Source: Octopus sinensis (taxonomy: Eukaryota). From it: a stretch of DNA of 64,000 nt. The stretch is from NCBI RefSeq assembly GCF_006345805.1, contig NC_042997.1, forward strand, positions 210,428,001 to 210,492,000. The letters are read 5' to 3'. Shown piece by piece: positions 1 through 64,000 of the stretch. The number at the start of each line of letters is the position of its first letter. The stretch's first letter is position 1. The translations under genes were made by a program, and so were the position numbers. The notes beneath the pieces are model-generated. The model was given only the letters and a program-made list of their open reading frames with translations, was not told the DNA's origin and ran no database searches.

Positions 1-734
1 CACAGTGCAGTTCTTTGGGTCATTGGATCCTCTTTCAAACTGTCCAACCCATGGCAACCTGGAAGACCGGTGTTAAACGAGGATGATACGAATGCTGGAC
101 TGTGAAACTACGTATTGGTCAGTTCTAAAGTTGACCGTTACAACTGTAACAAGAACAAGAATATATTTTACCTTTTAACCACTCCAACCTCTTTGCGATC
201 ATCAGCAGATACCTACCTCCACCCCGACCCCCATCTGCTATGCTATGGCCACATAAGCAATGAATGTAGGTACGACCCATGAAGGCCATGGCTGGATTTG
301 ATCATTGAACACAAACAATTGCGATGAAATAATGTTCTCAAATATTGGTACAAAGCCTGAAATTTTGAGGGGGGGGATAGTTAATTAAATTGCCCCCCCC
401 CCAGTGTCCATCTTGTAACTTCTCTGGGGAGAAGTTCCAACAAAATGAAATCTCCAAGAGGTTTAAATGCACGAGTCTCCAGTATCCAAGTGGATACAGC
501 TCTGAGCACTAACGTAGCATGGGTGGGAGAGACCCTTGGCAATATACCGTGCTTATGTTGACCTGTGAAGCCAAGTGAGACCATAGTGGTAGCTGGTGCC
601 AGTGTCAGGTTAGTGGCACCTGTGCCAGCATGGAAAGCAGACGTTAAACGATGCTGATGATGATGATGTCTGTTTTCACAGTGTTGTTCGAAGGAGATTT
701 GCTCTTATTTGTTGAATAAAAATCTGCAATAATT

Positions 735-1122
735 GGGATGGAAGCACTCCGTCGGTTACGACGACGAGGGTTCCGGTTGATCCGATCAACGGAACAGCCT
801 GCTCGTGAAATTAACGTGTAAGTGGCTGAGCACTCCACAGACACGTGTACCCTTAACGTAGTTCACGGGGATATTCAGCGTGACACAGAGAGTGACAAGG
901 CCGGCCCTTTGAAATACAGGTACAACAGAAACAGGAAGTAAGAGTGAGAGAAAGTTGTGGTGAAAGAGTACAGCAGGGATCACCACCATCCCCTGCCGGA
1001 GCCTCGTGGAGCTTTTAGGTGTTTTCGCTCAATAAACACTCACAACGCCCGGTCTGGGAATCGAAACCGCGATCCTACGACCGTGAGTCCGCTGCCCTAA
1101 CCACTGGGCCATTGCGCCTCCA
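735..1122 (-). mobile_element. Full-length tRNA-derived SINE (family D here) with 20-bp TSD
   Basis: Head GGAGGCGCAATGGCCCAGTGGTTAGGG..GTTTCGATTCC with A and B boxes. TSD AATAAAAATCTGCAATAATT at 715-734 and 1123-1142. Related copy at about 22770-23080 (+). Confidence 0.85.
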
Positions 1123-2524
1123 AATAAAAATCTGCAATAATTATGCACCAACCCAATATGAATAAACGAAGTTTCAACAGTGTCAAAGTTCTCAAAAGGA
1201 ACAGAATGCGGGTGTGTGGGTGGATGTATGTTGAAATGAAAAGCACCCAGTGCACTCTCTAAAGTGGTTGGCATTAGGATGGGGCTCCAGCTGTAGAAAT
1301 CTTGCCAAAATAGATAGTAGTAGTGCTTGGTGCAGTCCTCTGGCTGGCCATCACCACTTAAACCATCCAACCCTTGCCTGCATGGATTATGGATGTTTAA
1401 TGATGCCACCACTGACGCTGACGATACATCTAGAGTCAAAGGAAGCAGTGTTAAAGTATAACCATGTTCCATGCTGTCGGTCATGCTCAGGTGGATCTAC
1501 TCAGGACTATTTTGTCCCTCCCACATCTGAATATACACGAAGGTGTTAAATAGAACTGGATGCACCAATATATAGACAGGCTGGCCCAAAAGTAGGTTTA
1601 CAATTATTCAACAATCTCTTTCACATTTATATATTAACTGTTTAGATCTTAACTATAAAAAGATATGAAACCATTATTCTTTGCTAATTTAATTAATTTT
1701 GTCAAGCTCCCTTTTCAGATTGGAAGATAGAAATTTAAATGTAATAAAATGTTTTAAAAGAAATTTAAAGTACCTCACCTGTGCTTGTGCCACGTAAAAG
1801 GCACTAAGTCCACTCTGCTAAGTGGTTGGTGTTAGGAAGGGCATCCAGCTGTAGAGACGTACCAAAACAGCCACAGAAGTCTGGTACAGGCTTCTGCCTG
1901 GGTGGTTCTTGTGAAACCATCCTATGCATGCTAGCATGGAAGGTGCACATTAAACAATGATGATGATATATATCATCATCATCATTTAATGTCCGCTTTC
2001 CATGCTGGTTTGGGTTTGACGGTTTGACTGAGGACTGGCAAGCCAGGAGCCTGCACCAGGCTCCAATCTGATCTGGCAAGGTTTCTAAAGTTAGATGCCC
2101 TTCCTAATGCCAACCACTTCGAGAGCGTAGTGGGTGTTTTCTATGTGCAACTGGTACAGGAGCCAGTCAAGTGGGGCTAGCATCGATCACGTTTGGATAG
2201 TGCTTTTTACATGCCACCAGCATGGGGGCCAGCAGGGGTTACTGGCATCAATTACATTCGGATAGTGCTTTTTATGTGCCATCATCATTTTATGTCCATT
2301 TTCCATGCTGGCATGGGTCGGATGGTTTGATAGGAGCTAAAATGCTAGAGAACTGCACCAGGCTCTAACTGTCTGTTTTGGTATGTTTTTAATGGCTGGA
2401 TGCCCTTCCTAATAATGCCAACCACTTCGCAGAGTGTACTGGGTGCTCTTTATGTGCCACCAGCACAGGGGCTTTTTATGTGACACCATATATATATATA
2501 TATGTGTGTGTGTGTGTCTGTCTG

Positions 2525-2565
<41 letters not shown>

Positions 2566-3099
2566 ATATATATATATGTATATATATATATATACAAATA
2601 AGAAAATGGAGGAATAGATTCCTTTCATCCATTTTCTTATTTGTATTATGATTTTGAGGTAAAACATTTTACCTTCGCCCATCTAATACAATAAATAAAT
2701 TAATTGCATTGCAATTATAAGCATTTATGTATTTGCCTTCTGGGTACTTCACCAGCAGTATACTGGATAACTGATATCCCATAGTGGGTTACACTCACAA
2801 CCCCTATCTCACTTTGTACTTTTATATATATATATCAAAGATGTACAGGTGTCAATTTATTATGGCTGTTTCAAGTAGCTCCATTTAATTAATTAATGAG
2901 AACATTTTATGAATTTGAAAGAAACCACTCTCTTCAGATGAAATATAATTAAGATTCAGTTCAATTAGGTACTTAAATTAAGGCACCTTGCTTAGTTTAG
3001 TACTGCCCACACACCTCAACAATATTATTTCAATATTGAATATCAAGACTCCATGTAGGGGTGTTTGTACCTAATATTCTGTACAAGGGTTCTCTATAA

Positions 3100-3622
3100 A
3101 AATGTCAAGCGCTGAATACAGCCCCAGGCTAAAGAAGGTCTTCACCCATATAAGGTGTTGTTACCTGTTTGGTGAGATATGAAAGGTTTAGTCCACTTTG
3201 AACTTTTAAACCCAAACCAAATGATAATAAAGAAGATCTACTGTGAGCAGTTTGAGCGGCTTAAGTCAGCGCTAGAAGGAACACAACCATCTTTGGTTTC
3301 AAGACGAAAGGTGTTCTTCCATCAGGATAATGTTTGGCCACATACAGTGATGATAATATTCCAAAGTCTGGAGCAGATTGAATGGGAAACGATGCCCCAT
3401 CCAACATATTCGCTGGACATTGCACCATCTGATTATCATTTATTCCACAGATACCAAAATCATTTATACAGAAACAATATGAATTCTGTAGATGAGATCA
3501 GAACAGTACTGGAGGAGTATTTTTCATCACAGACAAGCAAATTTTGGAAGCGGAGCCTTGCAAATCTACCAGATAAATGGAAGAGCATTGTGGAAAATGA
3601 GGGAGAGTATATTTTAGATTAA
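3100..3622 (+). mobile_element. Mariner (DD34D) transposase remnant, 3' half
   Basis: ORF 3179-3622 has HQDN..PH and PHPTYSLDIAPSDYHLF with 34 residues between the two Asp. The upstream LHP.KVLL.VW* motif is broken by a stop. No TIRs recognised. Confidence 0.9.
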
Positions 3623-3837
3623 AAAAGAACTTTCTTTATCTTAATTTTGAAAAATAAAATTGTGATTTGTCTGCTTTCCTACTTATTAAGATTTGGTTTT
3701 TGCTGAAATAATCCTAAGGCCCTTTGATTCTAGACCTTGTTTCTATATCTGAAATTTCTTCTCTAGTTCTGGTAGTGATTCAGCTATAAGAACATGGTCG
3801 TAAGCATACACACACACACAGGATCATCAGTACATAC

Positions 3838-3890
<53 letters not shown>

Positions 3891-4095
3891 TATAGATATA
3901 GGAGGCACAATGGCCAAGTGGTTAAGGCAGCGGACTCGCGGTTTCAATTCCCAGACCGGGCATTGTGAGTGTTTATTGAGTGAAAACACCTAAAGCTCAA
4001 TGAGGCTCTGGAAGGGGATGGTGGCGATCCCTGCTGTACTCTTTTTCAAAGGCAGTGCTCCAGCATGGCCGCAGTCAAAATGACTGAAACAAGTA

Positions 4096-4143
<48 letters not shown>

Positions 4144-5466
4144 CAAAGTAAATGGACAAGTTTTGTTTGGATAACATATTTACTCTTGTTATTCTTTTTA
4201 CAAGAGACAATAAAAGGAAAGGAAAACTTCTATACTTGCTTAACTACAAACTACAACAGAGAAGAATGGTATTTCTCAGAAAAAGTTGTCAAGGCAGCTC
4301 CAAACAGTTATGGCATTACTATGGATCATCTATAAGGCTGAGGTGCTGGAAGAGCCAGGCCCCTCTTGGAAAGATGAGAAGAGGAAAACGACAAAATCTT
4401 CATTGTCAGTTGGTACTGAAGTCTATGCAAGGGGTCACTTTTATTACAAGACTCCCCATGAACTGTGCCTCCACTTCTGTTCACAGTTCACCTCTACCCC
4501 TGTCTTCAACCATTTGACACTTTCCTTTCACACTCCCGTGAACTTACCTACTCCTTCTGATTCGTCGGCCCTATTGAGACCATAACCTCGTGGCCTATGC
4601 CAGGAGCGTAACCAGCCTTTTCCTTCTTTGGACACTAAACTCTGATTGTGAAGACCTGTTGAGGCAAGTGAAATCAAAGTCAAATTCGATGACTGGCATC
4701 CGTGCTAGCAGGGTGCAAAGAGCACCATACGAGTGTGATTGTTGACAGAGCGGATAACCGGCTTTTGTGCCAGTGGCACATAAAAGGCACCATTCGAGTG
4801 TGATCGTTACCAGCATCGCGTTACTGGCACCTGTGCTGGTGGCATGTGCAAAAAGATTTGAGCGAGGTTGTTGCCAGTGCCGCCTGACTGGTCCTCGTGC
4901 CGGTGGCACGTAAAAAGCACCCACTACACTTACGGAGTGGTTGGCGTTAGGAAGGGCATCCAGCTGTAGAAACTCTACCAGATCAAGATTGGAAACTGGT
5001 GCAGCCATCTGGCTCACCACTCCTCAGTCAAACCATCCAATCCATGCCAGCATGGAAAGCGGATGTTAAATGATGATGATGATTCTCTCTCATATTCCAT
5101 CTTGTATTTTGAAGGTTTTTCCCTGACTCCTCCACCTCTTTTCTCTCTTTCCATCTGGGGTAGCCATGCATCGCTTTTGGCACAAAACATTTGTTCCTGT
5201 CCCTACCCTGACATTCTCTTCGTCTTGTGAGTTCCTTGTCAACCTCATTAGTGCTGGTGTCAGGAAAAAGGCTTTCTTAGGAAGGGCATTCACCCATAGA
5301 CTGCAAACGAAAGTAGACTCTGGAACTCACTGCACTTCTCTGGCTCACAAAATCCTGTTGAATTGTCCAAGCTTGTCACTGTGGAAGATGGACGTTAAAC
5401 AATGATGATGATGGTTATTTTGTTTAATTAATGATTTGGTTTTGTTTAAAAATTCAGAAAGATAGG

Positions 5467-5629
5467 TGTAGGAGTGGCTGTGTGGTAAGCAGCTTGCTTA
5501 CCAACCACATAGTTCCGGGTTCAGTCCCACTGTGTGGCACCTTGGGCAAATATCTTCTGCTATAGCCTTGGGTCGACCAAATCCTTGTGAGTGGATTTGG
5601 TAGACGGAAACTGAAAAAAGCCCGTCGTA

Positions 5630-5686
<57 letters not shown>

Positions 5687-5880
5687 ATTTGTGTGTCTAT
5701 GTTTGTCCCTCAGCATCGCTTGACAACCGATGCTGGTGTGTTTACGTCCCCGTAACTTAGCGGTTCGGCAAAAGAGACCGATAAAATCAGTACTAAGCTT
5801 ACAAAGAATAAGTCCTGGGGTCGATTTGCTCGACTAAAGGCTGTGCTCCAGCATGGCCACAGTCAAGAGTAAAGAGAGTA
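5467..5880 (+). mobile_element. tRNA-derived SINE (family B here), representative copy
   Basis: GTAGGAGTGGCTGTGTGGTAAG..GGTTCAGTCCC head, CCTTGGGCAA segment resembling the start of the CORE domain, internal (TA)n(TG)n and AGTAAAAG-type tail. Other copies: ~13860-14222(-), 28090-28490(+), 29715-29890(-), 47320-47500(-), 57815-58170(+), 63490-63890(-). Confidence 0.8.
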
Positions 5881-7759
5881 AGTAGGATCTGAAAATCATA
5901 CAACAATCGCAGGCAAATTGCAGCTTGCTGGACCTTCTGAATAGCTTGGATAACAACCAAATTACTTTGGATTTTGTTTAGCAGTGTGACCTGCTTGATG
6001 ATGAGTCGTATCTCATGTGGCCCATTATTTCTCAAAAAAGGTTCCCATTCCTGACATACAACTTATTTCAAGTGGAATTGGATCTCAACACTTGTTTAAT
6101 ATTTGGGGAAGTTACGAACTATACAAAGCTGAGAGGACTCTTTTGAAAAAAGTACATCTGAAAGTCTGACAAATATTGTGAACATGTAGGGATTTTTAAT
6201 TAATATGAGACTTGTTTAGGTGTGGTCAAGAAGTTTTCTTCACATCCAGCTGGCTTCAGGTTCGGTTCCAATGTGTGGTACCTTGGGTAACCCTGGGCTA
6301 ACCAATCCTGTGTAACTATGTGGAAATTTGTAGTATATTTATCTGTCTGTCTTTACGCACACACACGTTTGTGTGTGTGTGTGCGTTGTCACCTTATCGT
6401 TTGACAACCGGTGTAAGTTTGTTTACGTTCTCAAAACTTAACACTTTGATCAAATAAGCATGACTCTTAAAACAAGCCCTGGGACGATTTGTTCCACTAA
6501 CTACTTCGAAGCAGTACCTCAGTATGGCCGTAGTCCCAGGGAGAAATCCTGCTCCGTTGCTCCAACTTCAGAGTGTTTCACTAATAAATACCGTTTCAGG
6601 TTCCGTCACAAAGATTTTTAAATATTCAAAATTCCGGTGATTCTGAAACTACGTTACGATCTTTAGACAGAACCGTTCTTCTGCCTTTTTTTCTTTCTTT
6701 TTGTGAGTAATTAAGGAAACAGTGAGAAAGCACCTGGCAATATATATTTTATATGAATCATCAGTAAATAACTCCCAACAGGATGTAAAGACATTGTGAA
6801 CATTTTAAATATTTTCAATAATGTCTTAATTTATTTGGAACATCGCCGAAACAGTCCTTAAAACCCACGGCAAATGAAAAATTATGTATAATAAACTAAT
6901 TATCCTAAAATTATCGACAGCAATCATAAATCCACAAAACTAATTAAAGACATTTTATTGCAAAGAAATAATTAATGTGTCCGTTTTAGTCAAAAGATGA
7001 TTAATTAGGTCGGAACATTTTCCGATAATTCACAAATAATTCGTAACGCTAAGTGAATCCTGATCCTGTCGAGCTCTACACAAAGACATTCCACCTATGA
7101 CCATCCAGTTAGAGGTTTACATAATCCAAGGTCTTAGTATGTTTCAAACTACTTAGATCTTCCCTCGGTGGGTTTAATTAGTTTTAGTGTCTGCCTCTTA
7201 TAATTAAATTTATTCCAGGAAATAAATATTTCACTATCTCCGAGGATGTTGTTGAATATATTTATTTATATACATACCTTGTGTATATATTGTATTTCAA
7301 ATAGGAAACAGCTGGGATCCACCCTGCCGACCTATATAATCTATATACGCCAAATATATACGGCGTATATATTTAATCTTCTTTAATTATAAACTAGAGA
7401 CTCTCCACTCGTAACAAATAATAATAATGAGGCCGATGTGTGTTTGTGTGTATATATTTCTGTCCAGAAACGATCCCAGGCATCAGCCTCTCTCTCTCTC
7501 TATCCGTCCATCCACCCCTTTTGTGATGCGGGTGTGTTCTGTCAAAAACCAGCGGAACAACACGAAACACGTCAGCAAAATGGCATTTCCTGTATTTCAT
7601 TAACGATAATCGTTTAGAAACGGGAATAAAACTGGGCGAGAAGCAACAAAAATCCTTTCGGTTAAAATCAAATGAAGAACCAAAAAAAATTGTCTCCGAT
7701 GCAAAAATTTTTAAACTAATTCAATTTATATATTATTTTTGATGGCCGTTACTATAGTT

Positions 7760-7832
7760 GCCTCCATAGCTCAGTGGTTAGAGCACTGGTCTTGTAAACC
7801 AGGGGTCGTGAGTTCGATCCTCACTGGGGGCT
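7760..7832 (+). tRNA. tRNA-Thr-TGT: tRNA-Thr(UGU)
   Basis: GCCTCCATAGCTCAGTGGTTAGAGCACTGGTCTTGTAAACCAGGGGTCGTGAGTTCGATCCTCACTGGGGGCT, 73 nt. Full cloverleaf with anticodon arm CTGGT-CT[TGT]AA-ACCAG, A and B boxes, and a T6 terminator at 7844-7849. Confidence 0.97.
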
Positions 7833-8051
7833 TCTGTTACACATTTTTTGCTTTAATTTATAATTTCGATGTTATTTTTTCGATATTTTTTTCTTCACTT
7901 TATTCTTCGTTATTTTGTTTTCCATTTCACAACAGAATCCTTACGTGCCATCTCCGTCATAACAAATTACTTGAACAATATGAGAATTAGCTTAAAAATG
8001 CTGTCACATATTTATAATAACGAAATAGAAAAATAATAGGAAAAAAAAAAC

Positions 8052-11000
8052 AGGCTCCAGGGGGATTCGAACCCTCGACCTCCAGTTTACTAGACTGGCG
8101 CTCTAACCATCTGAGCTATGGAGCCTCACGTTAAGCTATTTTTTAAAAATAGCTATAATTGCCAATAGATATAAAATGAAAAAAGTTGTAAATAGTGACA
8201 AAAAGGCTCCAGGGGGATTCGAACCCTCGACCTCCAGTTTACTAGACTGGCGCTCTAACCATCTGAGCTATGGAGCCTCACGTTAAGCTATATTTTAAAA
8301 ATAGCTATAATTGCCAATAGATATAAAATGAAAAAAGTTGTAAATAGTGACAAAAAGGCTCCAGGGGGATTCGAACCCTCGACCTCCAGTTTACTAGACT
8401 GGCGCTCTAACCATCTGAGCTATGGAGCCTCACGTTAAGCTATTTTTTAAAAATAGCTATAATTGCCAATAGATATAAAATGAAAAAAGTTGTAAATAGT
8501 GACAAAAAGGCTCCAGGGGGATTCGAACCCTCGACCTCCAGTTTACTAGACTGGCGCTCTAACCATCTGAGCTATGGAGCCTCACGTTAAGCTATTTTTT
8601 AAAAATAGCTATAATTGCCAATAGATATAAAATGAAAAAAGTGTAAATAGTGACAAAAAGGCTCCAGGGGGATTCGAACCCTCGACCTCCAGTTTACTAG
8701 ACTGGCGCTCTAACCATCTGAGCTATGGAGCCTCACGTTAAGCTATTTTTTAAAAATAGCTATAATTGCCAATAGATATAAAATGAAAAAAGTTGTAAAT
8801 AGTGACAAAAAGGCTCCAGGGGGATTCGAACCCTCGACCTCCAGTTTACTAGACTGGCGCTCTAACCATCTGAGCTATGGAGCCTCACGTTAAGCTATAT
8901 TTTAAAAATAGCTATAATTGCCAATAGATATAAAATGAAAAAAGTTGTAAATAGTGACAAAAAGGCTCCAGGGGGATTCGAACCCTCGACCTCCAGTTTA
9001 CTAGACTGGCGCTCTAACCATCTGAGCTATGGAGCCTCACGTTAAGCTTTTTAAAAATAGCTATAATTGCCAATAGATATAAAATGAAAAAAGTTGTAAA
9101 TAGTGACAAAAAGGCTCCAGGGGGATTCGAACCCTCGACCTCCAGTTTACTAGACTGGCGCTCTAACCATCTGAGCTATGGAGCCTCACGTTAAGCTATT
9201 TTTTAAAAATAGCTATAATTGCCAATAGATATAAAATGAAAAAAGTTGTAAACAGTGACAAAAAGGCTCCAGGGGGATTCGAACCCTCGACCTCCAGTTT
9301 ACTAGACTGGCGCTCTAACCATCTGAGCTATGGAGCCTCACGTTAAGCTATATTTTAAAAATAGCTATAATTGCCAATAGATATAAAATGAAAAAAGTTG
9401 TAAATAGTGACAAAAAGGCTCCAGGGGGATTCGAACCCTCGACCTCCAGTTTACTAGACTGGCGCTCTAACCATCTGAGCTATGGAGCCTCACGTTAAGC
9501 TATTTTTTAAAAATAGCTATAATTGCCAATAGATATAAAATGAAAAAAGTTGTAAATAGTGACAAAAAGGCTCCAGGGGGATTCGAACCCTCAACCTCCA
9601 GTTTACTAGACTGGCGCTCTAACCATCTGAGCTATGGAGCCTCACGTTAAGCTATTTTTTAAAAATAGCTATAATTGCCAATAGATATAAAATGAAAAAA
9701 GTTGTAAATAGTGACAAAAAGGCTCCAGGGGGATTCGAACCCTCGACCTCCAGTTTACTAGACTGGCGCTCTAACCATCTGAGCTATGGAGCCTCGCGTT
9801 AAGCTATTTTTTAAAAATAACTATAATTGCCAATAGATATAAAATGAAAAAAGTTGTAAATAGTGACAAAAAGGCTCCAGGGGGATTCGAACCCTCGACC
9901 TCCAGTTTACTAGACTGGCGCTCTAACCATCTGAGCTACGGAGCCTCACGTTAAGCTATTTTTTAAAAATAGCTATAATTGCCAATAGATATAAAATGAA
10001 AAAAGTTGTAAATAGTGACAAAAAGGCTCCAGGGGGATTCGAACCCTCGACCTCCAGTTTACTAGACTGGCGCTCTAACCATCTGAGCTATGGAGCCTCG
10101 CGTTAAGCTATTTTTTAAAAATAGCTATAATTGCCAATAGATATAAAATGAAAAAAGTTGTAAATAGTGACAAAAAGGCTCCAGGGGGATTCGAACCCTC
10201 GACCTCCAGTTTACTAGACTGGCGCTCTAACCATCTGAGCTATGGAGCCTCGCGTTAAGCTATTTTTTAAAAATAGCTATAATTGCCAATAGATATAAAA
10301 TGAAAAAAGTTGTAAATAGTGACAAAAAGGCTCCAGGGGGATTCGAACCCTCGACCTCCAGTTTACTAGACTGGCGCTCTAACCATCTGAGCTATGGAGC
10401 CTCGCGTTAAGCTATTTTTTAAAAATAGCTATAATTGCCAATAGATATAAAATGAAAAAAAGTTGTAAATAGTGACAAAAAGGCTCCAGGGGGATTCGAA
10501 CCCTCGACCTCCAGTTTACTAGACTGGCGCTCTAACCATCTGAGCTATGGAGCCTCACGTTAAGCTATTTTTTAAAAATAGCTATAATTGCCAATAGATA
10601 TAAAATGAAAAAAGTTGTAAATAGTGACAAAAAGGCTCCAGGGGGATTCGAACCCTCGACCTCCAGTTTACTAGACTGGCGCTCTAACCATCTGAGCTAT
10701 GGAGCCTCGCGTTAAGCTATTTTTTAAAAATAGCTATAATTGCCATAGATATAAAATGAAAAAAGTTGTAAATAGTGACAAAAAGGCTCCAGGGGGATTC
10801 GAACCCTCGACCTCCAGTTTACTAGACTGGCGCTCTAACCATCTGAGCTATGGAGCCTCGCGTTAAGCTATTTTTTAAAATAGCTATAATTGCCAATAGA
10901 TATAAAATGAAAAAAGTTGTAAATAGTGACAAAAAGGCTCCAGGGGGATTCGAACCCTCGACCTCCAGTTTACTAGACTGGCGCTCTAACCATCTGAGCT

Positions 11001-12070
11001 ATGGAGCCCCACGTTAAGCTATTTTTTAAAAATAGCTATAATTGCCAATAGATATAAAATGAAAAAAGTTGTAAATAGTGACAAAAAGGCTCCAGGGGGA
11101 TTCGAACCCTCGACCTCCAGTTTACTAGACTGGCGCTCTAACCATCTGAGCTATGGAGCCTCACGTTAAGCTATTTTTTAAAATAGCTATAATTGCCAAT
11201 AGATATAAAATGAAAAAAGTTGTAAATAGTGACAAAAAGGCTCCAGGGGGATTCGAACCCTCGACCTCCAGTTTACTAGACTGGCGCTCTAACCATCTGA
11301 GCTATGGAGCCTCACGTTAAGCTATTTTTTAAAAATAGCTATAATTGCCAATAGATATAAAATGAAAAAAGTTGTAAATAGTGACAAAAAGGCTCCAGGG
11401 GGATTCGAACCCTCGACCTCCAGTTACTAGACTGGCGCTCTAACCATCTGAGCTATGGAGCCTCACGTTAAGCTATTTTTTAAAAATAGCTATAATTGCC
11501 AATAGATATAAAATGAAAAAAGTTGTAAATAGTGACAAAAAGGCTCCAGGGGGATTCGAACCCTCGACCTCCAGTTTACTAGACTGGCGCTCTAACCATC
11601 TGAGCTATGGAGCCTCACGTTAAGCTATTTTTTAAAAATAGCTATAATTGCCAATAGATATAAAATGAAAAAAGTTGTAAATAGTGACAAAAAGGCTCCA
11701 GGGGGATTCGAACCCTCGACCTCCAGTTTACTAGACTGGCGCTCTAACCATCTGAGCTATGGAGCCTCACGTTAAGCTATTTTTTTAAATTAGCTATAAT
11801 TGCCAATAGATATAAAATGAAAAAAGTTGTAAATAGTGACAAAAAGGCTCCAGGGGGATTCGAACCCTCGACCTCCAGTTTACTAGACTGGCGCTCTAAC
11901 CATCTGAGCTATGGAGCCTCACGTTAAGTTATTTTTTTTAAATAGCTATAATTGCCAATAGATATAAAATGAAAAAAGTTGTAAATAGTGACAAAAAGGC
12001 TCCAGGGGGATTCGAACCCTCGACCTCCAGTTTACTAGACTGGCGCTCTAACCATCTGAGCTATGGAGCC
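8052..12070 (-). tRNA. tRNA-Thr-AGT: Tandem array of 27 tRNA-Thr(AGU) genes; unit 149-153 bp (mode 152) = 74-nt tRNA + ~78-nt spacer
   Basis: Reverse complement of each unit is GGCTCCATAGCTCAGATGGTTAGAGCGCCAGTCTAGTAAACTGGAGGTCGAGGGTTCGAATCCCCCTGGAGCCT, with anticodon arm CCAGT-CT[AGT]AA-ACTGG. Left coordinates counted: 8052, 8204, 8356, 8508, 8659, 8811, 8963, 9112, 9264, 9416, 9568, 9720, 9872, 10024, 10176, 10328, 10481, 10633, 10784, 10935, 11087, 11238, 11390, 11541, 11693, 11845, 11997. Confidence 0.96.
8200..8204 (-). terminator. Pol III oligo-T terminator at the 3' end of each array tRNA (copy 2 shown)
   Basis: The - strand reads ...GGAGCC TTTTT GTCACTATTTACAACTTTTTT after copies 2-27; copy 1 is followed by G and a run of at least 10 T. 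Confidence 0.8.
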
Positions 12071-12853
12071 CTGACACCGTTTTGTTGCCAATTTATGCTA
12101 ATTCTTTTGCGAAAGTCTTCTGTAAGTGCAGAGTTATGTCCCTTTATCGTGATGATTGCCAGGAAAAAAAAACAAGAAAAACGGGAAAAAAGTAATTTTT
12201 CTTAAATAAAATTCATGATTGGAACTGTTTAGTCGACCCACGAAGTAGAAACAAGCATCACAGGTGAATGAATAGGTTAAGATATATATTCTGTGAAGAA
12301 GGTTCAATGGATCTTACAAAACTTTAATTGGTAAATCTGTATGTGGTTGTACGACATACTAGAAAGAATAGCAAGGTATTCTTCAAATCGAATGCTATTT
12401 AATAAAAGGAAGGCTATGTTGGACAATGTAAGGCGTAGATAATAGGAAAAGGCGAGGCGGTTGGAACAACGTGTTCTAATCTGTCAGAGGGGCTAAATAA
12501 GAGGGAAAGGCAAATAGCAACAGAAATAATTGAAATGGTGAAGTCTAGTAGAAGAAGAAAAATGTGACGACCAGAGACCAGAGACCAGAGTCAAAGAGAA
12601 AAGGAAATCCAAGGAATAGTGAGAGAGTAGGAGGACGAGGGTGAGGGGAGCAGTAACAAGAGTCGGTCAAGGGAGGGGGAAAACAGGGAAAGGGAGAGGG
12701 AGAAAAAAATTCAAAGAATGTTAACGGATCTAATGAACTTTTCTCTCGCATTTTCTTCCTTTTACTTGTTTCACCCATTGGACCGCGGCCACACTGGAGC
12801 ACGGTTTCCTCCAGCAATTCAATCCCCGTAGTTCTTTTTTCTTAATGGCAATA

Positions 12854-13150
12854 TCTTTATATATAAAACTGTAGTTGTATGCTGTCTGTCTCCTACGATT
12901 TAGGTTCCTAACTACTCCCACATTTTGCGGTGCAGTTTAACCAAAACCGGGTATCTTATAGTCGTGATTCATATCGAGCCCTTCTGGGTATTAGCGCACG
13001 TCTACGATGAGTCTACGATTTAAAAAAAAATTTACCATCATTTTTTCCATTTTTAATGCATTTTTTGCTATTTTTTGGCTATAACTCTCTAAAAATGCTT
13101 ATATAGTTATTTCCCTTACAAACCCGAGCAACGCCAGGCGATACTGCTAG
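12854..13150 (+). mobile_element. Non-autonomous Helitron, ~297 bp
   Basis: A|TC 5' end and CTAG|T 3' end, with a GC-rich subterminal segment CCCGAGCAACGCCAGGCG. Homologous copies at 24091-24491 and 55637-55929. Confidence 0.8.
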
Positions 13151-13217
13151 TATATAATAATAATGAAATTATTGTATACAGTGCTCAGGTGCACCACAAC
13201 AAAAAATGTGTAACAAA

Positions 13218-13290
13218 AGCCCCCAGTGAGGATCGAACTCACGACCCCTGGTTTACAAGACCAGTGCTCTAACCACTGAGCTATGGAGGC
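13218..13290 (-). tRNA. tRNA-Thr-TGT: tRNA-Thr(UGU), identical to and inverted relative to 7760-7832
   Basis: Exact reverse complement of the 7760 gene. The 3' trailer GTTACACATTTTTTG is also shared. Confidence 0.97.
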
Positions 13291-15261
13291 AACTGTTCTA
13301 TAGGCGACTTTTACCGAATTGCTACGTTACAGGGACGTAAATAAACGAACACTAGATATCAAGCAGTCGTGAAGGAAATAGACACAAAGACACACAAACA
13401 CACACAGGGGGCCGGATTAAGACTCATAGAAACCCTAATCACTTAAAAGGTTTTGGTGACCCCCACCCCATATGTGTGTATTTATTTCAAATATAAACAA
13501 TCTTTATTTCTGGAAATCTTTCAACGAAACAAAGCTTAATAGTAAAATGGAAAGCACAGATTATTTTTGTTGAGGGGTGGGTAGGACAAAATTGATAAAT
13601 AGGATAAAATTAGAGATTTCCGATTTCTTGTTATTTTCTCCCTTCCTGTTCGCATTACATTGCAAGTATTCTATCATCCTTTTGTGCTGTTGCATCATCT
13701 TTGGGAGAGAAAAAAAATTGGTCAGCAGAGATGTTGTTGATATTGTTATTAAAGTTGGGAGAGTTTGGAACGTAGTCGGGTGACAGGCATTCTTTCTTAA
13801 AGAAAATTTTCCTCAACTTCGACCCGATTCTAATTGAGATTGCTAATAAAATGTCTCTTTTACTCTTTTACTTGTTTCAGTCATTTGACTGCGGCCATGC
13901 TGGAGCACCGCCTTTAATCGAGCAACTCGACCCCGGGACTTATTCTTTTGTAAGCCCAGTACTTATTCTATCGGTCTCTCTTTGCCGAACCGCTAAGTAA
14001 CGGGGACATAAAAACACCAGCATCGGTTGTCAAGCAACGCTAGGGGGACAAACACAGATACACAAACATGCATATATATATATATATACATATATACGAC
14101 GGGCTTCTTTCAGTTTCTACCAAATCCACTCACAAGGCTTTGGTCTGCCCGAGGCTATAGCAGAAGACATGAACCCGTAACCATGTGGTTGGTAAACAAG
14201 CTACTTACCACACAGCCACTCCTGCGCCTGGATATTTTTGTTTAATAATCAAGATTTTATTCTCTGTTGGATTCCAAGTCAATTTTGGATCTTTTCACTT
14301 TGACCGGCAGATTTTTTAAATAGTTTCTTTGTAACTAAACACTTTTAAACTTCGTATACTGGTAGAATGTCTCACATAAAACATCTTTTTCTCTTGGCTT
14401 TCTTGAAAAAATTCTGTAGTTTGTAGCATATTTGTTGTTTAATTTCTTGCATTTAGGCAATTTCAACCAATCAATGACGTCTATTGAGGTGAATACAATT
14501 TCTGCCGTAGTTTGACAATGTCTAATTTGATCATTTTTAATTTTCAAAAAAAAAGAAAAAGATGTCTAAAACGAGGTTTAAAATGAGTAATCACAGATTT
14601 TGATAATTACTTCTCCTTAACTGCATACATATGAAAGAGAACCACTTCAGCAGATCTGGAGGAAGTTAACGAGAATATTTTGTGTTGGGCTTTTCGATTT
14701 AAATGATGAGTTTCGCTAATTTCATATCACGTACCATTTTTCCGTGATCCTCTTTCATTTGACTTAAGATATTTAATATTTTTGTCGCGTTTCTCATCTT
14801 TTTGGTGTTTAAGGATGCATATTGATGTGCACGAGTCTGTTTTCAAATGTAATTCTGGAGAATTGAGGCAAATATATTTACCTTATCTCGTCTTACTCAT
14901 TCTACCGCAGCTAAATTTGTCAAAGAGACCAGAGATAACCTTCGGAAACACTGTTCCGAATATGTTATAAAGTTTTTAATGCCTTTAGAGAAGGTCCTTT
15001 GCTTTGCTAATATAGTTTAAATAAGGCTGTGAACATCCGTAAATAATATATTTTTCTCAGAGGCGGCGAGCTGGCAGAAACCTTAGCACGCCGGGCGAAA
15101 TGCTCAGCGGTATTTCGTCTGCCGTTACGTTCTGAGTTCAAATTCCGCCGAGGTCGACTTTGCCTTTCATCTTTTCGGGGTCTATAAATTAAGTACCAGT
15201 TACGCACTGGGGTCGATATAGTCGACTTAATCCGTTTGTCTGTGTTTAAATACATGGATAC

Positions 15262-15328
<67 letters not shown>

Positions 15329-15449
15329 GAGAGAGAGAGAGACTTTAGTGAAAAGCAGCAGAAATATCACAAAAGCTGTTACTCAGAGCTTCACGTTTCC
15401 CGTTCGTCGGACAGTTTTGTATATATTCGTCAGTAGTTCATATATCCGA

Positions 15450-15486
<37 letters not shown>

Positions 15487-15712
15487 ATCTCCATGTATAT
15501 ATAGATCGCCATGTTGATTCGCTAGCTTCTGCACGCATATTTTTCTCTCTCCTTCTTTCTGTGTTTTTTCTCTGTGTATTTTTCTGTTGAAGAGCGTAGG
15601 CTCGAAACGTAAAAGACTTGTTTTATTTATATTCCTGAGCGCCATACTAATACAATTGTTTGTTTGTATTCCACCTGCCTTCGTCTTTTGTTTATTTTCA
15701 TAAAGCTTCCCG

Positions 15713-15713
<1 letters not shown>

Positions 15714-15783
<70 letters not shown>
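15714..15783. repeat. (TA)n microsatellite, ~35 units; the longest of many (TA)n and (TG)n tracts
   Basis: Read directly. Others at about 2530-2594, 3849-3888, 4099-4140, 5638-5685, 15278-15312, 16316-16352 and (TG)n at 25304-25362. Confidence 0.95.
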
Positions 15784-15788
<5 letters not shown>

Positions 15789-16104
15789 TATATATTTATT
15801 TCCATGGGTATGTGTAAGTATTTCACTTATATCTCACGTATTTATCACTTATATCTCACGTATTTATCGTATTTATCTCACGTATTTATCGCGGATTTTT
15901 AAAGAAATTTCTATCGGTTTGTTTTGAGACGCATAAATTATAATGGTTATTGATAATTTTGTCTTTTTTTCGGCATATTTGGAATTAGAATTTTTCTTTT
16001 GCCCTTATTTTGTAAATTATTTATAAACTTAACCTTTGAAGGTATTTTTTGATATGCTGGCCATTGATAAAATTTTTTTCCCGAAAAAATGTTATCCTAC
16101 ATTA

Positions 16105-16275
16105 GTTATATATATACCCCCAAAACGAAGAACAAACACAAGAAAAAAGCAACAACGCGAGGACGTGGTACACGTAAAGTATCAGCAGACGCTCAGGGAA
16201 GGAAAGATGGTTTAACGTTTCGAGCAGACGCTCTTCTTCAGAAACAGAGCAAAGTCTAATAGAAAAAGAAAAGCC
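16105..16275 (-). mobile_element. Solo Penelope-type terminal fragment (related copy at about 15545-15715 on +)
   Basis: Shares GAAGAGC-N-GCTCGAAACGT..TTCCTGAGCG with 47980-48125. Confidence 0.55.
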
Positions 16276-16312
16276 GGAGAAAGAAAATCCCCAATGATTC
16301 ACATGTGGTTAA

Positions 16313-16357
<45 letters not shown>

Positions 16358-16554
16358 GTGTATGAGTTCGCAGGTTATATTTTGCAGAACCCCTTATAAG
16401 ATTTTCCAAAAACCATGGAAACCAAATTCGTATTTTACAGACACCCTCATTAACAAAACTTGTGTCCGAGAGAAATTTCATTCGTATAAAATACATTAGA
16501 ATACATGGACGGGTGGCATAAACATCCACAACGACGAGTTACTAATACATCTCT

Positions 16555-17160
16555 GAATTGCAGATGGCATTATACTCATTGCCACAGATCAGCAGTTGGC
16601 TAGGCTAACAGAGCTGGACGCCCTTAGTAGGCCTTAAAATGGACTGCAAAAAGCCGAATAGAGGTGGAAAATGATGAAATCGAGGAGGCAAATGAATACG
16701 TCTACCTGGGACACAGTGAAAGCACACCAAGTTGTGGATATTGAGGTCTCGGGGAGAATAAGAGCAGAATGGAAGGCGTTGGCCTCGATGAAAGATGTGC
16801 TGAAAGCAAAGCCGGACAAGATCGTAGGTAACAGTTTCTCCGACGGCACCGTCCTGCCTGCGCCCTTAATACGCAATTGCGACGTGGGCTACTAACGATA
16901 AAGGAAGAGCATCGACGGACTACCATACAGAAGGCCATGGAAAAATCCATGCTAGGAATATCACGGTGTGAGTATATCCAAAATATCGAAAATGAGTTAT
17001 TTGAGAAGAGAGAGGAGTGATCGACGTGATCGCAGAATACCGAAATTACAAGTTCCGCTGGGTTGGACATGGCGCAAATTTCACAAACAATAGGTGGACC
17101 CGTGGAGTTGCCAGGTGGTATCCAAGAGATTGGAGATGACGATAGGTAGAAGATTTAGTT
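16555..17160 (+). mobile_element. Decayed RTE-type LINE 3' fragment (RT C-terminus)
   Basis: Frameshifted ADGIILIA, EYVYLG, RIRAEWKALAS, RWVGH..RWT..WYPRD motifs. Confidence 0.75.
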
Positions 17161-17932
17161 AATTTGGGCCGAAATAAAAAACAAAACAAACCAAAAAAAA
17201 AAATAACGGTGCAATGAAGAAAGCGTTAGAAGCGCATTGTGCTCAGCGGTGTATAACAACATCTGATAGTTTGGTCAGTACTGGCGAGAAAACTTTAAAC
17301 TAACCTATTTTCAAAATAATTTATAACATTTGTAAAATAAATTGTTATTCAATTTTATTAAAAGACATCTTGTGGAACTCCAGAAGTTTCTCCGAAGGAT
17401 CCACTTAAAGGAACTTTATAATTTGTGTCTATTTAATAAGAGAAGAAAAGAAGCCGTAAATGGTTCCAAATACAATTAAACAATGACTTTTAAACACCAA
17501 TGATCCACTTCTAATTGTTAATTATTGCTCCATTCCTTATCATCTCCATATATATTAAACCACGGTTTTACCTTTAAATTACCTACTACCGCATACCTTA
17601 TATCGAGGACTATACATAGTGAGGTAATACACGAGGAGTGCCTACCGATACGTCTATCCCTTGGATGGTTGCAGAACTTCTTACTTATATCTTATTTAAT
17701 AAGTAATACATAACCAAAATACCAAATGAAAACAGCCCGTTCTCTTGATCTTCGATTGCTTTTCCTGGCTTTAAAATATAAACGAAAGTTTGTTTGGAAA
17801 CACAACTGAACTCTTTTAGCTGCCATAAACAACTAACAAGGATCCTCTTGCGGTCGCCTAGCATGCTAAAGATAGCTGTCAAATTGCCACTTTAACCATC
17901 ACCAAAAGCACACGAACCACCGTTGAAGGAAG

Positions 17933-18160
17933 ATAGGGAAATCGATGTACTCATTCTCTGAAGTGTTTACTTGACATCAAACTGTACATAGATCAAAGCT
18001 GAGACTCCACCAAACTTGTGAGACCTCCGGGCAATTGTTCAGAGTGGCCCTTCCTTAAGGAGGCACTGGTTTTACTTCGAGTGTCTTCTACACTCGAATC
18101 AGATCGATCGAAGCCTTGTGTGAGAATTTGGAAACTGGAAAAACCATTGGCAGGATCATT
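17933..18160 (+). repeat. 228-bp direct repeat, copy 1 (copy 2 at 20856-21083)
   Basis: ATAGGGAAATCGATGTACTC...GGCAGGATCATT; 5 substitutions counted and no indels seen. Confidence 0.92.
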
Positions 18161-19038
18161 ACCAATCAATCGTCTTCTGAAGTTCAAAATTCCTGTTGGA
18201 GATATGAACTTACGACTGACTTAAAGTTTCTAAGCCAGAATTTATCCATTTAGAGTTTTCCCTTTTCTGCCGGAATTTTCGAACTGAAATAGAAGAAACT
18301 TGAAAAATTGATTAAAAAAAAACAAACAATTTTGATTTGGTGACGTCTCGAGTAGAATCCGATCCAAGGTCTCTAGGTTTATATGTTTATGAATTAATGG
18401 ACTGTTCTTAACCCTTTTTGGTTTCGTTCATTCCATTCATAGACTGACCAAGTGACAACATGTAGGTTACACACACGCACATATATAACCATTTGTGAAG
18501 TAGTTTCTTCTTTTTCTTTTTGTTGGATTGTCTCTGCCAGGTAATTAAATGGTGATGTTTCCCATTTGACATTGGTTTGCAGAAGGTATCACTTGACTAG
18601 TTTTCGTTTAGCATTGAGAGAGAGAGACTAAAATATTGTAATATTCATTTGAATTAGAAATGTCATTTATTCTTAAAATAACCACCTTTATACCTTCTTT
18701 TATTCTGAAAATAATCACAATATTTGTTCTTTTATTCTGAAAATATTCATTTAATATTGAGCTTCGGTGCCTAGTTCGTAAGAAAGAAATCTTTCATCAC
18801 CATTGTTTAAGAAGCGTTGCAACAATATTTTAACTTTTTTGCTGAGGTCGACTTTGCCTTCCATCCTTTCAGAGGTCTATAAATTAAGTACCAGTTGCGT
18901 ACTGGAGTCGATCTAATCGACTGCCCCGACACCAATAAATTTCGGGCTTTGTCCTTAGAGTAGAAAATGTTCTAACCTCACTTGTTTTTTTCTTCACAGT
19001 TGTTTCTCTTTGGTCAAAGAATTTCTTGTATTTTCAGG

Positions 19039-22000
19039 ATGTCGGTGTTCAATATTTTCCCACTGAGCAATTCATTTGCCAGCTTTAATTGTGTCAACTG
19101 TCGCCTGTATGGCAGAAAGTGGGAACGGCGAAGTAAGTTCACTTTCCGGGGAGCAGAAGCGGAAGAGGTTAACCCGACGACTTTGACAATGGAAGTACCA
19201 AGACCATTAATTCCATGTAGGATTCTATGGTTAATCTCTTATTCAAAATTCTTTAACTCTTATTGAATGTTTAAATGAAGTCGTCCTAATTTTAATGCCC
19301 ACCTTCTCCTTTCTCTTTTCAAGCTGCCGATCCCGAATACCTGAGCAAGGTGTTCCGTGTCCTCCGCTTTGACTACATGCCAACCACTAATGCATCCCTA
19401 CACAACACATCTAAATTTTATTCCACTAATCAACAAGCTTTAATGATTCGTCGAGGTCTTCCGTTTAAGATAAAAATCACTTTTAATGAGAAGTATGATC
19501 CAGATATACACGAGGTGTCCTTCGTTCTCTTAGCAGGTAAGACAATTTCTTTTTAAAACATTTTTTGTATTTTTTTTTGTCTCTTGTTGCTGTTTAACTC
19601 GTGGTGGTCTCTGGTTTTTAATGAAAAAACATCCTAGCCATGGTTATCCCACCTTAGGTTTCATATAGGGCGGAGAGCTGGCAGAAACGTTAGCACGCCG
19701 GGCGAAATTCTTAGCGGTATTTCGTCTGCCGTTACGTTCTGAGTTCAAATTCCGCCGAGGTCGTCTTAGCCTTTCATCCTTTCGGGGTCGATTAAATAAG
19801 TACCAGTTACGCACTAGGGTCGATACAATCGACTTAATCCGTTTGTCTGTCCTTGTTTGTCCTCTCTGTGTTTAGCCCCTTGTGGGTAGTAAAGAAATAG
19901 GTATTTCGTCTGCCGTTACGTTCTGAGTTCAAATTCCGCCGAGGTCGACTTAGCCTTTCATCCTTTCGGGGTCGATTAAATAAGTACCAGTTACGCACTG
20001 TGGTCGATCTCGACTGCCCCTCCCCCAAAATTTCGGGCCTTGTGCCTAGATTAGAAAATACCTTAGGTTCCATATAATGTTTAAGACAGTAGGAAATGAT
20101 TTGGAAATTTGGCTGCTGTTTCTAGCAAGTCATGCAAGCGCCGAGAGCAGGGACGGAGAAACGTTTTAGTATCAGGGTTTCGTTGCCAGCACGAAGGAAT
20201 CTGAGGACGAGGGTGATGGGTTGCTTCCGTGCTGAAGGAAATTGTTCAATCTTTAATTTTACAAATTCCTAGTGTTAAGAACTTCTTGTTTTGGTGTGAA
20301 AGCTTGGAACTGGTTTTTCCTTTGAAATTTTTTTTTAAAGATTTCTCTGCAGGCGAAGGTTCCGCTACTCCAGACCTTACAGGTTCCTTGCTACTTCTAC
20401 ATGGATGCTGACACTGTACAGATATTTTACTATTTCGGTAACCAAGATGTAAAGTTAGTTTTTTTAAATTCCAGATTACAAACGTGACTGACGGTCATAT
20501 GTACTCTAACCCCTCACCCCCATTCCTTATATTTCATGTCCCTCAATGTATGTTTTTCCCCCCCAGTGAAAAACAGTCCTCAACTGCGGACGAAGTCTGC
20601 AAACGAAATATTTTGGTTGGCACCATTCCCCTTGTCTTTATTAAACCTCAGTAAATTGGAAAAGGTATTGCTATATCAGCTTCACGTTTCTCCTATTTTC
20701 AAAATTTAATTATAAAAAAGAGAATAAATGGAACTTGAACTTTACCAAACTTCGATCCCCCCCCCCAAAAAAAACCGTCTGCCGGCAAAGCTGTGTGGCT
20801 GAAATTTTGCTTTCAGGTTCCGTCCCACCCTGCTACACCCGGGGGTCGTCTCATTATAGGGAAATCGATGTACTCATTCTCTGAAGTGTTTACTTGACAT
20901 CAAACTGTACATAGATCAAAGCTGAGACCCCACCAAACTTGTGAGACCCCCGGGCAATTGCTCAGAGTGGCCCTTCATTAAGGAGGCACTGGTTTTACTT
21001 CGAGTGTCTTCTACACTCGAATCAGATCGATCGAAGCCTTGTGTGAGAGTTTGGAAACTGGAAAAACCATTGGCAGGATCATTCCGATAACCGAGTCTTT
21101 GTCCACCGGTTTTAACGCTGATATTACTTCGTCCTTCGCTGACAGTACTTTTTGATGCAAGAATTCAAAGCAGGTCACAGATCTGCAACCAGTGACGGAG
21201 ATCCTTAAAGCTCATAACCCCATCCTTCCTCTAAACAATAAGAATAGGTTAATGTTTTTATTTTTCCTCCAGACCAGGAGTCTCCAAACTACGGTCCGCG
21301 AGGTCAGTTCATCCGGCCCGCCGCCGCACTACCTGCAATGAGAGTTCATTTGCATCTGGTATGGCACTAGTGTTTGGAACAACTTATGTCTGAGCAAACA
21401 TTTTCAAAAATGTAGGATGTGAAGTCAGCACATCGAACGATGTTGACTGATAAACATTTGGAAGCAATTCTCTCGGCTGGATGAAGCAATTCCAAAGCAA
21501 ATATTGGTGATCTCTTAAAAAGCTAAACACACCAGTTTCACAATCTCACCAACCATTTTTGCTGCTTAGTTTGTGAGATTCAGATATATTTGCAGATATG
21601 GGTGTGATATAACTATCTTATTGCTAATGTCGCCTTCTCTGATAACTTTTTGCTAAATAAATATGTTGGTTGTCTTTATTTTTTGTGTATTCACTGCATT
21701 GTATGGAACAAAATGGTTATGCGGCCCACGATCATCATTCTCTCTGTTATCTGGCCCGCCATGGAAAATGTTTGGTGACCCCTGCTCAAGACCATCGTTG
21801 ATTAATATGTTTGGTGATCGATTCTTTGGCATAACTATAAAAGTATTACAACATAAAAACTTCTCAATCTTGTTCCGGTAAGGGAGGTTTAATGATTCTT
21901 TCAGAAGAGTTCTATAATTCCATTTATGACTGTTTTAAACGTTCGAAGCTTTTTTTTTTTTTTTTTTTTGTATAAAATGTTCATCAAACCCTTGTTTTGT

Positions 22001-25000
22001 AGGGGACAGGCCTGCTCCTGGTTTGGACACTCATGTCCATGTTGAGTTGAATGAAGGACCATTCGAAGACGAAGTGTGGTGGTGCAAGACGGAGGAAAAT
22101 AGCGAAACTGGATTGATTCTCAGCCTTCATCCACCAGCAAACTGTATCATCGGAGAATGGGATATTTTTGTGAAGACTTTGGCTCCAAGTGACGAAAGTG
22201 TGAATTACTATCTTTACGACCACAACTCTCCATTTTATGTTCTCTTTAACCCTTGGTGTGAAGGTAAGCCTAGATTTCCAATGAACAACTTGTATTACGG
22301 TTTTGTTCTCTGTTCAAGACAATGTCTATGCCCACATTTCTAACAAATTTGATTATCATCCATTTTTCAGTTTTCTACCCTAGAAAGGACCATATGTAAC
22401 ATTTTGATCATTTTCTGGTTTCGATATTGTTTCTCGATGTTAATATATTTAACGTGGCTTTTTCCTTTCTTATTCCGATGTTGATATATTTATGTTGAAA
22501 GCAGTGAACTGGCAGAACCGTTAGCAATCTGGGGGAAAATGCTTAGCGGCATTTCGCCAATCTTCATGTTCCACAGAGGTCGACTTGGCTTTTCACCCTT
22601 TCGGGGTCTGTAAAATAAGTAGCGGTTGAACAATGGGGCCGTTGTAATCAACTTGTCCCCAACCGGAAATTGTTAGCCTTGTGTCAAAATTTAGAACCTG
22701 TGTATTTGATGTTTATCGAAAGACTTTCTTGCAAACGTGAACTTCAACAGTTTAGGAATCTAGAAGGTGTGGCGTGGCTTGGTGGTTAGCATATCAGTTT
22801 GCGGGTCGTAAGATCGTGAGTTCAATTCCTGAATGTGCGTCGTCTTAGAGCAAAAAACTTAATTTACGTTGCTCCGGTCCACTCAGCTGGCAAAAATGAG
22901 TTGTACCTGTCATTCAAAGGGGGCCAGCCTTGTCACATTCTGTGTCACACTGGAACTGGGAACTGCGTTAAAGGAACGCGTGTCTGTGGAGTACTCAGCC
23001 ACTTGCACGAGAAGGCTGTTCCGTTGATCGGATCAACTGGAAGACTCATCGTCGCAAGTGACGGAGTGTCCGTTGGGATTCTAGAGCAAAATGCATATCA
23101 CGTGTTAATATTATTTTTGTTTCCTTATTACCCACAAGGGCCTAAACATAGAGGGGACAAACAAGGACAGACAAACGGATTAAGTCGATTATATCGACCC
23201 CAGTGCGTAACTAGTACTTAATTTATCGACCCCCGAAAGGATGAAAGGCAAAGTCGACCTCGGCGGAATTTGAACTCAGAACGTAGCGGCAGACGAAATA
23301 CCTATTTCTTTATTACCCACAAGGGGCTAAACATAGAGGGGACAAACAAGAACAGACAAACGGATTAAGTCGATTATATCGACCCCAGTGCGTAACTAGT
23401 ACTTAATTTATCGACCCCCGAAAGGATGAAAGGCAAAGTCGACCTCGGCGGAATTCGAACTCAGAACATAATGGCAGACGAAATACCGCTAAGCATTTCG
23501 CCCGGCGTGCTAACGTTTCTGCCAGCTCGCCACCTTCACGTGTTAATATATTTTTGTAAATGGAATTATAGGTACATAGGGTAAATGTAATAGATTGCCT
23601 TTCTTTGAAAATGTCTTTCTGCAGCTGACCAAGTGTATTTGGACAGCCCTGAGCTACTGAAGGACTACGTTCTAAACGAGTCGTTAACAATATTCGTTGG
23701 CACCAAAGAACAACTCAACTATAAACACTGGTACACAGGACAGGTAAGGCTTGGCCATGTTTCTAGGTGCAACTTGTCAGTGTGTGTGTGTGTGTGTACA
23801 CTTATATAGATACACACATGCATCTATGAGGAACGGTTAATGTGTCTCGTTAATTAAACCATTAGGCCATGTTCTGTTAAGATGCATGCTATCCCCGCCC
23901 CACACACGGACACACAAACAGACGCTCGTGCACACACGCCCTCCCATACACACATGGACACACGCATACTCATACACACGCGTAGATAGTCATCAATTTA
24001 TTCAAAAAACTGTTTAACTTTCTTTGAGAGAAACGTCATATGGATGAATGTATGCGTTTCTGAAGAAAACTGAAACCGCTGTATTATATACGAGCAGTAT
24101 CGACCGGCGTTGCTCGGGTTTGTAAGGGAAATAACTATATAAGCATTTTTAGAGTTACTTCCCTTATATAATAGCAAAAACATGAATTAAAAATGGGAAA
24201 AATTTATGGTAAATTTTTTTTTAAATCGTAGACATTTTTTGAGTTACTTCCCTTATATAATAGCAAAAAAATGCATTAAAAATGGGAAAAATTGATGGTA
24301 AATTTTTTTTTAAATCGTAGACTCATCGTAGACGCGCGCTAATACCCAGAAGGGCTCGATATGAATGACGACTATAAGATACCCGCTTTTGGTTACACTG
24401 CACCGCAAAATGTGGGAGTAGTTAGGAATCTAAATCGTAGGAGACAGACACCACACAACTTTTCTTTTATATATATATATATATATATAGATAGTTAGAT
24501 AGATATAAAAATGACATAAGTCAGTATTTAAAAAAACGCAACGCACACATATGAAGCACACACTTATAAACACACACACACACACACATTCAGACACACA
24601 TTCACATACTCATCTTGGACAACTCACAATGCTGGAACATAAGTTCAAAAGAAATAGAAAAAGAAATGGAAGAGATGTGTCACTGAAGAGATTGCAACAA
24701 TGCAATGAAATAATTGACAAAAAATACACAATACTGAACAATAACAGTAAAGGTCCGAACCAGTGCGTGTGTTTATTATTGTTGGTATAACGCCCCTCCC
24801 AAAGTTCAATAGAATTTATTTCGAAACGTATTCACATCAAGAATCTTGCAAACCAAATACAAATACTAATCATGTTCTGGTAATTGGTAATTATGCCGAC
24901 TTAGCTTCAAGTAGGGGCCTAGTTTCTGTCAGTTTTAGTTTATAGAATTTAGCATTTTTGAATTTCTTGTTTGTCATGAAGAACTCTGCCTATGGCTTTT

Positions 25001-25300
25001 GAAGGCCTTTCCAGATTGTTTAATCTGCTGTCAACCCTGATTCAGTAGACATGGACTCCCTATCGACCCTCCCATTCCTAACCAAGCGGGACACCGAGGG
25101 AGAGACGGCTGCACCGGAAGCAATCGGTTGGTGCACTTATTGACGAATAAAAGGATGTACCTAACCCAGACACAACACACCGCTCTGTCCAGGAATAGAA
25201 CTCTCGATCTCATGAACAGGAGCCTACCACCTTCACCATAAGGCCATATGCAGCATGGCAGAATTGTTAAGTTTGCTTCGCAATCCCGAAGCCCTGGGTT

Positions 25301-25365
<65 letters not shown>

Positions 25366-28300
25366 ATTGGCAGAAGTTCCAAAGCAGCTCAGTCTGAGAG
25401 TGTGCAAAGCATGTACACACATACATATACAAGATGGTCACTTAGAACTTGTCTGGTTCGTTTGTAAGAATAACAAAGAAAAAGTTCCAAAGTGTTTTGG
25501 AAGATTTCTGGGGAAGGATTGGTTTAAAGTTTCTACGGAATCGGTGTGCGTAATCCAAAGTTTATTATTTTCCAGTTTGATGATGGCGTCTTGGATTTGA
25601 CTCTGTACCTGCTTCGTAAAGCTTTCTCACTCGTAAATTCTTCATTCTCTAATCCTGTGACAGTCATAGAAGGCTTAAATCGAATGGTAAGTGCTTTTCT
25701 TAGTCTTTTTGTTTTTGTTAATGCGTAAACATAGATTGGACGATCTTTAACCCTTTAGTGTTCGCATTATTCTGCCAAAACTAATGTTTTTTTATCCACA
25801 TTGTTTTGAACTAATCATGCATTATCTTGTAGCTATGAGATTTTGATGAGGAAGCTGTTAATTTTTAAAATGACATTGTAGGGTTGGTGTGAGACACCAG
25901 ATCTGGCCAGTTTGAACATAAAACAGGCAGAATACTTTTGGCTGGATATGGCCAGTTTAAATACTAAAGGGTTAAGATTGTCTCAAGAGAGTAACAGTAA
26001 AATGTTTCAACAACAAAAGTATGAAGTTACAAATTAAATATTAATCGTTAACAGAAAAAAATGTTGCGACAGAAAGTATGTCGTGCAGGATGGGCGTCAA
26101 TGACAGTCACCGTCATTTAGAGGGCTGCAGTTGTTGTATCCATAGATTCCTGCAGCCATTGATCTTCGTTGTATCACAATCACTGATGCACCTTATATAT
26201 AAGCAAGGTATGTCAAAGAAAAGGCGAAATCGTTAATGAGATTTCAATTTGTAAAAAAGAAAAAAACTCCAACTCGAGGAGTCTGAGTGAGACATCTCTT
26301 GTGCTGGTCAAACTGCCAAATAACTTGAGCTTTCTTTTGACCAGAATTCAATGGATTAATTGCTTGCTGACATCATCAATCCTTGACACCATCCATTTTT
26401 ATTGTTTAGCTCTATTTTACGTCTGAACACAGTGATTCAGGTTCGATCCCTAGGCAGTGAGTTGGTGTTTAGGGCTCTGCCAATATGCCTACCACAACTT
26501 CGTGGATAAAGTGAAATTTTCTGAATAAAATCTTATCCTAACAAGAACATTTTGAAAATTGGTTAGAACAAGGTGGAATCAATTTTTACAGCTACAGACG
26601 GCTAAACTTAAAAGTAGGATGCATTGTTTTATGCGATATTTCCCGACTGCTTCATTGTTATATCCATTTAGGTTGCATATGACTCAAATGCTGTAATGTC
26701 CATTCATTGGTACCAATGCAACCCGGAAAGCAGACGTCCCACTGCTTGGAGTTCAAGTGTTGAAATTATACAGGAATATAAAAAGGGATTAGGAAAAGTA
26801 AAATATGGCTGTTGTTGGACGAATGCTGCTTTATTGACAACGTGTAAGTATTTCGTGCATTCCACTTAAGCAAATTTCAGTTCGTTTTAATATCTTCTGC
26901 GTGAAATAATTAACTTTTAATGTTAGATAATTAAATTTTGATTTCTTGATTGAAACAACTGGGTTATAGAATTTGTGCCAATAAGACAGTGAAATGTTAG
27001 CTGAAGAACCTGGGGTATTAGATAAAAGGATGCAATTGCTGTATTCCTTGGATATAAAGTAGTGGTGATTCAAAACATAACCACTAGATAACCAGTCAGA
27101 CACCACGACCGAACCACAATGGCTTCACATGATCAGTCTATTAAGCAACCAACCAGGGTGAAGCTGTTGCATAATTCAGTCTTCTAGAATTTTCCCCTTG
27201 TACCCTATAAAAGAGCTGCTTTTGGTGCCTCCCCTCTTTGCAGAATGTCGAGGCGGCTGAATGACATGTCTCTATTCTTGCCATGACCAGGAAGATGGCC
27301 AAGAACCTCCGTTGTCATGAACATAGCCCAGATGTTTTTATATATGTTGGGCAAACTGCATGTTGCCATCCCAATAGCTTTCTGCAATCTGAGAAAATAT
27401 TGCTCTCACATCATCATCATCATTTAGCATCCGCTTTCCATGCTAGCATGGGTTGGACGGTTCAACTGGGGTCTGTGAAACCAGAAGGCTGCATCAGGCC
27501 CAGTCTGATCTGGTAGTGTTTTTACGGCTGGATGCCCTTCCTAACGCCAACCACTCTGTGAGTGTAGTGGGTGCTTTTTACGTGCCACCCGCACAGGTGC
27601 CAGATGGAGCTGGCAAACGGCCACGGACGGATGGTGCTTTTTACGTGCCACTGGCACGGGGGCCAGGCAAGGCTGGCAACGGCCATGAACGGATGGTGCT
27701 TTTACGTGCCACCGGCACGGGGTCAGGCGAGGCTGGCAACGGTCACGAACGGATGGTGCTTTTTACGTGCCACTGGCACGGGGGCCAGGCGAAGCTGGCA
27801 ACAGCCACAGTCTGTTATTATTGCTGCTGTTAACAGTAAGAGGCCAACACAGTTTGTCTTTGTGATAAATTCTGTTAAATATTCATGGGTTTTGTTCAGT
27901 TACTTCTTCCTGCAGCAAAGAAACCTTTTCCTTTTAACTCAATCGGCAACCACAGCAGCATTGGCGAATCACAAACAACACACCTTATAACATTAGTGAC
28001 AAAACCAATAACACCTTTATGGAATCGGGGAAATGTTTGAAATGCACAGCTTGAATATTAGATTTGAAAAAAAGAAAAAAACAATATGGTGTAGGAGTGG
28101 CTGTGTGGTAAGTAGCTTGCTAACCAACCACATGGTTCTGGGTTCAGTCCCACTGCGTGGCATCTTGGGCAAGTGTCTTCTGCTATAGCCCCAGGCCGAC
28201 CAATGCCTTGTGAGTGGATTTGGTAGACGGAAACTGAAAGAAGCCTGTTGTATATATGTATATATATATGTTTGTGTGTGTGTGTTTGTCCCCCTAGCAT

Positions 28301-29899
28301 TGCTTGACAACCGAAGCTGGTGTGTTTACGTCCCCGTCACTTAGCGGTTTGGCAAAAGAGACCGATAGAATAAGTACTAGGCTTACAAAGAATAAGTCCT
28401 GGGGTCGATTTGCTCGACTAAAGGCGGTGCTCCAGCATGGCCGCAGTCAAATGACTGAAACGAGTAAAAGAGTAAAGAGTAAAAGAGGCTGAGAGAAATA
28501 ATGGAAGGCAAAATAAATATGAAAGAAAAGGATAAATCAAGAATTATGTGACTGGATAATATAAAAAAAATGGATATTCTTAGAATAGAAATGGCCATGG
28601 TCTTCAAACTATTGAAATTAGAACTTAACATGTTAGCTTCCCCACTTCCTGCTGGTAGGTCATGGTGGTATGGTAGCAAGTCCTGCATGACCCACCAGCA
28701 GGTCGTTTTTTACAATATCCTTCCTATGTGTTTTCTGAGAGCTGGAATGCTCCAATTACTTTGATTTATGCTTTTGCTACACTAAAAGAACAATTCTTTA
28801 TAGATTTTCAATATTAATTTTTTTTACGTTTTTCTTCTCATTTCACCATGGAATGAGGTAAAATAAAAGATTGAGAATTGAGAAAATTTTATTTGCCATT
28901 GAAGCAAAAAGAGTTCTTTAGGGAAAAATTGGTAGATTTTCCAACAGAAACAGAAGGGAATGAAAAATATTTAACTTGCCATGGAAACTAAAATAGTTCT
29001 TTTAGAAAAGATTTCAAGATCTTCCAATAGAAAATATCTCAAATTTTTAATTGACCACAGGTAGGTTGTGTGGTACCTAGGATGTGATTTGAACTAAGGT
29101 ACCTCATAACCCTCCGATGGGATGTGGGTATCCAACACTACCTATGTGATCCTTGCCTCACATATGGCATAGTGTAAAAATATTATGCCGCTCATGTCAA
29201 AATTAAGATATCGTATTGGGACCCTGGGATAAAATGTAAAATGAGGTTCAGGGGTCAGCATGTTAAAATACAAAAGGCCTTGGTCTTTCAAAGTGTTGAA
29301 AGCGGAACTTATTATTTTTATTAAGGTTGTATAATTCTGGTTATTTTGTAGTTACTAATCTTTGAAATACTACCAGACATTCACACACAGACATTGACTC
29401 AAACTATTTGACATTTTTGGTTAGTTTGCCGTGCTCTTGGAATTCCTGCTCGTGTGGTCACCTCTTTTAAATCGAATCATGATATCAACAGCAATAAAAT
29501 CAGTCACCATTATCTAACAATGATCAAGTCACTAAAACGACTGCCTCATCTCACCCATCAGTCAATCTGGTAAGTGTTGCTTTTTAAAATTTTTTGTTTT
29601 TCAGTATCTTAGTCATTATTTCTTTGTTGGTAGAACACAATATTAGGCAGGCTGTGTGTTTAGGCAAGAATGACACCTATAAATCTCCATATTTTTTATT
29701 ACTCGGACATACTCTTTTACTTGTTTCAGTCATTTGACTGCGGCCATGCTGGAGCACCGCCTTTAGTCGTGCAACTCAACCCCGGGACTTAATCTTTTTG
29801 TAAGCCCAGTACTTATTCTATCGGTCTCTTTTTGCCGAACCGCTAAGTGACGGGGACGTAAACAGACCAGCATCGGTTGTCAAGCAATGTTAAGGGTGT

Positions 29900-29940
<41 letters not shown>

Positions 29941-32900
29941 TATTTCACTTTACAAATGTCCAACAATTATTTGTATAAACTAACGGACAAGAGATAGTGA
30001 ATGGGGCAGTCTCCATTGCATTAAAATATTTTAGTTATTTATAAGGAGCCTGACTGGCTCCCGTGCCAGTGGCATGTAAAAAGCTCCATCCGAACGTGGC
30101 CGGCGCCAGTGTCACCTGACTGGCTCCTGTGCCGGTGGCACATAAAAGCACTACCCAAACATGATTGATCCCAACCCCCACCCAACCCCTGACTGGCTCC
30201 TGTGCTGGTGGCACGTAAAAAGACACCCACTACACTCTCGGAGTGGTTGGCATTAGGAAGGGCATCCAGCTGTAGAAACACTGCCAGATCAAGATTGGAG
30301 CCTGGTGCAGCCATCTGGCTTTCCAGATCTCAGTCAAACTGTCCAACCCATGCCAGCATGGAAAACAGATGTTAAATGATGATAATAATAGAAATCATTC
30401 ATGCTTATTAACGACAGAATAAGTAGACAAATGAGAACACCTTATCACAAAACTGGTTGCCAGTTCTGTTTCACACCTGAGATTTTGTTTGGGAGTTGAA
30501 AATACCAATCAAAATGTCTAGAATTCTTGTAGTATTAACAGGAAAACTCACAAAATCTACTTTTGAGTTTACCATTTATTTGGTTAACCCTTTTAATATT
30601 AACCTGGCTGAAACCACCTCTGGCTCTGTAGTACAAATGTCTTGTTTTCAAAAGTTTTGAATTAAAATCTTCCACCAAATCTTAGTCACAATTTAAGTTC
30701 CTAGCTTAATGATAATGAAGTTATTTTACTAAATTCTTTGTTATTAGAAAATTACTATTTGTAAATCTCACAATGAGAGATATTCAGCAACAGTACTTTG
30801 GAGTAAAGATTGTTTACCAACATAACATGGCAGTCCTGGTTTAGGATGAATGTGGCTGTAATTTAGCTCCAGGAGACAATCGTCTCCAGCTGGCTATAGG
30901 ACACGATTTGTGTCCTTATATTTTCGAAAATATAAGGCTACACATCGTGTTCAAAAATATGACACAGATCGTGTCCTATAGCCAGCTGGAGACCATGTCT
31001 TCTGGGGCTAAATTACAGCAACATTCGTCCTAAACCAGGACTGCCATGTTATGTTGGGAAACAATCTTAAATACAAATTCTTTATGTTTAAAATTAATTG
31101 AAAGAAACACAGAGCATCTTAACAGAAATATGGTAACAAAAGGGTTAAACACCAGCTCATCTGATTGGTCAAACCATGTTCTCATAGGCATTAATGCCTT
31201 TTATGGCACAGTAAATTTATTGTTGCTGGTCTTTTGCCTTTTATGGCAACAAAGTTAGTCTGGGGAAATTGGTGAAATGGTTGAACATTAGAAGATTGGC
31301 TGTAGTTCTTTCAAGCTCATAAAAATTGACTTTTGAAACGTCTTATCTACTCAAAGCATTATTCTTTAAATTGCAGACAATTTTACACAGGTATTCTTGC
31401 ACAGGATGATGCCAAAATTTGTCAGAATTCACTTCTATATAGATAAATAGATACAGAACATTCCATCCTTGTAATACAATTTAATTTCTCGCATGTGGTC
31501 TGTTTTTTGGCAATAGCCTTGGAATGGTTCATGCTTTTTACTCAATAACTTTCCCATTCTTTTAGCCATGTTTTGGTGTAGACCAGGGCTGGCCAACTTG
31601 CGGCCTGCAGACCACATGTGGCCCACTTGCGGCCTGCAGACCACATGTGGCCCACTTGCGGCCTGCAGACCACATGTGGCCCACTTGCGACCTGCATACC
31701 ACATGTGGCCCACTTGCGGCCTGCAGACCACATGTGGCCAACTTGGGGCCTGCAGACCACATGTGGCCCGTTCTCTTGAAATGAGTTTATATAAACAAAC
31801 ATTTAAAAAATGTTATCAAACATTAAAGATTGTAATGAAAAGTAAAAAAGAAAGATACTAAATGGCGGTGCCCCAGCATGGCCACAGCTTGTGAGCTGAA
31901 ACTAGATAAAATAAAATAAAATACTGTTTTTGCAACAATAATATTTTGTGTTGAATCAACGATTATTCATTAATTATTGTAATTAATAAGCACGAGAAAG
32001 CAAAATGCTTTCAATTCTGTCAGTATATAAGCATCCCTCACAACTTTCTTTAATTAAAGTGGCCCTTAATGTAATTGGAGTTGGCCAGGCCTGGTGTAGA
32101 CAGTCTACTCGTACAATTGTCATGTGAGCATTCATTACTGAACATTCGTTAGTTTGAGACATTTTTAAATATCACTGAATTTAATGTTAATATTTGACAA
32201 TCTCAGAAGTAATCCAATCTGTATTTCTGCTTCAGGAATTTTCATGTATGGATGGATGCATGGACACTCAGGCCGGATCTGCCATCTGGTCATGGTTGGC
32301 ATGCTGTAGAGCCAACACCTAAAAAACTGGAATTTGGTAATTTTTGAAATTTTGAAGATTGCATTTCTAAATATCAACTGAACGTGAATTTCTTGTGACA
32401 TCTTGTCCTTAAATAATTTAACACGGAAAAATAATTTAATGGCGATGGTGACTTAGAAAAAAAAATTCAAGATTGTAAAATAGAAACGAATGTTGAAATC
32501 TTGAAGGGTCACCAAATAAGGTATCACAAAATGGGAATTCACAAGAGTCTCTGGTTATGATGTGGTTGTTGGATGATGCGGATAACATTCTTTGTCACAT
32601 GACTTTCAAAAGATGGAGTTGAGAGAAAATTTCACTGTAGATTAACATGAAGTTCAAATATAAGGTCATCCCATAAGTTCTGTCTGAATTTTGAATAAAG
32701 AAAACAAGAAATCAAATGTTATATTTAATTGAAATTTAATCATCAAAGTACTTTCCCTGATTATCTATGACTTCCTTCCATCTATTTACAAGCTTTTTAA
32801 TCCCATAAATGTAAAACTCTTTTGGTTTCAAAGCGAAGAACTCTGAAATGTCAGTTTCGACCTCCACCTGGCTTGCGAAAGTTATGTCCCCCAAATGATT

Positions 32901-33931
32901 CTGTAAACTACGAAACAAATGGTAGTCTGAAGGAGCAAGGTCGGGAGAATAAGGTGGATGAGGAATTTTTTCCCAACCAAGCTCTTTGATCTTCTGTGAG
33001 GTGATCTTTGCAGCATGGGTTTGCATGTTGTCCTGGTAAAACATCAATCCTTTTCAGTTCACTAAAGCGGGTCTTTTTTCTTCAAAGTTTGGTTCAAACA
33101 CTCTAATTGCTGACAGCAGACTTGAGCATTGATTGTTGCATTAGGTGGTAACAATTCTAAGTGAATTACTCCTTTGCAATCCCACCAGATAGAGAGAAGA
33201 ACCTTTTTCCCCAAGTAGTTCCTTTCTCAGTTGTGGTTGAGCTTTTTCCTTTTTACCAATCCACTGTTTACGACATTTAACATTTTGAAAGAAGATCCAT
33301 TTTTCATCACAAGTCTATCCAAAAAGGGTGAAATGAGTTTGCGAGAATGGAGAGAAGAGCAGATGTCAACTCAGGATTTGTGGTTGCTTTTGGACAATTC
33401 ATGAAACACCCATTTTCCAAGTTTAGGGACCTTTCCAAGTTGTTGAAGATGACGATGAACAGTTGTATGGTTTGAACTAAGCTTTATTGCCAATTCTTCC
33501 ACTGATAATGCAGGATTTTCTTCAAGCAATGCCTCAAGGAGCTTATCATCAAACTCAACTGGATGTCCTGTTCAATCTTCATCTTCAAGGCTGAAATCTC
33601 CACTTCTGAATTTTGCAAACCATCTTCTGCAAGTTCTTTCATTCAAGCATTCTTTCCCATAAACTGAGTGTATGTTTCAAGTCGCTTCGGCTGCAGAGTT
33701 TCCTTTTTTTGTACTCATAAAGCATTAAATGCTATTTGGATACTTCCATGTTAGAAACGGTTTTAATCAAAGAAATTTTAATTCTATTATTCTGTAAAAT
33801 AATATTTAATTAGTTTAAATGTACACAAATGCATAAAAATAATTTTTAATTCCATTAGACATTCTAAAATACTATTAAATTTCATTCAATTTTAAAAAAG
33901 GTAAAATCAGACAGAACTTATGGGATATATA

Positions 33932-33962
<31 letters not shown>

Positions 33963-36900
33963 TGTGATACAAGTTTTGTTAAGGTTAATTCTTACTGATA
34001 TTCTGTAGAAATTATAGTCAGCAATGATTTGTTTTTGTTTCATTTCATATTGAGAAATCGGATGTAAGCAATGAGATCAGACAAAAATGGTTAATGGGTG
34101 TACATGCCATATTTCGGGGGTTTTTATCCCCTCATCAGCATCCGGTCTAACCTATTATTGTCTCTGAACACATTGCTTATATAAGCACTAAACACATTCC
34201 TGGGGCTGTAGGTATTTTGTTATGCAACCATGATATGCATTAGTACACTACACAACACTGCACAAATGGTGCATTGTTTGCATAACGAAGTACCTACAAA
34301 TCGTTAATATGAAAGAAGTGTATTTCTGCAGTGTATACGTGTGATGGATTAGAATTACGGCTCAAAGTATGTAGCTGCCTCTATACATGACCACCGTGGC
34401 AACAATGGGAATGAGAAAGGTGAGAAAAAATGTCCTTTAATGACCCATTATAAGGAATGGCCTCCTTGACTGGATTAAGTCTTCAGGGAAGTCTGAAGAA
34501 ATGGTGTTTGAGAATTTTCTTTGTCAACCAACACTTCGTTAACTGTTGCCTCAAAATATGATTGGCTGAAATGTTGTAAAGTTTTTCTTTACTTGTGAAG
34601 ATGGATTAGGGCTCACCATTCATACCAAATATGGTAATAGTGGCTAAAAGCACTTCAATGTAAATGGATTTAGCCTAAGTCGTTTGGGAATGGTTCATTC
34701 CTGAGAGATTGACTGCAATTATTGGTTCACTGCCAATCATGGAGAATGTCCTGGTATCGAAAATACTTTCCAGTTTCTATTTGAATTACTTTGAAGATGA
34801 GGACAATGTTTTGTGGCCAAACAAAAAATACTAACCCCTCACACAATCTGTCAGATTAGGGCACAATCTGTCGGATTAGGGCACAATAGTCTGTCGGATT
34901 AGGGCACAATAGTCTGTGAGATTAGGGCACAATCATCTGTCAGAATAGAGCTCAGGATATTTTAAAACCTAGAAATCACATTTGAACTACATGTGAATAT
35001 TCATGTGCATGATGGATAAACACTGCTTGATATTGAGTGAAGGGGGAGTTGTGTAAAATTGAAGAGTTCTAAGCTCAATAACCCCCCCCCCCCACCAAAA
35101 ATGTGTGCATTGTTATGTGTAAACAATTCTACGCTATGCTGCCATAGCAGATGTTAAAGTTGTTGCCAATATTGAGGTTTCTGTAATGATGTCAGTTTGT
35201 TTGCATGGTTTTACACCAGAATTGCTGATGGATGGAATAATTTGTTTTCACAGGAATGAGTGTGTATGGTCCAACACCTCTCTCCTTCATTAAAGAAGGA
35301 AATATCGGAACTGGGCAAGACGTGAACAATTTTTTTCATGACCTGAACGTAAAATCTGCCCATTACATTCGAACATCAAAAGGTTGGTCACTTTTCCAAA
35401 CGGATCCAGACATGTAAGTTCGAGTTTTACCATGATTTAGTGAACAAACTAAAATTAGTTGATATTTCTATGTAACTTCTATTAACTCAGGTTTGTGGCT
35501 GATATAAATGTTGGGGGGTTTTCTCCAGTCAAGCTTTTCAGTCTAGAGAGAGATGGGGAGAGAAAGACTACTAACATAAAATTCTATCATCATTTAACAT
35601 CTGCCTTCCATGCTGGCATGGGTGGAACGGTTTGATAGGAGCCGGCCAGGCAGAAGCCCGTGCCAGACTTCTGTGACTGTTTTGGCAGGGTTTTTATAGC
35701 TGGATGCCCTTCCTAACACCAACCACTCAGCAGAGTGGACTTAGTGCTTTTTATGTGGCATAAGCACAGGTGAGGTCAGTAGTGATTTGTATGTGGCACA
35801 AGCACAGGTGAGGTTAATTTTGGCAAGGTTCTTACAGATGGATGCCCTTCTGAACACCAACCACTTTACAGTGTGGACTGGGTGCTTTTAAGTGGCACCT
35901 GCACTGACAGGGTCACCAAGTACCTTGCAAGACAAAAAAACATCTCTTGAGATGGGAAAGGGCATTGGAGGAGGTGATCTTGTGTCAGTCGATGCAAAAT
36001 AAAAATAAAAATTGACAAGCAGTGGTAAGCGGATTGGAAAGATATTCTGTAGTCAATGGCTGCCAAATCCAGGACATGCTTACATAAAACAACAGTTTGT
36101 GTAGAAGGATAAACTTGACAAACAGTCAGGGGAGGTTAAGAAGCAGCAGCTCTACATGAAGGTGGCTCTTACTGAAAAAAAGCTCAGCAATAATTTATAT
36201 TTATTGTAATAAATATTTTCTTCTGATGATTAAGTAAACTATTCGTTAGCAATGTAATTTTTTTCATTAATCTCTTGGGTATTTAATTAGAAATTTATAG
36301 CAAACTGAAGGTGGCGAGCTGGCAGAAATGTTAGCATGCCGGGCGAAATGCTTAGCGATATTTCGTCTGATATGTTCTGAGTTCAAATTCCGTCGAGGTC
36401 GACTTTGCCTTTCATACTTTCGGGGATGATAAAATTAAGTACCAGTTTTGCACTGGGGTCGATATAATCAACGTACTCCGTTTGTCCCCTCTATGTTTAG
36501 CCCCTTGTGGGTAATAAAGAAACAGGTATTTCATCTGTCATTTTGTTCTGAGTTCAAATTCCACCGAGGTTGACTTTGCCTTTCATCCTTTCGGGGTCGA
36601 TAAATTAAGTACCAGTTTCACACTGAGGTCGATGTAATCGACTTAATCCCTTTGTCTGTCCCTTCTATGTTTAGCCCCTTGTGAGCAGTAAAGAAATATA
36701 TAGTAAACTGTTCTAGATGAATATATATCTACAATTGCAACAATTGTGCCATTCTCTGTGGAGGGAATCTGTGGAAGATGTAGACCCAAGAAGACATGGG
36801 ACGAAGCGGTGAAGCAGGGTCTTCAAATGTCAGGCTTCATGGAGACAATGAGAAGAGACTGAGAGGTTTGGTGATGTGCTGGGCTTATCAAATCAAGTGA

Positions 36901-39900
36901 AATCATAATTGTGGCCATGACTGGTAGCATGATCTTCAAATGTTGGGGCCTCTCGGAGGCAAGGGACGAAGTGGTGAAGCATGACCTTTGATGTTAGGCC
37001 TCATGGAGGTGATGACAAGAGACTGAGACTTTGGTGAAACGCTGTGTTTGAGAAGACTTGTCAAGCCAAGTGGAACTGTAACCATGACCAGTGCTATGTA
37101 AACGACACTAATGGAATTAGTCGTGGGCTTTGCCAGTGTCATGTCAATGGCACTGATGCTGGAGGCACATAAAAAGCACCCATTACACTTTTGGAGTGGT
37201 TGGGGTCAGGAAGGGCATCCAGCTGTAGAAACCATTCCAAATCGGACTGGAACCTGGTTTAGCTCTCTGGTTTACCAGTTCCAGCCAAACTGTCCAACTC
37301 ATGCCAGCACGGAAAGCAGATGCTAAATGTTGATGACCCCTGTGGGTAGTGTCAGGAAATGACATACAATAATTATAAATTAATTTCTATAACATTAATC
37401 ATGGTGGCAAAAGTATACGCCCAAAGTTACCCACCAAATGACGGGTAATACTTTAGTGCAACACCAGTTGAGAGAAACACTGGGAAGGTCTATGCTGAGG
37501 AGGTTCAATAAGACTGAAATAGTCAGTCATGACTCTACTTGCATACAAATATCAGTTTAAAACTAAGAATACAGGCTTGAATAATTTCATCACTGCATGA
37601 TGAAATTATTTTACAATGTTAATATTTTGAGATTGTCATATATTTTTTATTTTCATGGTGGCAAGATGGCAGAAACATTAGCATGCCGGGTGAAATGCGT
37701 AGCCGTATTTTGTCTGCCGTTACGTTCTGAGTTCAAATTCCGCCGAGGTCGACTTTGCCTTTCATCCTTTCGGGGTCGATAAATTAAGTATCAGTTACGC
37801 ACTGGGGTCGATGTAATTGACTTAATACCTATGTCTGTCCTTGTTTGTCCCCTCTGTGTTTAGCCCCTTGTGGGTAGTAAAAAAATATATTTTCGATAGA
37901 TTTAACATTAATATTGAACTTGATATTTTCCTTCTTATTGCAAAGTAAATTTTTGTTCTGTTCATTAAATATCTTACCATTGCCAAACTGTTAATTGTTA
38001 ATTAACAATTTCGTTAACAATTTAACTTTTAAGTAAAATTTTGAAATCATTATTGGACTAATTAACTTGAGTTAATTTCAATTGAATTGAAGTTAATGGA
38101 TTTTACAGTTTTGGCACTTTTTAAAGGTGTTTTTAGGTGGTTTTAGAGGAAAAACTGATTTGATTTTTTTTCTATGATAAAAATTGTTAATGGTTTGTTG
38201 ATAACTTCCATTACAGTTTTAAAGAATTAACTGATTATTGGTAATTGAACTTAATGTTTTGGTTAACAGTTAACAAAGTTAACTTTTCAATTAATGGCGC
38301 CGACCTTTGACTTTTAGCCTGGTCTCTTAGCAAACTGGTTTGCTTCAGTATTTTAATCTTTACGTGTCCTAAAGTGGCGAGGTGGCAGAAACGTTAGCAC
38401 ACCAGGCGAAATGCTTAGTGGTATTTTATCTGCTGTTACGTTCTGAGTTCAAATTCTGCCGAGGTCAACTTTGCCTTTCATCCTTTTGGGGTTGATAGTA
38501 ACAGTTGCATACTGAAGTCGATCTAATCAACTGGCCTCCTCCCCAAAATTTTAGGGTCTTGTGCCTAGAGAAAAGAATCTTTACATGTCCTTCAGGTAAC
38601 TGAAAATTATTTTGCTCTCTCTTTAGTGTAGGAACATTCATCTGCACTGCAGCCCCTCTCGGGAAACCAGTGTGTACTAAAGACCCATATAGTATCAAAT
38701 TTTTATATCATGACATTACAGAAGAATATAAATCTTCAAGTAAGTTCTGACCAAACCATTTCATTCAGTTATTTCATTTTATTATGATTCTTCTTTGGAG
38801 ACTAACTCTGTATTAATTTATTTTAGGTACATCAGAGAACTCAGAATTACTCCCGGCCAACCAAGTACACTGTTCTCAATCAGTATCAGTGAGATTTTTA
38901 AAATTTAATAAATTTTTAACACTTGTGTAGTTTTATAACTTTAGCTCTAGTCAGAGCTGGTCCTTAACATTGACGAGGGGAGACGTGTTTGCTTGACCCT
39001 ACCCCACCCTCGGGTGTTGGCTTGTTTGTTTGACTTTTTTTCGCCTCCTTTAGAGATTTTGAGCGCTCATAAGGAAGCAAGTGTAAGTTCCATCCAACCG
39101 CCTCTCAAGCTTCTTTGATAACGTCCAGGTTTCTGAGCCATATAGTAGAATTGGTTCGACTGTGGCTTTGAAGATTTTAAGTTTGAAATCTCTACTTAGA
39201 TTTGATGACCAGATCTTATGCATGTCATTACAGGCTGACCAGGCCATACCCTTTCTAGTTAGAAAATCTTTTTCAGATGATGATATGTATTTGTAATCAG
39301 AAACCATATTTAAGAGTGTATTGTTGAGAGTATGGATGATGAAATCACTGTTGGAAAGGCACTTGTATATATATTCGGTCTTGGACTCATTGAGGTAAAG
39401 ACCTACACTCGCCTCCTTATGAAAGCTCAAAATCTCTCGTGGAAGCGTCAATCAACCAAAGTACAACTATATGGGAAATTACCACCTGTGTCATGTCTTG
39501 TGAAAGGTAGGAGAGTCCAGTTTGCTGGACATTGTTGTAGAGCTGAAAACGAGGTAATTTCTATTCTCCTCTGGAAGCCATCTGCTCGCGATACCAGAGG
39601 GTACACACTCTCCTACCCTTATGTAATCTCCAGGGATACAGGCATCCAGCAACAGGACCTCTGTAATGCCATGATGGACCGTGAAGTCTGGCGTAGCATG
39701 GTAAATTCCATTGTCTCGACCACGGTCGAACGATGATGATGATGATGTTTGTTTGACCTTCAGGCACAAGTTCGTTTGTTCCTCCAGGGAAAAGTTCATT
39801 TGCGTGACACCCCTTCCCCAAGACTACCCTCTTTATCGGAGCCCCCCACCCACACGCCATCCCACTTAGTTTGCTTGTTTGACTTATGCGACTGCTGCAA

Positions 39901-42900
39901 CACATGTTCTTCTAACGCTGAAACAAACCGTCCATATTTCTTTGATTTCTGTCTTCCCAAAGTCAATGCCGGTCTTTCCTTTACACTTTTAGCATATAAG
40001 AGTAGAGTTTCCAGAGAATTACAATTGTAAAATCGGTGAAATTCAAATTATTAAATTCGATTTACACAATCCATCGCAAGAAACTATCAAAGTCAACTTT
40101 GTGATGGAAGTCCAAGCCATTGACTACACCGGACGCGAAAATTTAATCCTATTTGAAGAATCTGTTTCTGAACTGGTCATCTCTCCTGGATCATGTAAGT
40201 TAACTTTCCTTCGTTCTGTGAATGGTTCCATGAATCTACCAACGGCAATCACTGAAACCGTTTTCTTTGCAGCTCAACAGACAAGTATCAGCATCCGGCC
40301 AGAGAACTATGTTCCTGTTTTGCAGAGAGGTTTACCTTACCGCTTTGCTATGAAATTAATCATCTATGGTTTTGTTAAAGGTTGCAATATGAAATTTACC
40401 TGCACGAAGGTCTTCACTCCTCAGTGGCCAAACTTAGAGATAAAGGTAAATGCTTACATATGAATTCTTTAATATTGTTTCAGCCAGTAGATTGTGGCCA
40501 TGCTGGGGCACCACCTTGAGTTTTTAGTCAAACAAATCAACCCCAGTGCATTTAAAATTTTTTAGAGCCTTGTACTTATTCTGTTGGTCTCTTGCCAAAC
40601 AGTTACAAGGATGTAAACAAACCAATACCGGTTGCCAAGTGGTAGTCTCTCTTTCTCTCTCTCTCTCTCTCACACACACAGTTTCTTATTTTTTTTATTG
40701 CCCACAAGGGGCTAAACATAGAGGGGACAAACAAAGGGATTAAGTCAGTTTACATCGACCTCAGTGCGTAACTGGTACTTAATTTATCGCCCCTGAAAGG
40801 ATGAAAGGCGAAGTCAACCTTGGCGGAATTTGAACTCAGAACGTAACGGCAGACGAAATACCTCTAAACATTTCGCCTGGCGTGCATCCATTTCTACCAA
40901 ATCCACCCAAGGCTTTTGTAGGCCTGAAGCTATCATAGAAGACTGTTGCCCACGGTGCCATGCAGTGGAACTGAACTAAGAACCAGGTAGTTGGGAAATA
41001 AACTTTATTTTTTTTTTTTTTTACATTTCTTGGTTTTTGGGGTCAACTGAAGTTTCAATAGTTAATTCTGTTACCTGGTTGCCAATCTTGACATTAGGAA
41101 TGATAACACTTGATCTTCATTTGAAGTTTTTGGTTGACATTTTGTTATGCTAACGAGGTTAGTGAAGAAATTCGATACAAAAGGAGGTAACTAGAGAAAG
41201 GTTATACAACTAAACGGATGCTATTCAAAAGAAATGGTCATGGAATATTTAATACAGATTGTACTAAAGCTGACCCTTATTGGAAACTGTCTTTTGGTTC
41301 CCTAACCCCATTTTTCTATTTGTGGAATGTTGAATCGAAATCGATCAACATCAATAGAATTTGTAGTTGTGGTACCAGTGCCGGTGGCACATAAGAGAAC
41401 CATCCGAACGTGGCCGTTGCCAGCACCGCATCGACTGGTTTCTGTGCTGGTGGCACGTAACAAACACCATCCGATCGTGGCCGTTGCCAGCCTTGCCTAG
41501 CCTCCATGCCGGTGGCACATAAAAAGCACCATCCGATCGTGGCCGTTGCCAGCCTTGCCTGGCCTCCGTGCCAGTGGCACGTAAAAAGCACCATCCGAGC
41601 ATGGCCGTTCGCCAGCCTCGTCTGGCACCTGTGTCTGTGGCACATAAAAAAACACCATCCGAGCGTGGCTGTTCGCCAGCCTCGTCTGGCACCTGTGTTG
41701 GTGGCACATAAAAAACACCATCCGAGCATGGCCGTTCGCCAGCCTCGTCTGGCACCTGTGTCGGTGGCACATAAAGAACACCATCCGAGCATGGTCGTTC
41801 GCCAGCCTCGTCTAGCACCTGTGTTGGTGGCACATAAAAAACACCATCCGAGCGTGGCTGTTCGCCAGCCTCGTCTGGCACCTGTGTTGGTGGCACATAA
41901 AAAACACCATCCGAGCGTGGCCGTTCGCCAGCCTCGTCTGGCACCTGTGTCGGTGGCACATAAAAAGCACCCACTACACTCACGGAGCGGTTGGCGTTAG
42001 GAAGGGCATCCAGTTGTAGAAACACTGCCAGATCAGACTGGGCCTGGTGCAGCCTTCGGGCTTCCCAGATCCCAGTTGAACCGTCCAACCCATGCTAGCA
42101 TGGAAAACGGACGCTAAATGATGATGATGACCAATTCCATGAACGATCATTTTGACTTGGTCCTAATCACTTTCTAGAATTTCATCTTATGAGCGAGCCT
42201 GTATTTTGATCCATGTATCATCAATGGTACCAAGTTTAATTTCTATCAGGGTCGAAATAGCTTGTGGTGTGGTGGGGGTGTAATTCACCTCCCTCGTGGG
42301 TCCTCTTGCAGCATAGATCTTCTCCAGCCAGGATATATCTTTGGAATCCCTTCCAGCCGAAACTCTGGCCAGAACCTAATAACTTCCCTCGGGGTGTAAT
42401 TCACCTCCCTTGTGGGTCCTCTTGCAGCATTGATCTTCTCCAGCCAGGATATATCTTTAGAATCCCTTCCAGCCGAAACTCTGGCCAGAACCTAACAACT
42501 TCCCTCGTCTCCTGTAGCCACCATGTCATTCCTGAGCAACAGAGGCCCCTGCGAGTCATCCTTCCACTCACATGACCTCCCTTGCTCCTCTCCTTACAAG
42601 GCCATCCACATGAGATCACCAACCCTATACTTCCAGCCTGATTTAGCCCCAAGCATAGAATAACTAGAGTCAACCAAACATGCCTATAGATATAGACTGA
42701 GTTCAAATTCCGCTGAGGTCGACTTTGCCTTTCATCCTTTCGGGGGTCGATTAAATAAGTACCAGTTAAGCACTGGGGTCGATGTAATCGACTTAATCCG
42801 TTTGTCTGTCCTTGTTTGTCCCCTCTATGTTTAGCCCCTTGTGGGCAGTAAAGAAATAAATATAGACTGCAACTCTTTACATTCAACAGTAAATATGATG

Positions 42901-45572
42901 GACATCTGCAGACATCAAAAGAACTGTTTTTTAATTTCACTGTGAGGATACAGAGAGAAACTTCTAGACGTTTTCTGAAATTACCCTAAACTCATAATTT
43001 CACCTGTTGACAGATGGTCTTCGTTGCAGTTGGAGACTTTCAGCCAGGTCGTCACCATTTCTCTCTCTCTCTCTCTCTCAATCATGAATCTTTTAGCACC
43101 ATTCCACTCACAGATAACACAAGAAATCATTCAAACCTTTCTTCTGTCACTCTCACAAGACAGCTTTATTGAGCCTGCTGAATCAGGCCCAATAATGACC
43201 CCCATCTCCTTAATTTAACCCCTTTTGTCACCATATTTCTGTTGAGATGTCCTATGTTTTTGTCAATTAATTTTAAATACAACAAAGAATTTAGTAAGAT
43301 AACTTCGTTATCATTAAGCTAGTGTTAGGAACATAAATTGTGACTAAGGTTTGGTAAAAGATTTTAATTCAAAACTTATGAAAACAAGACATTTGTACTA
43401 CAGAGCCAGAGGAGGTTTCAGCCAGGTTGGTACTGAAAGGGTTAAGAAACAAGGTTTCCCTATGCTACCACCACCATCTGTACCATCACAACTGCATTAA
43501 CTTACAAACTGCAGCTGTTTGTCACAATCTAACACACATTCTGAAAAGCAGGTTCAATCGGTTTCCATATCAGTGTTTCAGACTCTTTGTGACAATGAAA
43601 ATAACTGATTGCTGCAACCTTTACCATCTCGACCCTCCTCCACAGCAATTAACAGGGTTTTCATATCTCTTCAGACCTCGTTAACGACTGTTAGATGTTT
43701 TTATTTCTCATCAGTTAGGCTATTTCCAATGGACAATCCAGACTGCAGTTCACTTTTAAATTTCAGTGTCCTGACAACACTGCGTTACACGACAAACTTC
43801 CAGTGGAATTAAGTCTAAAAAACCCGCTTCCTGTTCCGTTGACACACTGTGAAGTAGTTATTGACGGTGCTGGTTTAACGAGCGTCTTCAAAGGATCTCT
43901 GCTGTAAGTATTGCTTTAGTTTTGGAATGCACACACACACACACTGAAGACATTGCCTAACACTACAAGTGCAGTGGCTGCCTTTATCGTATATATGAAA
44001 GTACCACACATTCTTACGTCTTTGTTTTTTGGGGGGACTTTATTTAGTAAGCCCCATTTCAGCCTATTGTAGTTACTAAACCGTCTGTTTAATGTTCTTT
44101 GAAGTTCCTATTTAAATAGGATACAGACTAAAAACTATTTTATATATATATATATATATATATATCGAAATCGATCAACATCAATGGAAATTGTAGTTGT
44201 GATACCAGCACCGGTGGCACGTAAAAGAACCATCCAAATGTGGCCGTTGCCAGTGCCGCCTCGACTGGCCTCTGTGCCGGTGGCACGTAAAAAGCACCCA
44301 CTACACTCACAGAGTGGTTGGCGTTAGGAAGGGCATCCAGCTGTAGAAACACTGCCAGATCAGACTGGAGCCTGGTGCAGCCTTCTGGCTTCCCAGACCC
44401 CAGTTGAAACGTCCAACCCATGCTAGCATGGAAAGCGGACGCTAAACGATGATGATGATGATATAATTAAGGTTAAGCAACAAGTTGCTAAGCCACATAC
44501 TGAAAAATTTAGAAATAGCAGTCAAAGACTGCTTATTTCTATTTACTACAAATATAGCTCCACATATAACATTTACCTGTAACTCACATATGCAAATGAA
44601 GGAAAATAACGAAAACAAACGGTCTTTGGTCAGTTGTGGACGTGTTTCTGGGTTAGAATTATAAATAACTCATTCCTGTCCTCAGCACAACAATCCAGTA
44701 AATTATAGATTTGCAAATGCTGTTAACCTACCTCTTGCGTCCCGATCCTGTGCCATAACATTTATAACATTTTGTCAATTTATACAGGCCTACAATTGCT
44801 TCCATATCTACCTTTATTCAAATTACAAATTTATAAATTAAAATTGCATGATCAAAATTACTAGGTAAATATTTCTTCAGGGCAAAAATTGACACGAAAT
44901 AGATTACATCTTGAGTGACCCTCAACTGACTTATCTAAAAAAAAGATACCTGAACTCTCTAATGTATTTAATATTAATGCTCATTAATTAACACTAATAC
45001 CATCAGGAAAAGCAGAATTCCTGAAAATCTCACCAATATATAGGATTAAACTGGAGAAGCTTGGATGTAAACATCCCTTTAACCCTTTAGTGTTTAAACC
45101 CGCCACACCCGGCCCAATATATTGTACATGTTCTACATTCAAACTGGCCATATCCAGCCTCTCACTCCTAACCTACAGTGACATTCTAAAAATAAACATT
45201 CACATCATTGAAACCTCAAAGCTATAAGATAATGCATGATTAATTCAAAACAATTTAAGTGAAAAAAGTATTACATTTAACAGAGTAATCTGAACACTAA
45301 AGGGTTAAAGAGGAATCTATATCCTCACAATAACACACATACACACATATATATAACCGTTCCGTTCCTGCCCTTTAAGATTTCAGTAAAACTTTTGGCA
45401 GCGCAATTTACTTTTGGTTATATTTTATTTCAGCGATATTCCTGATTTTTCGGATGTATCCCTAAAAATGAAGTTGTCTGCTTGTTGCCGAGGAACTGCT
45501 CATCTGACGGCAACTATTCATAGCATCGAACTACAAGATGTCTGGTCTTGCACAACCATAAACATAGTTTGA
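19039..45572 (+). CDS. Transglutaminase-family protein (protein-glutamine gamma-glutamyltransferase-like), 15 coding exons, 733 aa, divergent active site
   Basis: Exons: 19039-19132, 19324-19536, 22003-22263, 23625-23743, 25576-25686, 26672-26843, 29425-29569, 32236-32336, 35254-35413, 38627-38739, 38827-38888, 39993-40194, 40273-40445, 43767-43903, 45434-45572. All introns are GT-AG with consistent phases; total 2202 nt ending in TGA. Motifs: IRRGLPF, IGEW..VLFNPWC, DQVYL..YVLNE, YGCCWTNAALLTT, FCRALGIPARVVTSF.SNHD, WNFHVW..W..RPDL..GW, DITEEYK, DYTG, KNPLPVPLT. Exon 1 and the exon 11 donor are the least certain parts. Confidence 0.93.
19668..20055 (+). mobile_element. SINE (family C here), tandem partial dimer, representative copy
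   Basis: GGCGxxGAGCTGGCAGAAACGTTAGCACGCCGGGCG..GAGTTCAAATTCCGCCGAGGTCGAC. Other copies: ~15060-15245(+), 23120-23530(-), 36310-36680(+), 37660-37880(+), 38375-38570(+), 40690-40890(-), 42695-42860(+), 50140-50360(-), 50540-50920(+), 51870-52270(-), 53630-53840(-). Confidence 0.8.
20856..21083 (+). repeat. 228-bp direct repeat, copy 2
   Basis: See 17933-18160. Confidence 0.92.
21275..21784. mobile_element. hAT (Charlie-like) MITE, 510 bp
   Basis: TIRs CAGGAGTCTCCAAAC / GTTTGGTGACCCCTG; 8-bp TSD CTCCAGAC / CTCAAGAC (one mismatch); GGCCC subterminal motifs. Confidence 0.85.
24091..24491 (-). mobile_element. Non-autonomous Helitron copy with an internal ~85-bp duplication
   Basis: Reverse complement of the 12854 element. 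GAGTTACTTCCCTTATATAATAGC..AAATCGTAGAC occurs twice. Confidence 0.75.
25751..25971. mobile_element. piggyBac-like MITE, family 1
   Basis: TTAA|CCCTTTAGT...ACTAAAGGG|TTAA. A second copy in the opposite orientation lies at 45083-45304. Confidence 0.8.
30588..31144. mobile_element. piggyBac-like MITE, family 2, with a nested foldback element
   Basis: TTAA|CCCTTTT...AAAAGGG|TTAA. The body is homologous to 43219-43441 and 52610-52819. Confidence 0.75.
30806..31068. mobile_element. Foldback element with ~105-bp inverted arms
   Basis: Arms at about 30806-30913 and 30961-31068 are reverse complements with a few mismatches. The loop holds the perfect 24-bp palindrome CCTTATATTTTCGAAAATATAAGG (30914-30937). 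Confidence 0.85.
31584..32093. mobile_element. hAT (Charlie-like) MITE, 510 bp, carrying a 29-bp minisatellite
   Basis: TIRs CAGGGCTGGCCAAC / GTTGGCCAGGCCTG; perfect 8-bp TSD GTGTAGAC at 31576-31583 and 32094-32101. Confidence 0.92.
31596..31769. repeat. 29-bp minisatellite, 6 copies
   Basis: ACTTGCGGCCTGCAGACCACATGTGGCCC at 31596, 31625, 31654, 31683, 31712, 31741. Confidence 0.95.
32661..33926 (-). mobile_element. Near full-length decayed mariner (DD34D) in transglutaminase intron 8
   Basis: Perfect 20-bp inverted repeat ATCCCATAAGTTCTGTCTGA at 32668-32687 and 33907-33926. ORF 32736-33047 has YQDN..H and HPPYSPDLAPSDYHLF with 34-residue spacing. The upstream part has stops and frameshifts. 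Confidence 0.92.
34842..34950 (+). repeat. 20-23-bp minisatellite containing TTAGGG, ~4.5 units
   Basis: CACAAT(AG)TCTGTC(A/G)GATTAGGG repeats. Confidence 0.85.
39035..39745. mobile_element. RTE-type LINE fragment with 5' inversion, (GAT)n tail and 12-bp TSD
   Basis: About 39042-39395 on - encodes GLYLNESKTEY..KLKIFKATVEPILLYGSETWTL. About 39400-39735 on + encodes ..RRVQFAGHC..MMDREVWR and ends in (GAT)5. TGTTTGTTTGAC occurs at 39023-39034 and 39746-39757. Confidence 0.85.
41330..42130 (+). mobile_element. (GAT)n-tailed SINE-like repeat (family A here) with an internal ~62-bp VNTR expanded to 9 units
   Basis: 3' end GGTTGGCGTTAGGAAGGGCATCCAG..CCAACCCATGCTAGCATGGAAA..GATGATGATG. Other copies: ~1780-2470, 4595-5082(+), 27410-27800(-), 30050-30385(+), 35590-35930(-), 37000-37335(+), 44165-44462(+), 49090-49400(+), 52340-52582(+), 59360-59797(+), 60538-60875(-), 61160-61510(-), 63078-63410(-). 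Confidence 0.85.
42275..42506 (+). repeat. 116-bp tandem duplication, 2 copies
   Basis: GGGGTGTAATTCACCTCCC...AACTTCCCTC at 42275 and 42391. Confidence 0.9.
43219..43441. mobile_element. piggyBac-like MITE, family 2
   Basis: TTAA|CCCC...AAAGGG|TTAA; a further copy lies at 52610-52819. Confidence 0.75.
45083..45304. mobile_element. piggyBac-like MITE, family 1
   Basis: TTAA|CCCTTTAGTGTT...AACACTAAAGGG|TTAA. Confidence 0.8.
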
Positions 45573-45694
45573 TTACCTCGTTAAACCGAAATATTAATCA
45601 TCATAAAACTAAAAAAAGAAACAAAAAATTTACCATAACTGATTTGAAACTTGTTTGTTAAATCTAAAAATATTTTGTTAGAATGGAACAATAC

Positions 45695-45700
45695 AATAAA
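45695..45700 (+). promoter_or_regulatory. Candidate polyadenylation signal of the transglutaminase gene
   Basis: AATAAA about 120 nt after the TGA at 45570-45572. Confidence 0.4.
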
Positions 45701-47524
45701 GATGGAATCGTTTTTGGTGTCCAGATACCTCAAAGTCTGTAAATCTAACCCAAATTTATACCCATAAAGGGAACCACTTATAAGGCATGTTTTCACCTTT
45801 CTCTAATTTTGAGGATTTTTCTCAGTCCCCAAAGAAATCCCAACAAATTAGAAACCATTCTACAGTCAAGAATATTTCTTTGGTAAATTCTATATTTTTC
45901 CAATTATGGTCATTCAATTTGTTGGAAACAGCAACCAAATCTCCCTCAAATCACTGTTTTTAAGGGGCCCAAACCTTGTATGACATGATCCTAAACATAT
46001 TCTTAAAAATCCTGGCAGGATGACCTCGGCTGTGTTTGTGTGCTTGACCTCTTATAAGGTCACTGGTGTTAAGTCTTTCACATCATGGGTGACTGTCGGG
46101 GGTGGAGTGGGGTGGACAATGGCAGAGAGAATCACTTTGGAAACCAACAAGGAGTTTCTAATTGATCACTCAAACTGCTAGAAAAAGTAACTAGGGCTCC
46201 CTCAAAATACAAGCCACCCATTTTAAAAAGGTCCAATTGGAGAATGAATATACTTGTAGGGGGTCATGGTTGGAAAGTCTTTGATCAGAAGTCTGGTTTG
46301 GTGTTGACCTGGGGTTAAACAGCTTAATGTTTTGATTGTTGTTCGGTCTCAGGTCAACTTTGAATAGGTGTACTCCATCCATGGCCATCCTGTTAATTTC
46401 TTTGGTCAATTCTATAGTTTTCCAACTGGTCTTGCATTAATAATGAACCCATGATCCTCTGTGATCACTCAATTTGTTAGAAATAACAACCAAATCTTCC
46501 TCAAATCACTCTCTACCATTTTTAGTCAGAATGGTCATGTTCCAGTCACGACCATTCCAACATTTTGAATCCTTACAACCTCCTTATTAAGTTTGTCCTT
46601 CCCTATTTGAGATGATAGGGTGCAATGTGAGAGATTTGGCTGCTATTTCTGGCAGATAAATCAGGGTCCTTTTCTTTTTGATCCCTGGACCCTAGCTTTA
46701 AAAGGGAGAGAAAACTGACAATATTGAGACGCACAGTCATATGGTGGCTGTTGTCTTATTTTTATCATTAGGCCGAATGGCAATATTAATGACCACCACC
46801 GGTGAATATATAAACATTGATCAGGGAAGTGTGGATGGTGGGGTTAATTGCCCTTATTTCACTGAACTCATTCGTGGTGGGAGTGTCTGCTGAATCCCTT
46901 GGATTCAGTACTGAAGGTCCTGGTGGTGGTGGAGGGGCAGGGGAATGTGTTGGGGGTGTTTGAGGGCCTGGTGCATTAGTGGTGGAAGAGGGAACTGGGT
47001 CAGATCCTGAAGATTTGGTAGAGACAACTGGAATTAAAACTGAAGCTTATGTAGAACAAACCCTTTTTCTAAAGGTCACCAATCTACAGATATATATAGA
47101 AATACTGCATCAGCATTTTTACTCCTTATATGGGGCCATGTTGTTGTTGGAGCTGAGTGTGTAGGGGTTTCCAATTCTAGAAGAGGGTCATTCTGACTAA
47201 GAATTTTGTGGGAATCTTTAATCTAAAAATGGTGATTTTTTTTTTTTTTTTTGTATCTTTTACACTTGTTTCAATTGTTAAACTGTGGCCATGCTGTGGC
47301 ACCACCTTGAATTTTACTCTTTTACTCGTTTCAGTCATTTGACTGTGGCCAGGCTGGAGCACTGCCTTTAGTCGAGCAAATTGACCCCAGGACTTATTCT
47401 TTTTAAGCCTAGTACTTATTCTGTCGGGGTCTTTTACTGAACCGCTAAGTTACAGGGGACGTAAACACACCAGCATCGGTTGCCAAGCGATGTTGGGGAC
47501 ACACACACACAGATATATATACCC

Positions 47525-49092
47525 TAGCCATCTCTCTTTTCTTAGCCATTGCCTCTGCCATCACGTCACACCCTGTGGCTTCCTCTTGAAGTTCCACGCC
47601 ACCCCCTATTCCTCCCCCTCATCGAGCCCACCTTTGCCCGCCTCCTCATCCGTGCCACCATCCATTCCACCCGCTCCCCCCTTCACTCTCTTGACCACCA
47701 ACTTCCCCAGGTTTATCTCCTCCTCTCCTCCCTCTGCCCTTCACCCAACCCATGTTTCATTCTTAATCTCAACCACCAACTCCACCGATGAATGTATAAA
47801 CATTGATCAGGGAAGTGTGGGTGGGGGGGTTTAATTGCCCTTATTTCACTGAACTCATTCAGCAAACTCTTCGCATAACAAATTCCTTCTTTTGTACTTC
47901 TTCCAGCCTCATATACACGACCACGTGTGTATCGTTGGCGATCTTCTTTCTCCGTCTTCCCTTCCTTGGACTTTTTTTTTCTGTTTCTGACAAAGAGCTC
48001 CGCTCGAAACGTTAAGTCCTCCTCCTTCTTTCTTTCCTTTCCTGAGCGTCCAATAACACTATACTTGTTCCACGTCCTAGCGTTGTTGCGTTTTCTCTTT
48101 GTTCATGTTTGGATTAACTTTATATACCTCACGCTCACACGGACCCTGTGACTAACTTTGGATAACCAATTCCTGGAACTCTTACACCTGCGGATTACTG
48201 TTACCATTCATTCGGAGTACACCACTCTAATCGTGATTGGAAATCATCAAAAGTTTGTCCGTGACTCTTCCACTTTTTTTCGTCCTCTTTTTGTTCTTTC
48301 TTTCTAATTTCACTTTTCTCTTTTTGTTGCCACCATTTACACCTACACCTACATTCACACCCTCTCACCATGCCTGACCTCCACTCCTTCCTCCAATTCC
48401 TTCTTTGCCGTTTTCTTGCCTTTTTTCAACCACAATGCTTGCAACCCACAAAAAAACTCTCTCACATGCTTTTTAAAAAACTCATCACTCTAACCATCTC
48501 TCTTTTCTTAGCCGTTGCCTCCGCCATCACGTCACACCCCGTGGTTTCCTCTTGAAGTTCCATGCCACCCCCTATTCCTCTCTCCTCATCAAGCCCCCTC
48601 TCGCCTGCACTTCCCGCCTCCTCATCCGTACCACCATCCGTTCCACCCGCTCCCTCCTTCACTCTCTTGACCACCAGCTTCCCTAGGCTCACCTCCTCCC
48701 TCTGTCCTCCACCCTTCTCCCAACCCATTCTCCGCTTCATTCTTAATCTCAACCACCAACTCCACAATTTCCTCACACACACAAAAAACGAAAAACACCA
48801 CCTGCTCAACCCTTCACCTCCTTCCTTTACCACACCCCCTCCCCTTCAGCTTCCCCGACCCCTCCAGGCCAATTCAGTAGCCTAGACTTGTTCGTGCACG
48901 GCTGCAATGCATTGGTCAACCGATTCAATTTCAAAAAGTGATCCCCCCCCCGAGCCAACCTCACCCATGCTGAATCGATTGCCCTTTGTGACCTCCGTCG
49001 CCGTGACAACATTGTCATCAAACCGGCACACAAAGGTGGTGCAGTGGTGGTGTGGCGCGCGGACCTCTACAGAGAGGAAGCGCTTAGCCAGT
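47525..49092 (+). mobile_element. Penelope-like retroelement fragment (repeat region plus 5' part of the RT ORF), truncated by a SINE
   Basis: 48958-49092 translates NLTHAESIALCDLRRRDNIVIKPAHKGGAVVVWRADLYREEALSQ (IKPADKG motif at the PLE RT N-terminus). 47525-47785 is a partial copy of about 48497-48770. Hammerhead-like motif at 47987-48018. Confidence 0.8.
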
Positions 49093-51229
49093 GTTGGTGG
49101 TATGCAATAAGCACCATTCATGCGTGGGTCGCCTGCCTGACTCCCCGTGCCAGGAGCACATAAAAAGCACCATCCAAATGTGGTCGATGCCAGCCGACCC
49201 CGACCCCCATCCTGACTGGCTCCCATGCCAGTGGCAGGAAAAAGGCACCCACTACACTCTCGGAGTGGTTGCTGTTAGGGCATCCAGCTTACCAGATCAG
49301 ATTGGAGCCTAGTCTGGCCTCCTGGATTGCCAGTTCCCCCCCCACCAGTCGAACCGTCCAACCCATACCAGCATGGGAAACAGATGTTAAACGATGCTAG
49401 TGCTAAAGGCATTCTTTGTTTCAATATCAAATGGTACCTTCTTGAGCTAGTTCCCAGCATCACCGAATTCTTTCTCTATTCGCCCCTTACATCTAACTCT
49501 GACTGTTACACAGGCTTATTTCTAATTGCCCTTTCCAATATTTCAAAGATGATGGAGGTAATTTTTAAATAATTCCCTCCTTTGCGACCAATGATATAGT
49601 TTCTATATAAAAAAACCCAAAACCCTGAAAACTGCTTGCTCTCTCTCTCTCTCTCTTCTCCATGACCCTGGAAAGACTGCTTAGCAACCAGCAGCTTCTG
49701 CTCTCAAGCAACCAGTGGTCTCTCATTGTTGAAATTTGAAATATCTTGATATCAGAACCTTGAATAATCTCTCCAATTCCCAACAAAACACTGTGGTTTA
49801 TTCTGACCCTCTCCATCTCTTATTCAAACTCCTGGACTTTATCTCCCAAATGACCCCACATACATTTCCAAAAGTGCCAGGATGTTTCAAGGACAGGCGT
49901 ACCTTAGTCCTGAGAACAGCTGTCAATCATTAAACTTGGAGTTTGGTGTATAACTCTAGTCCTAATGTGACAAGTACTCTGTCCATTATACGGCAGCTTT
50001 GATGCTCCTCTTCCTCTTCCTCACATGCAGCTGACTATCCTCACTTCCACCCAGCTTTACAAGCTTTGGATCACCAGAAACTGTGCAGAAACCTGCAATT
50101 TAAACCACTCATTTTGCCACTGGTTCTACCTAAGGATTTCTTTCTTTGCCCACAGGGGGCTACACATAGAGGGGACAAACAAGGACAAAGGGATTGTCGA
50201 TTGCATCGACCCCAGTGCGTAACTGGTACTTATTTAATCGACCCCAGAAAGATGAAAGGCAAAGTTGACCTCAGCAGAATTTGAACTCAGAATGTAGCGG
50301 CAGATGAAATACCGCTAAGCATTTCACCCGGCATGCTAACGTTTCTGCCAGCTCGCCGTTCTGCTGAAGGATTACATTTAATGGTATGTCTTTGGAAACT
50401 CAGCCATTTACAGGTCAGTTCAATGGAGTTTTGGTTCTGAAACATTTGAAGATTGGAGAGCAATTATAATTGTCTTAACATTTGGTTTAATGGGGAAAAG
50501 GAGGAACCCTTAAAGATCTCAATATTGGTTAAATAAAAAGGCGGCGAGCTGGCAGAACCGTTAGCACGCCGGGCGACCTGCGTAGCCGTATTTCGTCTAT
50601 CGTTACGTTCCAAGTTCAAATTCCACCGAGGTCGACTTTGCCTTTCATCCTTTCGAGATCAATAAATTAAGTATCAGTTACGCACTGGGGTCGATGTAAT
50701 CAACTTAATCCCTTTGTCTGTCTTTGTTTGTCCCCTCTGTGTTTAGCCCCTTGTGGGCAGTAAAGAAATGTATATTTTCCGCCGAGGTCGACTTTGCCTT
50801 TCATCCTTTCGGGATCAATAAATTAAGTACCAGTTACGCACTGGGGTCGATGTAATCAACTTAATCCCTTTGTCTGTCTTTGTTTGTCCCCTCTGTGTTT
50901 AGCCCCTTGTGGGTAATAAAGAAATATATATTGGTTAAATACAAATTGAGATGAGATTTTGTATTTCTATAAAATCTTTAGTTATTAATGACTGTTCAAA
51001 TATATAGAATTTTGGCAGTTTTCTGGTGGGCCAGAATATCTCAAATACCAAGTGATTTGAAAGTCATCAGTTATCCCAAATTTCGGTCTTTTATGACCAT
51101 GCTGGAGCATTATTTTGAAGGGCTTTTCATTAAATGAACCTCAGTACTGTGTTTTGCCTGGTGGTGGTTCAGCAAAACAAGCCCAAATAACTAATTCCAA
51201 CTTTGGCAACAAATGGTGAAGAATTTCAT

Positions 51230-51690
51230 CCTTACTGCTATGGACCCTCTCTTTGCTTTGATTCCTGCCTCTGTTGATGGTTGTTGTGCATTCAGCCAAA
51301 GGTTATCCGCTCCATTCTTTGGTCATCCAGTTAATATCTTAATCTCACCTTTTGTTTTCCGTTTATTCTTCCCTCTTGGATTCAGGTGTTGGAGTTCATC
51401 CCCGGAATACTTCAGTTTTCTCTTTATAACAGAAACCAAAGATTCTCTTTCTGTTGTCATTTCTTCAAATACATTTGGTCAATGCTTTGGTGGAACAGTC
51501 TTTCAAATGTCTTGAGTTTGCTCTTAGAATCCAGCTTTCACATTCATTTGGTGCAACAGGTGAAACCAATGTCTTCGTCAACTATAATTTGTTGCTCTTG
51601 TTAACAGCTTTGACTTTCCAAGTTTTAGCGACTGATTTTAAGGCTGATCTTGATATCCTCAGATCTGCCCTTATTTCATGGCTTCTCTCT
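51230..51690 (-). mobile_element. Highly decayed RTE-type LINE 3' fragment
   Basis: The - strand gives LVSPVAPNECESWIL (cf. LVFPV.LYGCESWT) and VIKRKLKY-like segments with frameshifts. Confidence 0.55.
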
Positions 51691-54600
51691 CTCTCTCTCT
51701 TACGGCAGCACACTGATACTTGACCTTGGTGACCTGGTCTGAAGGTCAACCCCTTGGCTTTAGGTGCTGAGTTATTCTGCTGCTTTGGTCAATGCCACGA
51801 CATTTGTCTTTGGATTGATTTCTGGCTAGTGCACTTTCTACCATGTCCAGTAATCTTTTCTACTCTACAAGGCCCGAAATTTTTGGGGAGGGAGCCAGTC
51901 GATTAGATCAACCCCAGTATGCAACTGGTACTTAATTCATTGACCCCGAAAGGATGAAAGGCAGTCAACCTCAGCGGAGTTTGAACTCAGAATGTAAAGA
52001 CAGATAAAATATCCCTAAGCATTTCGCCTGGCATGCTAATGTTCCTTATTTCTTTATTGCCCACAAAGGGCTAAATATAGAGGGGACAAACAAGGATAGA
52101 CAAAGGGATTAAGTCGATTATATCGACTCCAGTGCGTAACTGGTACTTAATTTATCGACCCCCCGATAGAATGAAAGGCAAAGTCGACCTTGGCAGAATT
52201 TGAACTCAGAACGTAAAGACAGATCAAATACCACTAAGAATTTCACCTTGCGTGCTAACGTTTCTGCCAGCTTGCAGCCTGACCCTGTCCAGTTACCTGT
52301 CATACGTCTGGTGTTGCAATAAGGACTAGATTGTTCAGCAAACTGTAGGTTGTCCATGTGGGGCATTTCTATAAAGGCCGTCTCGTGGTGGGGCCTTTCT
52401 ATAAAGGCCATCTCCTGGTATACTGGTGCTAAATAAAAAAAGCCAAGTGGTTGGCACTAGGTAGGGTGTACAGCTGTAGAAATCAAGCCAAATTAGACTG
52501 GGACCTGGTGTCTCTCCAGCCTTGCCAGCTCCTCTCGAACCATCAAGTTCATGCCAACATGGAAAATAAATGATGATGATCATTTATTTTAAAGGTATCA
52601 GCTCTTTAACCATTTCATTACTGTTTTCATTTTGAGATGCTCTGTGTTTCTTTCAATTACTTTAAATACAACAAAGAATTCAGTAAAATAAGTCACAATT
52701 TATGTTCCTAACACTATCTTAATGATAACTAAGGTTTGGTGAAAGATTTTAATTCAAAACTTATGAAAACAAGACATTTGTACTCAGAGCCAGTTTCAGC
52801 CGGGTTGGTAACAAAAGGGTTAATCATTAATAACACAGTTACATAAATTAAAACAATTTATTCATAAATTCAATAATTTTAATTTTGGCAAAGAATATTG
52901 AAATCATATAAAAATAGTTTTCTTTACATATCGCATTGCCTCGACAGATACTTCAACCTTTTATTAATTGTCAATACTAGGTTTGTCTTTGAACAGCAAA
53001 CATTTACAGATAGATATGGTATTCTGAATAAGGCAATATTATTTTTTTTGTCTGAGCAGTGGGTTTACGAATATTTTAAAGGACTTTTAACTTCAGTAAA
53101 ACCTGGTCAGAATTTCATTTTAAAAAAAAGCGTTCCTTTTTTTTTTCTTTGAAAAAAAAAAAAAAACTGCAAATTTGGCACAAAAACACTTTAAACTTGG
53201 AATTGTGATCCCAGCTTAATTACAGAGGAACCTTTGTTTGTTTGAGGTCTCTCTGTAATGGAATGCAAGAACTGGAATCATGAATTCGTTAATTATTCTG
53301 TTGATTTCTAAAGACAGATTGTTTTTTTTTTTTTGTTTTTTTTATCAAAAATATTTGGGTTTTAATTTTCTGATATTTTTAATTCCTGAAATTGGGAGAA
53401 TTTCAGGCTTAGTGAAGATATTGACTGGATATATTTTAGTGTTGGTGTGAAAGTGGACCTGAAGGGGGTTGCACAGGCACGTGGCTATGGAGTTTTGAAA
53501 GAGTTTAATATTGCTTAGTAGATGTCCACCTGGAATAGCAATCGACATTGAACAGAATTCAAAACAGGACAATCAGGTATTTTCACCATCTTTGAATTAA
53601 AACTTAATACTTATTTCTTTACTACCCACAAGGGGCTACACACAGAGGGGGAAAACAAGGACAGACAAATGGATTAAGTCGATTATATCGACCCCAGTGC
53701 ATAATTGGTACTAATTTATCGACCCCAAAAGGATGAAAGGCAAAGTCGGCCTTGGCGGAATTTGAACTCAGAACGTAGCGGCAGATGAAATACTGCTAAG
53801 CAATTTGCCTGGCGTGCTAACGATTCTGCCAGCTTGCCGCCTGTTAAACTTAATACTGGCACCTAAATAAAACAAGGTACCACAAACCGGAGGTCTAGTT
53901 GTCTGCTGTGGCTAACAGAATTCCCAAACTTATTCCATTACCATTCGATGCTTTGCATATTGTAAGAAATAGTAGATGGAATTGGTCAATGTTGTGTTGG
54001 TTGGTGTTCTTCCAAAGACAATGAAATATGCTTTCAGGCGCCACTTCTGTGATTCCGTGGTTCAAGAAGAGAACACAAGAAGCATCCCTGTTAATCAGTT
54101 TCTGTTTGTTACTCGTTAAACCATTTCTCAGCTTATTTCAGGTGACTAGTTATGTATTAATTAGAAATATTTGGAGCGGGGGGGATCAAATATGTCTTGG
54201 AGGAATTAGGAGGATTATCAAACTACTGCCCCCCCCCTCAGTCTTTAAAAGAGAGTTGCAATTGTTTTTCAGTTTTTGAAACCCAGTCCCAGTCCTAATT
54301 GATTATCATTTTTCAGATGGAAACGGTAAAACTGTTTGGGACTTTCCTTTATTTTGGGGTTTCAGTCATATCATTTCCATTTTTCAGCCCAGTACGTCTT
54401 TAGTCTCAGATCAGCAGTCCAGTTGTGGCCATCCCCGCTTTCTTTTTTTCTGAACAATGAATAACATGTGATACTGAAGGGTGAATCGTAAAATAAATGG
54501 ATGAGTTTTTTTTGTCTATAAATGTTGGAACATTCTGGAAAAGGACTGATGGATCCAGGGAATGTATCAAATAATGGGATTTGAGTTGTGATGATTAAGG

Positions 54601-55636
54601 AGAAATGATGTAAAATGGCTGCAAGGACTCTTGGTATCAAGAAGAGTTGAGATCAAATGATAAACATTATCTCACTGCCCAGAATGTGTGTGTTGAGATG
54701 TGATGGTTGTAAATCGTGCAAGCAATGTCGGTCGTTTCTTCTGGCCATGGAGAAATTTTGCCTTGCTTGGAAACGGGGGAAGGTTGGGGACAGAAAAGGC
54801 ATCCAGTCATAGAAAGTAGACTTCACCCAATTCCGTCTAACTCCTGCAGGGAAAGGTGGACATTAAAAGGATAACGATAATTCCAATAAATAGTTAGTGG
54901 TTGAACAATCTCATTTAAAGAGTTCCTGTTCTCATTTTTTTTCCCCCACCTAAAAATTAAGATATTTTGTAATCTACCCCAGATTGTCAAATTTATATTA
55001 TTTCTCTAGTAAAACTAAAATACATCCAAAATATTTCCCTGTGCATCCAACTGTCCAGTCATGTTGCATAGTTGGGAGAGATAGTTTGTTGTTTGTAATA
55101 AACCAACTAAATTAGTTGCTCAGTAATTAAAGATACTATTTTCTTTCATGGAATGGCAGAGGGGAGACTAAAATATTCTCAAATAAATAAATAAAATTTA
55201 AAAAAAAACCCCAAAAGTTATTGAATTGGAGCCAAGATCAATGCAGCAGACCATGTCTGTTAACTTCCTGACATGACCACCACTGACTAAAACAGTTGAT
55301 ACAAGGCTTGTTAATAAACTCTGAATACAATTGAAATAGCATTAAATAATACAGCTTTTTATATATCCTACTTTGGTGTGTGTAGACACTGGTGCCAGGC
55401 ATGATGCTGGGGGTTCTGTGGTTAAAAAAACCCCCCAAAAAACATGTGACAATTTCAAGATGGCTGAAATGTGTCTGACATTAATAAGGGTCCAACACAA
55501 AATGGCTATAAAGAGATTTCTCTCAGACAAAAAAGAAAATATACATCCCCTTCCAATGATGTATATACTTTTCAAGTATGGCACATGGTTGCTTATTAAT
55601 ATGAAGAGTCTTTCGGTGACTTAAGATTATATTTAA

Positions 55637-55929
55637 CTAGCAGTTTCGCCTGGCGTTGCTCGGGTTTGTAAGGGAAACAACTATATAAGTATTTTTCTAG
55701 AGTTACTTCCCTTATATAAACCGAGCAAAAATGCATTAATAATGCGGAAAAATGATGGTAAATTATTTTTAAAATCTTAGACTCATGCTAACACCCAGAA
55801 GGGCTTAATATGAATCACGACTATAAGATACCCGGTTTTGGTTAAACTGCACCGCAAAATATGGGTGTAGTTAGGAATCTAAATCGGAGTAGACAGACAC
55901 TCACACAACTTCACTTTTATATATAAAGA
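55637..55929 (-). mobile_element. Non-autonomous Helitron copy
   Basis: A|CTAG..TTTTATATATAAAGA|T, homologous to 12854-13150. Confidence 0.78.
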
Positions 55930-57395
55930 TAATTCCATTCTCATCAAAATCTTGATTGCTGAAGCAAGGACTAAGATCAAGATTTTAGTCAAAGTAACAG
56001 AGGAGGAGGAACACTTTGTTAGTTTTGATGTGAATCAGAATGATTTTGTTTAATATTCCAAAACTAGAAATTACTTTCAAGCTTCGCTGAAAAGATTAAT
56101 TACAAACTTTTCTAAGAAACTTGTTATGGAAGAAAGTCTTCATAACAACCAAAGTCACAATTCCTGCTCTGGTTATTTATTTTTTTTTCTTTACGTAAGA
56201 ATTGATTGTTAAAATAATTTCTAATCTGCCAAAAATTGCCAAATTTTATTGGCAGATTTTGTGTTTTCTCCGAATAAAACTAAAATAAAATGAATCCTAA
56301 TTCACTTAATGACAGCTATTTCACATCAAACAAATTATACAGGGAGGGCTTCTTGCTGTGAAACTGGCTTCGTTAATGTATAATCACCCAACCTTTTACA
56401 AGGCTGGAAGGACACACACACTCAACAAATTAGATGTGAAGCATCTTCCTTTTCAGGGGATTGGAGATCTTTTCTCACCTAATTTAATATCAAGTATAAA
56501 AATGATTGATTTATACACAAACTAACCTTCAATTCTCTAAATTTGTAGAGGAAAATGGTTTAAGAATGGGGAACATATTCCCAGAACATTCATTCATATA
56601 TGTTATGAATGGATTTGATGCACAGAAATTGAAAAAAAGACTGTTTGCATCAGTATTTCTCTAAAAATTGATGAGATAGAAGCATTAAATATCATTTTCT
56701 TTGTTAAATTGTTTGGCTTCATGACTTTAAAGACAGTCTCAGAGATCCCTTATTTGATAAATAGTTAAGGGTTAGACAGGATGGGCATCTGGTTGTAAAA
56801 CCAATGTCACAATAAGACACTCCTCTAACTCATGCTAGCATGGAAAGACAATTGTAACAATGAACATAAAAAAAAAATGGTAGCAAGCCTATTTTTCTGA
56901 AAATCTAGATACCATGTATTTTCTGTATGGATATAATCATCATCATCATCACTCTCAGAACATTTGGGATGTCTCTTCAGAGAGAGAGAGAAATCAGGAA
57001 TTTATGAAGAGAATCATTTGAAAATATTTCTGGCATATTTCGGATCACTACTGCAATCTCTGGAAGGTGAAATTCAGAAATATCAGGACAATGGTTGTTG
57101 AAGGTTGACAGGAAATTCTAATATAAAATGACCAATTTATATCAGAACTGAGTGGTGGCCATACAAACCAAGGGACATTTTTGGTTGATCAGTTTTTTTT
57201 TTTTCCGCACCATGATTAGTATTACTATTCAAGAAAATGGTTCTTGTAGACAGTCTGCAAGTCTGGAATGTTACAGGCAGCTGGTTGAGGTTGCTTTCTG
57301 TTTGTAAAACCAACAGCAATCATTCTGTCCAAACTTTAAAGACAATCAATTAATTGGAATTTTGAGATTTGTATTAATTAAATCAACCAATGAAG

Positions 57396-60300
57396 TTAAC
57401 GATTACTGCTGCTGGTGCTGTTGTTGTTGTTGTAGTTTGTGTTACTGATCAACTGTGGGATGAAGGTGAACGGCGGCAGATTATCTCGCAGGTGTTGAGG
57501 TGATAAAATATCTTCAGACCGACATCTTCGCATGGAATCTGGATGTGATGGACTTGATGATAATGAGGGTTTCGTATTCACTATCTCCTGGCTGCGGGCC
57601 AAGATATTTAAGGCTGTCTCATAGTTCGGAGGGGGAGTGACTGGAACGTTCACCGAGAAAGATTGCTGAAAATTTAAAAGATTCAAAAGATAAACAATTA
57701 GAATTACTTCGTTACAATTATCATTAAAATAATCGTTACAACACCTTTGTATTGTTGTATTACAATAACTGTTAAAAAGACAATTACAATTTATAAAACA
57801 GTTATAATTTCACAGGAGTGGCTGTGTGGTAAGTAGCTTGCTTACCAACCACATGGTTCCGGGTTCAGTCCCACTGCGTGACACCCTGGGCAAGTGTCTT
57901 CTACTATAGCCTTGGGCCAACCAAAGCCTTGTGAGTGGATTTGGTAGACGGAAACTGAAAGAAGCCCGTCATATGTATGTGTATGTGTGTGACTGTGTTT
58001 ATCCCTCCAACATCGCTTGACAACCGATGCTGGTGTGTTTACGTCCCCCATAACTTAGCGGTTCGGCAAAAGAGACCGATAGAGTAAGTACTAGGTTTAC
58101 AAAGAATAAGTCCTGGGGTTGATTTGCTCGACTAAAGTCGGTACTCCAGCATGGCCACAGTCAAATGACTGACATGAACAACAGAATTACACCTTTTAAT
58201 TGTCTCCTTAGTGACTTTCTTCAAATGATCCTTTTAAGACCTTTTAATCCCTTGATGGCACTGTTATTTATTGGTCATTGTTAGTTGTCTGGCATTTTTA
58301 AAGTAACTTTACCACACACCATACAATACATGGACAAGTCTATCTACATTCAGAGAATGAAGGGGTGTTTTTTGCCCTTGGTTGGCAAGTTTTTAACTCT
58401 GAATTCTATGATAGCAAAAGAAGATGAAATAGAAAACGGTTTCCAGGAGAACTCTCACATCTTTTGGATGTGAAACCAGGAAACATTTCCCAATTTTTCA
58501 AAGTATTTAAACAGTCATATGTTGTGGTCATGGCAGGATTAGTCAACTATCACCCCTCCTCTGCTGTGACTGACAGAGAAACTGGTAGCCTCCATGGTTG
58601 TCCGAGTGGTAGACACATGAAAAATGTCTCCATGTGAAAGGAAACTCATTCAGAATGGCAGAGGTGAAGAACTGTAGTTGATGTGAAACAAAGTTGGAAC
58701 TCCAGCCATTATTGACAACTGTTGTTGTTGTGAAGCAACAAGACAGGTAAGGGTGATTAGGTGATGGTCTAGGGCTTAGGGGCGGGAGACCCCAGACCTT
58801 CGGGGGAAAAAAAAAAAAAACTTTGGTCGTTTTGTTGTGGTCAAGGGCTCTTTGTTGACGCCCAACACCACTGGGAGGTGGCTCTTGAAGTCGCTGGAAA
58901 TGGAGATCTTCAGGTCCAAATTCTTGAACGGCTGACTGTTTGTACACTAAGGGTTAGGGGCTAAATGGTCCTTGTTATTATCAGACATTTATTTCTTTGA
59001 AGCAGCTTCGTTTTGTCTGAACTCACACAGACCTTGTGAAGCGAATGACTTAATACCAGTCCAACCATTTTAAATTTAATTGTAAGACGTAAGAAACTGA
59101 ATCTCAAACCATTTCCAGAATATTGGGAAGGGAAGTGGGAAAAGTAGTGTTATGATAGGTTAGTGGGGTTCTTAGCTTAGAATTTTGGTTCTATTGTATC
59201 ACTGGTGCTATGGATCAATAAGTTTACAAAGGTCATATTGAGATTTCCATTTGCTCCAATGGGTCCACAGCCAACAACCCTGAACATTCAACATGCTTGA
59301 CTAAACAATCTGATATAAATAAAGAAAAAAAAATACTGAGGAGACCTGTTGAGTCAAGTACATGAACATCGAAACAAATATCAATGGAAATAGTAGTTGT
59401 GATACCTGTGCCGGTGGCACATAAAAAGCACCATCCGAACGTGGCCAATGCCAGCGCCACCTCGACTGGCTTCTGTGCCGGTGGCACATAAAAAGCACCA
59501 TTCAAACGTGGCTGATGCCAGCGCCTCCTTGACTGGCTTCTGTGCTGGTGGCACGTTAAAAGCACCAACTGATCGCGGCCGATGCCAGCCTCCCCTGGCA
59601 CTTGTGACGGTGGCACGTAAAACGCACCCTCTACACTCACGGAGTGGTTGGCATTAGGAAGGAATCCAGCTGTAGAAACACTGCCAGATCAGACTGGAGC
59701 CTGGTGCAGCCCCTGGCTTCCCAGACCCCGGTCGAACCGTCCAACCCGTGCTAGCATGGAAAACAGGTGTTAAACGATGATGATGATGATGATGATTGAA
59801 TTAATGTCTTGATCTGTTGAGAAACTTCTGACCCAAACTGATGAAAACTGTCTGGAACAAATTTGAATTTCCAAAATCAGTTCTGTGGAATCACAGAATT
59901 CTGAAAACAAAAACAATTCCTTATTTCTGGCACCTGATTCAGTCCATACTTCACAGATGTTATTAAGACACAGAATATTGATTTGTAAATGTATATACAA
60001 TACAGTTCTATTGGAGTGGCCCTTTTGGTACGGAACCATATTCCCAACAGAATATAAATTGTTCTACAAACTTGCCAAGGCACTGGGCTGATGGCCTAAT
60101 TCTTTCTCTACCAGAAGTTTCAACTCCAAAGTCAATTTCAACTGAAATCATCCTACAACTTGTTGATTAAACCCCAAAAATTCTTTTGGAGCAACACAAC
60201 AAATAATATATTCTGCTCAACAAGAAGCTAGTATTTCTGGTTCTAAAATAAGGCACTTTGATATTAATGTATAGAATGTATCTCAATAAAATATACCATT

Positions 60301-62243
60301 ATTAACATAATAGGTTGTGGGAAAATATCTAAAGGATAATGTTCACCATTTCCCCCATGCCATTATGCAGGGGTGGTCATCAGTTGCTTTACCCATTTCT
60401 ACTAATAATGAACGTATGCTGCGTGATTTTGCCATATCTCAGCTTGACACACATGACGTCTGGATGCAGGATGGTGCTCCACCTCATTAGGACAGAAATG
60501 AACGTGGCTTCTTGGATGACACTTCTGATATGTGGATCATCATCATCATCATCGTTTAACATCCGTTTTCCATGCTAGCATGGGTTGGACGGTTCAACCA
60601 GGGTCTGGGAAGCCAGGAGGCTGCACCAGGCTCTAGTCTTTTCTGGCAGTGTTTCTACAACTGGATGCCCTTCCTAACGCCAACCACTCAGAGTGTAGTG
60701 GGTGCTTTTTACGTGCCACTGGAACAGGTGCCAGGGGAGGCTGGCAATGGCTACAATAGGTTGGTGCTTTTTACATGTCACTGGCACGGAGGCCAGTCAA
60801 GGTGGCACTGGCATCGGCCACGTTCGGATGGTGCTTTTTACGTGCCACCGGCACAGGGATTACAACTACAATCAGCAGGAGAGGAACCATGGACTGGCCT
60901 CCACGATTGCGGGACCAGAGTCCTTGTGGGGTATCCCGAAGGAACACGTCTACTTCCAAGATGTTTGGACAATACCCAAGTTGAGGAGAAAGAATTATTG
61001 CAGAATTTGTAGTCCTGGACAATGATAAGGACTTGTGTCTGTGAATCTGCCATTCCATCCAGAGAAGAATCCAGTTTGTGTATTGATTCGGAAGGACAAC
61101 ACTTTGAAGATACAATATAAGTGTTGTTTTGTTTTTGTCTTGAAATTATAATTGTACAATCATCATCATCATTTAATGTCCATTTTCCATGCTGGCATGA
61201 GTTGGATGGTTTGACTGAGGTCTGGAGAGACAGTGGTTGCACCAGGCTCCAATCTTGATCTGGCAGAGTTTCTACAGCTGGATGCCCTTCCTAACGCCAA
61301 CCACTCTGAGAGTGTAGTGGGTGCTTTTTATGTTCCATCAGCACAGGAGCCAGTCAGGCGGCACTGGCATTGACCACACTCGAATGGTGCCTTTTATGTG
61401 CCACCAGCTCAGGAGCCAGTCAGGAAGGTCTGGTATCAATCACATTCGGATAGTGCTTTTTATGTGCCACTGGCACGGAAGCCAGTCAGGGGGCACTGAC
61501 CACAGCTACGATATTGGTTGTACTTGATTCAACAGGTCTTCTCAAATATATTTCACCTGATGCATCAAGGATATTCTTAACAGGGATGGGCAAGCATGGC
61601 TGCGATCTCACTTTAGTTGCCGGGTAAATAAAAGTTACTATCACTATGACCCAGCGTTGCCGGGTCATAGTGCTAGTGCATGCATATACAGCTGCGTGCG
61701 TGCTCACATACACGCGAATACTGTCCAAATCTCTGACCAATCACATACAGCTAGCTGGCATTCAATTGGTGTATCAAGTTTCGGGCATTTTGATTGGGTT
61801 TTGGATAGAAAATTCACAAAAAAGTCACTTCTATTGATTTTTTAATGGCTTTGCGGGGTGACTGGGGAAATGTAAAGATGTGCACGACCACCCTTGGACG
61901 GTTTTGAATGACCATAGAAAGTGCGAGCCCTCTAACTGAAAAATTGTGGATTTGTATAAAGGACACACACACACACGGACATTTTGCCGTTTATATATAT
62001 TGAGATATCATTTTGAAATTTGTTTATTGTTATTATTAGAACTGGATAAAGCAACTTATGGCCATCCCTGTGTATAAGAGAGAGAGAGCTTATAGTGTCT
62101 TGTATTTACCATTCTCTGTCTTTCTGGTGTCATTGGATATCTGTTTGTAGAAATGACCTCTTCGTAGGGTGGAGGTGGTTGATATAGCGACAGGTTGTCA
62201 GACTCCACATCAGCTGAAGAGTTTACTTCCATCTGAGAATCAG
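57396..62243 (-). CDS. 3' part (last two coding exons) of an unidentified gene with a PPxY-containing low-complexity tail; continues beyond the window
   Basis: Exon 62243-62110 (ttttgcag acceptor, GTAAAT donor) reads xDSQMEVNSSADVESDNLSLYQPPPPYEEVISTNRYPMTPERQRM. It joins in phase 0 to exon 57665-57396 (aattttcag acceptor): QSFSVNVPVTPPPNYETALNILARS...RRCRSEDIL...NSTSSSNR*. Additional internal exons cannot be excluded. Confidence 0.72.
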
Positions 62244-64000
62244 CTGCAAAATCAGAAAAAAACCCAAATTGCATTAACATCGTTAATATTACACAAAACA
62301 TCAACATTATTGCTACATCATCATCATCATCGTTGTCATCATCATCATTACAAATAAGAACATTATCATTACAAACCTCTGTAAATGTTCAAGCTATAAG
62401 AAATAACAGCCAAGTTGTCCTCAAATCACACTCTGACATCTTCAATAAGGAAATGTGAATTGGACAAAATAGTTCCTGAGATACAAAACTGAAGGATGGT
62501 CATGGTTGGAATGTCTTTGGTTAGAGATCTACTGACAAAGTTTTCAACAATTTACATAATCCTGCTGACAATGATCCTCGACCTCATTAAATTTCCTCGT
62601 TATCATTAATGGCAGAATGGGGAACTAAATTCTCCTGAGGTGTTCAGTTACGATCCTAGTCATTCAGAGTTCAAAACCCATCAGGGTTAATAAAATGAAC
62701 AGAACCCCAAACACTTGACCAGTAGTTTAACATATGTCCAGAATCCAATAAAATCCTTTCTACAACAAGACCTAAAATTTGGTTGCCGGGAGCGGGGGTA
62801 AGTGAACCCCAGTACCCCACTGGTACTTATTTTATTGACCTCAAATGGACAAGAGGCTATGTCTATCTTGGTGGGATTTGAACTCAGATTGTAAAGTCAG
62901 GTGAAATGCTGTTAAGCATTTTGTTTTAATAATTCTGTCGGCTTGCCACCTTAAGTGCCTACAATAATGGTTTCCAATTTTGCCACAAGGGCAGCAATTT
63001 TGGGGGAGGGTGAAGGTCACTACATAGAACGACCCCCAGTAGAGTCACCTTTTTTTGTGAACAAATGTACACTAATTTCATCATCATCATCGTTTAACAT
63101 CTGTTTTCCATGCTGGCATAGGTTGGACAGTTCGACCAGGGTCTGGGAAGCCAGGAGGCTGCACCAGGCTCCAGTCTGATCTGGCAGTGTTTCTACAGCT
63201 GGATGCCCTTCCTAATGCCAACCACTCCGAGAGTGTAGTGGGTGCTTTTTACATACCACCAGCACAGGTGCCAGGCGAGGCTGGTAACGGCTATGATCAG
63301 TTGGTGCTTTTATGTGCCGCCGGCATGGAAGCCAGTCGAGACGGCGCTAGCAATAGCCACGTTCGGATGGTGCTTTTTACGTGCCACCGGCACTGGTATC
63401 ACAACTGAAAAGTATGTTGTCTATTGACTATTTTATGCATGCTAGCCACTGGTAGAAAATTTCTCTAATTTTTCTATCCTATACTCTTTACTCTTTTACT
63501 TGTTTCAATCATTTGACTGCGGCCATGCTGGAGCACCGCCTTTAGTCGAGAAAATCAACCCTGGGACTTATTCTTTGTAAACCTAGTACTTATTCTATCG
63601 GTCTCTTTTGCCGAACCGCTAAGTGACGGGGACGTAAACACACCAGCATCGGTTGTGAAGCAATGCTAGGGGGACAAACACAGACACACAAACATATACA
63701 CACACACTTATATATATATATATACATATATACGACAGGCTTCTTTCAGTTTCCGTCTACCAAATCCACTCACAAGGTATTGGTCGGCCCGGGTCTATAG
63801 CAGAAGACACCTTCCCAAGATGCCACACAGTGGGACTGAACCCGGAACCATGTGGCTGGTTAGCAAGCTACTTACCACACAGCCACTCCTGTGCCTATAT
63901 ATATTTTCCTAATATGATTCTCGTAATTTTGAAGAAAATCAACCACTGCCAAGTGGCATCAGCCACAACTGTAATTTCCAATTGATTGTGATTTTGATTT

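Follow-up and report, generated by a model that had tools for sequence, protein, structure and literature searches.

Tandem arrays of tRNA genes are already known from Entamoeba, Hydractinia, Nematostella, zebrafish, Arabidopsis and the human 1q23.3 locus. In Hydractinia and Nematostella, tens to hundreds of near-identical, evenly spaced tRNA copies are separated by near-identical spacers, and Hydractinia possesses such arrays for all 20 amino acids as well as for other small RNAs (PMC11067881). The head-to-tail units of Entamoeba contain up to five different complete tRNA genes, sometimes together with 5S RNA, are homogenised within arrays and account for more than 10% of the genome (PMC2652664). 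Arabidopsis exhibits a 27-unit Ser-Tyr-Tyr array on chromosome 1 in addition to tRNA-Cys and tRNA-Pro clusters (PMC10701932, PMC2886086). In zebrafish, the clusters are located mostly on chromosome 4 and tRNAs from repetitive regions are maternally deposited (PMC11417395, PMC2888827), while the human 1q23.3 tRNA tandem repeat comprises 9-43 units and was proposed to be a boundary element (PMC4041453). The array described here, found in a 64-kb window of the Octopus sinensis genome, is a new and very compact example.

The array occupies positions 8052-12070 of the window on the minus strand, where one assembly exhibits 27 head-to-tail tRNA-Thr(AGT) genes and 26 spacers with a period of 152 bp. 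Dissection of the units yielded a 74-nt gene followed by a 78-nt AT-rich spacer. Three programs concur on this structure. ARAGORN predicted 27 minus-strand tRNA genes between 8051 and 12071, 26 of them with the anticodon agt and one classified as “tRNA-???”, and Tandem Repeats Finder (TRF) reported a single array at 8048-12070 (period 152, 26.5 copies, 98% matches). The Rfam family RF00005, whose gathering score is 29, gave 27 full-length matches across 8052-12070; of these, 25 reach 68.1 bits, and the other two score 64.8 and 58.9. Identity among the units is 98-100%. Both array ends coincide exactly with tRNA borders and the junctions with unique DNA are clean, leaving a 4.0-kb locus with unique sequence on either side. 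A spacer motif is present 25 times in the window, always inside the array, against 0 expected occurrences; the array is therefore not a product of chance. No copy of the 152-bp unit was found in the remaining 60 kb, and an Rfam scan of the flanks found no degenerate tRNA relics beside the array. Higher-order multi-unit blocks were sought among the variants and none were found, the variants being clustered and non-periodic. It is near certain that complete nuclear tRNA-Thr(AGU) genes of the Pol III type form a genuine tandem array at this locus. A reading of the window made from the sequence alone (the sequence-only reading) had proposed 27 units of about 152 bp at exactly these coordinates and a tandem amplification of complete genes for a single isoacceptor with Pol III signals, and the sequence supports it. 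Its label “satellite” was an overstatement, as satellite DNA forms very long arrays of tens of kb to Mb, mostly at many loci or within heterochromatin, and this locus is 4 kb in length and lies between stretches of unique sequence. The location on the minus strand is a point that it did not include, as are the T-stem mismatch and the share of small indels described below. Weak opposite-strand Rfam matches (Plastid-ycf2 and HPnc0260) score far under their gathering scores and were discarded as tRNA-antisense or AT-rich chance matches.

In its head-to-tail complete genes, near-identical spacers and tens of copies (27 in one assembly), the locus is a tandem tRNA array in the same sense as the described systems. 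It resembles those of Hydractinia and Nematostella as a metazoan array with near-identical genes and spacers. However, a single array for one isodecoder is visible here, in contrast to the complete amino acid set of Hydractinia (PMC11067881). The head-to-tail arrangement of complete, homogenised genes is shared with Entamoeba, whose units carry several tRNA genes with complex short tandem repeats between them, whereas here each unit holds one gene, such repeats are missing and the locus spans 4 kb. The tandem units of Arabidopsis likewise have intact A and B boxes and terminators and change in copy number by whole units, and the tRNA-Cys cluster in particular consists of short 0.4-kb units for a single isoacceptor. 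Yet these are plant arrays with units of 0.4-1.5 kb that reportedly are epigenetically silenced and gather substitutions, whereas 24 of the 27 tRNA bodies in the present array are identical. Zebrafish offers the parallel of an animal whose tRNA genes occur in clusters, in very large numbers and in parallel orientation, but these clusters are very large and mostly heterogeneous, with genes for different amino acids next to each other (PMC2888827), and the present one is small and homogeneous. Maternal deposition, as reported for zebrafish (PMC11417395), is an option that was absent from the sequence-only reading. The human 1q23.3 unit is 7.3 kb long and GC-rich, carries a CTCF site and consists of tRNA genes to less than 6%, whereas tRNA makes up 49% of the present unit and the spacer is AT-rich. 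A literature search for arrays of nuclear tRNA genes in cephalopods or molluscs yielded nothing beyond mitochondrial or unrelated papers, and the octopus genome papers that were checked name tRNAscan-SE in their methods only.

The consensus tRNA body of 74 nt is present in 24 of the 27 units and is represented by unit 26 (8204-8277, minus strand; Rfam 68.1 bits). Its G+C content is 57% and its discriminator base is T. Type 2 promoters of Pol III have the consensus A box TRGCNNAGTGG and B box GGTTCGANTCC. The B box GGTTCGAATCC matches this consensus exactly in all 27 genes, while the A box, which in unit 26 reads TAGCTCAGATGG at tRNA positions 8-19, corresponds to TAGCTCAG-A-TGG and thereby to the consensus plus one additional D-loop base. 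An anticodon loop of 7 nt with the sequence CUAGUAA (CTAGTAA in the DNA), including U33, the anticodon A34-G35-U36 and a purine at position 37, is found in 26 copies. Together with the Rfam scores and the oligo-T terminators, these features identify the units as eukaryotic nuclear tRNA genes. The minimum-free-energy fold departs from the cloverleaf in the D arm, which often happens with tRNAs.

Three units deviate from the consensus body. Unit 5 (11390-11462, minus strand) is a 73-nt variant that has lost one anticodon-loop A, which leaves a 6-nt loop and explains both the “tRNA-???” call of ARAGORN and the Rfam score of 58.9 bits; judged from the sequence, this unit would be either inactive or affected by a run-length sequencing error. 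In unit 15 (9872-9945, minus strand; Rfam 64.8 bits), an A7G change results in a G.U pair at the acceptor-stem base, and in unit 17 (9568-9641, minus strand) a CpG-to-TpG change, C48T, is located in the variable loop while the Rfam score stays at 68.1 bits. Consequently, the sequence-only reading was right in calling nearly all tRNA bodies identical; the intact cloverleaf that it assigned to every unit holds for 26 of the 27 and fails in unit 5. The A and B boxes and the separate terminator that it had seen in each unit are present, the A box being near-consensus, and so is A34 in the anticodon loop. A34 of eukaryotic tRNA-Thr(AGU) is a substrate of ADAT2/3 and is deaminated to inosine. On the basis of this established modification, the I34-containing product would read ACU, ACC and ACA.

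An A50.C64 mismatch in the T stem, flagged by Rfam, is common to all 27 copies. Searches with the exact 42-nt tRNA core gave 0 matches in metagenome contigs, and the exact 25-nt anticodon arm gave 0 matches in prokaryotic genome contigs. The same 25-nt arm was found in seven metagenome contigs carrying related Thr(AGT) genes, none of which holds a copy of the array or of its spacer. In two of them, the Thr(AGT) sequence is identical at 72 of 74 positions and exhibits A50.C64 as well; the mismatch is thus not private to the array. These two sequences lack a terminator of their own and may be part of an element of SINE-like or dimeric type, so the contigs are no proof that the mismatch is tolerated.

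The 78-nt spacer is represented by 8126-8203 (minus strand; 22% G+C), which serves unit 26 as trailer and unit 27 as leader. It contains four sense-strand T runs at offsets 0, 20, 28 and 55 and an AT-rich palindrome. The predicted primary Pol III terminator of unit 26 is a T5 that starts with the discriminator base (8200-8204, minus strand), and a predicted backup T6 terminator lies 20 nt past the tRNA 3' end (8179-8184, minus strand). Units 1-26 all possess the T5, discriminator included, followed by the spacer runs T6, T4 and T5 as backup. In unit 27 the array stops at the tRNA 3' end and a unique trailer follows, consisting of G and T10 (8041-8051, minus strand). The palindrome AGCTATTTTTAAAAAATAGCT with the adjoining TATAG (8134-8154, minus strand) is situated at -9 to -29 relative to the tRNA gene that follows and, judged by where TFIIIB is known to bind on tRNA genes, would occupy the place of TFIIIB/TBP. 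The array-specific leaders end in TTAACGTGA or TTAACGCGA, position -3 being T or C; unit 1 has a unique leader. Altogether, the 26 spacers comprise 15 sequence variants, each at most a few changes off the consensus, and neither TRF nor the unit dissection identified short tandem repeats within the spacer.

Variation is unevenly distributed between genes and spacers. Variant cells were counted in 3 of 1998 body positions and in 23 of 2028 spacer positions (Fisher P = 8e-5), so that the genes are about 8-fold poorer in variants, in a comparison with AT-rich, run-rich spacers that are intrinsically more mutable and error-prone. Counted as mutational events, the contrast is 3 in the bodies against 14 in the spacers (P = 0.013), and for substitutions alone it gives P = 0.066. 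Small indels, mostly in A or T runs, account for 7 of the approximately 17 variant events and include the sole disabling change; such indels could be long-read errors. A C variant at spacer column 151 is shared by units 8, 9, 11, 12, 13 and 15 only (permutation P = 0.002). The contrast between bodies and spacers and this clustered variant suggest constraint on the genes combined with local homogenisation. The clustering, together with a spacer unlike the flanks, is what would be expected under continuing homogenisation. For the same reasons the amplification, which had been called recent, is indistinguishable from an older array under concerted evolution.

Shuffle tests revealed no significant similarity between the spacer and either unique flank or the flanks of the neighboring tRNA-Thr(TGT) genes described below. 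A derivation of the spacer from these present-day sequences was rejected: the best alignment, a low-complexity AT match, was equalled by 17 of 500 shuffles. The presence of 27 genes and 26 spacers, array ends at tRNA borders and a spacer unlike the flanks fit an expansion from a two-gene dimer by unequal recombination. In this model, two neighboring Thr(AGT) genes with a 78-bp spacer between them would have served as recombination substrate, and unequal homologous recombination or replication slippage would have converted the pair into 27 genes and 26 spacers. Ongoing unequal exchange or gene conversion would then keep the units 98-100% alike and pass variants on to neighbors, while purifying selection would keep the tRNA bodies cleaner than the spacers.

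Each unit could function in a self-contained manner, with the internal A and B boxes binding TFIIIC and the palindrome at -9 to -29 seating TFIIIB. Transcription would stop at the T5, with the three further T runs as backup, and the 152-bp period would provide just enough space for one TFIIIC/TFIIIB/Pol III complex per unit. By analogy to the tRNAs of repetitive zebrafish clusters, the array is most likely a transcription-competent, high-capacity source of one Thr isodecoder, a reading held at roughly even confidence, and its activity would probably be conditional (in the germline, the oocyte or high-demand cells) and not constitutive. The 27 full-length tRNA matches, the exact B box, the near-consensus A box and the T runs speak for such a source. 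On the other side stand the A50.C64 mismatch of all copies and the clustered tRNA genes of Arabidopsis, which are largely silenced with intact signals. As Arabidopsis arrays are silenced and zebrafish arrays are linked to maternal tRNAs, neither of the roles proposed in the sequence-only reading, a higher Thr-tRNA dosage for Thr-rich secreted proteins or a TFIIIC boundary for the transglutaminase gene, can be taken for granted.

The alternative that survives best, tentative but plausible, describes the array as a neutral by-product of unequal recombination that is epigenetically silenced. Its intact look would then reflect youth or homogenisation, and Thr(AGU) would be supplied by dispersed genes. 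About half of human tRNA genes are reportedly silent, and units that are 98-100% identical would have had little time for visible decay. The presence of the T-stem mismatch in every copy and the non-significant body-versus-spacer contrast for substitutions alone are in agreement with this scenario, as are the Arabidopsis clusters in which, with intact A and B boxes and terminators, just a boundary copy is reported to show weak expression (PMC10701932). However, the approximately 8-fold lower count of all variants in the bodies argues against it, and 80 of the 81 body CpGs are intact, which, unless homogenisation proceeds rapidly, speaks against germline methylation over a long time. The occurrence of an isodecoder with the same mismatch outside the array, in the metagenome contigs, also argues against silencing.

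A more speculative version of the transcription-competent array, which we consider rather unlikely, takes its packing as the point of departure. With 152 bp corresponding to about the footprint of one TFIIIC/TFIIIB/Pol III complex and about one nucleosome, this is perhaps the tightest-packed animal tRNA array described, and the 4 kb could be either fully Pol III-loaded or fully nucleosomal. It might then act as a switchable, stage-specific (e.g., maternal) factory for a Thr(IGU) isodecoder with A50.C64, comparable to oocyte-type 5S genes, and as a strong boundary when loaded.

An architectural role, the second option of the sequence-only reading, appears unlikely. Here the 27 B boxes would recruit TFIIIC (and Pol III) to form a boundary or insulator that separates the transglutaminase gene from the repeat-rich DNA beyond the array, with tRNA output being secondary. 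The density of 27 exact B boxes within 4 kb would suit TFIIIC binding as far as the sequence goes. The start of the transglutaminase gene lies approximately 7.3 kb away, on the other strand side, close to the 7 kb given previously, and its Transglut_N exon is located at about 19368-19547 (E 2.3e-11). Searches for homologous proteins with one transglutaminase exon or with five joined exons gave no match, and no contigs encoding two of the window ORFs are on record. In yeast, barrier activity requires no more than one or two tDNAs, which leaves 27 copies unexplained, and the tRNA bodies are cleaner along their whole length, beyond the B box, which fits selection on the RNA. Barrier activity of tDNAs has been documented (PMC11830863), but the proposed boundary function of the human 1q23.3 repeat rests on a conserved CTCF site in the 7.3-kb unit and not on its tRNA genes (PMC4041453).

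It is less likely still that assembly or sequencing has produced the copy number or some of the variants, with a true unit count that is far lower or different and indels that represent long-read errors. Units of 152 bp at 98-100% identity are hard to assemble and the small indels, with the change in unit 5 among them, would be accounted for; however, the 15 distinct spacer sequences, some with substitutions private to single units, the two clean junctions with unique DNA and the substitution shared by six neighbors, which creates an ordered, non-periodic structure unlike that of a collapsed or looped assembly, speak against such an artefact. Finally, a tRNA-derived mobile element (SINE) or a satellite retaining a tRNA-like head is highly improbable. 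SINE-like and transposon repeats are abundant in the genome, and two metagenome contigs fuse a near-identical Thr(AGT) to another tRNA-like remnant without a terminator. However, each unit is a full 74-nt tRNA whose acceptor stem is paired and whose discriminator is followed at once by a terminator, lacks a tRNA-unrelated body, a LINE-like or A-rich tail and target-site duplications, and occurs strictly in tandem and nowhere else in the 64-kb window.

If active, the array would represent local amplification as an animal route to more of a single tRNA isodecoder, and it would provide a natural test case both for the packing limits of Pol III units and for the block switching of repetitive tRNA loci between maternal and somatic states. 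If silent, it would add a further instance of shut-down clustered tRNA genes, now in an animal. Either outcome bears on the estimation of tRNA supply from gene copy number, as counting these 27 genes would make ACU, ACC and ACA codons appear much more adaptive. The T and C leader variants and the unit 1 leader would allow expression to be assigned to array positions, something that identical tRNA genes seldom permit.

The array is bracketed by a pair of tRNA-Thr(TGT) genes situated on a 106-nt inverted repeat with 94% complementary arms. One gene (7760-7832, plus strand) lies in the left arm (7745-7850) and is convergent with the array, and a second, identical gene (13218-13290, minus strand) lies in the right arm (13200-13305), upstream of the array and on the same strand. 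Both were identified by ARAGORN and score 71.1 bits with Rfam. The tRNA body of the array shares 59 identical aligned positions with these neighboring Thr(TGT) genes.

The 27 tandem tRNA-Thr(AGU) units that a sequence-only reading had placed at positions 8052-12070 were borne out by ARAGORN, Tandem Repeats Finder and Rfam. ARAGORN predicted 27 tRNA genes with the anticodon AGT on the minus strand from 8051 to 12071, Tandem Repeats Finder reported a single tandem array at 8048-12070 (period 152, 26.5 copies, 98% matches), and the Rfam tRNA model, whose gathering score is 29, gave 27 full-length matches spanning 8052-12070, 25 of them at 68.1 bits, one at 64.8 and one at 58.9. Apart from these genes and two tRNA-Thr(TGT) genes, no tRNA gene was found in the window. 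It is nearly certain that the locus consists of complete Pol III-type tRNA-Thr(AGU) genes arranged in tandem.

A unit, read on the minus strand, comprises a 74-nt tRNA and, 3' of it, a 78-nt spacer; the G+C content is 57% in the gene vs 22% in the spacer. In the consensus tRNA, GGCTCCATAGCTCAGATGGTTAGAGCGCCAGTCTAGTAAACTGGAGGTCGAGGGTTCGAATCCCCCTGGAGCCT, the B box (GGTTCGAATCC) is exact and the A box (TAGCTCAG-A-TGG) departs from its consensus by one additional D-loop base; the anticodon loop is CUAGUAA and the discriminator is U. According to Rfam, the sole non-standard pair is A50.C64 in the T stem, which is present in all copies. A T5 run starts at the discriminator T, and further T runs are found in the spacer (T6 at +20, T4 at +28 and T5 at +55). 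On tRNA genes, TFIIIB binds upstream of the gene; in the array, an AT-only palindrome (AGCTATTTTTAAAAAATAGCT) adjoining TATAG, located 9 to 29 bp upstream of the next gene, coincides with a putative TFIIIB site. The leaders are array-specific and end in TTAACGTGA or TTAACGCGA in interior units and in CGGTGTCAG in unit 1. There are four CpGs in each unit, or five where spacer column 151 is a C.

The observation that almost all tRNA bodies are identical also held, as 24 of the 27 share one sequence. The exceptions are unit 5 (11390-11462), which lacks one A in the anticodon loop, unit 15 (9872-9945), in which A7G yields a G.U pair, and unit 17 (9568-9641), which carries C48T. Fourteen sequence variants exist among the 26 spacers, and the unique trailer of unit 27 constitutes a fifteenth sequence. 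Variant cells amount to 3 of 1998 positions in the bodies vs 23 of 2028 in the spacers (Fisher P = 8e-5), mutational events to 3 vs 14 (P = 0.013) and substitutions alone to 2 vs 9 (P = 0.066), a contrast in which AT-rich, base-run-rich spacers are more prone to mutation and sequencing error, and in which 7 of the ~17 events are small indels, mostly in A or T runs, with the sole disabling change among them. As body variants are fewer than spacer variants (P = 8e-5 to 0.066, depending on the mode of counting), there is moderate evidence that the tRNA bodies are constrained.

A34 of eukaryotic tRNA-Thr(AGU) is edited to I34, and with this editing the array tRNA would decode ACU, ACC and ACA. Each unit carries every element that a tRNA gene needs, and the 152-bp period would be just long enough for each unit to hold a single TFIIIC/TFIIIB/Pol III complex, as estimated from footprints known in other organisms. 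Because the units look complete, the period would fit one complex and the bodies seem constrained, the favored reading is that the array is competent for transcription and can supply a single Thr isodecoder in large amounts, being used conditionally, in the germline or other high-demand cells; we give this proposal roughly an even chance. Conditional use seems likelier than constitutive use since zebrafish tRNAs from repetitive clusters are maternally deposited while later stages are supplied by isolated genes (PMC11417395). In Arabidopsis, clustered tRNA genes are silenced even though their signals are intact (PMC10701932), and an array that is silenced and neutral is a possible, if somewhat doubtful, explanation here as well. 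The sequence-only reading had offered a boundary element as its second option. The array units do contain B boxes and a human precedent exists, but the human case was argued from CTCF (PMC4041453) and a barrier does not require 27 copies, which makes this role unlikely.

The array is composed of exactly 27 genes and 26 spacers, with unique sequence 5' of the first gene and 3' of the last. The spacer does not occur in the rest of the window, and neither the array flanks nor the sequences flanking the Thr(TGT) genes resemble it significantly. Degenerate tRNA relics were absent from the array flanks. This layout is as produced by dimer expansion, in which an ancestral gene-spacer-gene dimer would have given rise to the array by unequal homologous recombination or slippage, a mechanism suggested by the anatomy of the locus. 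It is compatible with a recent amplification and with an old, homogenised array alike. Three bases before the tRNA start, at spacer column 151, a T/C difference is confined to units 8, 9, 11, 12, 13 and 15 (permutation P = 0.002), a clustering that would be expected from local spread of a variant by unequal exchange or conversion. In these units (within window 9794-10857), the variable position sits in a leader CpG (ACGCGA vs ACGTGA), and the majority T could be a deaminated ancestral CpG that was afterwards spread through homogenisation. No periodic higher-order structure was found among the array units. An assembly artefact is very unlikely, as the private variants are ordered and non-periodic and the array junctions are clean. 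That the array is a SINE or satellite without tRNA function is extremely improbable, as the defining features of such elements were looked for in the array and not found.

The two Thr(TGT) genes, which are identical, were located by ARAGORN at 7760-7832 (plus strand) and 13218-13290 (minus strand). Because they bracket the array, the 5.5-kb region holds 29 clustered Thr tRNA genes in all. Each lies in one arm of a 106-nt inverted repeat (7745-7850 and 13200-13305; 94% complementary, 5349 nt apart). The similarity of the arms reaches only ~15-18 nt past each gene, and TNTGTTACACATTTTTTG is common to both trailers.

When metagenome contigs were scanned for exact matches to the array anticodon arm, seven eukaryote-like contigs were found. 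In two of them, OBLZ010056157.1 (190-337, minus strand) and OBLZ010092772.1 (301-450, plus strand), the Thr(AGT) sequence is identical to the array tRNA at 72 of 74 positions and shares the A50.C64 mismatch, so that this defect is not exclusive to the array. Since both sequences lack a terminator of their own, with no T run directly 3', and are fused to a degenerate initiator-tRNA-Met-like sequence that lies within 2 nt and is followed by TTTTT, they do not prove that A50.C64 is tolerated in a working tRNA; the fused sequence may represent a eukaryotic tRNA dimer transcribed as one unit, or else a SINE-like element. A further contig, Ga0256844_10025380 (1-2063), contains three Thr(AGT) genes that score 74.1 bits and have a fully paired T stem; they lie inside a 1544-bp tandem duplication, with start-to-start spacings of 421 and 1123 bp, and form another, looser, homogeneous Thr(AGT) cluster in a eukaryote.

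Tandem tRNA gene arrays are known in Entamoeba (PMC2652664), Hydractinia and Nematostella (PMC11067881), zebrafish and Xenopus (PMC2888827, PMC11417395), Arabidopsis (PMC10701932, PMC2886086) and at human 1q23.3 (PMC4041453), and were described as unusual among animals by the authors of the Hydractinia study (PMC11067881). A literature search of incomplete coverage found no report of a nuclear tRNA array from a cephalopod or any other mollusc. The octopus array is of the same kind as the published ones and differs in degree: with one gene per unit, a single isodecoder and a 78-nt spacer vs hundreds to thousands of nucleotides in other arrays, it is very compact. Its interest is moderate and lies mainly in its use as a test case for how Pol III genes can be packed and regulated as blocks.

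The window comes from a eukaryotic genome rich in introns and repeats, with abundant short repeats and remnants of mariner/DDE-type transposases at 3179-3622 (plus strand; Pfam Transposase_1, E 4e-6) and 32736-33047 (minus strand; DDE_3, E 4e-4). The array had correctly been placed about 7 kb upstream of a transglutaminase gene, whose exons were located within 19296-32344 on the plus strand, with approximate borders. Transglut_N exons lie at ~19368-19547 (E 2.3e-11) and ~22023-22343, and later exons, with the core farther downstream, at ~26672-26866, 29412-29570 and 32213-32344. In alignment, the joined core exons correspond to residues 253-363 of human TG2 (E 7e-19). The catalytic core is atypical by sequence: Cys and His of the active site are retained, but Glu takes the place of the catalytic Asp358 (AVEPTPKK vs ALDPTPQE), and YGCCWTNA replaces YGQCWVFA as the active-site motif. 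Also observed were short arrays of 62-67-bp tandem repeats, at 27570-27808, 41370-41971, 59406-59589 and 61321-61498. They form a single repeat family (GGTGCTTTTTACGTGCCACC...GGCCAG...), which is found in both orientations, reaches 9.5 copies per array and is probably an internal repeat borne by a SINE or MITE; related single copies occur in many ORF translations ("GAFYVPPAQ...").

Follow-up and report, generated by a model that had tools for sequence, protein, structure and literature searches.

Gene organisation and predicted fold

The window analysed here, meaning the whole 64,000-nucleotide stretch of Octopus sinensis DNA, carries a transglutaminase gene at 19039–45572 on the forward strand. 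The gene comprises 15 exons and is already annotated by NCBI as "annulin-like" (XP_029645553.1), with which the hand-built model is identical from exon 2 to the end. Splice sites are AG/GT at all 15 exons and the frame is intact, bearing out what the initial annotation had read from the sequence; the interval considered there, 26672–32336, runs from the first base of exon 6 to the last of exon 8.

All exons lie on the forward strand. Exon 1 (19039–19216) contains the NCBI start codon at 19189 (MEVPRPLIPS). An upstream ATG at 19039 (MSVFNIF...) also lies in the open frame and is the start used by O. bimaculoides isoform X1. A donor at 19132 gave way to 19216 once the exon was compared with the NCBI model and with the isoform of O. 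bimaculoides. The N-terminal β-sandwich (Transglut_N) begins in exon 2 (19324–19536) and continues through exon 3 (22003–22263). The catalytic core begins in exon 4 (23625–23743), extends through exons 5 (25576–25686), 6 (26672–26843), 7 (29425–29569), 8 (32236–32336) and 9 (35254–35413), and ends in exon 10 (38627–38739) at …HDITEEYK…. Exon 11 (38827–38888) encodes the linker between the core and barrel 1, a region of low model confidence, and measures 62 nt against 59 nt in O. bimaculoides, which is one codon shorter. Barrel 1 is encoded by exons 12 (39993–40194) and 13 (40273–40445), and barrel 2 by exons 14 (43767–43903) and 15 (45434–45572), the latter closing with a TGA stop. The 78-nt intron preceding exon 13 (40195–40272) is in frame and stop-free in both species, and exon 14 has an in-phase alternative acceptor at 43749 that is unused in the NCBI model. 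A candidate last exon at 44988–45224 was discarded for its wrong phase, the true one starting at 45434. No neighbouring genes lie within 10 kb of the locus to serve for a synteny comparison.

The encoded protein matches the Pfam domains Transglut_N (79 bits), Transglut_core (44.7 bits) and Transglut_C (33.6 bits), all above cut-offs. Its AlphaFold model (pLDDT 87.7, pTM 0.91) superposes on the closed forms of factor XIII and TG2 with TM scores of 0.86–0.89, the value for factor XIII being 0.89. Judged from these domains and this model, the protein belongs to the animal transglutaminase fold, with a β-sandwich, a catalytic core and two β-barrels.

Catalytic centre and calcium sites

The peptides on which the initial annotation was built were all found on the forward strand where it had placed them. 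The nucleophile peptide KYGCCWTNAALLTT lies at 26801–26842 within exon 6, AWSSSVEII at 26744–26770 and DYTG at 40122–40133, while NFHVW...GWHAVEPTP is encoded by exon 8. Both proposed substitutions are real: YGCCWTN replaces YGQCWVF, and GWHAVEPTP replaces GWQxxDxTP. When the protein is aligned with human factor XIII A by HMMER (E = 2e-28, far beyond chance), the second Cys of the motif, the nucleophile Cys292 (26813–26815, TGT), falls on Cys314, and the first, Cys291 (26810–26812, TGT), on Gln313. Similarly, the catalytic His353 (32243–32245) aligns with His373 and Glu375 (32309–32311, GAG) with Asp396. A-to-I editing can yield neither an Asp codon from GAG nor a Gln codon from TGT. The WNFHVW motif is kept as described, although it is not wholly contained in exon 8, the codon of its first Trp being split between exon 7, which ends in TG, and exon 8, which starts with G. 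The Trp of AWSSS, put forward as the conserved Trp, is also kept, but the mechanistically important oxyanion Trp is that of SIHW in exon 6 (Trp257, 26708–26710), which corresponds to TG2 Trp241 and factor XIII Trp279 and is likewise retained. Tunnel residues Trp350 (TG2 Trp332) and Thr377 (TG2 Thr360, exon 8) are preserved together with Asn351 and, in agreement with the initial annotation, the barrel-1 Tyr540 of DYTG (40125–40127). The roles of the oxyanion Trp and the tunnel residues are as given in PMC13073648.

The residues surrounding this centre are considerably altered. His320 (TG2 His305), encoded by exon 7, is kept, while the position of its partner Glu363 is occupied by Lys380 (32324–32326) in both species; Glu stands there in 111 of 118 relatives. 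The calcium sites retain Asp321, Asn323, Asn325 and Asn415. Positions that are near-invariably Asp in the family now carry His329 (29505–29507) and Gln347 (29559–29561), in both species, and Lys417, where O. bimaculoides has Glu. The assignment of ligands to particular calcium sites follows the factor XIII and TG3 structures; positions 329 and 347 would thereby belong to site 3, with His and Gln in place of the acidic residues of the family. In exon 9, SVYGP occupies the place of TG2 CCGP, and FFHDLNVKS that of the family's FVFAEVNAD, which includes calcium-site residues. A 2026 review (PMC13073648) states that formation of the thioester and its resolution to the isopeptide bond depend on calcium site S3 and the His305/Glu363 pair, and that hydrolysis can do without them.

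The rarity of these states was assessed among 253 aligned animal transglutaminases and about 360 retrieved by motif scan; the scan served for the Asp/Glu tally only, the matches of its loose nucleophile regex being spurious. Of the 253 sequences, 248 have Gln immediately before the nucleophile and 249 have Asp as triad acid; in both collections, Glu in the latter role is confined to this gene and its O. bimaculoides orthologue. The octopus pair departs from the family at 22–23 of 84 near-invariant columns, compared with a median of 1 and a maximum of 11 for other sequences. In the 253-sequence set the pair ranks above all others with 20 of 82 columns (95th percentile 7, maximum 15), and across comparisons it is changed at 19–23 of about 82 columns against a median of 1–2. 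On these alignments the two proteins are the most derived transglutaminases in the set. The 19 columns changed in both species all fall in the catalytic core, with none among the 16 outside it (hypergeometric P = 0.008; two-sided Fisher P = 0.017). They include Asp-to-Glu375, Gln-to-Cys/Ser291, Val-to-Thr294, Gln-to-His372, Glu-to-Lys380 and the calcium-loop positions 329 and 347. Position 417, which is Asp in about 93% of the sequences in the 84-column comparison, lies outside the 19. The column of the catalytic His is invariant.

Conservation between octopus species

The O. bimaculoides orthologue shares 83% amino-acid identity with the O. sinensis protein, compared with 91% between the same species for the octopus TGase K-like gene. 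It keeps Glu and WTN and reads YGSCW, with Ser before the nucleophile. In both species the 15 exons are intact with canonical splice sites, at a dS of about 0.18. Exon 8 is identical at 100 of 101 nt; over the whole gene the identity of coding DNA is 89.8%, against 87% in alignable intron. The dN/dS ratio is 0.45–0.54 (bootstrap 95% interval 0.33–0.60), clearly below 1, and did not exceed 0.71 in any of 500 codon bootstraps. Retained near-invariant residues differ between the species at 2 of 62 positions against a background of 17% (P = 8e-4), while the departed columns differ at 4 of 19, about the background rate. Private decay, which the initial annotation had named as an outcome that would overturn its proposal, does not describe the gene, whose Glu, WTN and most other core changes are common to both species. 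Relative to the canonical octopus paralogue the gene appears relaxed. Because its dN/dS is 0.45–0.54 and its retained invariant residues are strongly conserved, sequence comparison identifies it as a living rather than a decaying gene: intact, maintained by purifying selection and fast-evolving.

The proposal of a lineage-specific paralogue also holds, in that no relative other than the O. bimaculoides orthologue is close, all remaining members being about 30% identical. The paralogue is known from Octopus alone, in O. sinensis and O. bimaculoides. The protein collection holds no O. vulgaris protein of this type, although O. vulgaris copies of the two other octopus transglutaminases are present. 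In neighbour-joining trees the pair sits unplaced at the end of a very long branch, its stem measuring about 0.9 substitutions per site. A cuttlefish protein with a Cys-to-Asp change at the nucleophile (P0128) grouped weakly as sister to the pair in these trees, in 74 of 200 bootstraps. It was rejected as an orthologue because another octopus gene, a canonical one, is its counterpart and at most 1 of 15 octopus-derived states is shared. Literature searches found no published paper on this gene and no Asp-to-Glu mutagenesis data.

Probable function and comparison with known systems

The initial annotation had left the choice between a pseudo-enzyme or scaffold and a hydrolase or deamidase; the sequence leans to loss of canonical calcium-activated cross-linking. 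Cross-linking has probably been lost because the triad Asp is exchanged for Glu and residues of the calcium switch are gone. Loss of cross-linking together with a scaffold role is the most likely reading, and we give about even chances to its full form, in which the protein would chiefly bind partners or serve as a scaffold, using the transglutaminase fold, and any thiol chemistry left would be weak. All four domains of the fold are retained, as is a Cys-His-carboxylate centre that is chemically complete, with Glu for Asp. The Gln before the nucleophile has been given up, together with several of the acidic ligands for calcium and, in the His/Glu pair that activates the incoming amine, the Glu; what is left would be mostly a binding function, and a weak hydrolase at most. 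Counting against a scaffold is the retention of the Cys, the His, a carboxylate, the oxyanion and tunnel Trp, the Thr, the His305 equivalent and the barrel Tyr, although two species are too few for the retention of these few residues to count statistically on either side. No change could be more conservative than Asp-to-Glu, and Cys-His-Glu triads are functional in other enzyme folds.

The same residues may instead belong to an active, re-tuned Cys-His-Glu thiol enzyme, in which an acyl-enzyme formed from glutamine would be resolved by water, giving a deamidase, hydrolase or isopeptidase largely free of the usual calcium switch. This alternative is tentative, with a probability well short of even. 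Cys292, His353, the carboxylate at 375, Trp257, Trp350, Thr377 and Asn351 are all in place, exon 8 is nearly identical between the species, and a protein without the Glu363 equivalent is predicted to be impaired in transamidation and not in hydrolysis (PMC13073648). However, S3, said to be needed for thioester formation itself, has lost acidic ligands, about one quarter of the near-invariant core positions are changed, and the residue before the nucleophile is Cys in one species and Ser in the other, the departed columns as a group differing at about the background rate. A dedicated protein-glutamine deamidase, hydrolase or isopeptidase, working through Cys-His-Glu without the calcium switch and the amine-activating pair, is doubtful to a slightly greater degree. 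An ordinary calcium-dependent cross-linking enzyme that tolerates the substitutions would fit the full domain set, the confident closed-form model and the intact Cys and His, but is unlikely given a Glu found nowhere else among the 253 aligned sequences or the roughly 360 of the motif scan, the additional loss of the preceding Gln, a His/Glu pair broken by Lys380 and calcium-site positions at which ligands have been lost.

A recently relaxed or unexpressed copy on its way to loss, open by chance, is marginally less probable than an ordinary enzyme. A dN/dS high for an enzyme, coding DNA barely more conserved than introns and the missing O. vulgaris protein would agree with it; it is opposed by the integrity of all 15 exons and their canonical splice sites in both species at a dS of about 0.18, by the bootstrap ceiling on dN/dS and by the near absence of change at retained invariant residues. 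The least probable reading, and a very improbable one, is the redox gate suggested in the initial annotation, in which a Cys291–Cys292 vicinal disulfide would lock the nucleophile. Adjacent TGT TGT codons are indeed present in O. sinensis, but the redox lock is unsupported because the orthologue has Ser (AGT) and not Cys before the nucleophile. The column of Cys291 is moreover one of the 19 departed columns, and the TG2 pair Cys370/Cys371 lies elsewhere in the fold and is absent here (Val387/Tyr388).

To our knowledge, the Cys-His-Asp triad and the GQCW motif are regarded as invariant in active animal transglutaminases. In octopus, selection has long kept a copy in which the triad contains Glu, the Gln that precedes the nucleophile is gone, the His/Glu pair is broken and the calcium sites are eroded. 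This offers a natural experiment on which residues are needed for acylation as opposed to transamidation, on whether Glu can replace Asp in the transglutaminase fold and on the drift of enzyme paralogues to scaffold or hydrolase roles. Its practical value is chiefly for transglutaminase enzymology and pseudo-enzyme evolution; a dedicated deamidase, hydrolase or isopeptidase, if that reading is true, would add a type of catalysis new to the animal transglutaminase fold.

The nearest known systems are the animal transglutaminases, or protein-glutamine γ-glutamyltransferases of EC 2.3.2.13 type (factor XIII A, TG1–TG7 and arthropod hemocyte TGase/annulin; PF00868, PF01841 and PF00927), with which the octopus protein shares the four-domain architecture and, for the TG1/factor XIII type, the 15-exon layout. 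Full-length sequence matches to PDB transglutaminases have E values from 6e-42 to 4e-72, and closed forms superpose at TM 0.83–0.89. The Cys, His, oxyanion and tunnel Trp, Thr and barrel Tyr are common to both. In contrast, the octopus protein has Glu for Asp, Cys or Ser for Gln, WTN for WVF and Lys for the Glu of the pair, its calcium-site ligands are eroded, it is without a TG2-type Cys370/371 pair, and it is only about 30% identical to any other member. Erythrocyte protein 4.2 (EPB42), the classic member of the family that is catalytically inactive and acts as a scaffold, has a similar full-length fold (PDB chain, E = 6e-42, TM 0.76) and resembles the octopus protein as a fold under selection after loss of canonical active-site features. 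Protein 4.2 is without the catalytic triad and the oxyanion Trp (PMC13073648), whereas the octopus protein keeps Cys292, His353, a carboxylate and Trp257; the two sets of changes are independent events in unrelated lineages. A cuttlefish hemocyte-TGase-like paralogue (P0128/P0280; fragment "TGM1" CAE1272223.1, Acanthosepion pharaonis), whose nucleophile Cys is replaced by Asp, provides another cephalopod transglutaminase whose catalytic centre is non-canonical. It is a different paralogue, corresponding in octopus to the canonical hemocyte-type P0282 (53% identity, YGQCWVF). The cuttlefish paralogue has lost the Cys while keeping the Gln, the Asp, the PQE motif and CCGP, a pattern opposite to that of the octopus gene.

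Gene structure, genomic setting and predicted fold

The transglutaminase gene comprises 15 exons at 19039–45572 of the plus strand. Its splice sites, identified by eye and checked for phase, are all AG/GT, and the frame stays open. An approximate TG2 sequence served only as a probe in exon hunting and carries no evidential weight. The peptides quoted in the initial annotation were all recovered on the plus strand where it had placed them, and the interval it had delimited, 26672–32336, opens with the first base of exon 6 and closes with the final one of exon 8. Exons 2 to 15 encode, down to the stop codon, a sequence 100% identical to XP_029645553.1, "annulin-like [Octopus sinensis]". The start of this NCBI protein is the ATG at 19189; an upstream ATG at 19039 also lies in the open frame and corresponds to the longer start of O. 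bimaculoides isoform X1. The gene is annotated already, yet undescribed, and a literature search found no description of it. Intron 12 (40195–40272; 28166–28243 in the O. bimaculoides locus) is 78 nt long, in frame and stop-free in both octopus species, and its retention would keep the frame and lengthen barrel 1 by 26 residues.

About 7 kb upstream of the gene lies a tandem array of 27 tRNA-Thr(AGU) genes on the minus strand (array 8048–12070, region 7760–13290), with a period of 152 bp, 98% matches and 59–68 bits per copy with the Rfam tRNA model. A tRNA-Thr(UGU) gene flanks it on either side, at 7760–7832 on the plus strand and at 13218–13290 on the minus strand; no tRNA genes were found in the O. 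bimaculoides locus. The window also holds a mariner-type transposase remnant in an open reading frame (3179–3622, plus strand; Pfam Transposase_1, 27 bits, DIAPSDYHLF-like motif) and a C-rich segment duplicated about 970 bp apart (47521–47723 and 48487–48699, 91–93% identity), where GC skew is strongly negative and open frames are long and rich in proline. A SINE-like interspersed repeat with the in-frame reading ...SEFKFRRGRLCLSSFRG... occurs on both strands in the introns and flanks; its 30-nt core has 13 matches in the window at no more than 3 mismatches against 0 expected by chance, eight of the 13 lying at 15137, 19744, 19928, 23245, 36382, 37732, 42702 and 50615.

The AlphaFold2 model, built on a 79-sequence alignment, has a pLDDT of 87.7 and a pTM of 0.91, with low confidence only at the first four residues and in the core-barrel linker, and moderate confidence (mean pLDDT 66) in the calcium-site-3 loop block 321–330. 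Superposition on factor XIII in its closed form and on TG2 with GTP bound gives TM values of 0.86–0.89.

Catalytic centre and calcium loops

The core aligns with human factor XIII A by HMMER at E = 2e-28. In this alignment the two Cys of GCCW pair with Gln313 and the nucleophile Cys314, in that order, the octopus catalytic His with His373 and the Glu of AVEPTP with Asp396. Residue roles described for TG2 in a 2026 review (PMC13073648) were carried to the octopus protein through the factor XIII alignment. The TG2 residues Cys277, His335, Trp241, Trp332, Asn333, Thr360, His305 and Tyr516 are kept, as octopus Cys292, His353, Trp257, Trp350, Asn351, Thr377, His320 and Tyr540, respectively. The changed positions are TG2 Asp358, now Glu375, Gln276, now Cys291 (Ser in O. 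bimaculoides), Glu363, now Lys380, and the Cys370/Cys371 pair, now Val387/Tyr388. In the calcium loops, whose individual ligands we assign to sites after the factor XIII and TG3 structures, His329 and Gln347 occupy near-invariant acidic positions, and at the Asp417 position O. sinensis has Lys and O. bimaculoides has Glu.

Of 120 aligned metazoan transglutaminases, 118 have Gln immediately before the nucleophile. Among the 118 non-octopus sequences the triad acid is Asp in 117, with a gap in the remaining one, and residues other than Gln and Asp are confined to the two octopus proteins. An exhaustive HMMER search of 1.84 billion representatives supplied a second set, of 253 sequences; there too Glu as the triad acid is found in the octopus pair only, as it is in a motif scan of about 360 sequences. 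A few other members of the 253-sequence set have replaced Cys by Asp or Ser, or Gln by His or Glu; degenerate copies thus recur across the family. Among the sequences compared, the octopus combination of active-site changes is unique. At 84 columns conserved in at least 90–93% of other transglutaminases the octopus pair deviates at 22–23, against a median of 1 and a maximum of 11 for the others, and in the larger set it deviates at 20 of 82 columns (95th percentile 7, maximum 15), the highest of any sequence. The pair shares 15 derived states, no more than 2 of which occur in any other protein. The columns changed in both species number 19, every one of them in the catalytic core; of the 16 conserved columns outside it, 0 are changed (hypergeometric P = 0.008; two-sided Fisher P = 0.017).

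Conservation between octopus species

A single O. bimaculoides orthologue (XP_052830583/585) has the same 15 exons and is 83% identical; its coding sequence, rebuilt from the genomic locus, translates exactly to the database protein and carries the motifs QYGSCWTNAALL and GWHAVEPTP. Both species have the Glu, encoded by GAG in each, together with the WTN motif and the majority of the other core changes, and the Glu is therefore no private decay of O. sinensis, an outcome that the initial annotation had named as one that would refute it. RNA editing is unable to restore the canonical residues, since A-to-I editing of GAG gives Gly and not Asp, and TGT contains no A.

Pairwise dN/dS between the two species ranges from 0.45 (NG86) to 0.54 (YN00, ML), at a dS of about 0.17–0.20, the bootstrap 95% interval being 0.33–0.60 and never reaching 1. 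Only 2 of the 62 family-invariant residues still retained differ between the species, against a background of 17% (P = 8e-4). With frames intact and splice sites canonical in both species, these values show purifying selection on the fold and on those conserved residues that remain. The departed positions differ at 4 of 19, about background, and by this comparison they can now vary freely, including the position that precedes the nucleophile. Judged by identity between species, 83% against 91% for the canonical TGase K-like protein, the gene is less constrained than its canonical paralogue. Conservation of coding DNA (89.8%) exceeds that of alignable intron sequence (87%) by a small margin.

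Synonymous divergence is lower near the active site, in exons 6–9 (26672–35413): codons for identical residues differ at 8 of 151 in codons 301–480 and at 61 of 480 elsewhere (P = 0.01), and exon 8 (32236–32336) is identical at 100 of 101 nt. Chance, local mutation rate or RNA-level constraint may account for this.

Functional readings and related paralogues

The most economical reading would be a maintained, strongly re-purposed paralogue that has lost calcium-switched cross-linking and is scaffold-like, with at most weak thiol chemistry; on the sequence comparisons we give it an even chance. Its main rival, a Cys-His-Glu hydrolase or deamidase, is possible but rather unlikely. In TG2, thioester formation and its resolution into an isopeptide bond depend on the His305/Glu363 pair and on calcium bound at S3, whereas hydrolysis requires neither (PMC13073648). 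The rival is attractive in that a broken His/Glu pair would be expected to impair transamidation in particular; the eroded S3 site, however, speaks against efficient acylation.

An ordinary calcium-dependent transamidase, with nucleophile and catalytic His in place and the calcium loops altered, is improbable. A gene on its way to loss is more improbable still; the weaker constraint stands beside intact frames and a dN/dS below 1. The redox gate through Cys291 proposed in the initial annotation has lost its basis, as this vicinal Cys (TGT) is Ser (AGT) in O. bimaculoides, and it is the most remote of these readings. The present gene is one of at least three octopus transglutaminase paralogues, alongside the K-like (P0045) and hemocyte-type (P0282) genes. 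Its orthologue apart, it shows about 30% identity to everything else, and neighbour-joining trees place the octopus pair on a long, unplaced branch. The protein collections yielded no orthologue beyond O. sinensis and O. bimaculoides. O. vulgaris is represented there by copies of the K-like (99.5% identical to that of O. sinensis) and hemocyte-type transglutaminases, and no O. vulgaris orthologue of XP_029645553.1 was found; the missing copy may reflect a gap in annotation or a true absence.

P0128, a cuttlefish protein in which Asp stands in place of the nucleophile, was considered as an orthologue and rejected, its true octopus counterpart being the canonical hemocyte-type gene; the cuttlefish Cys-to-Asp change is thus an independent event in a different paralogue. 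P0128 and a second hemocyte-type copy, P0280, are Logan transcripts that cluster with Acanthosepion pharaonis CAE1272223.1 (genomic locus L003) and read RYGQD[FY]VF. These copies carry Asp in place of the nucleophile Cys and Phe or Tyr in place of the Trp that follows; the Gln, His, Asp and PQE motif are retained, with CCGP also kept in P0128. The octopus counterpart is canonical. The cuttlefish copies represent an independent, apparently expressed pseudo-transglutaminase of decapodiform cephalopods.
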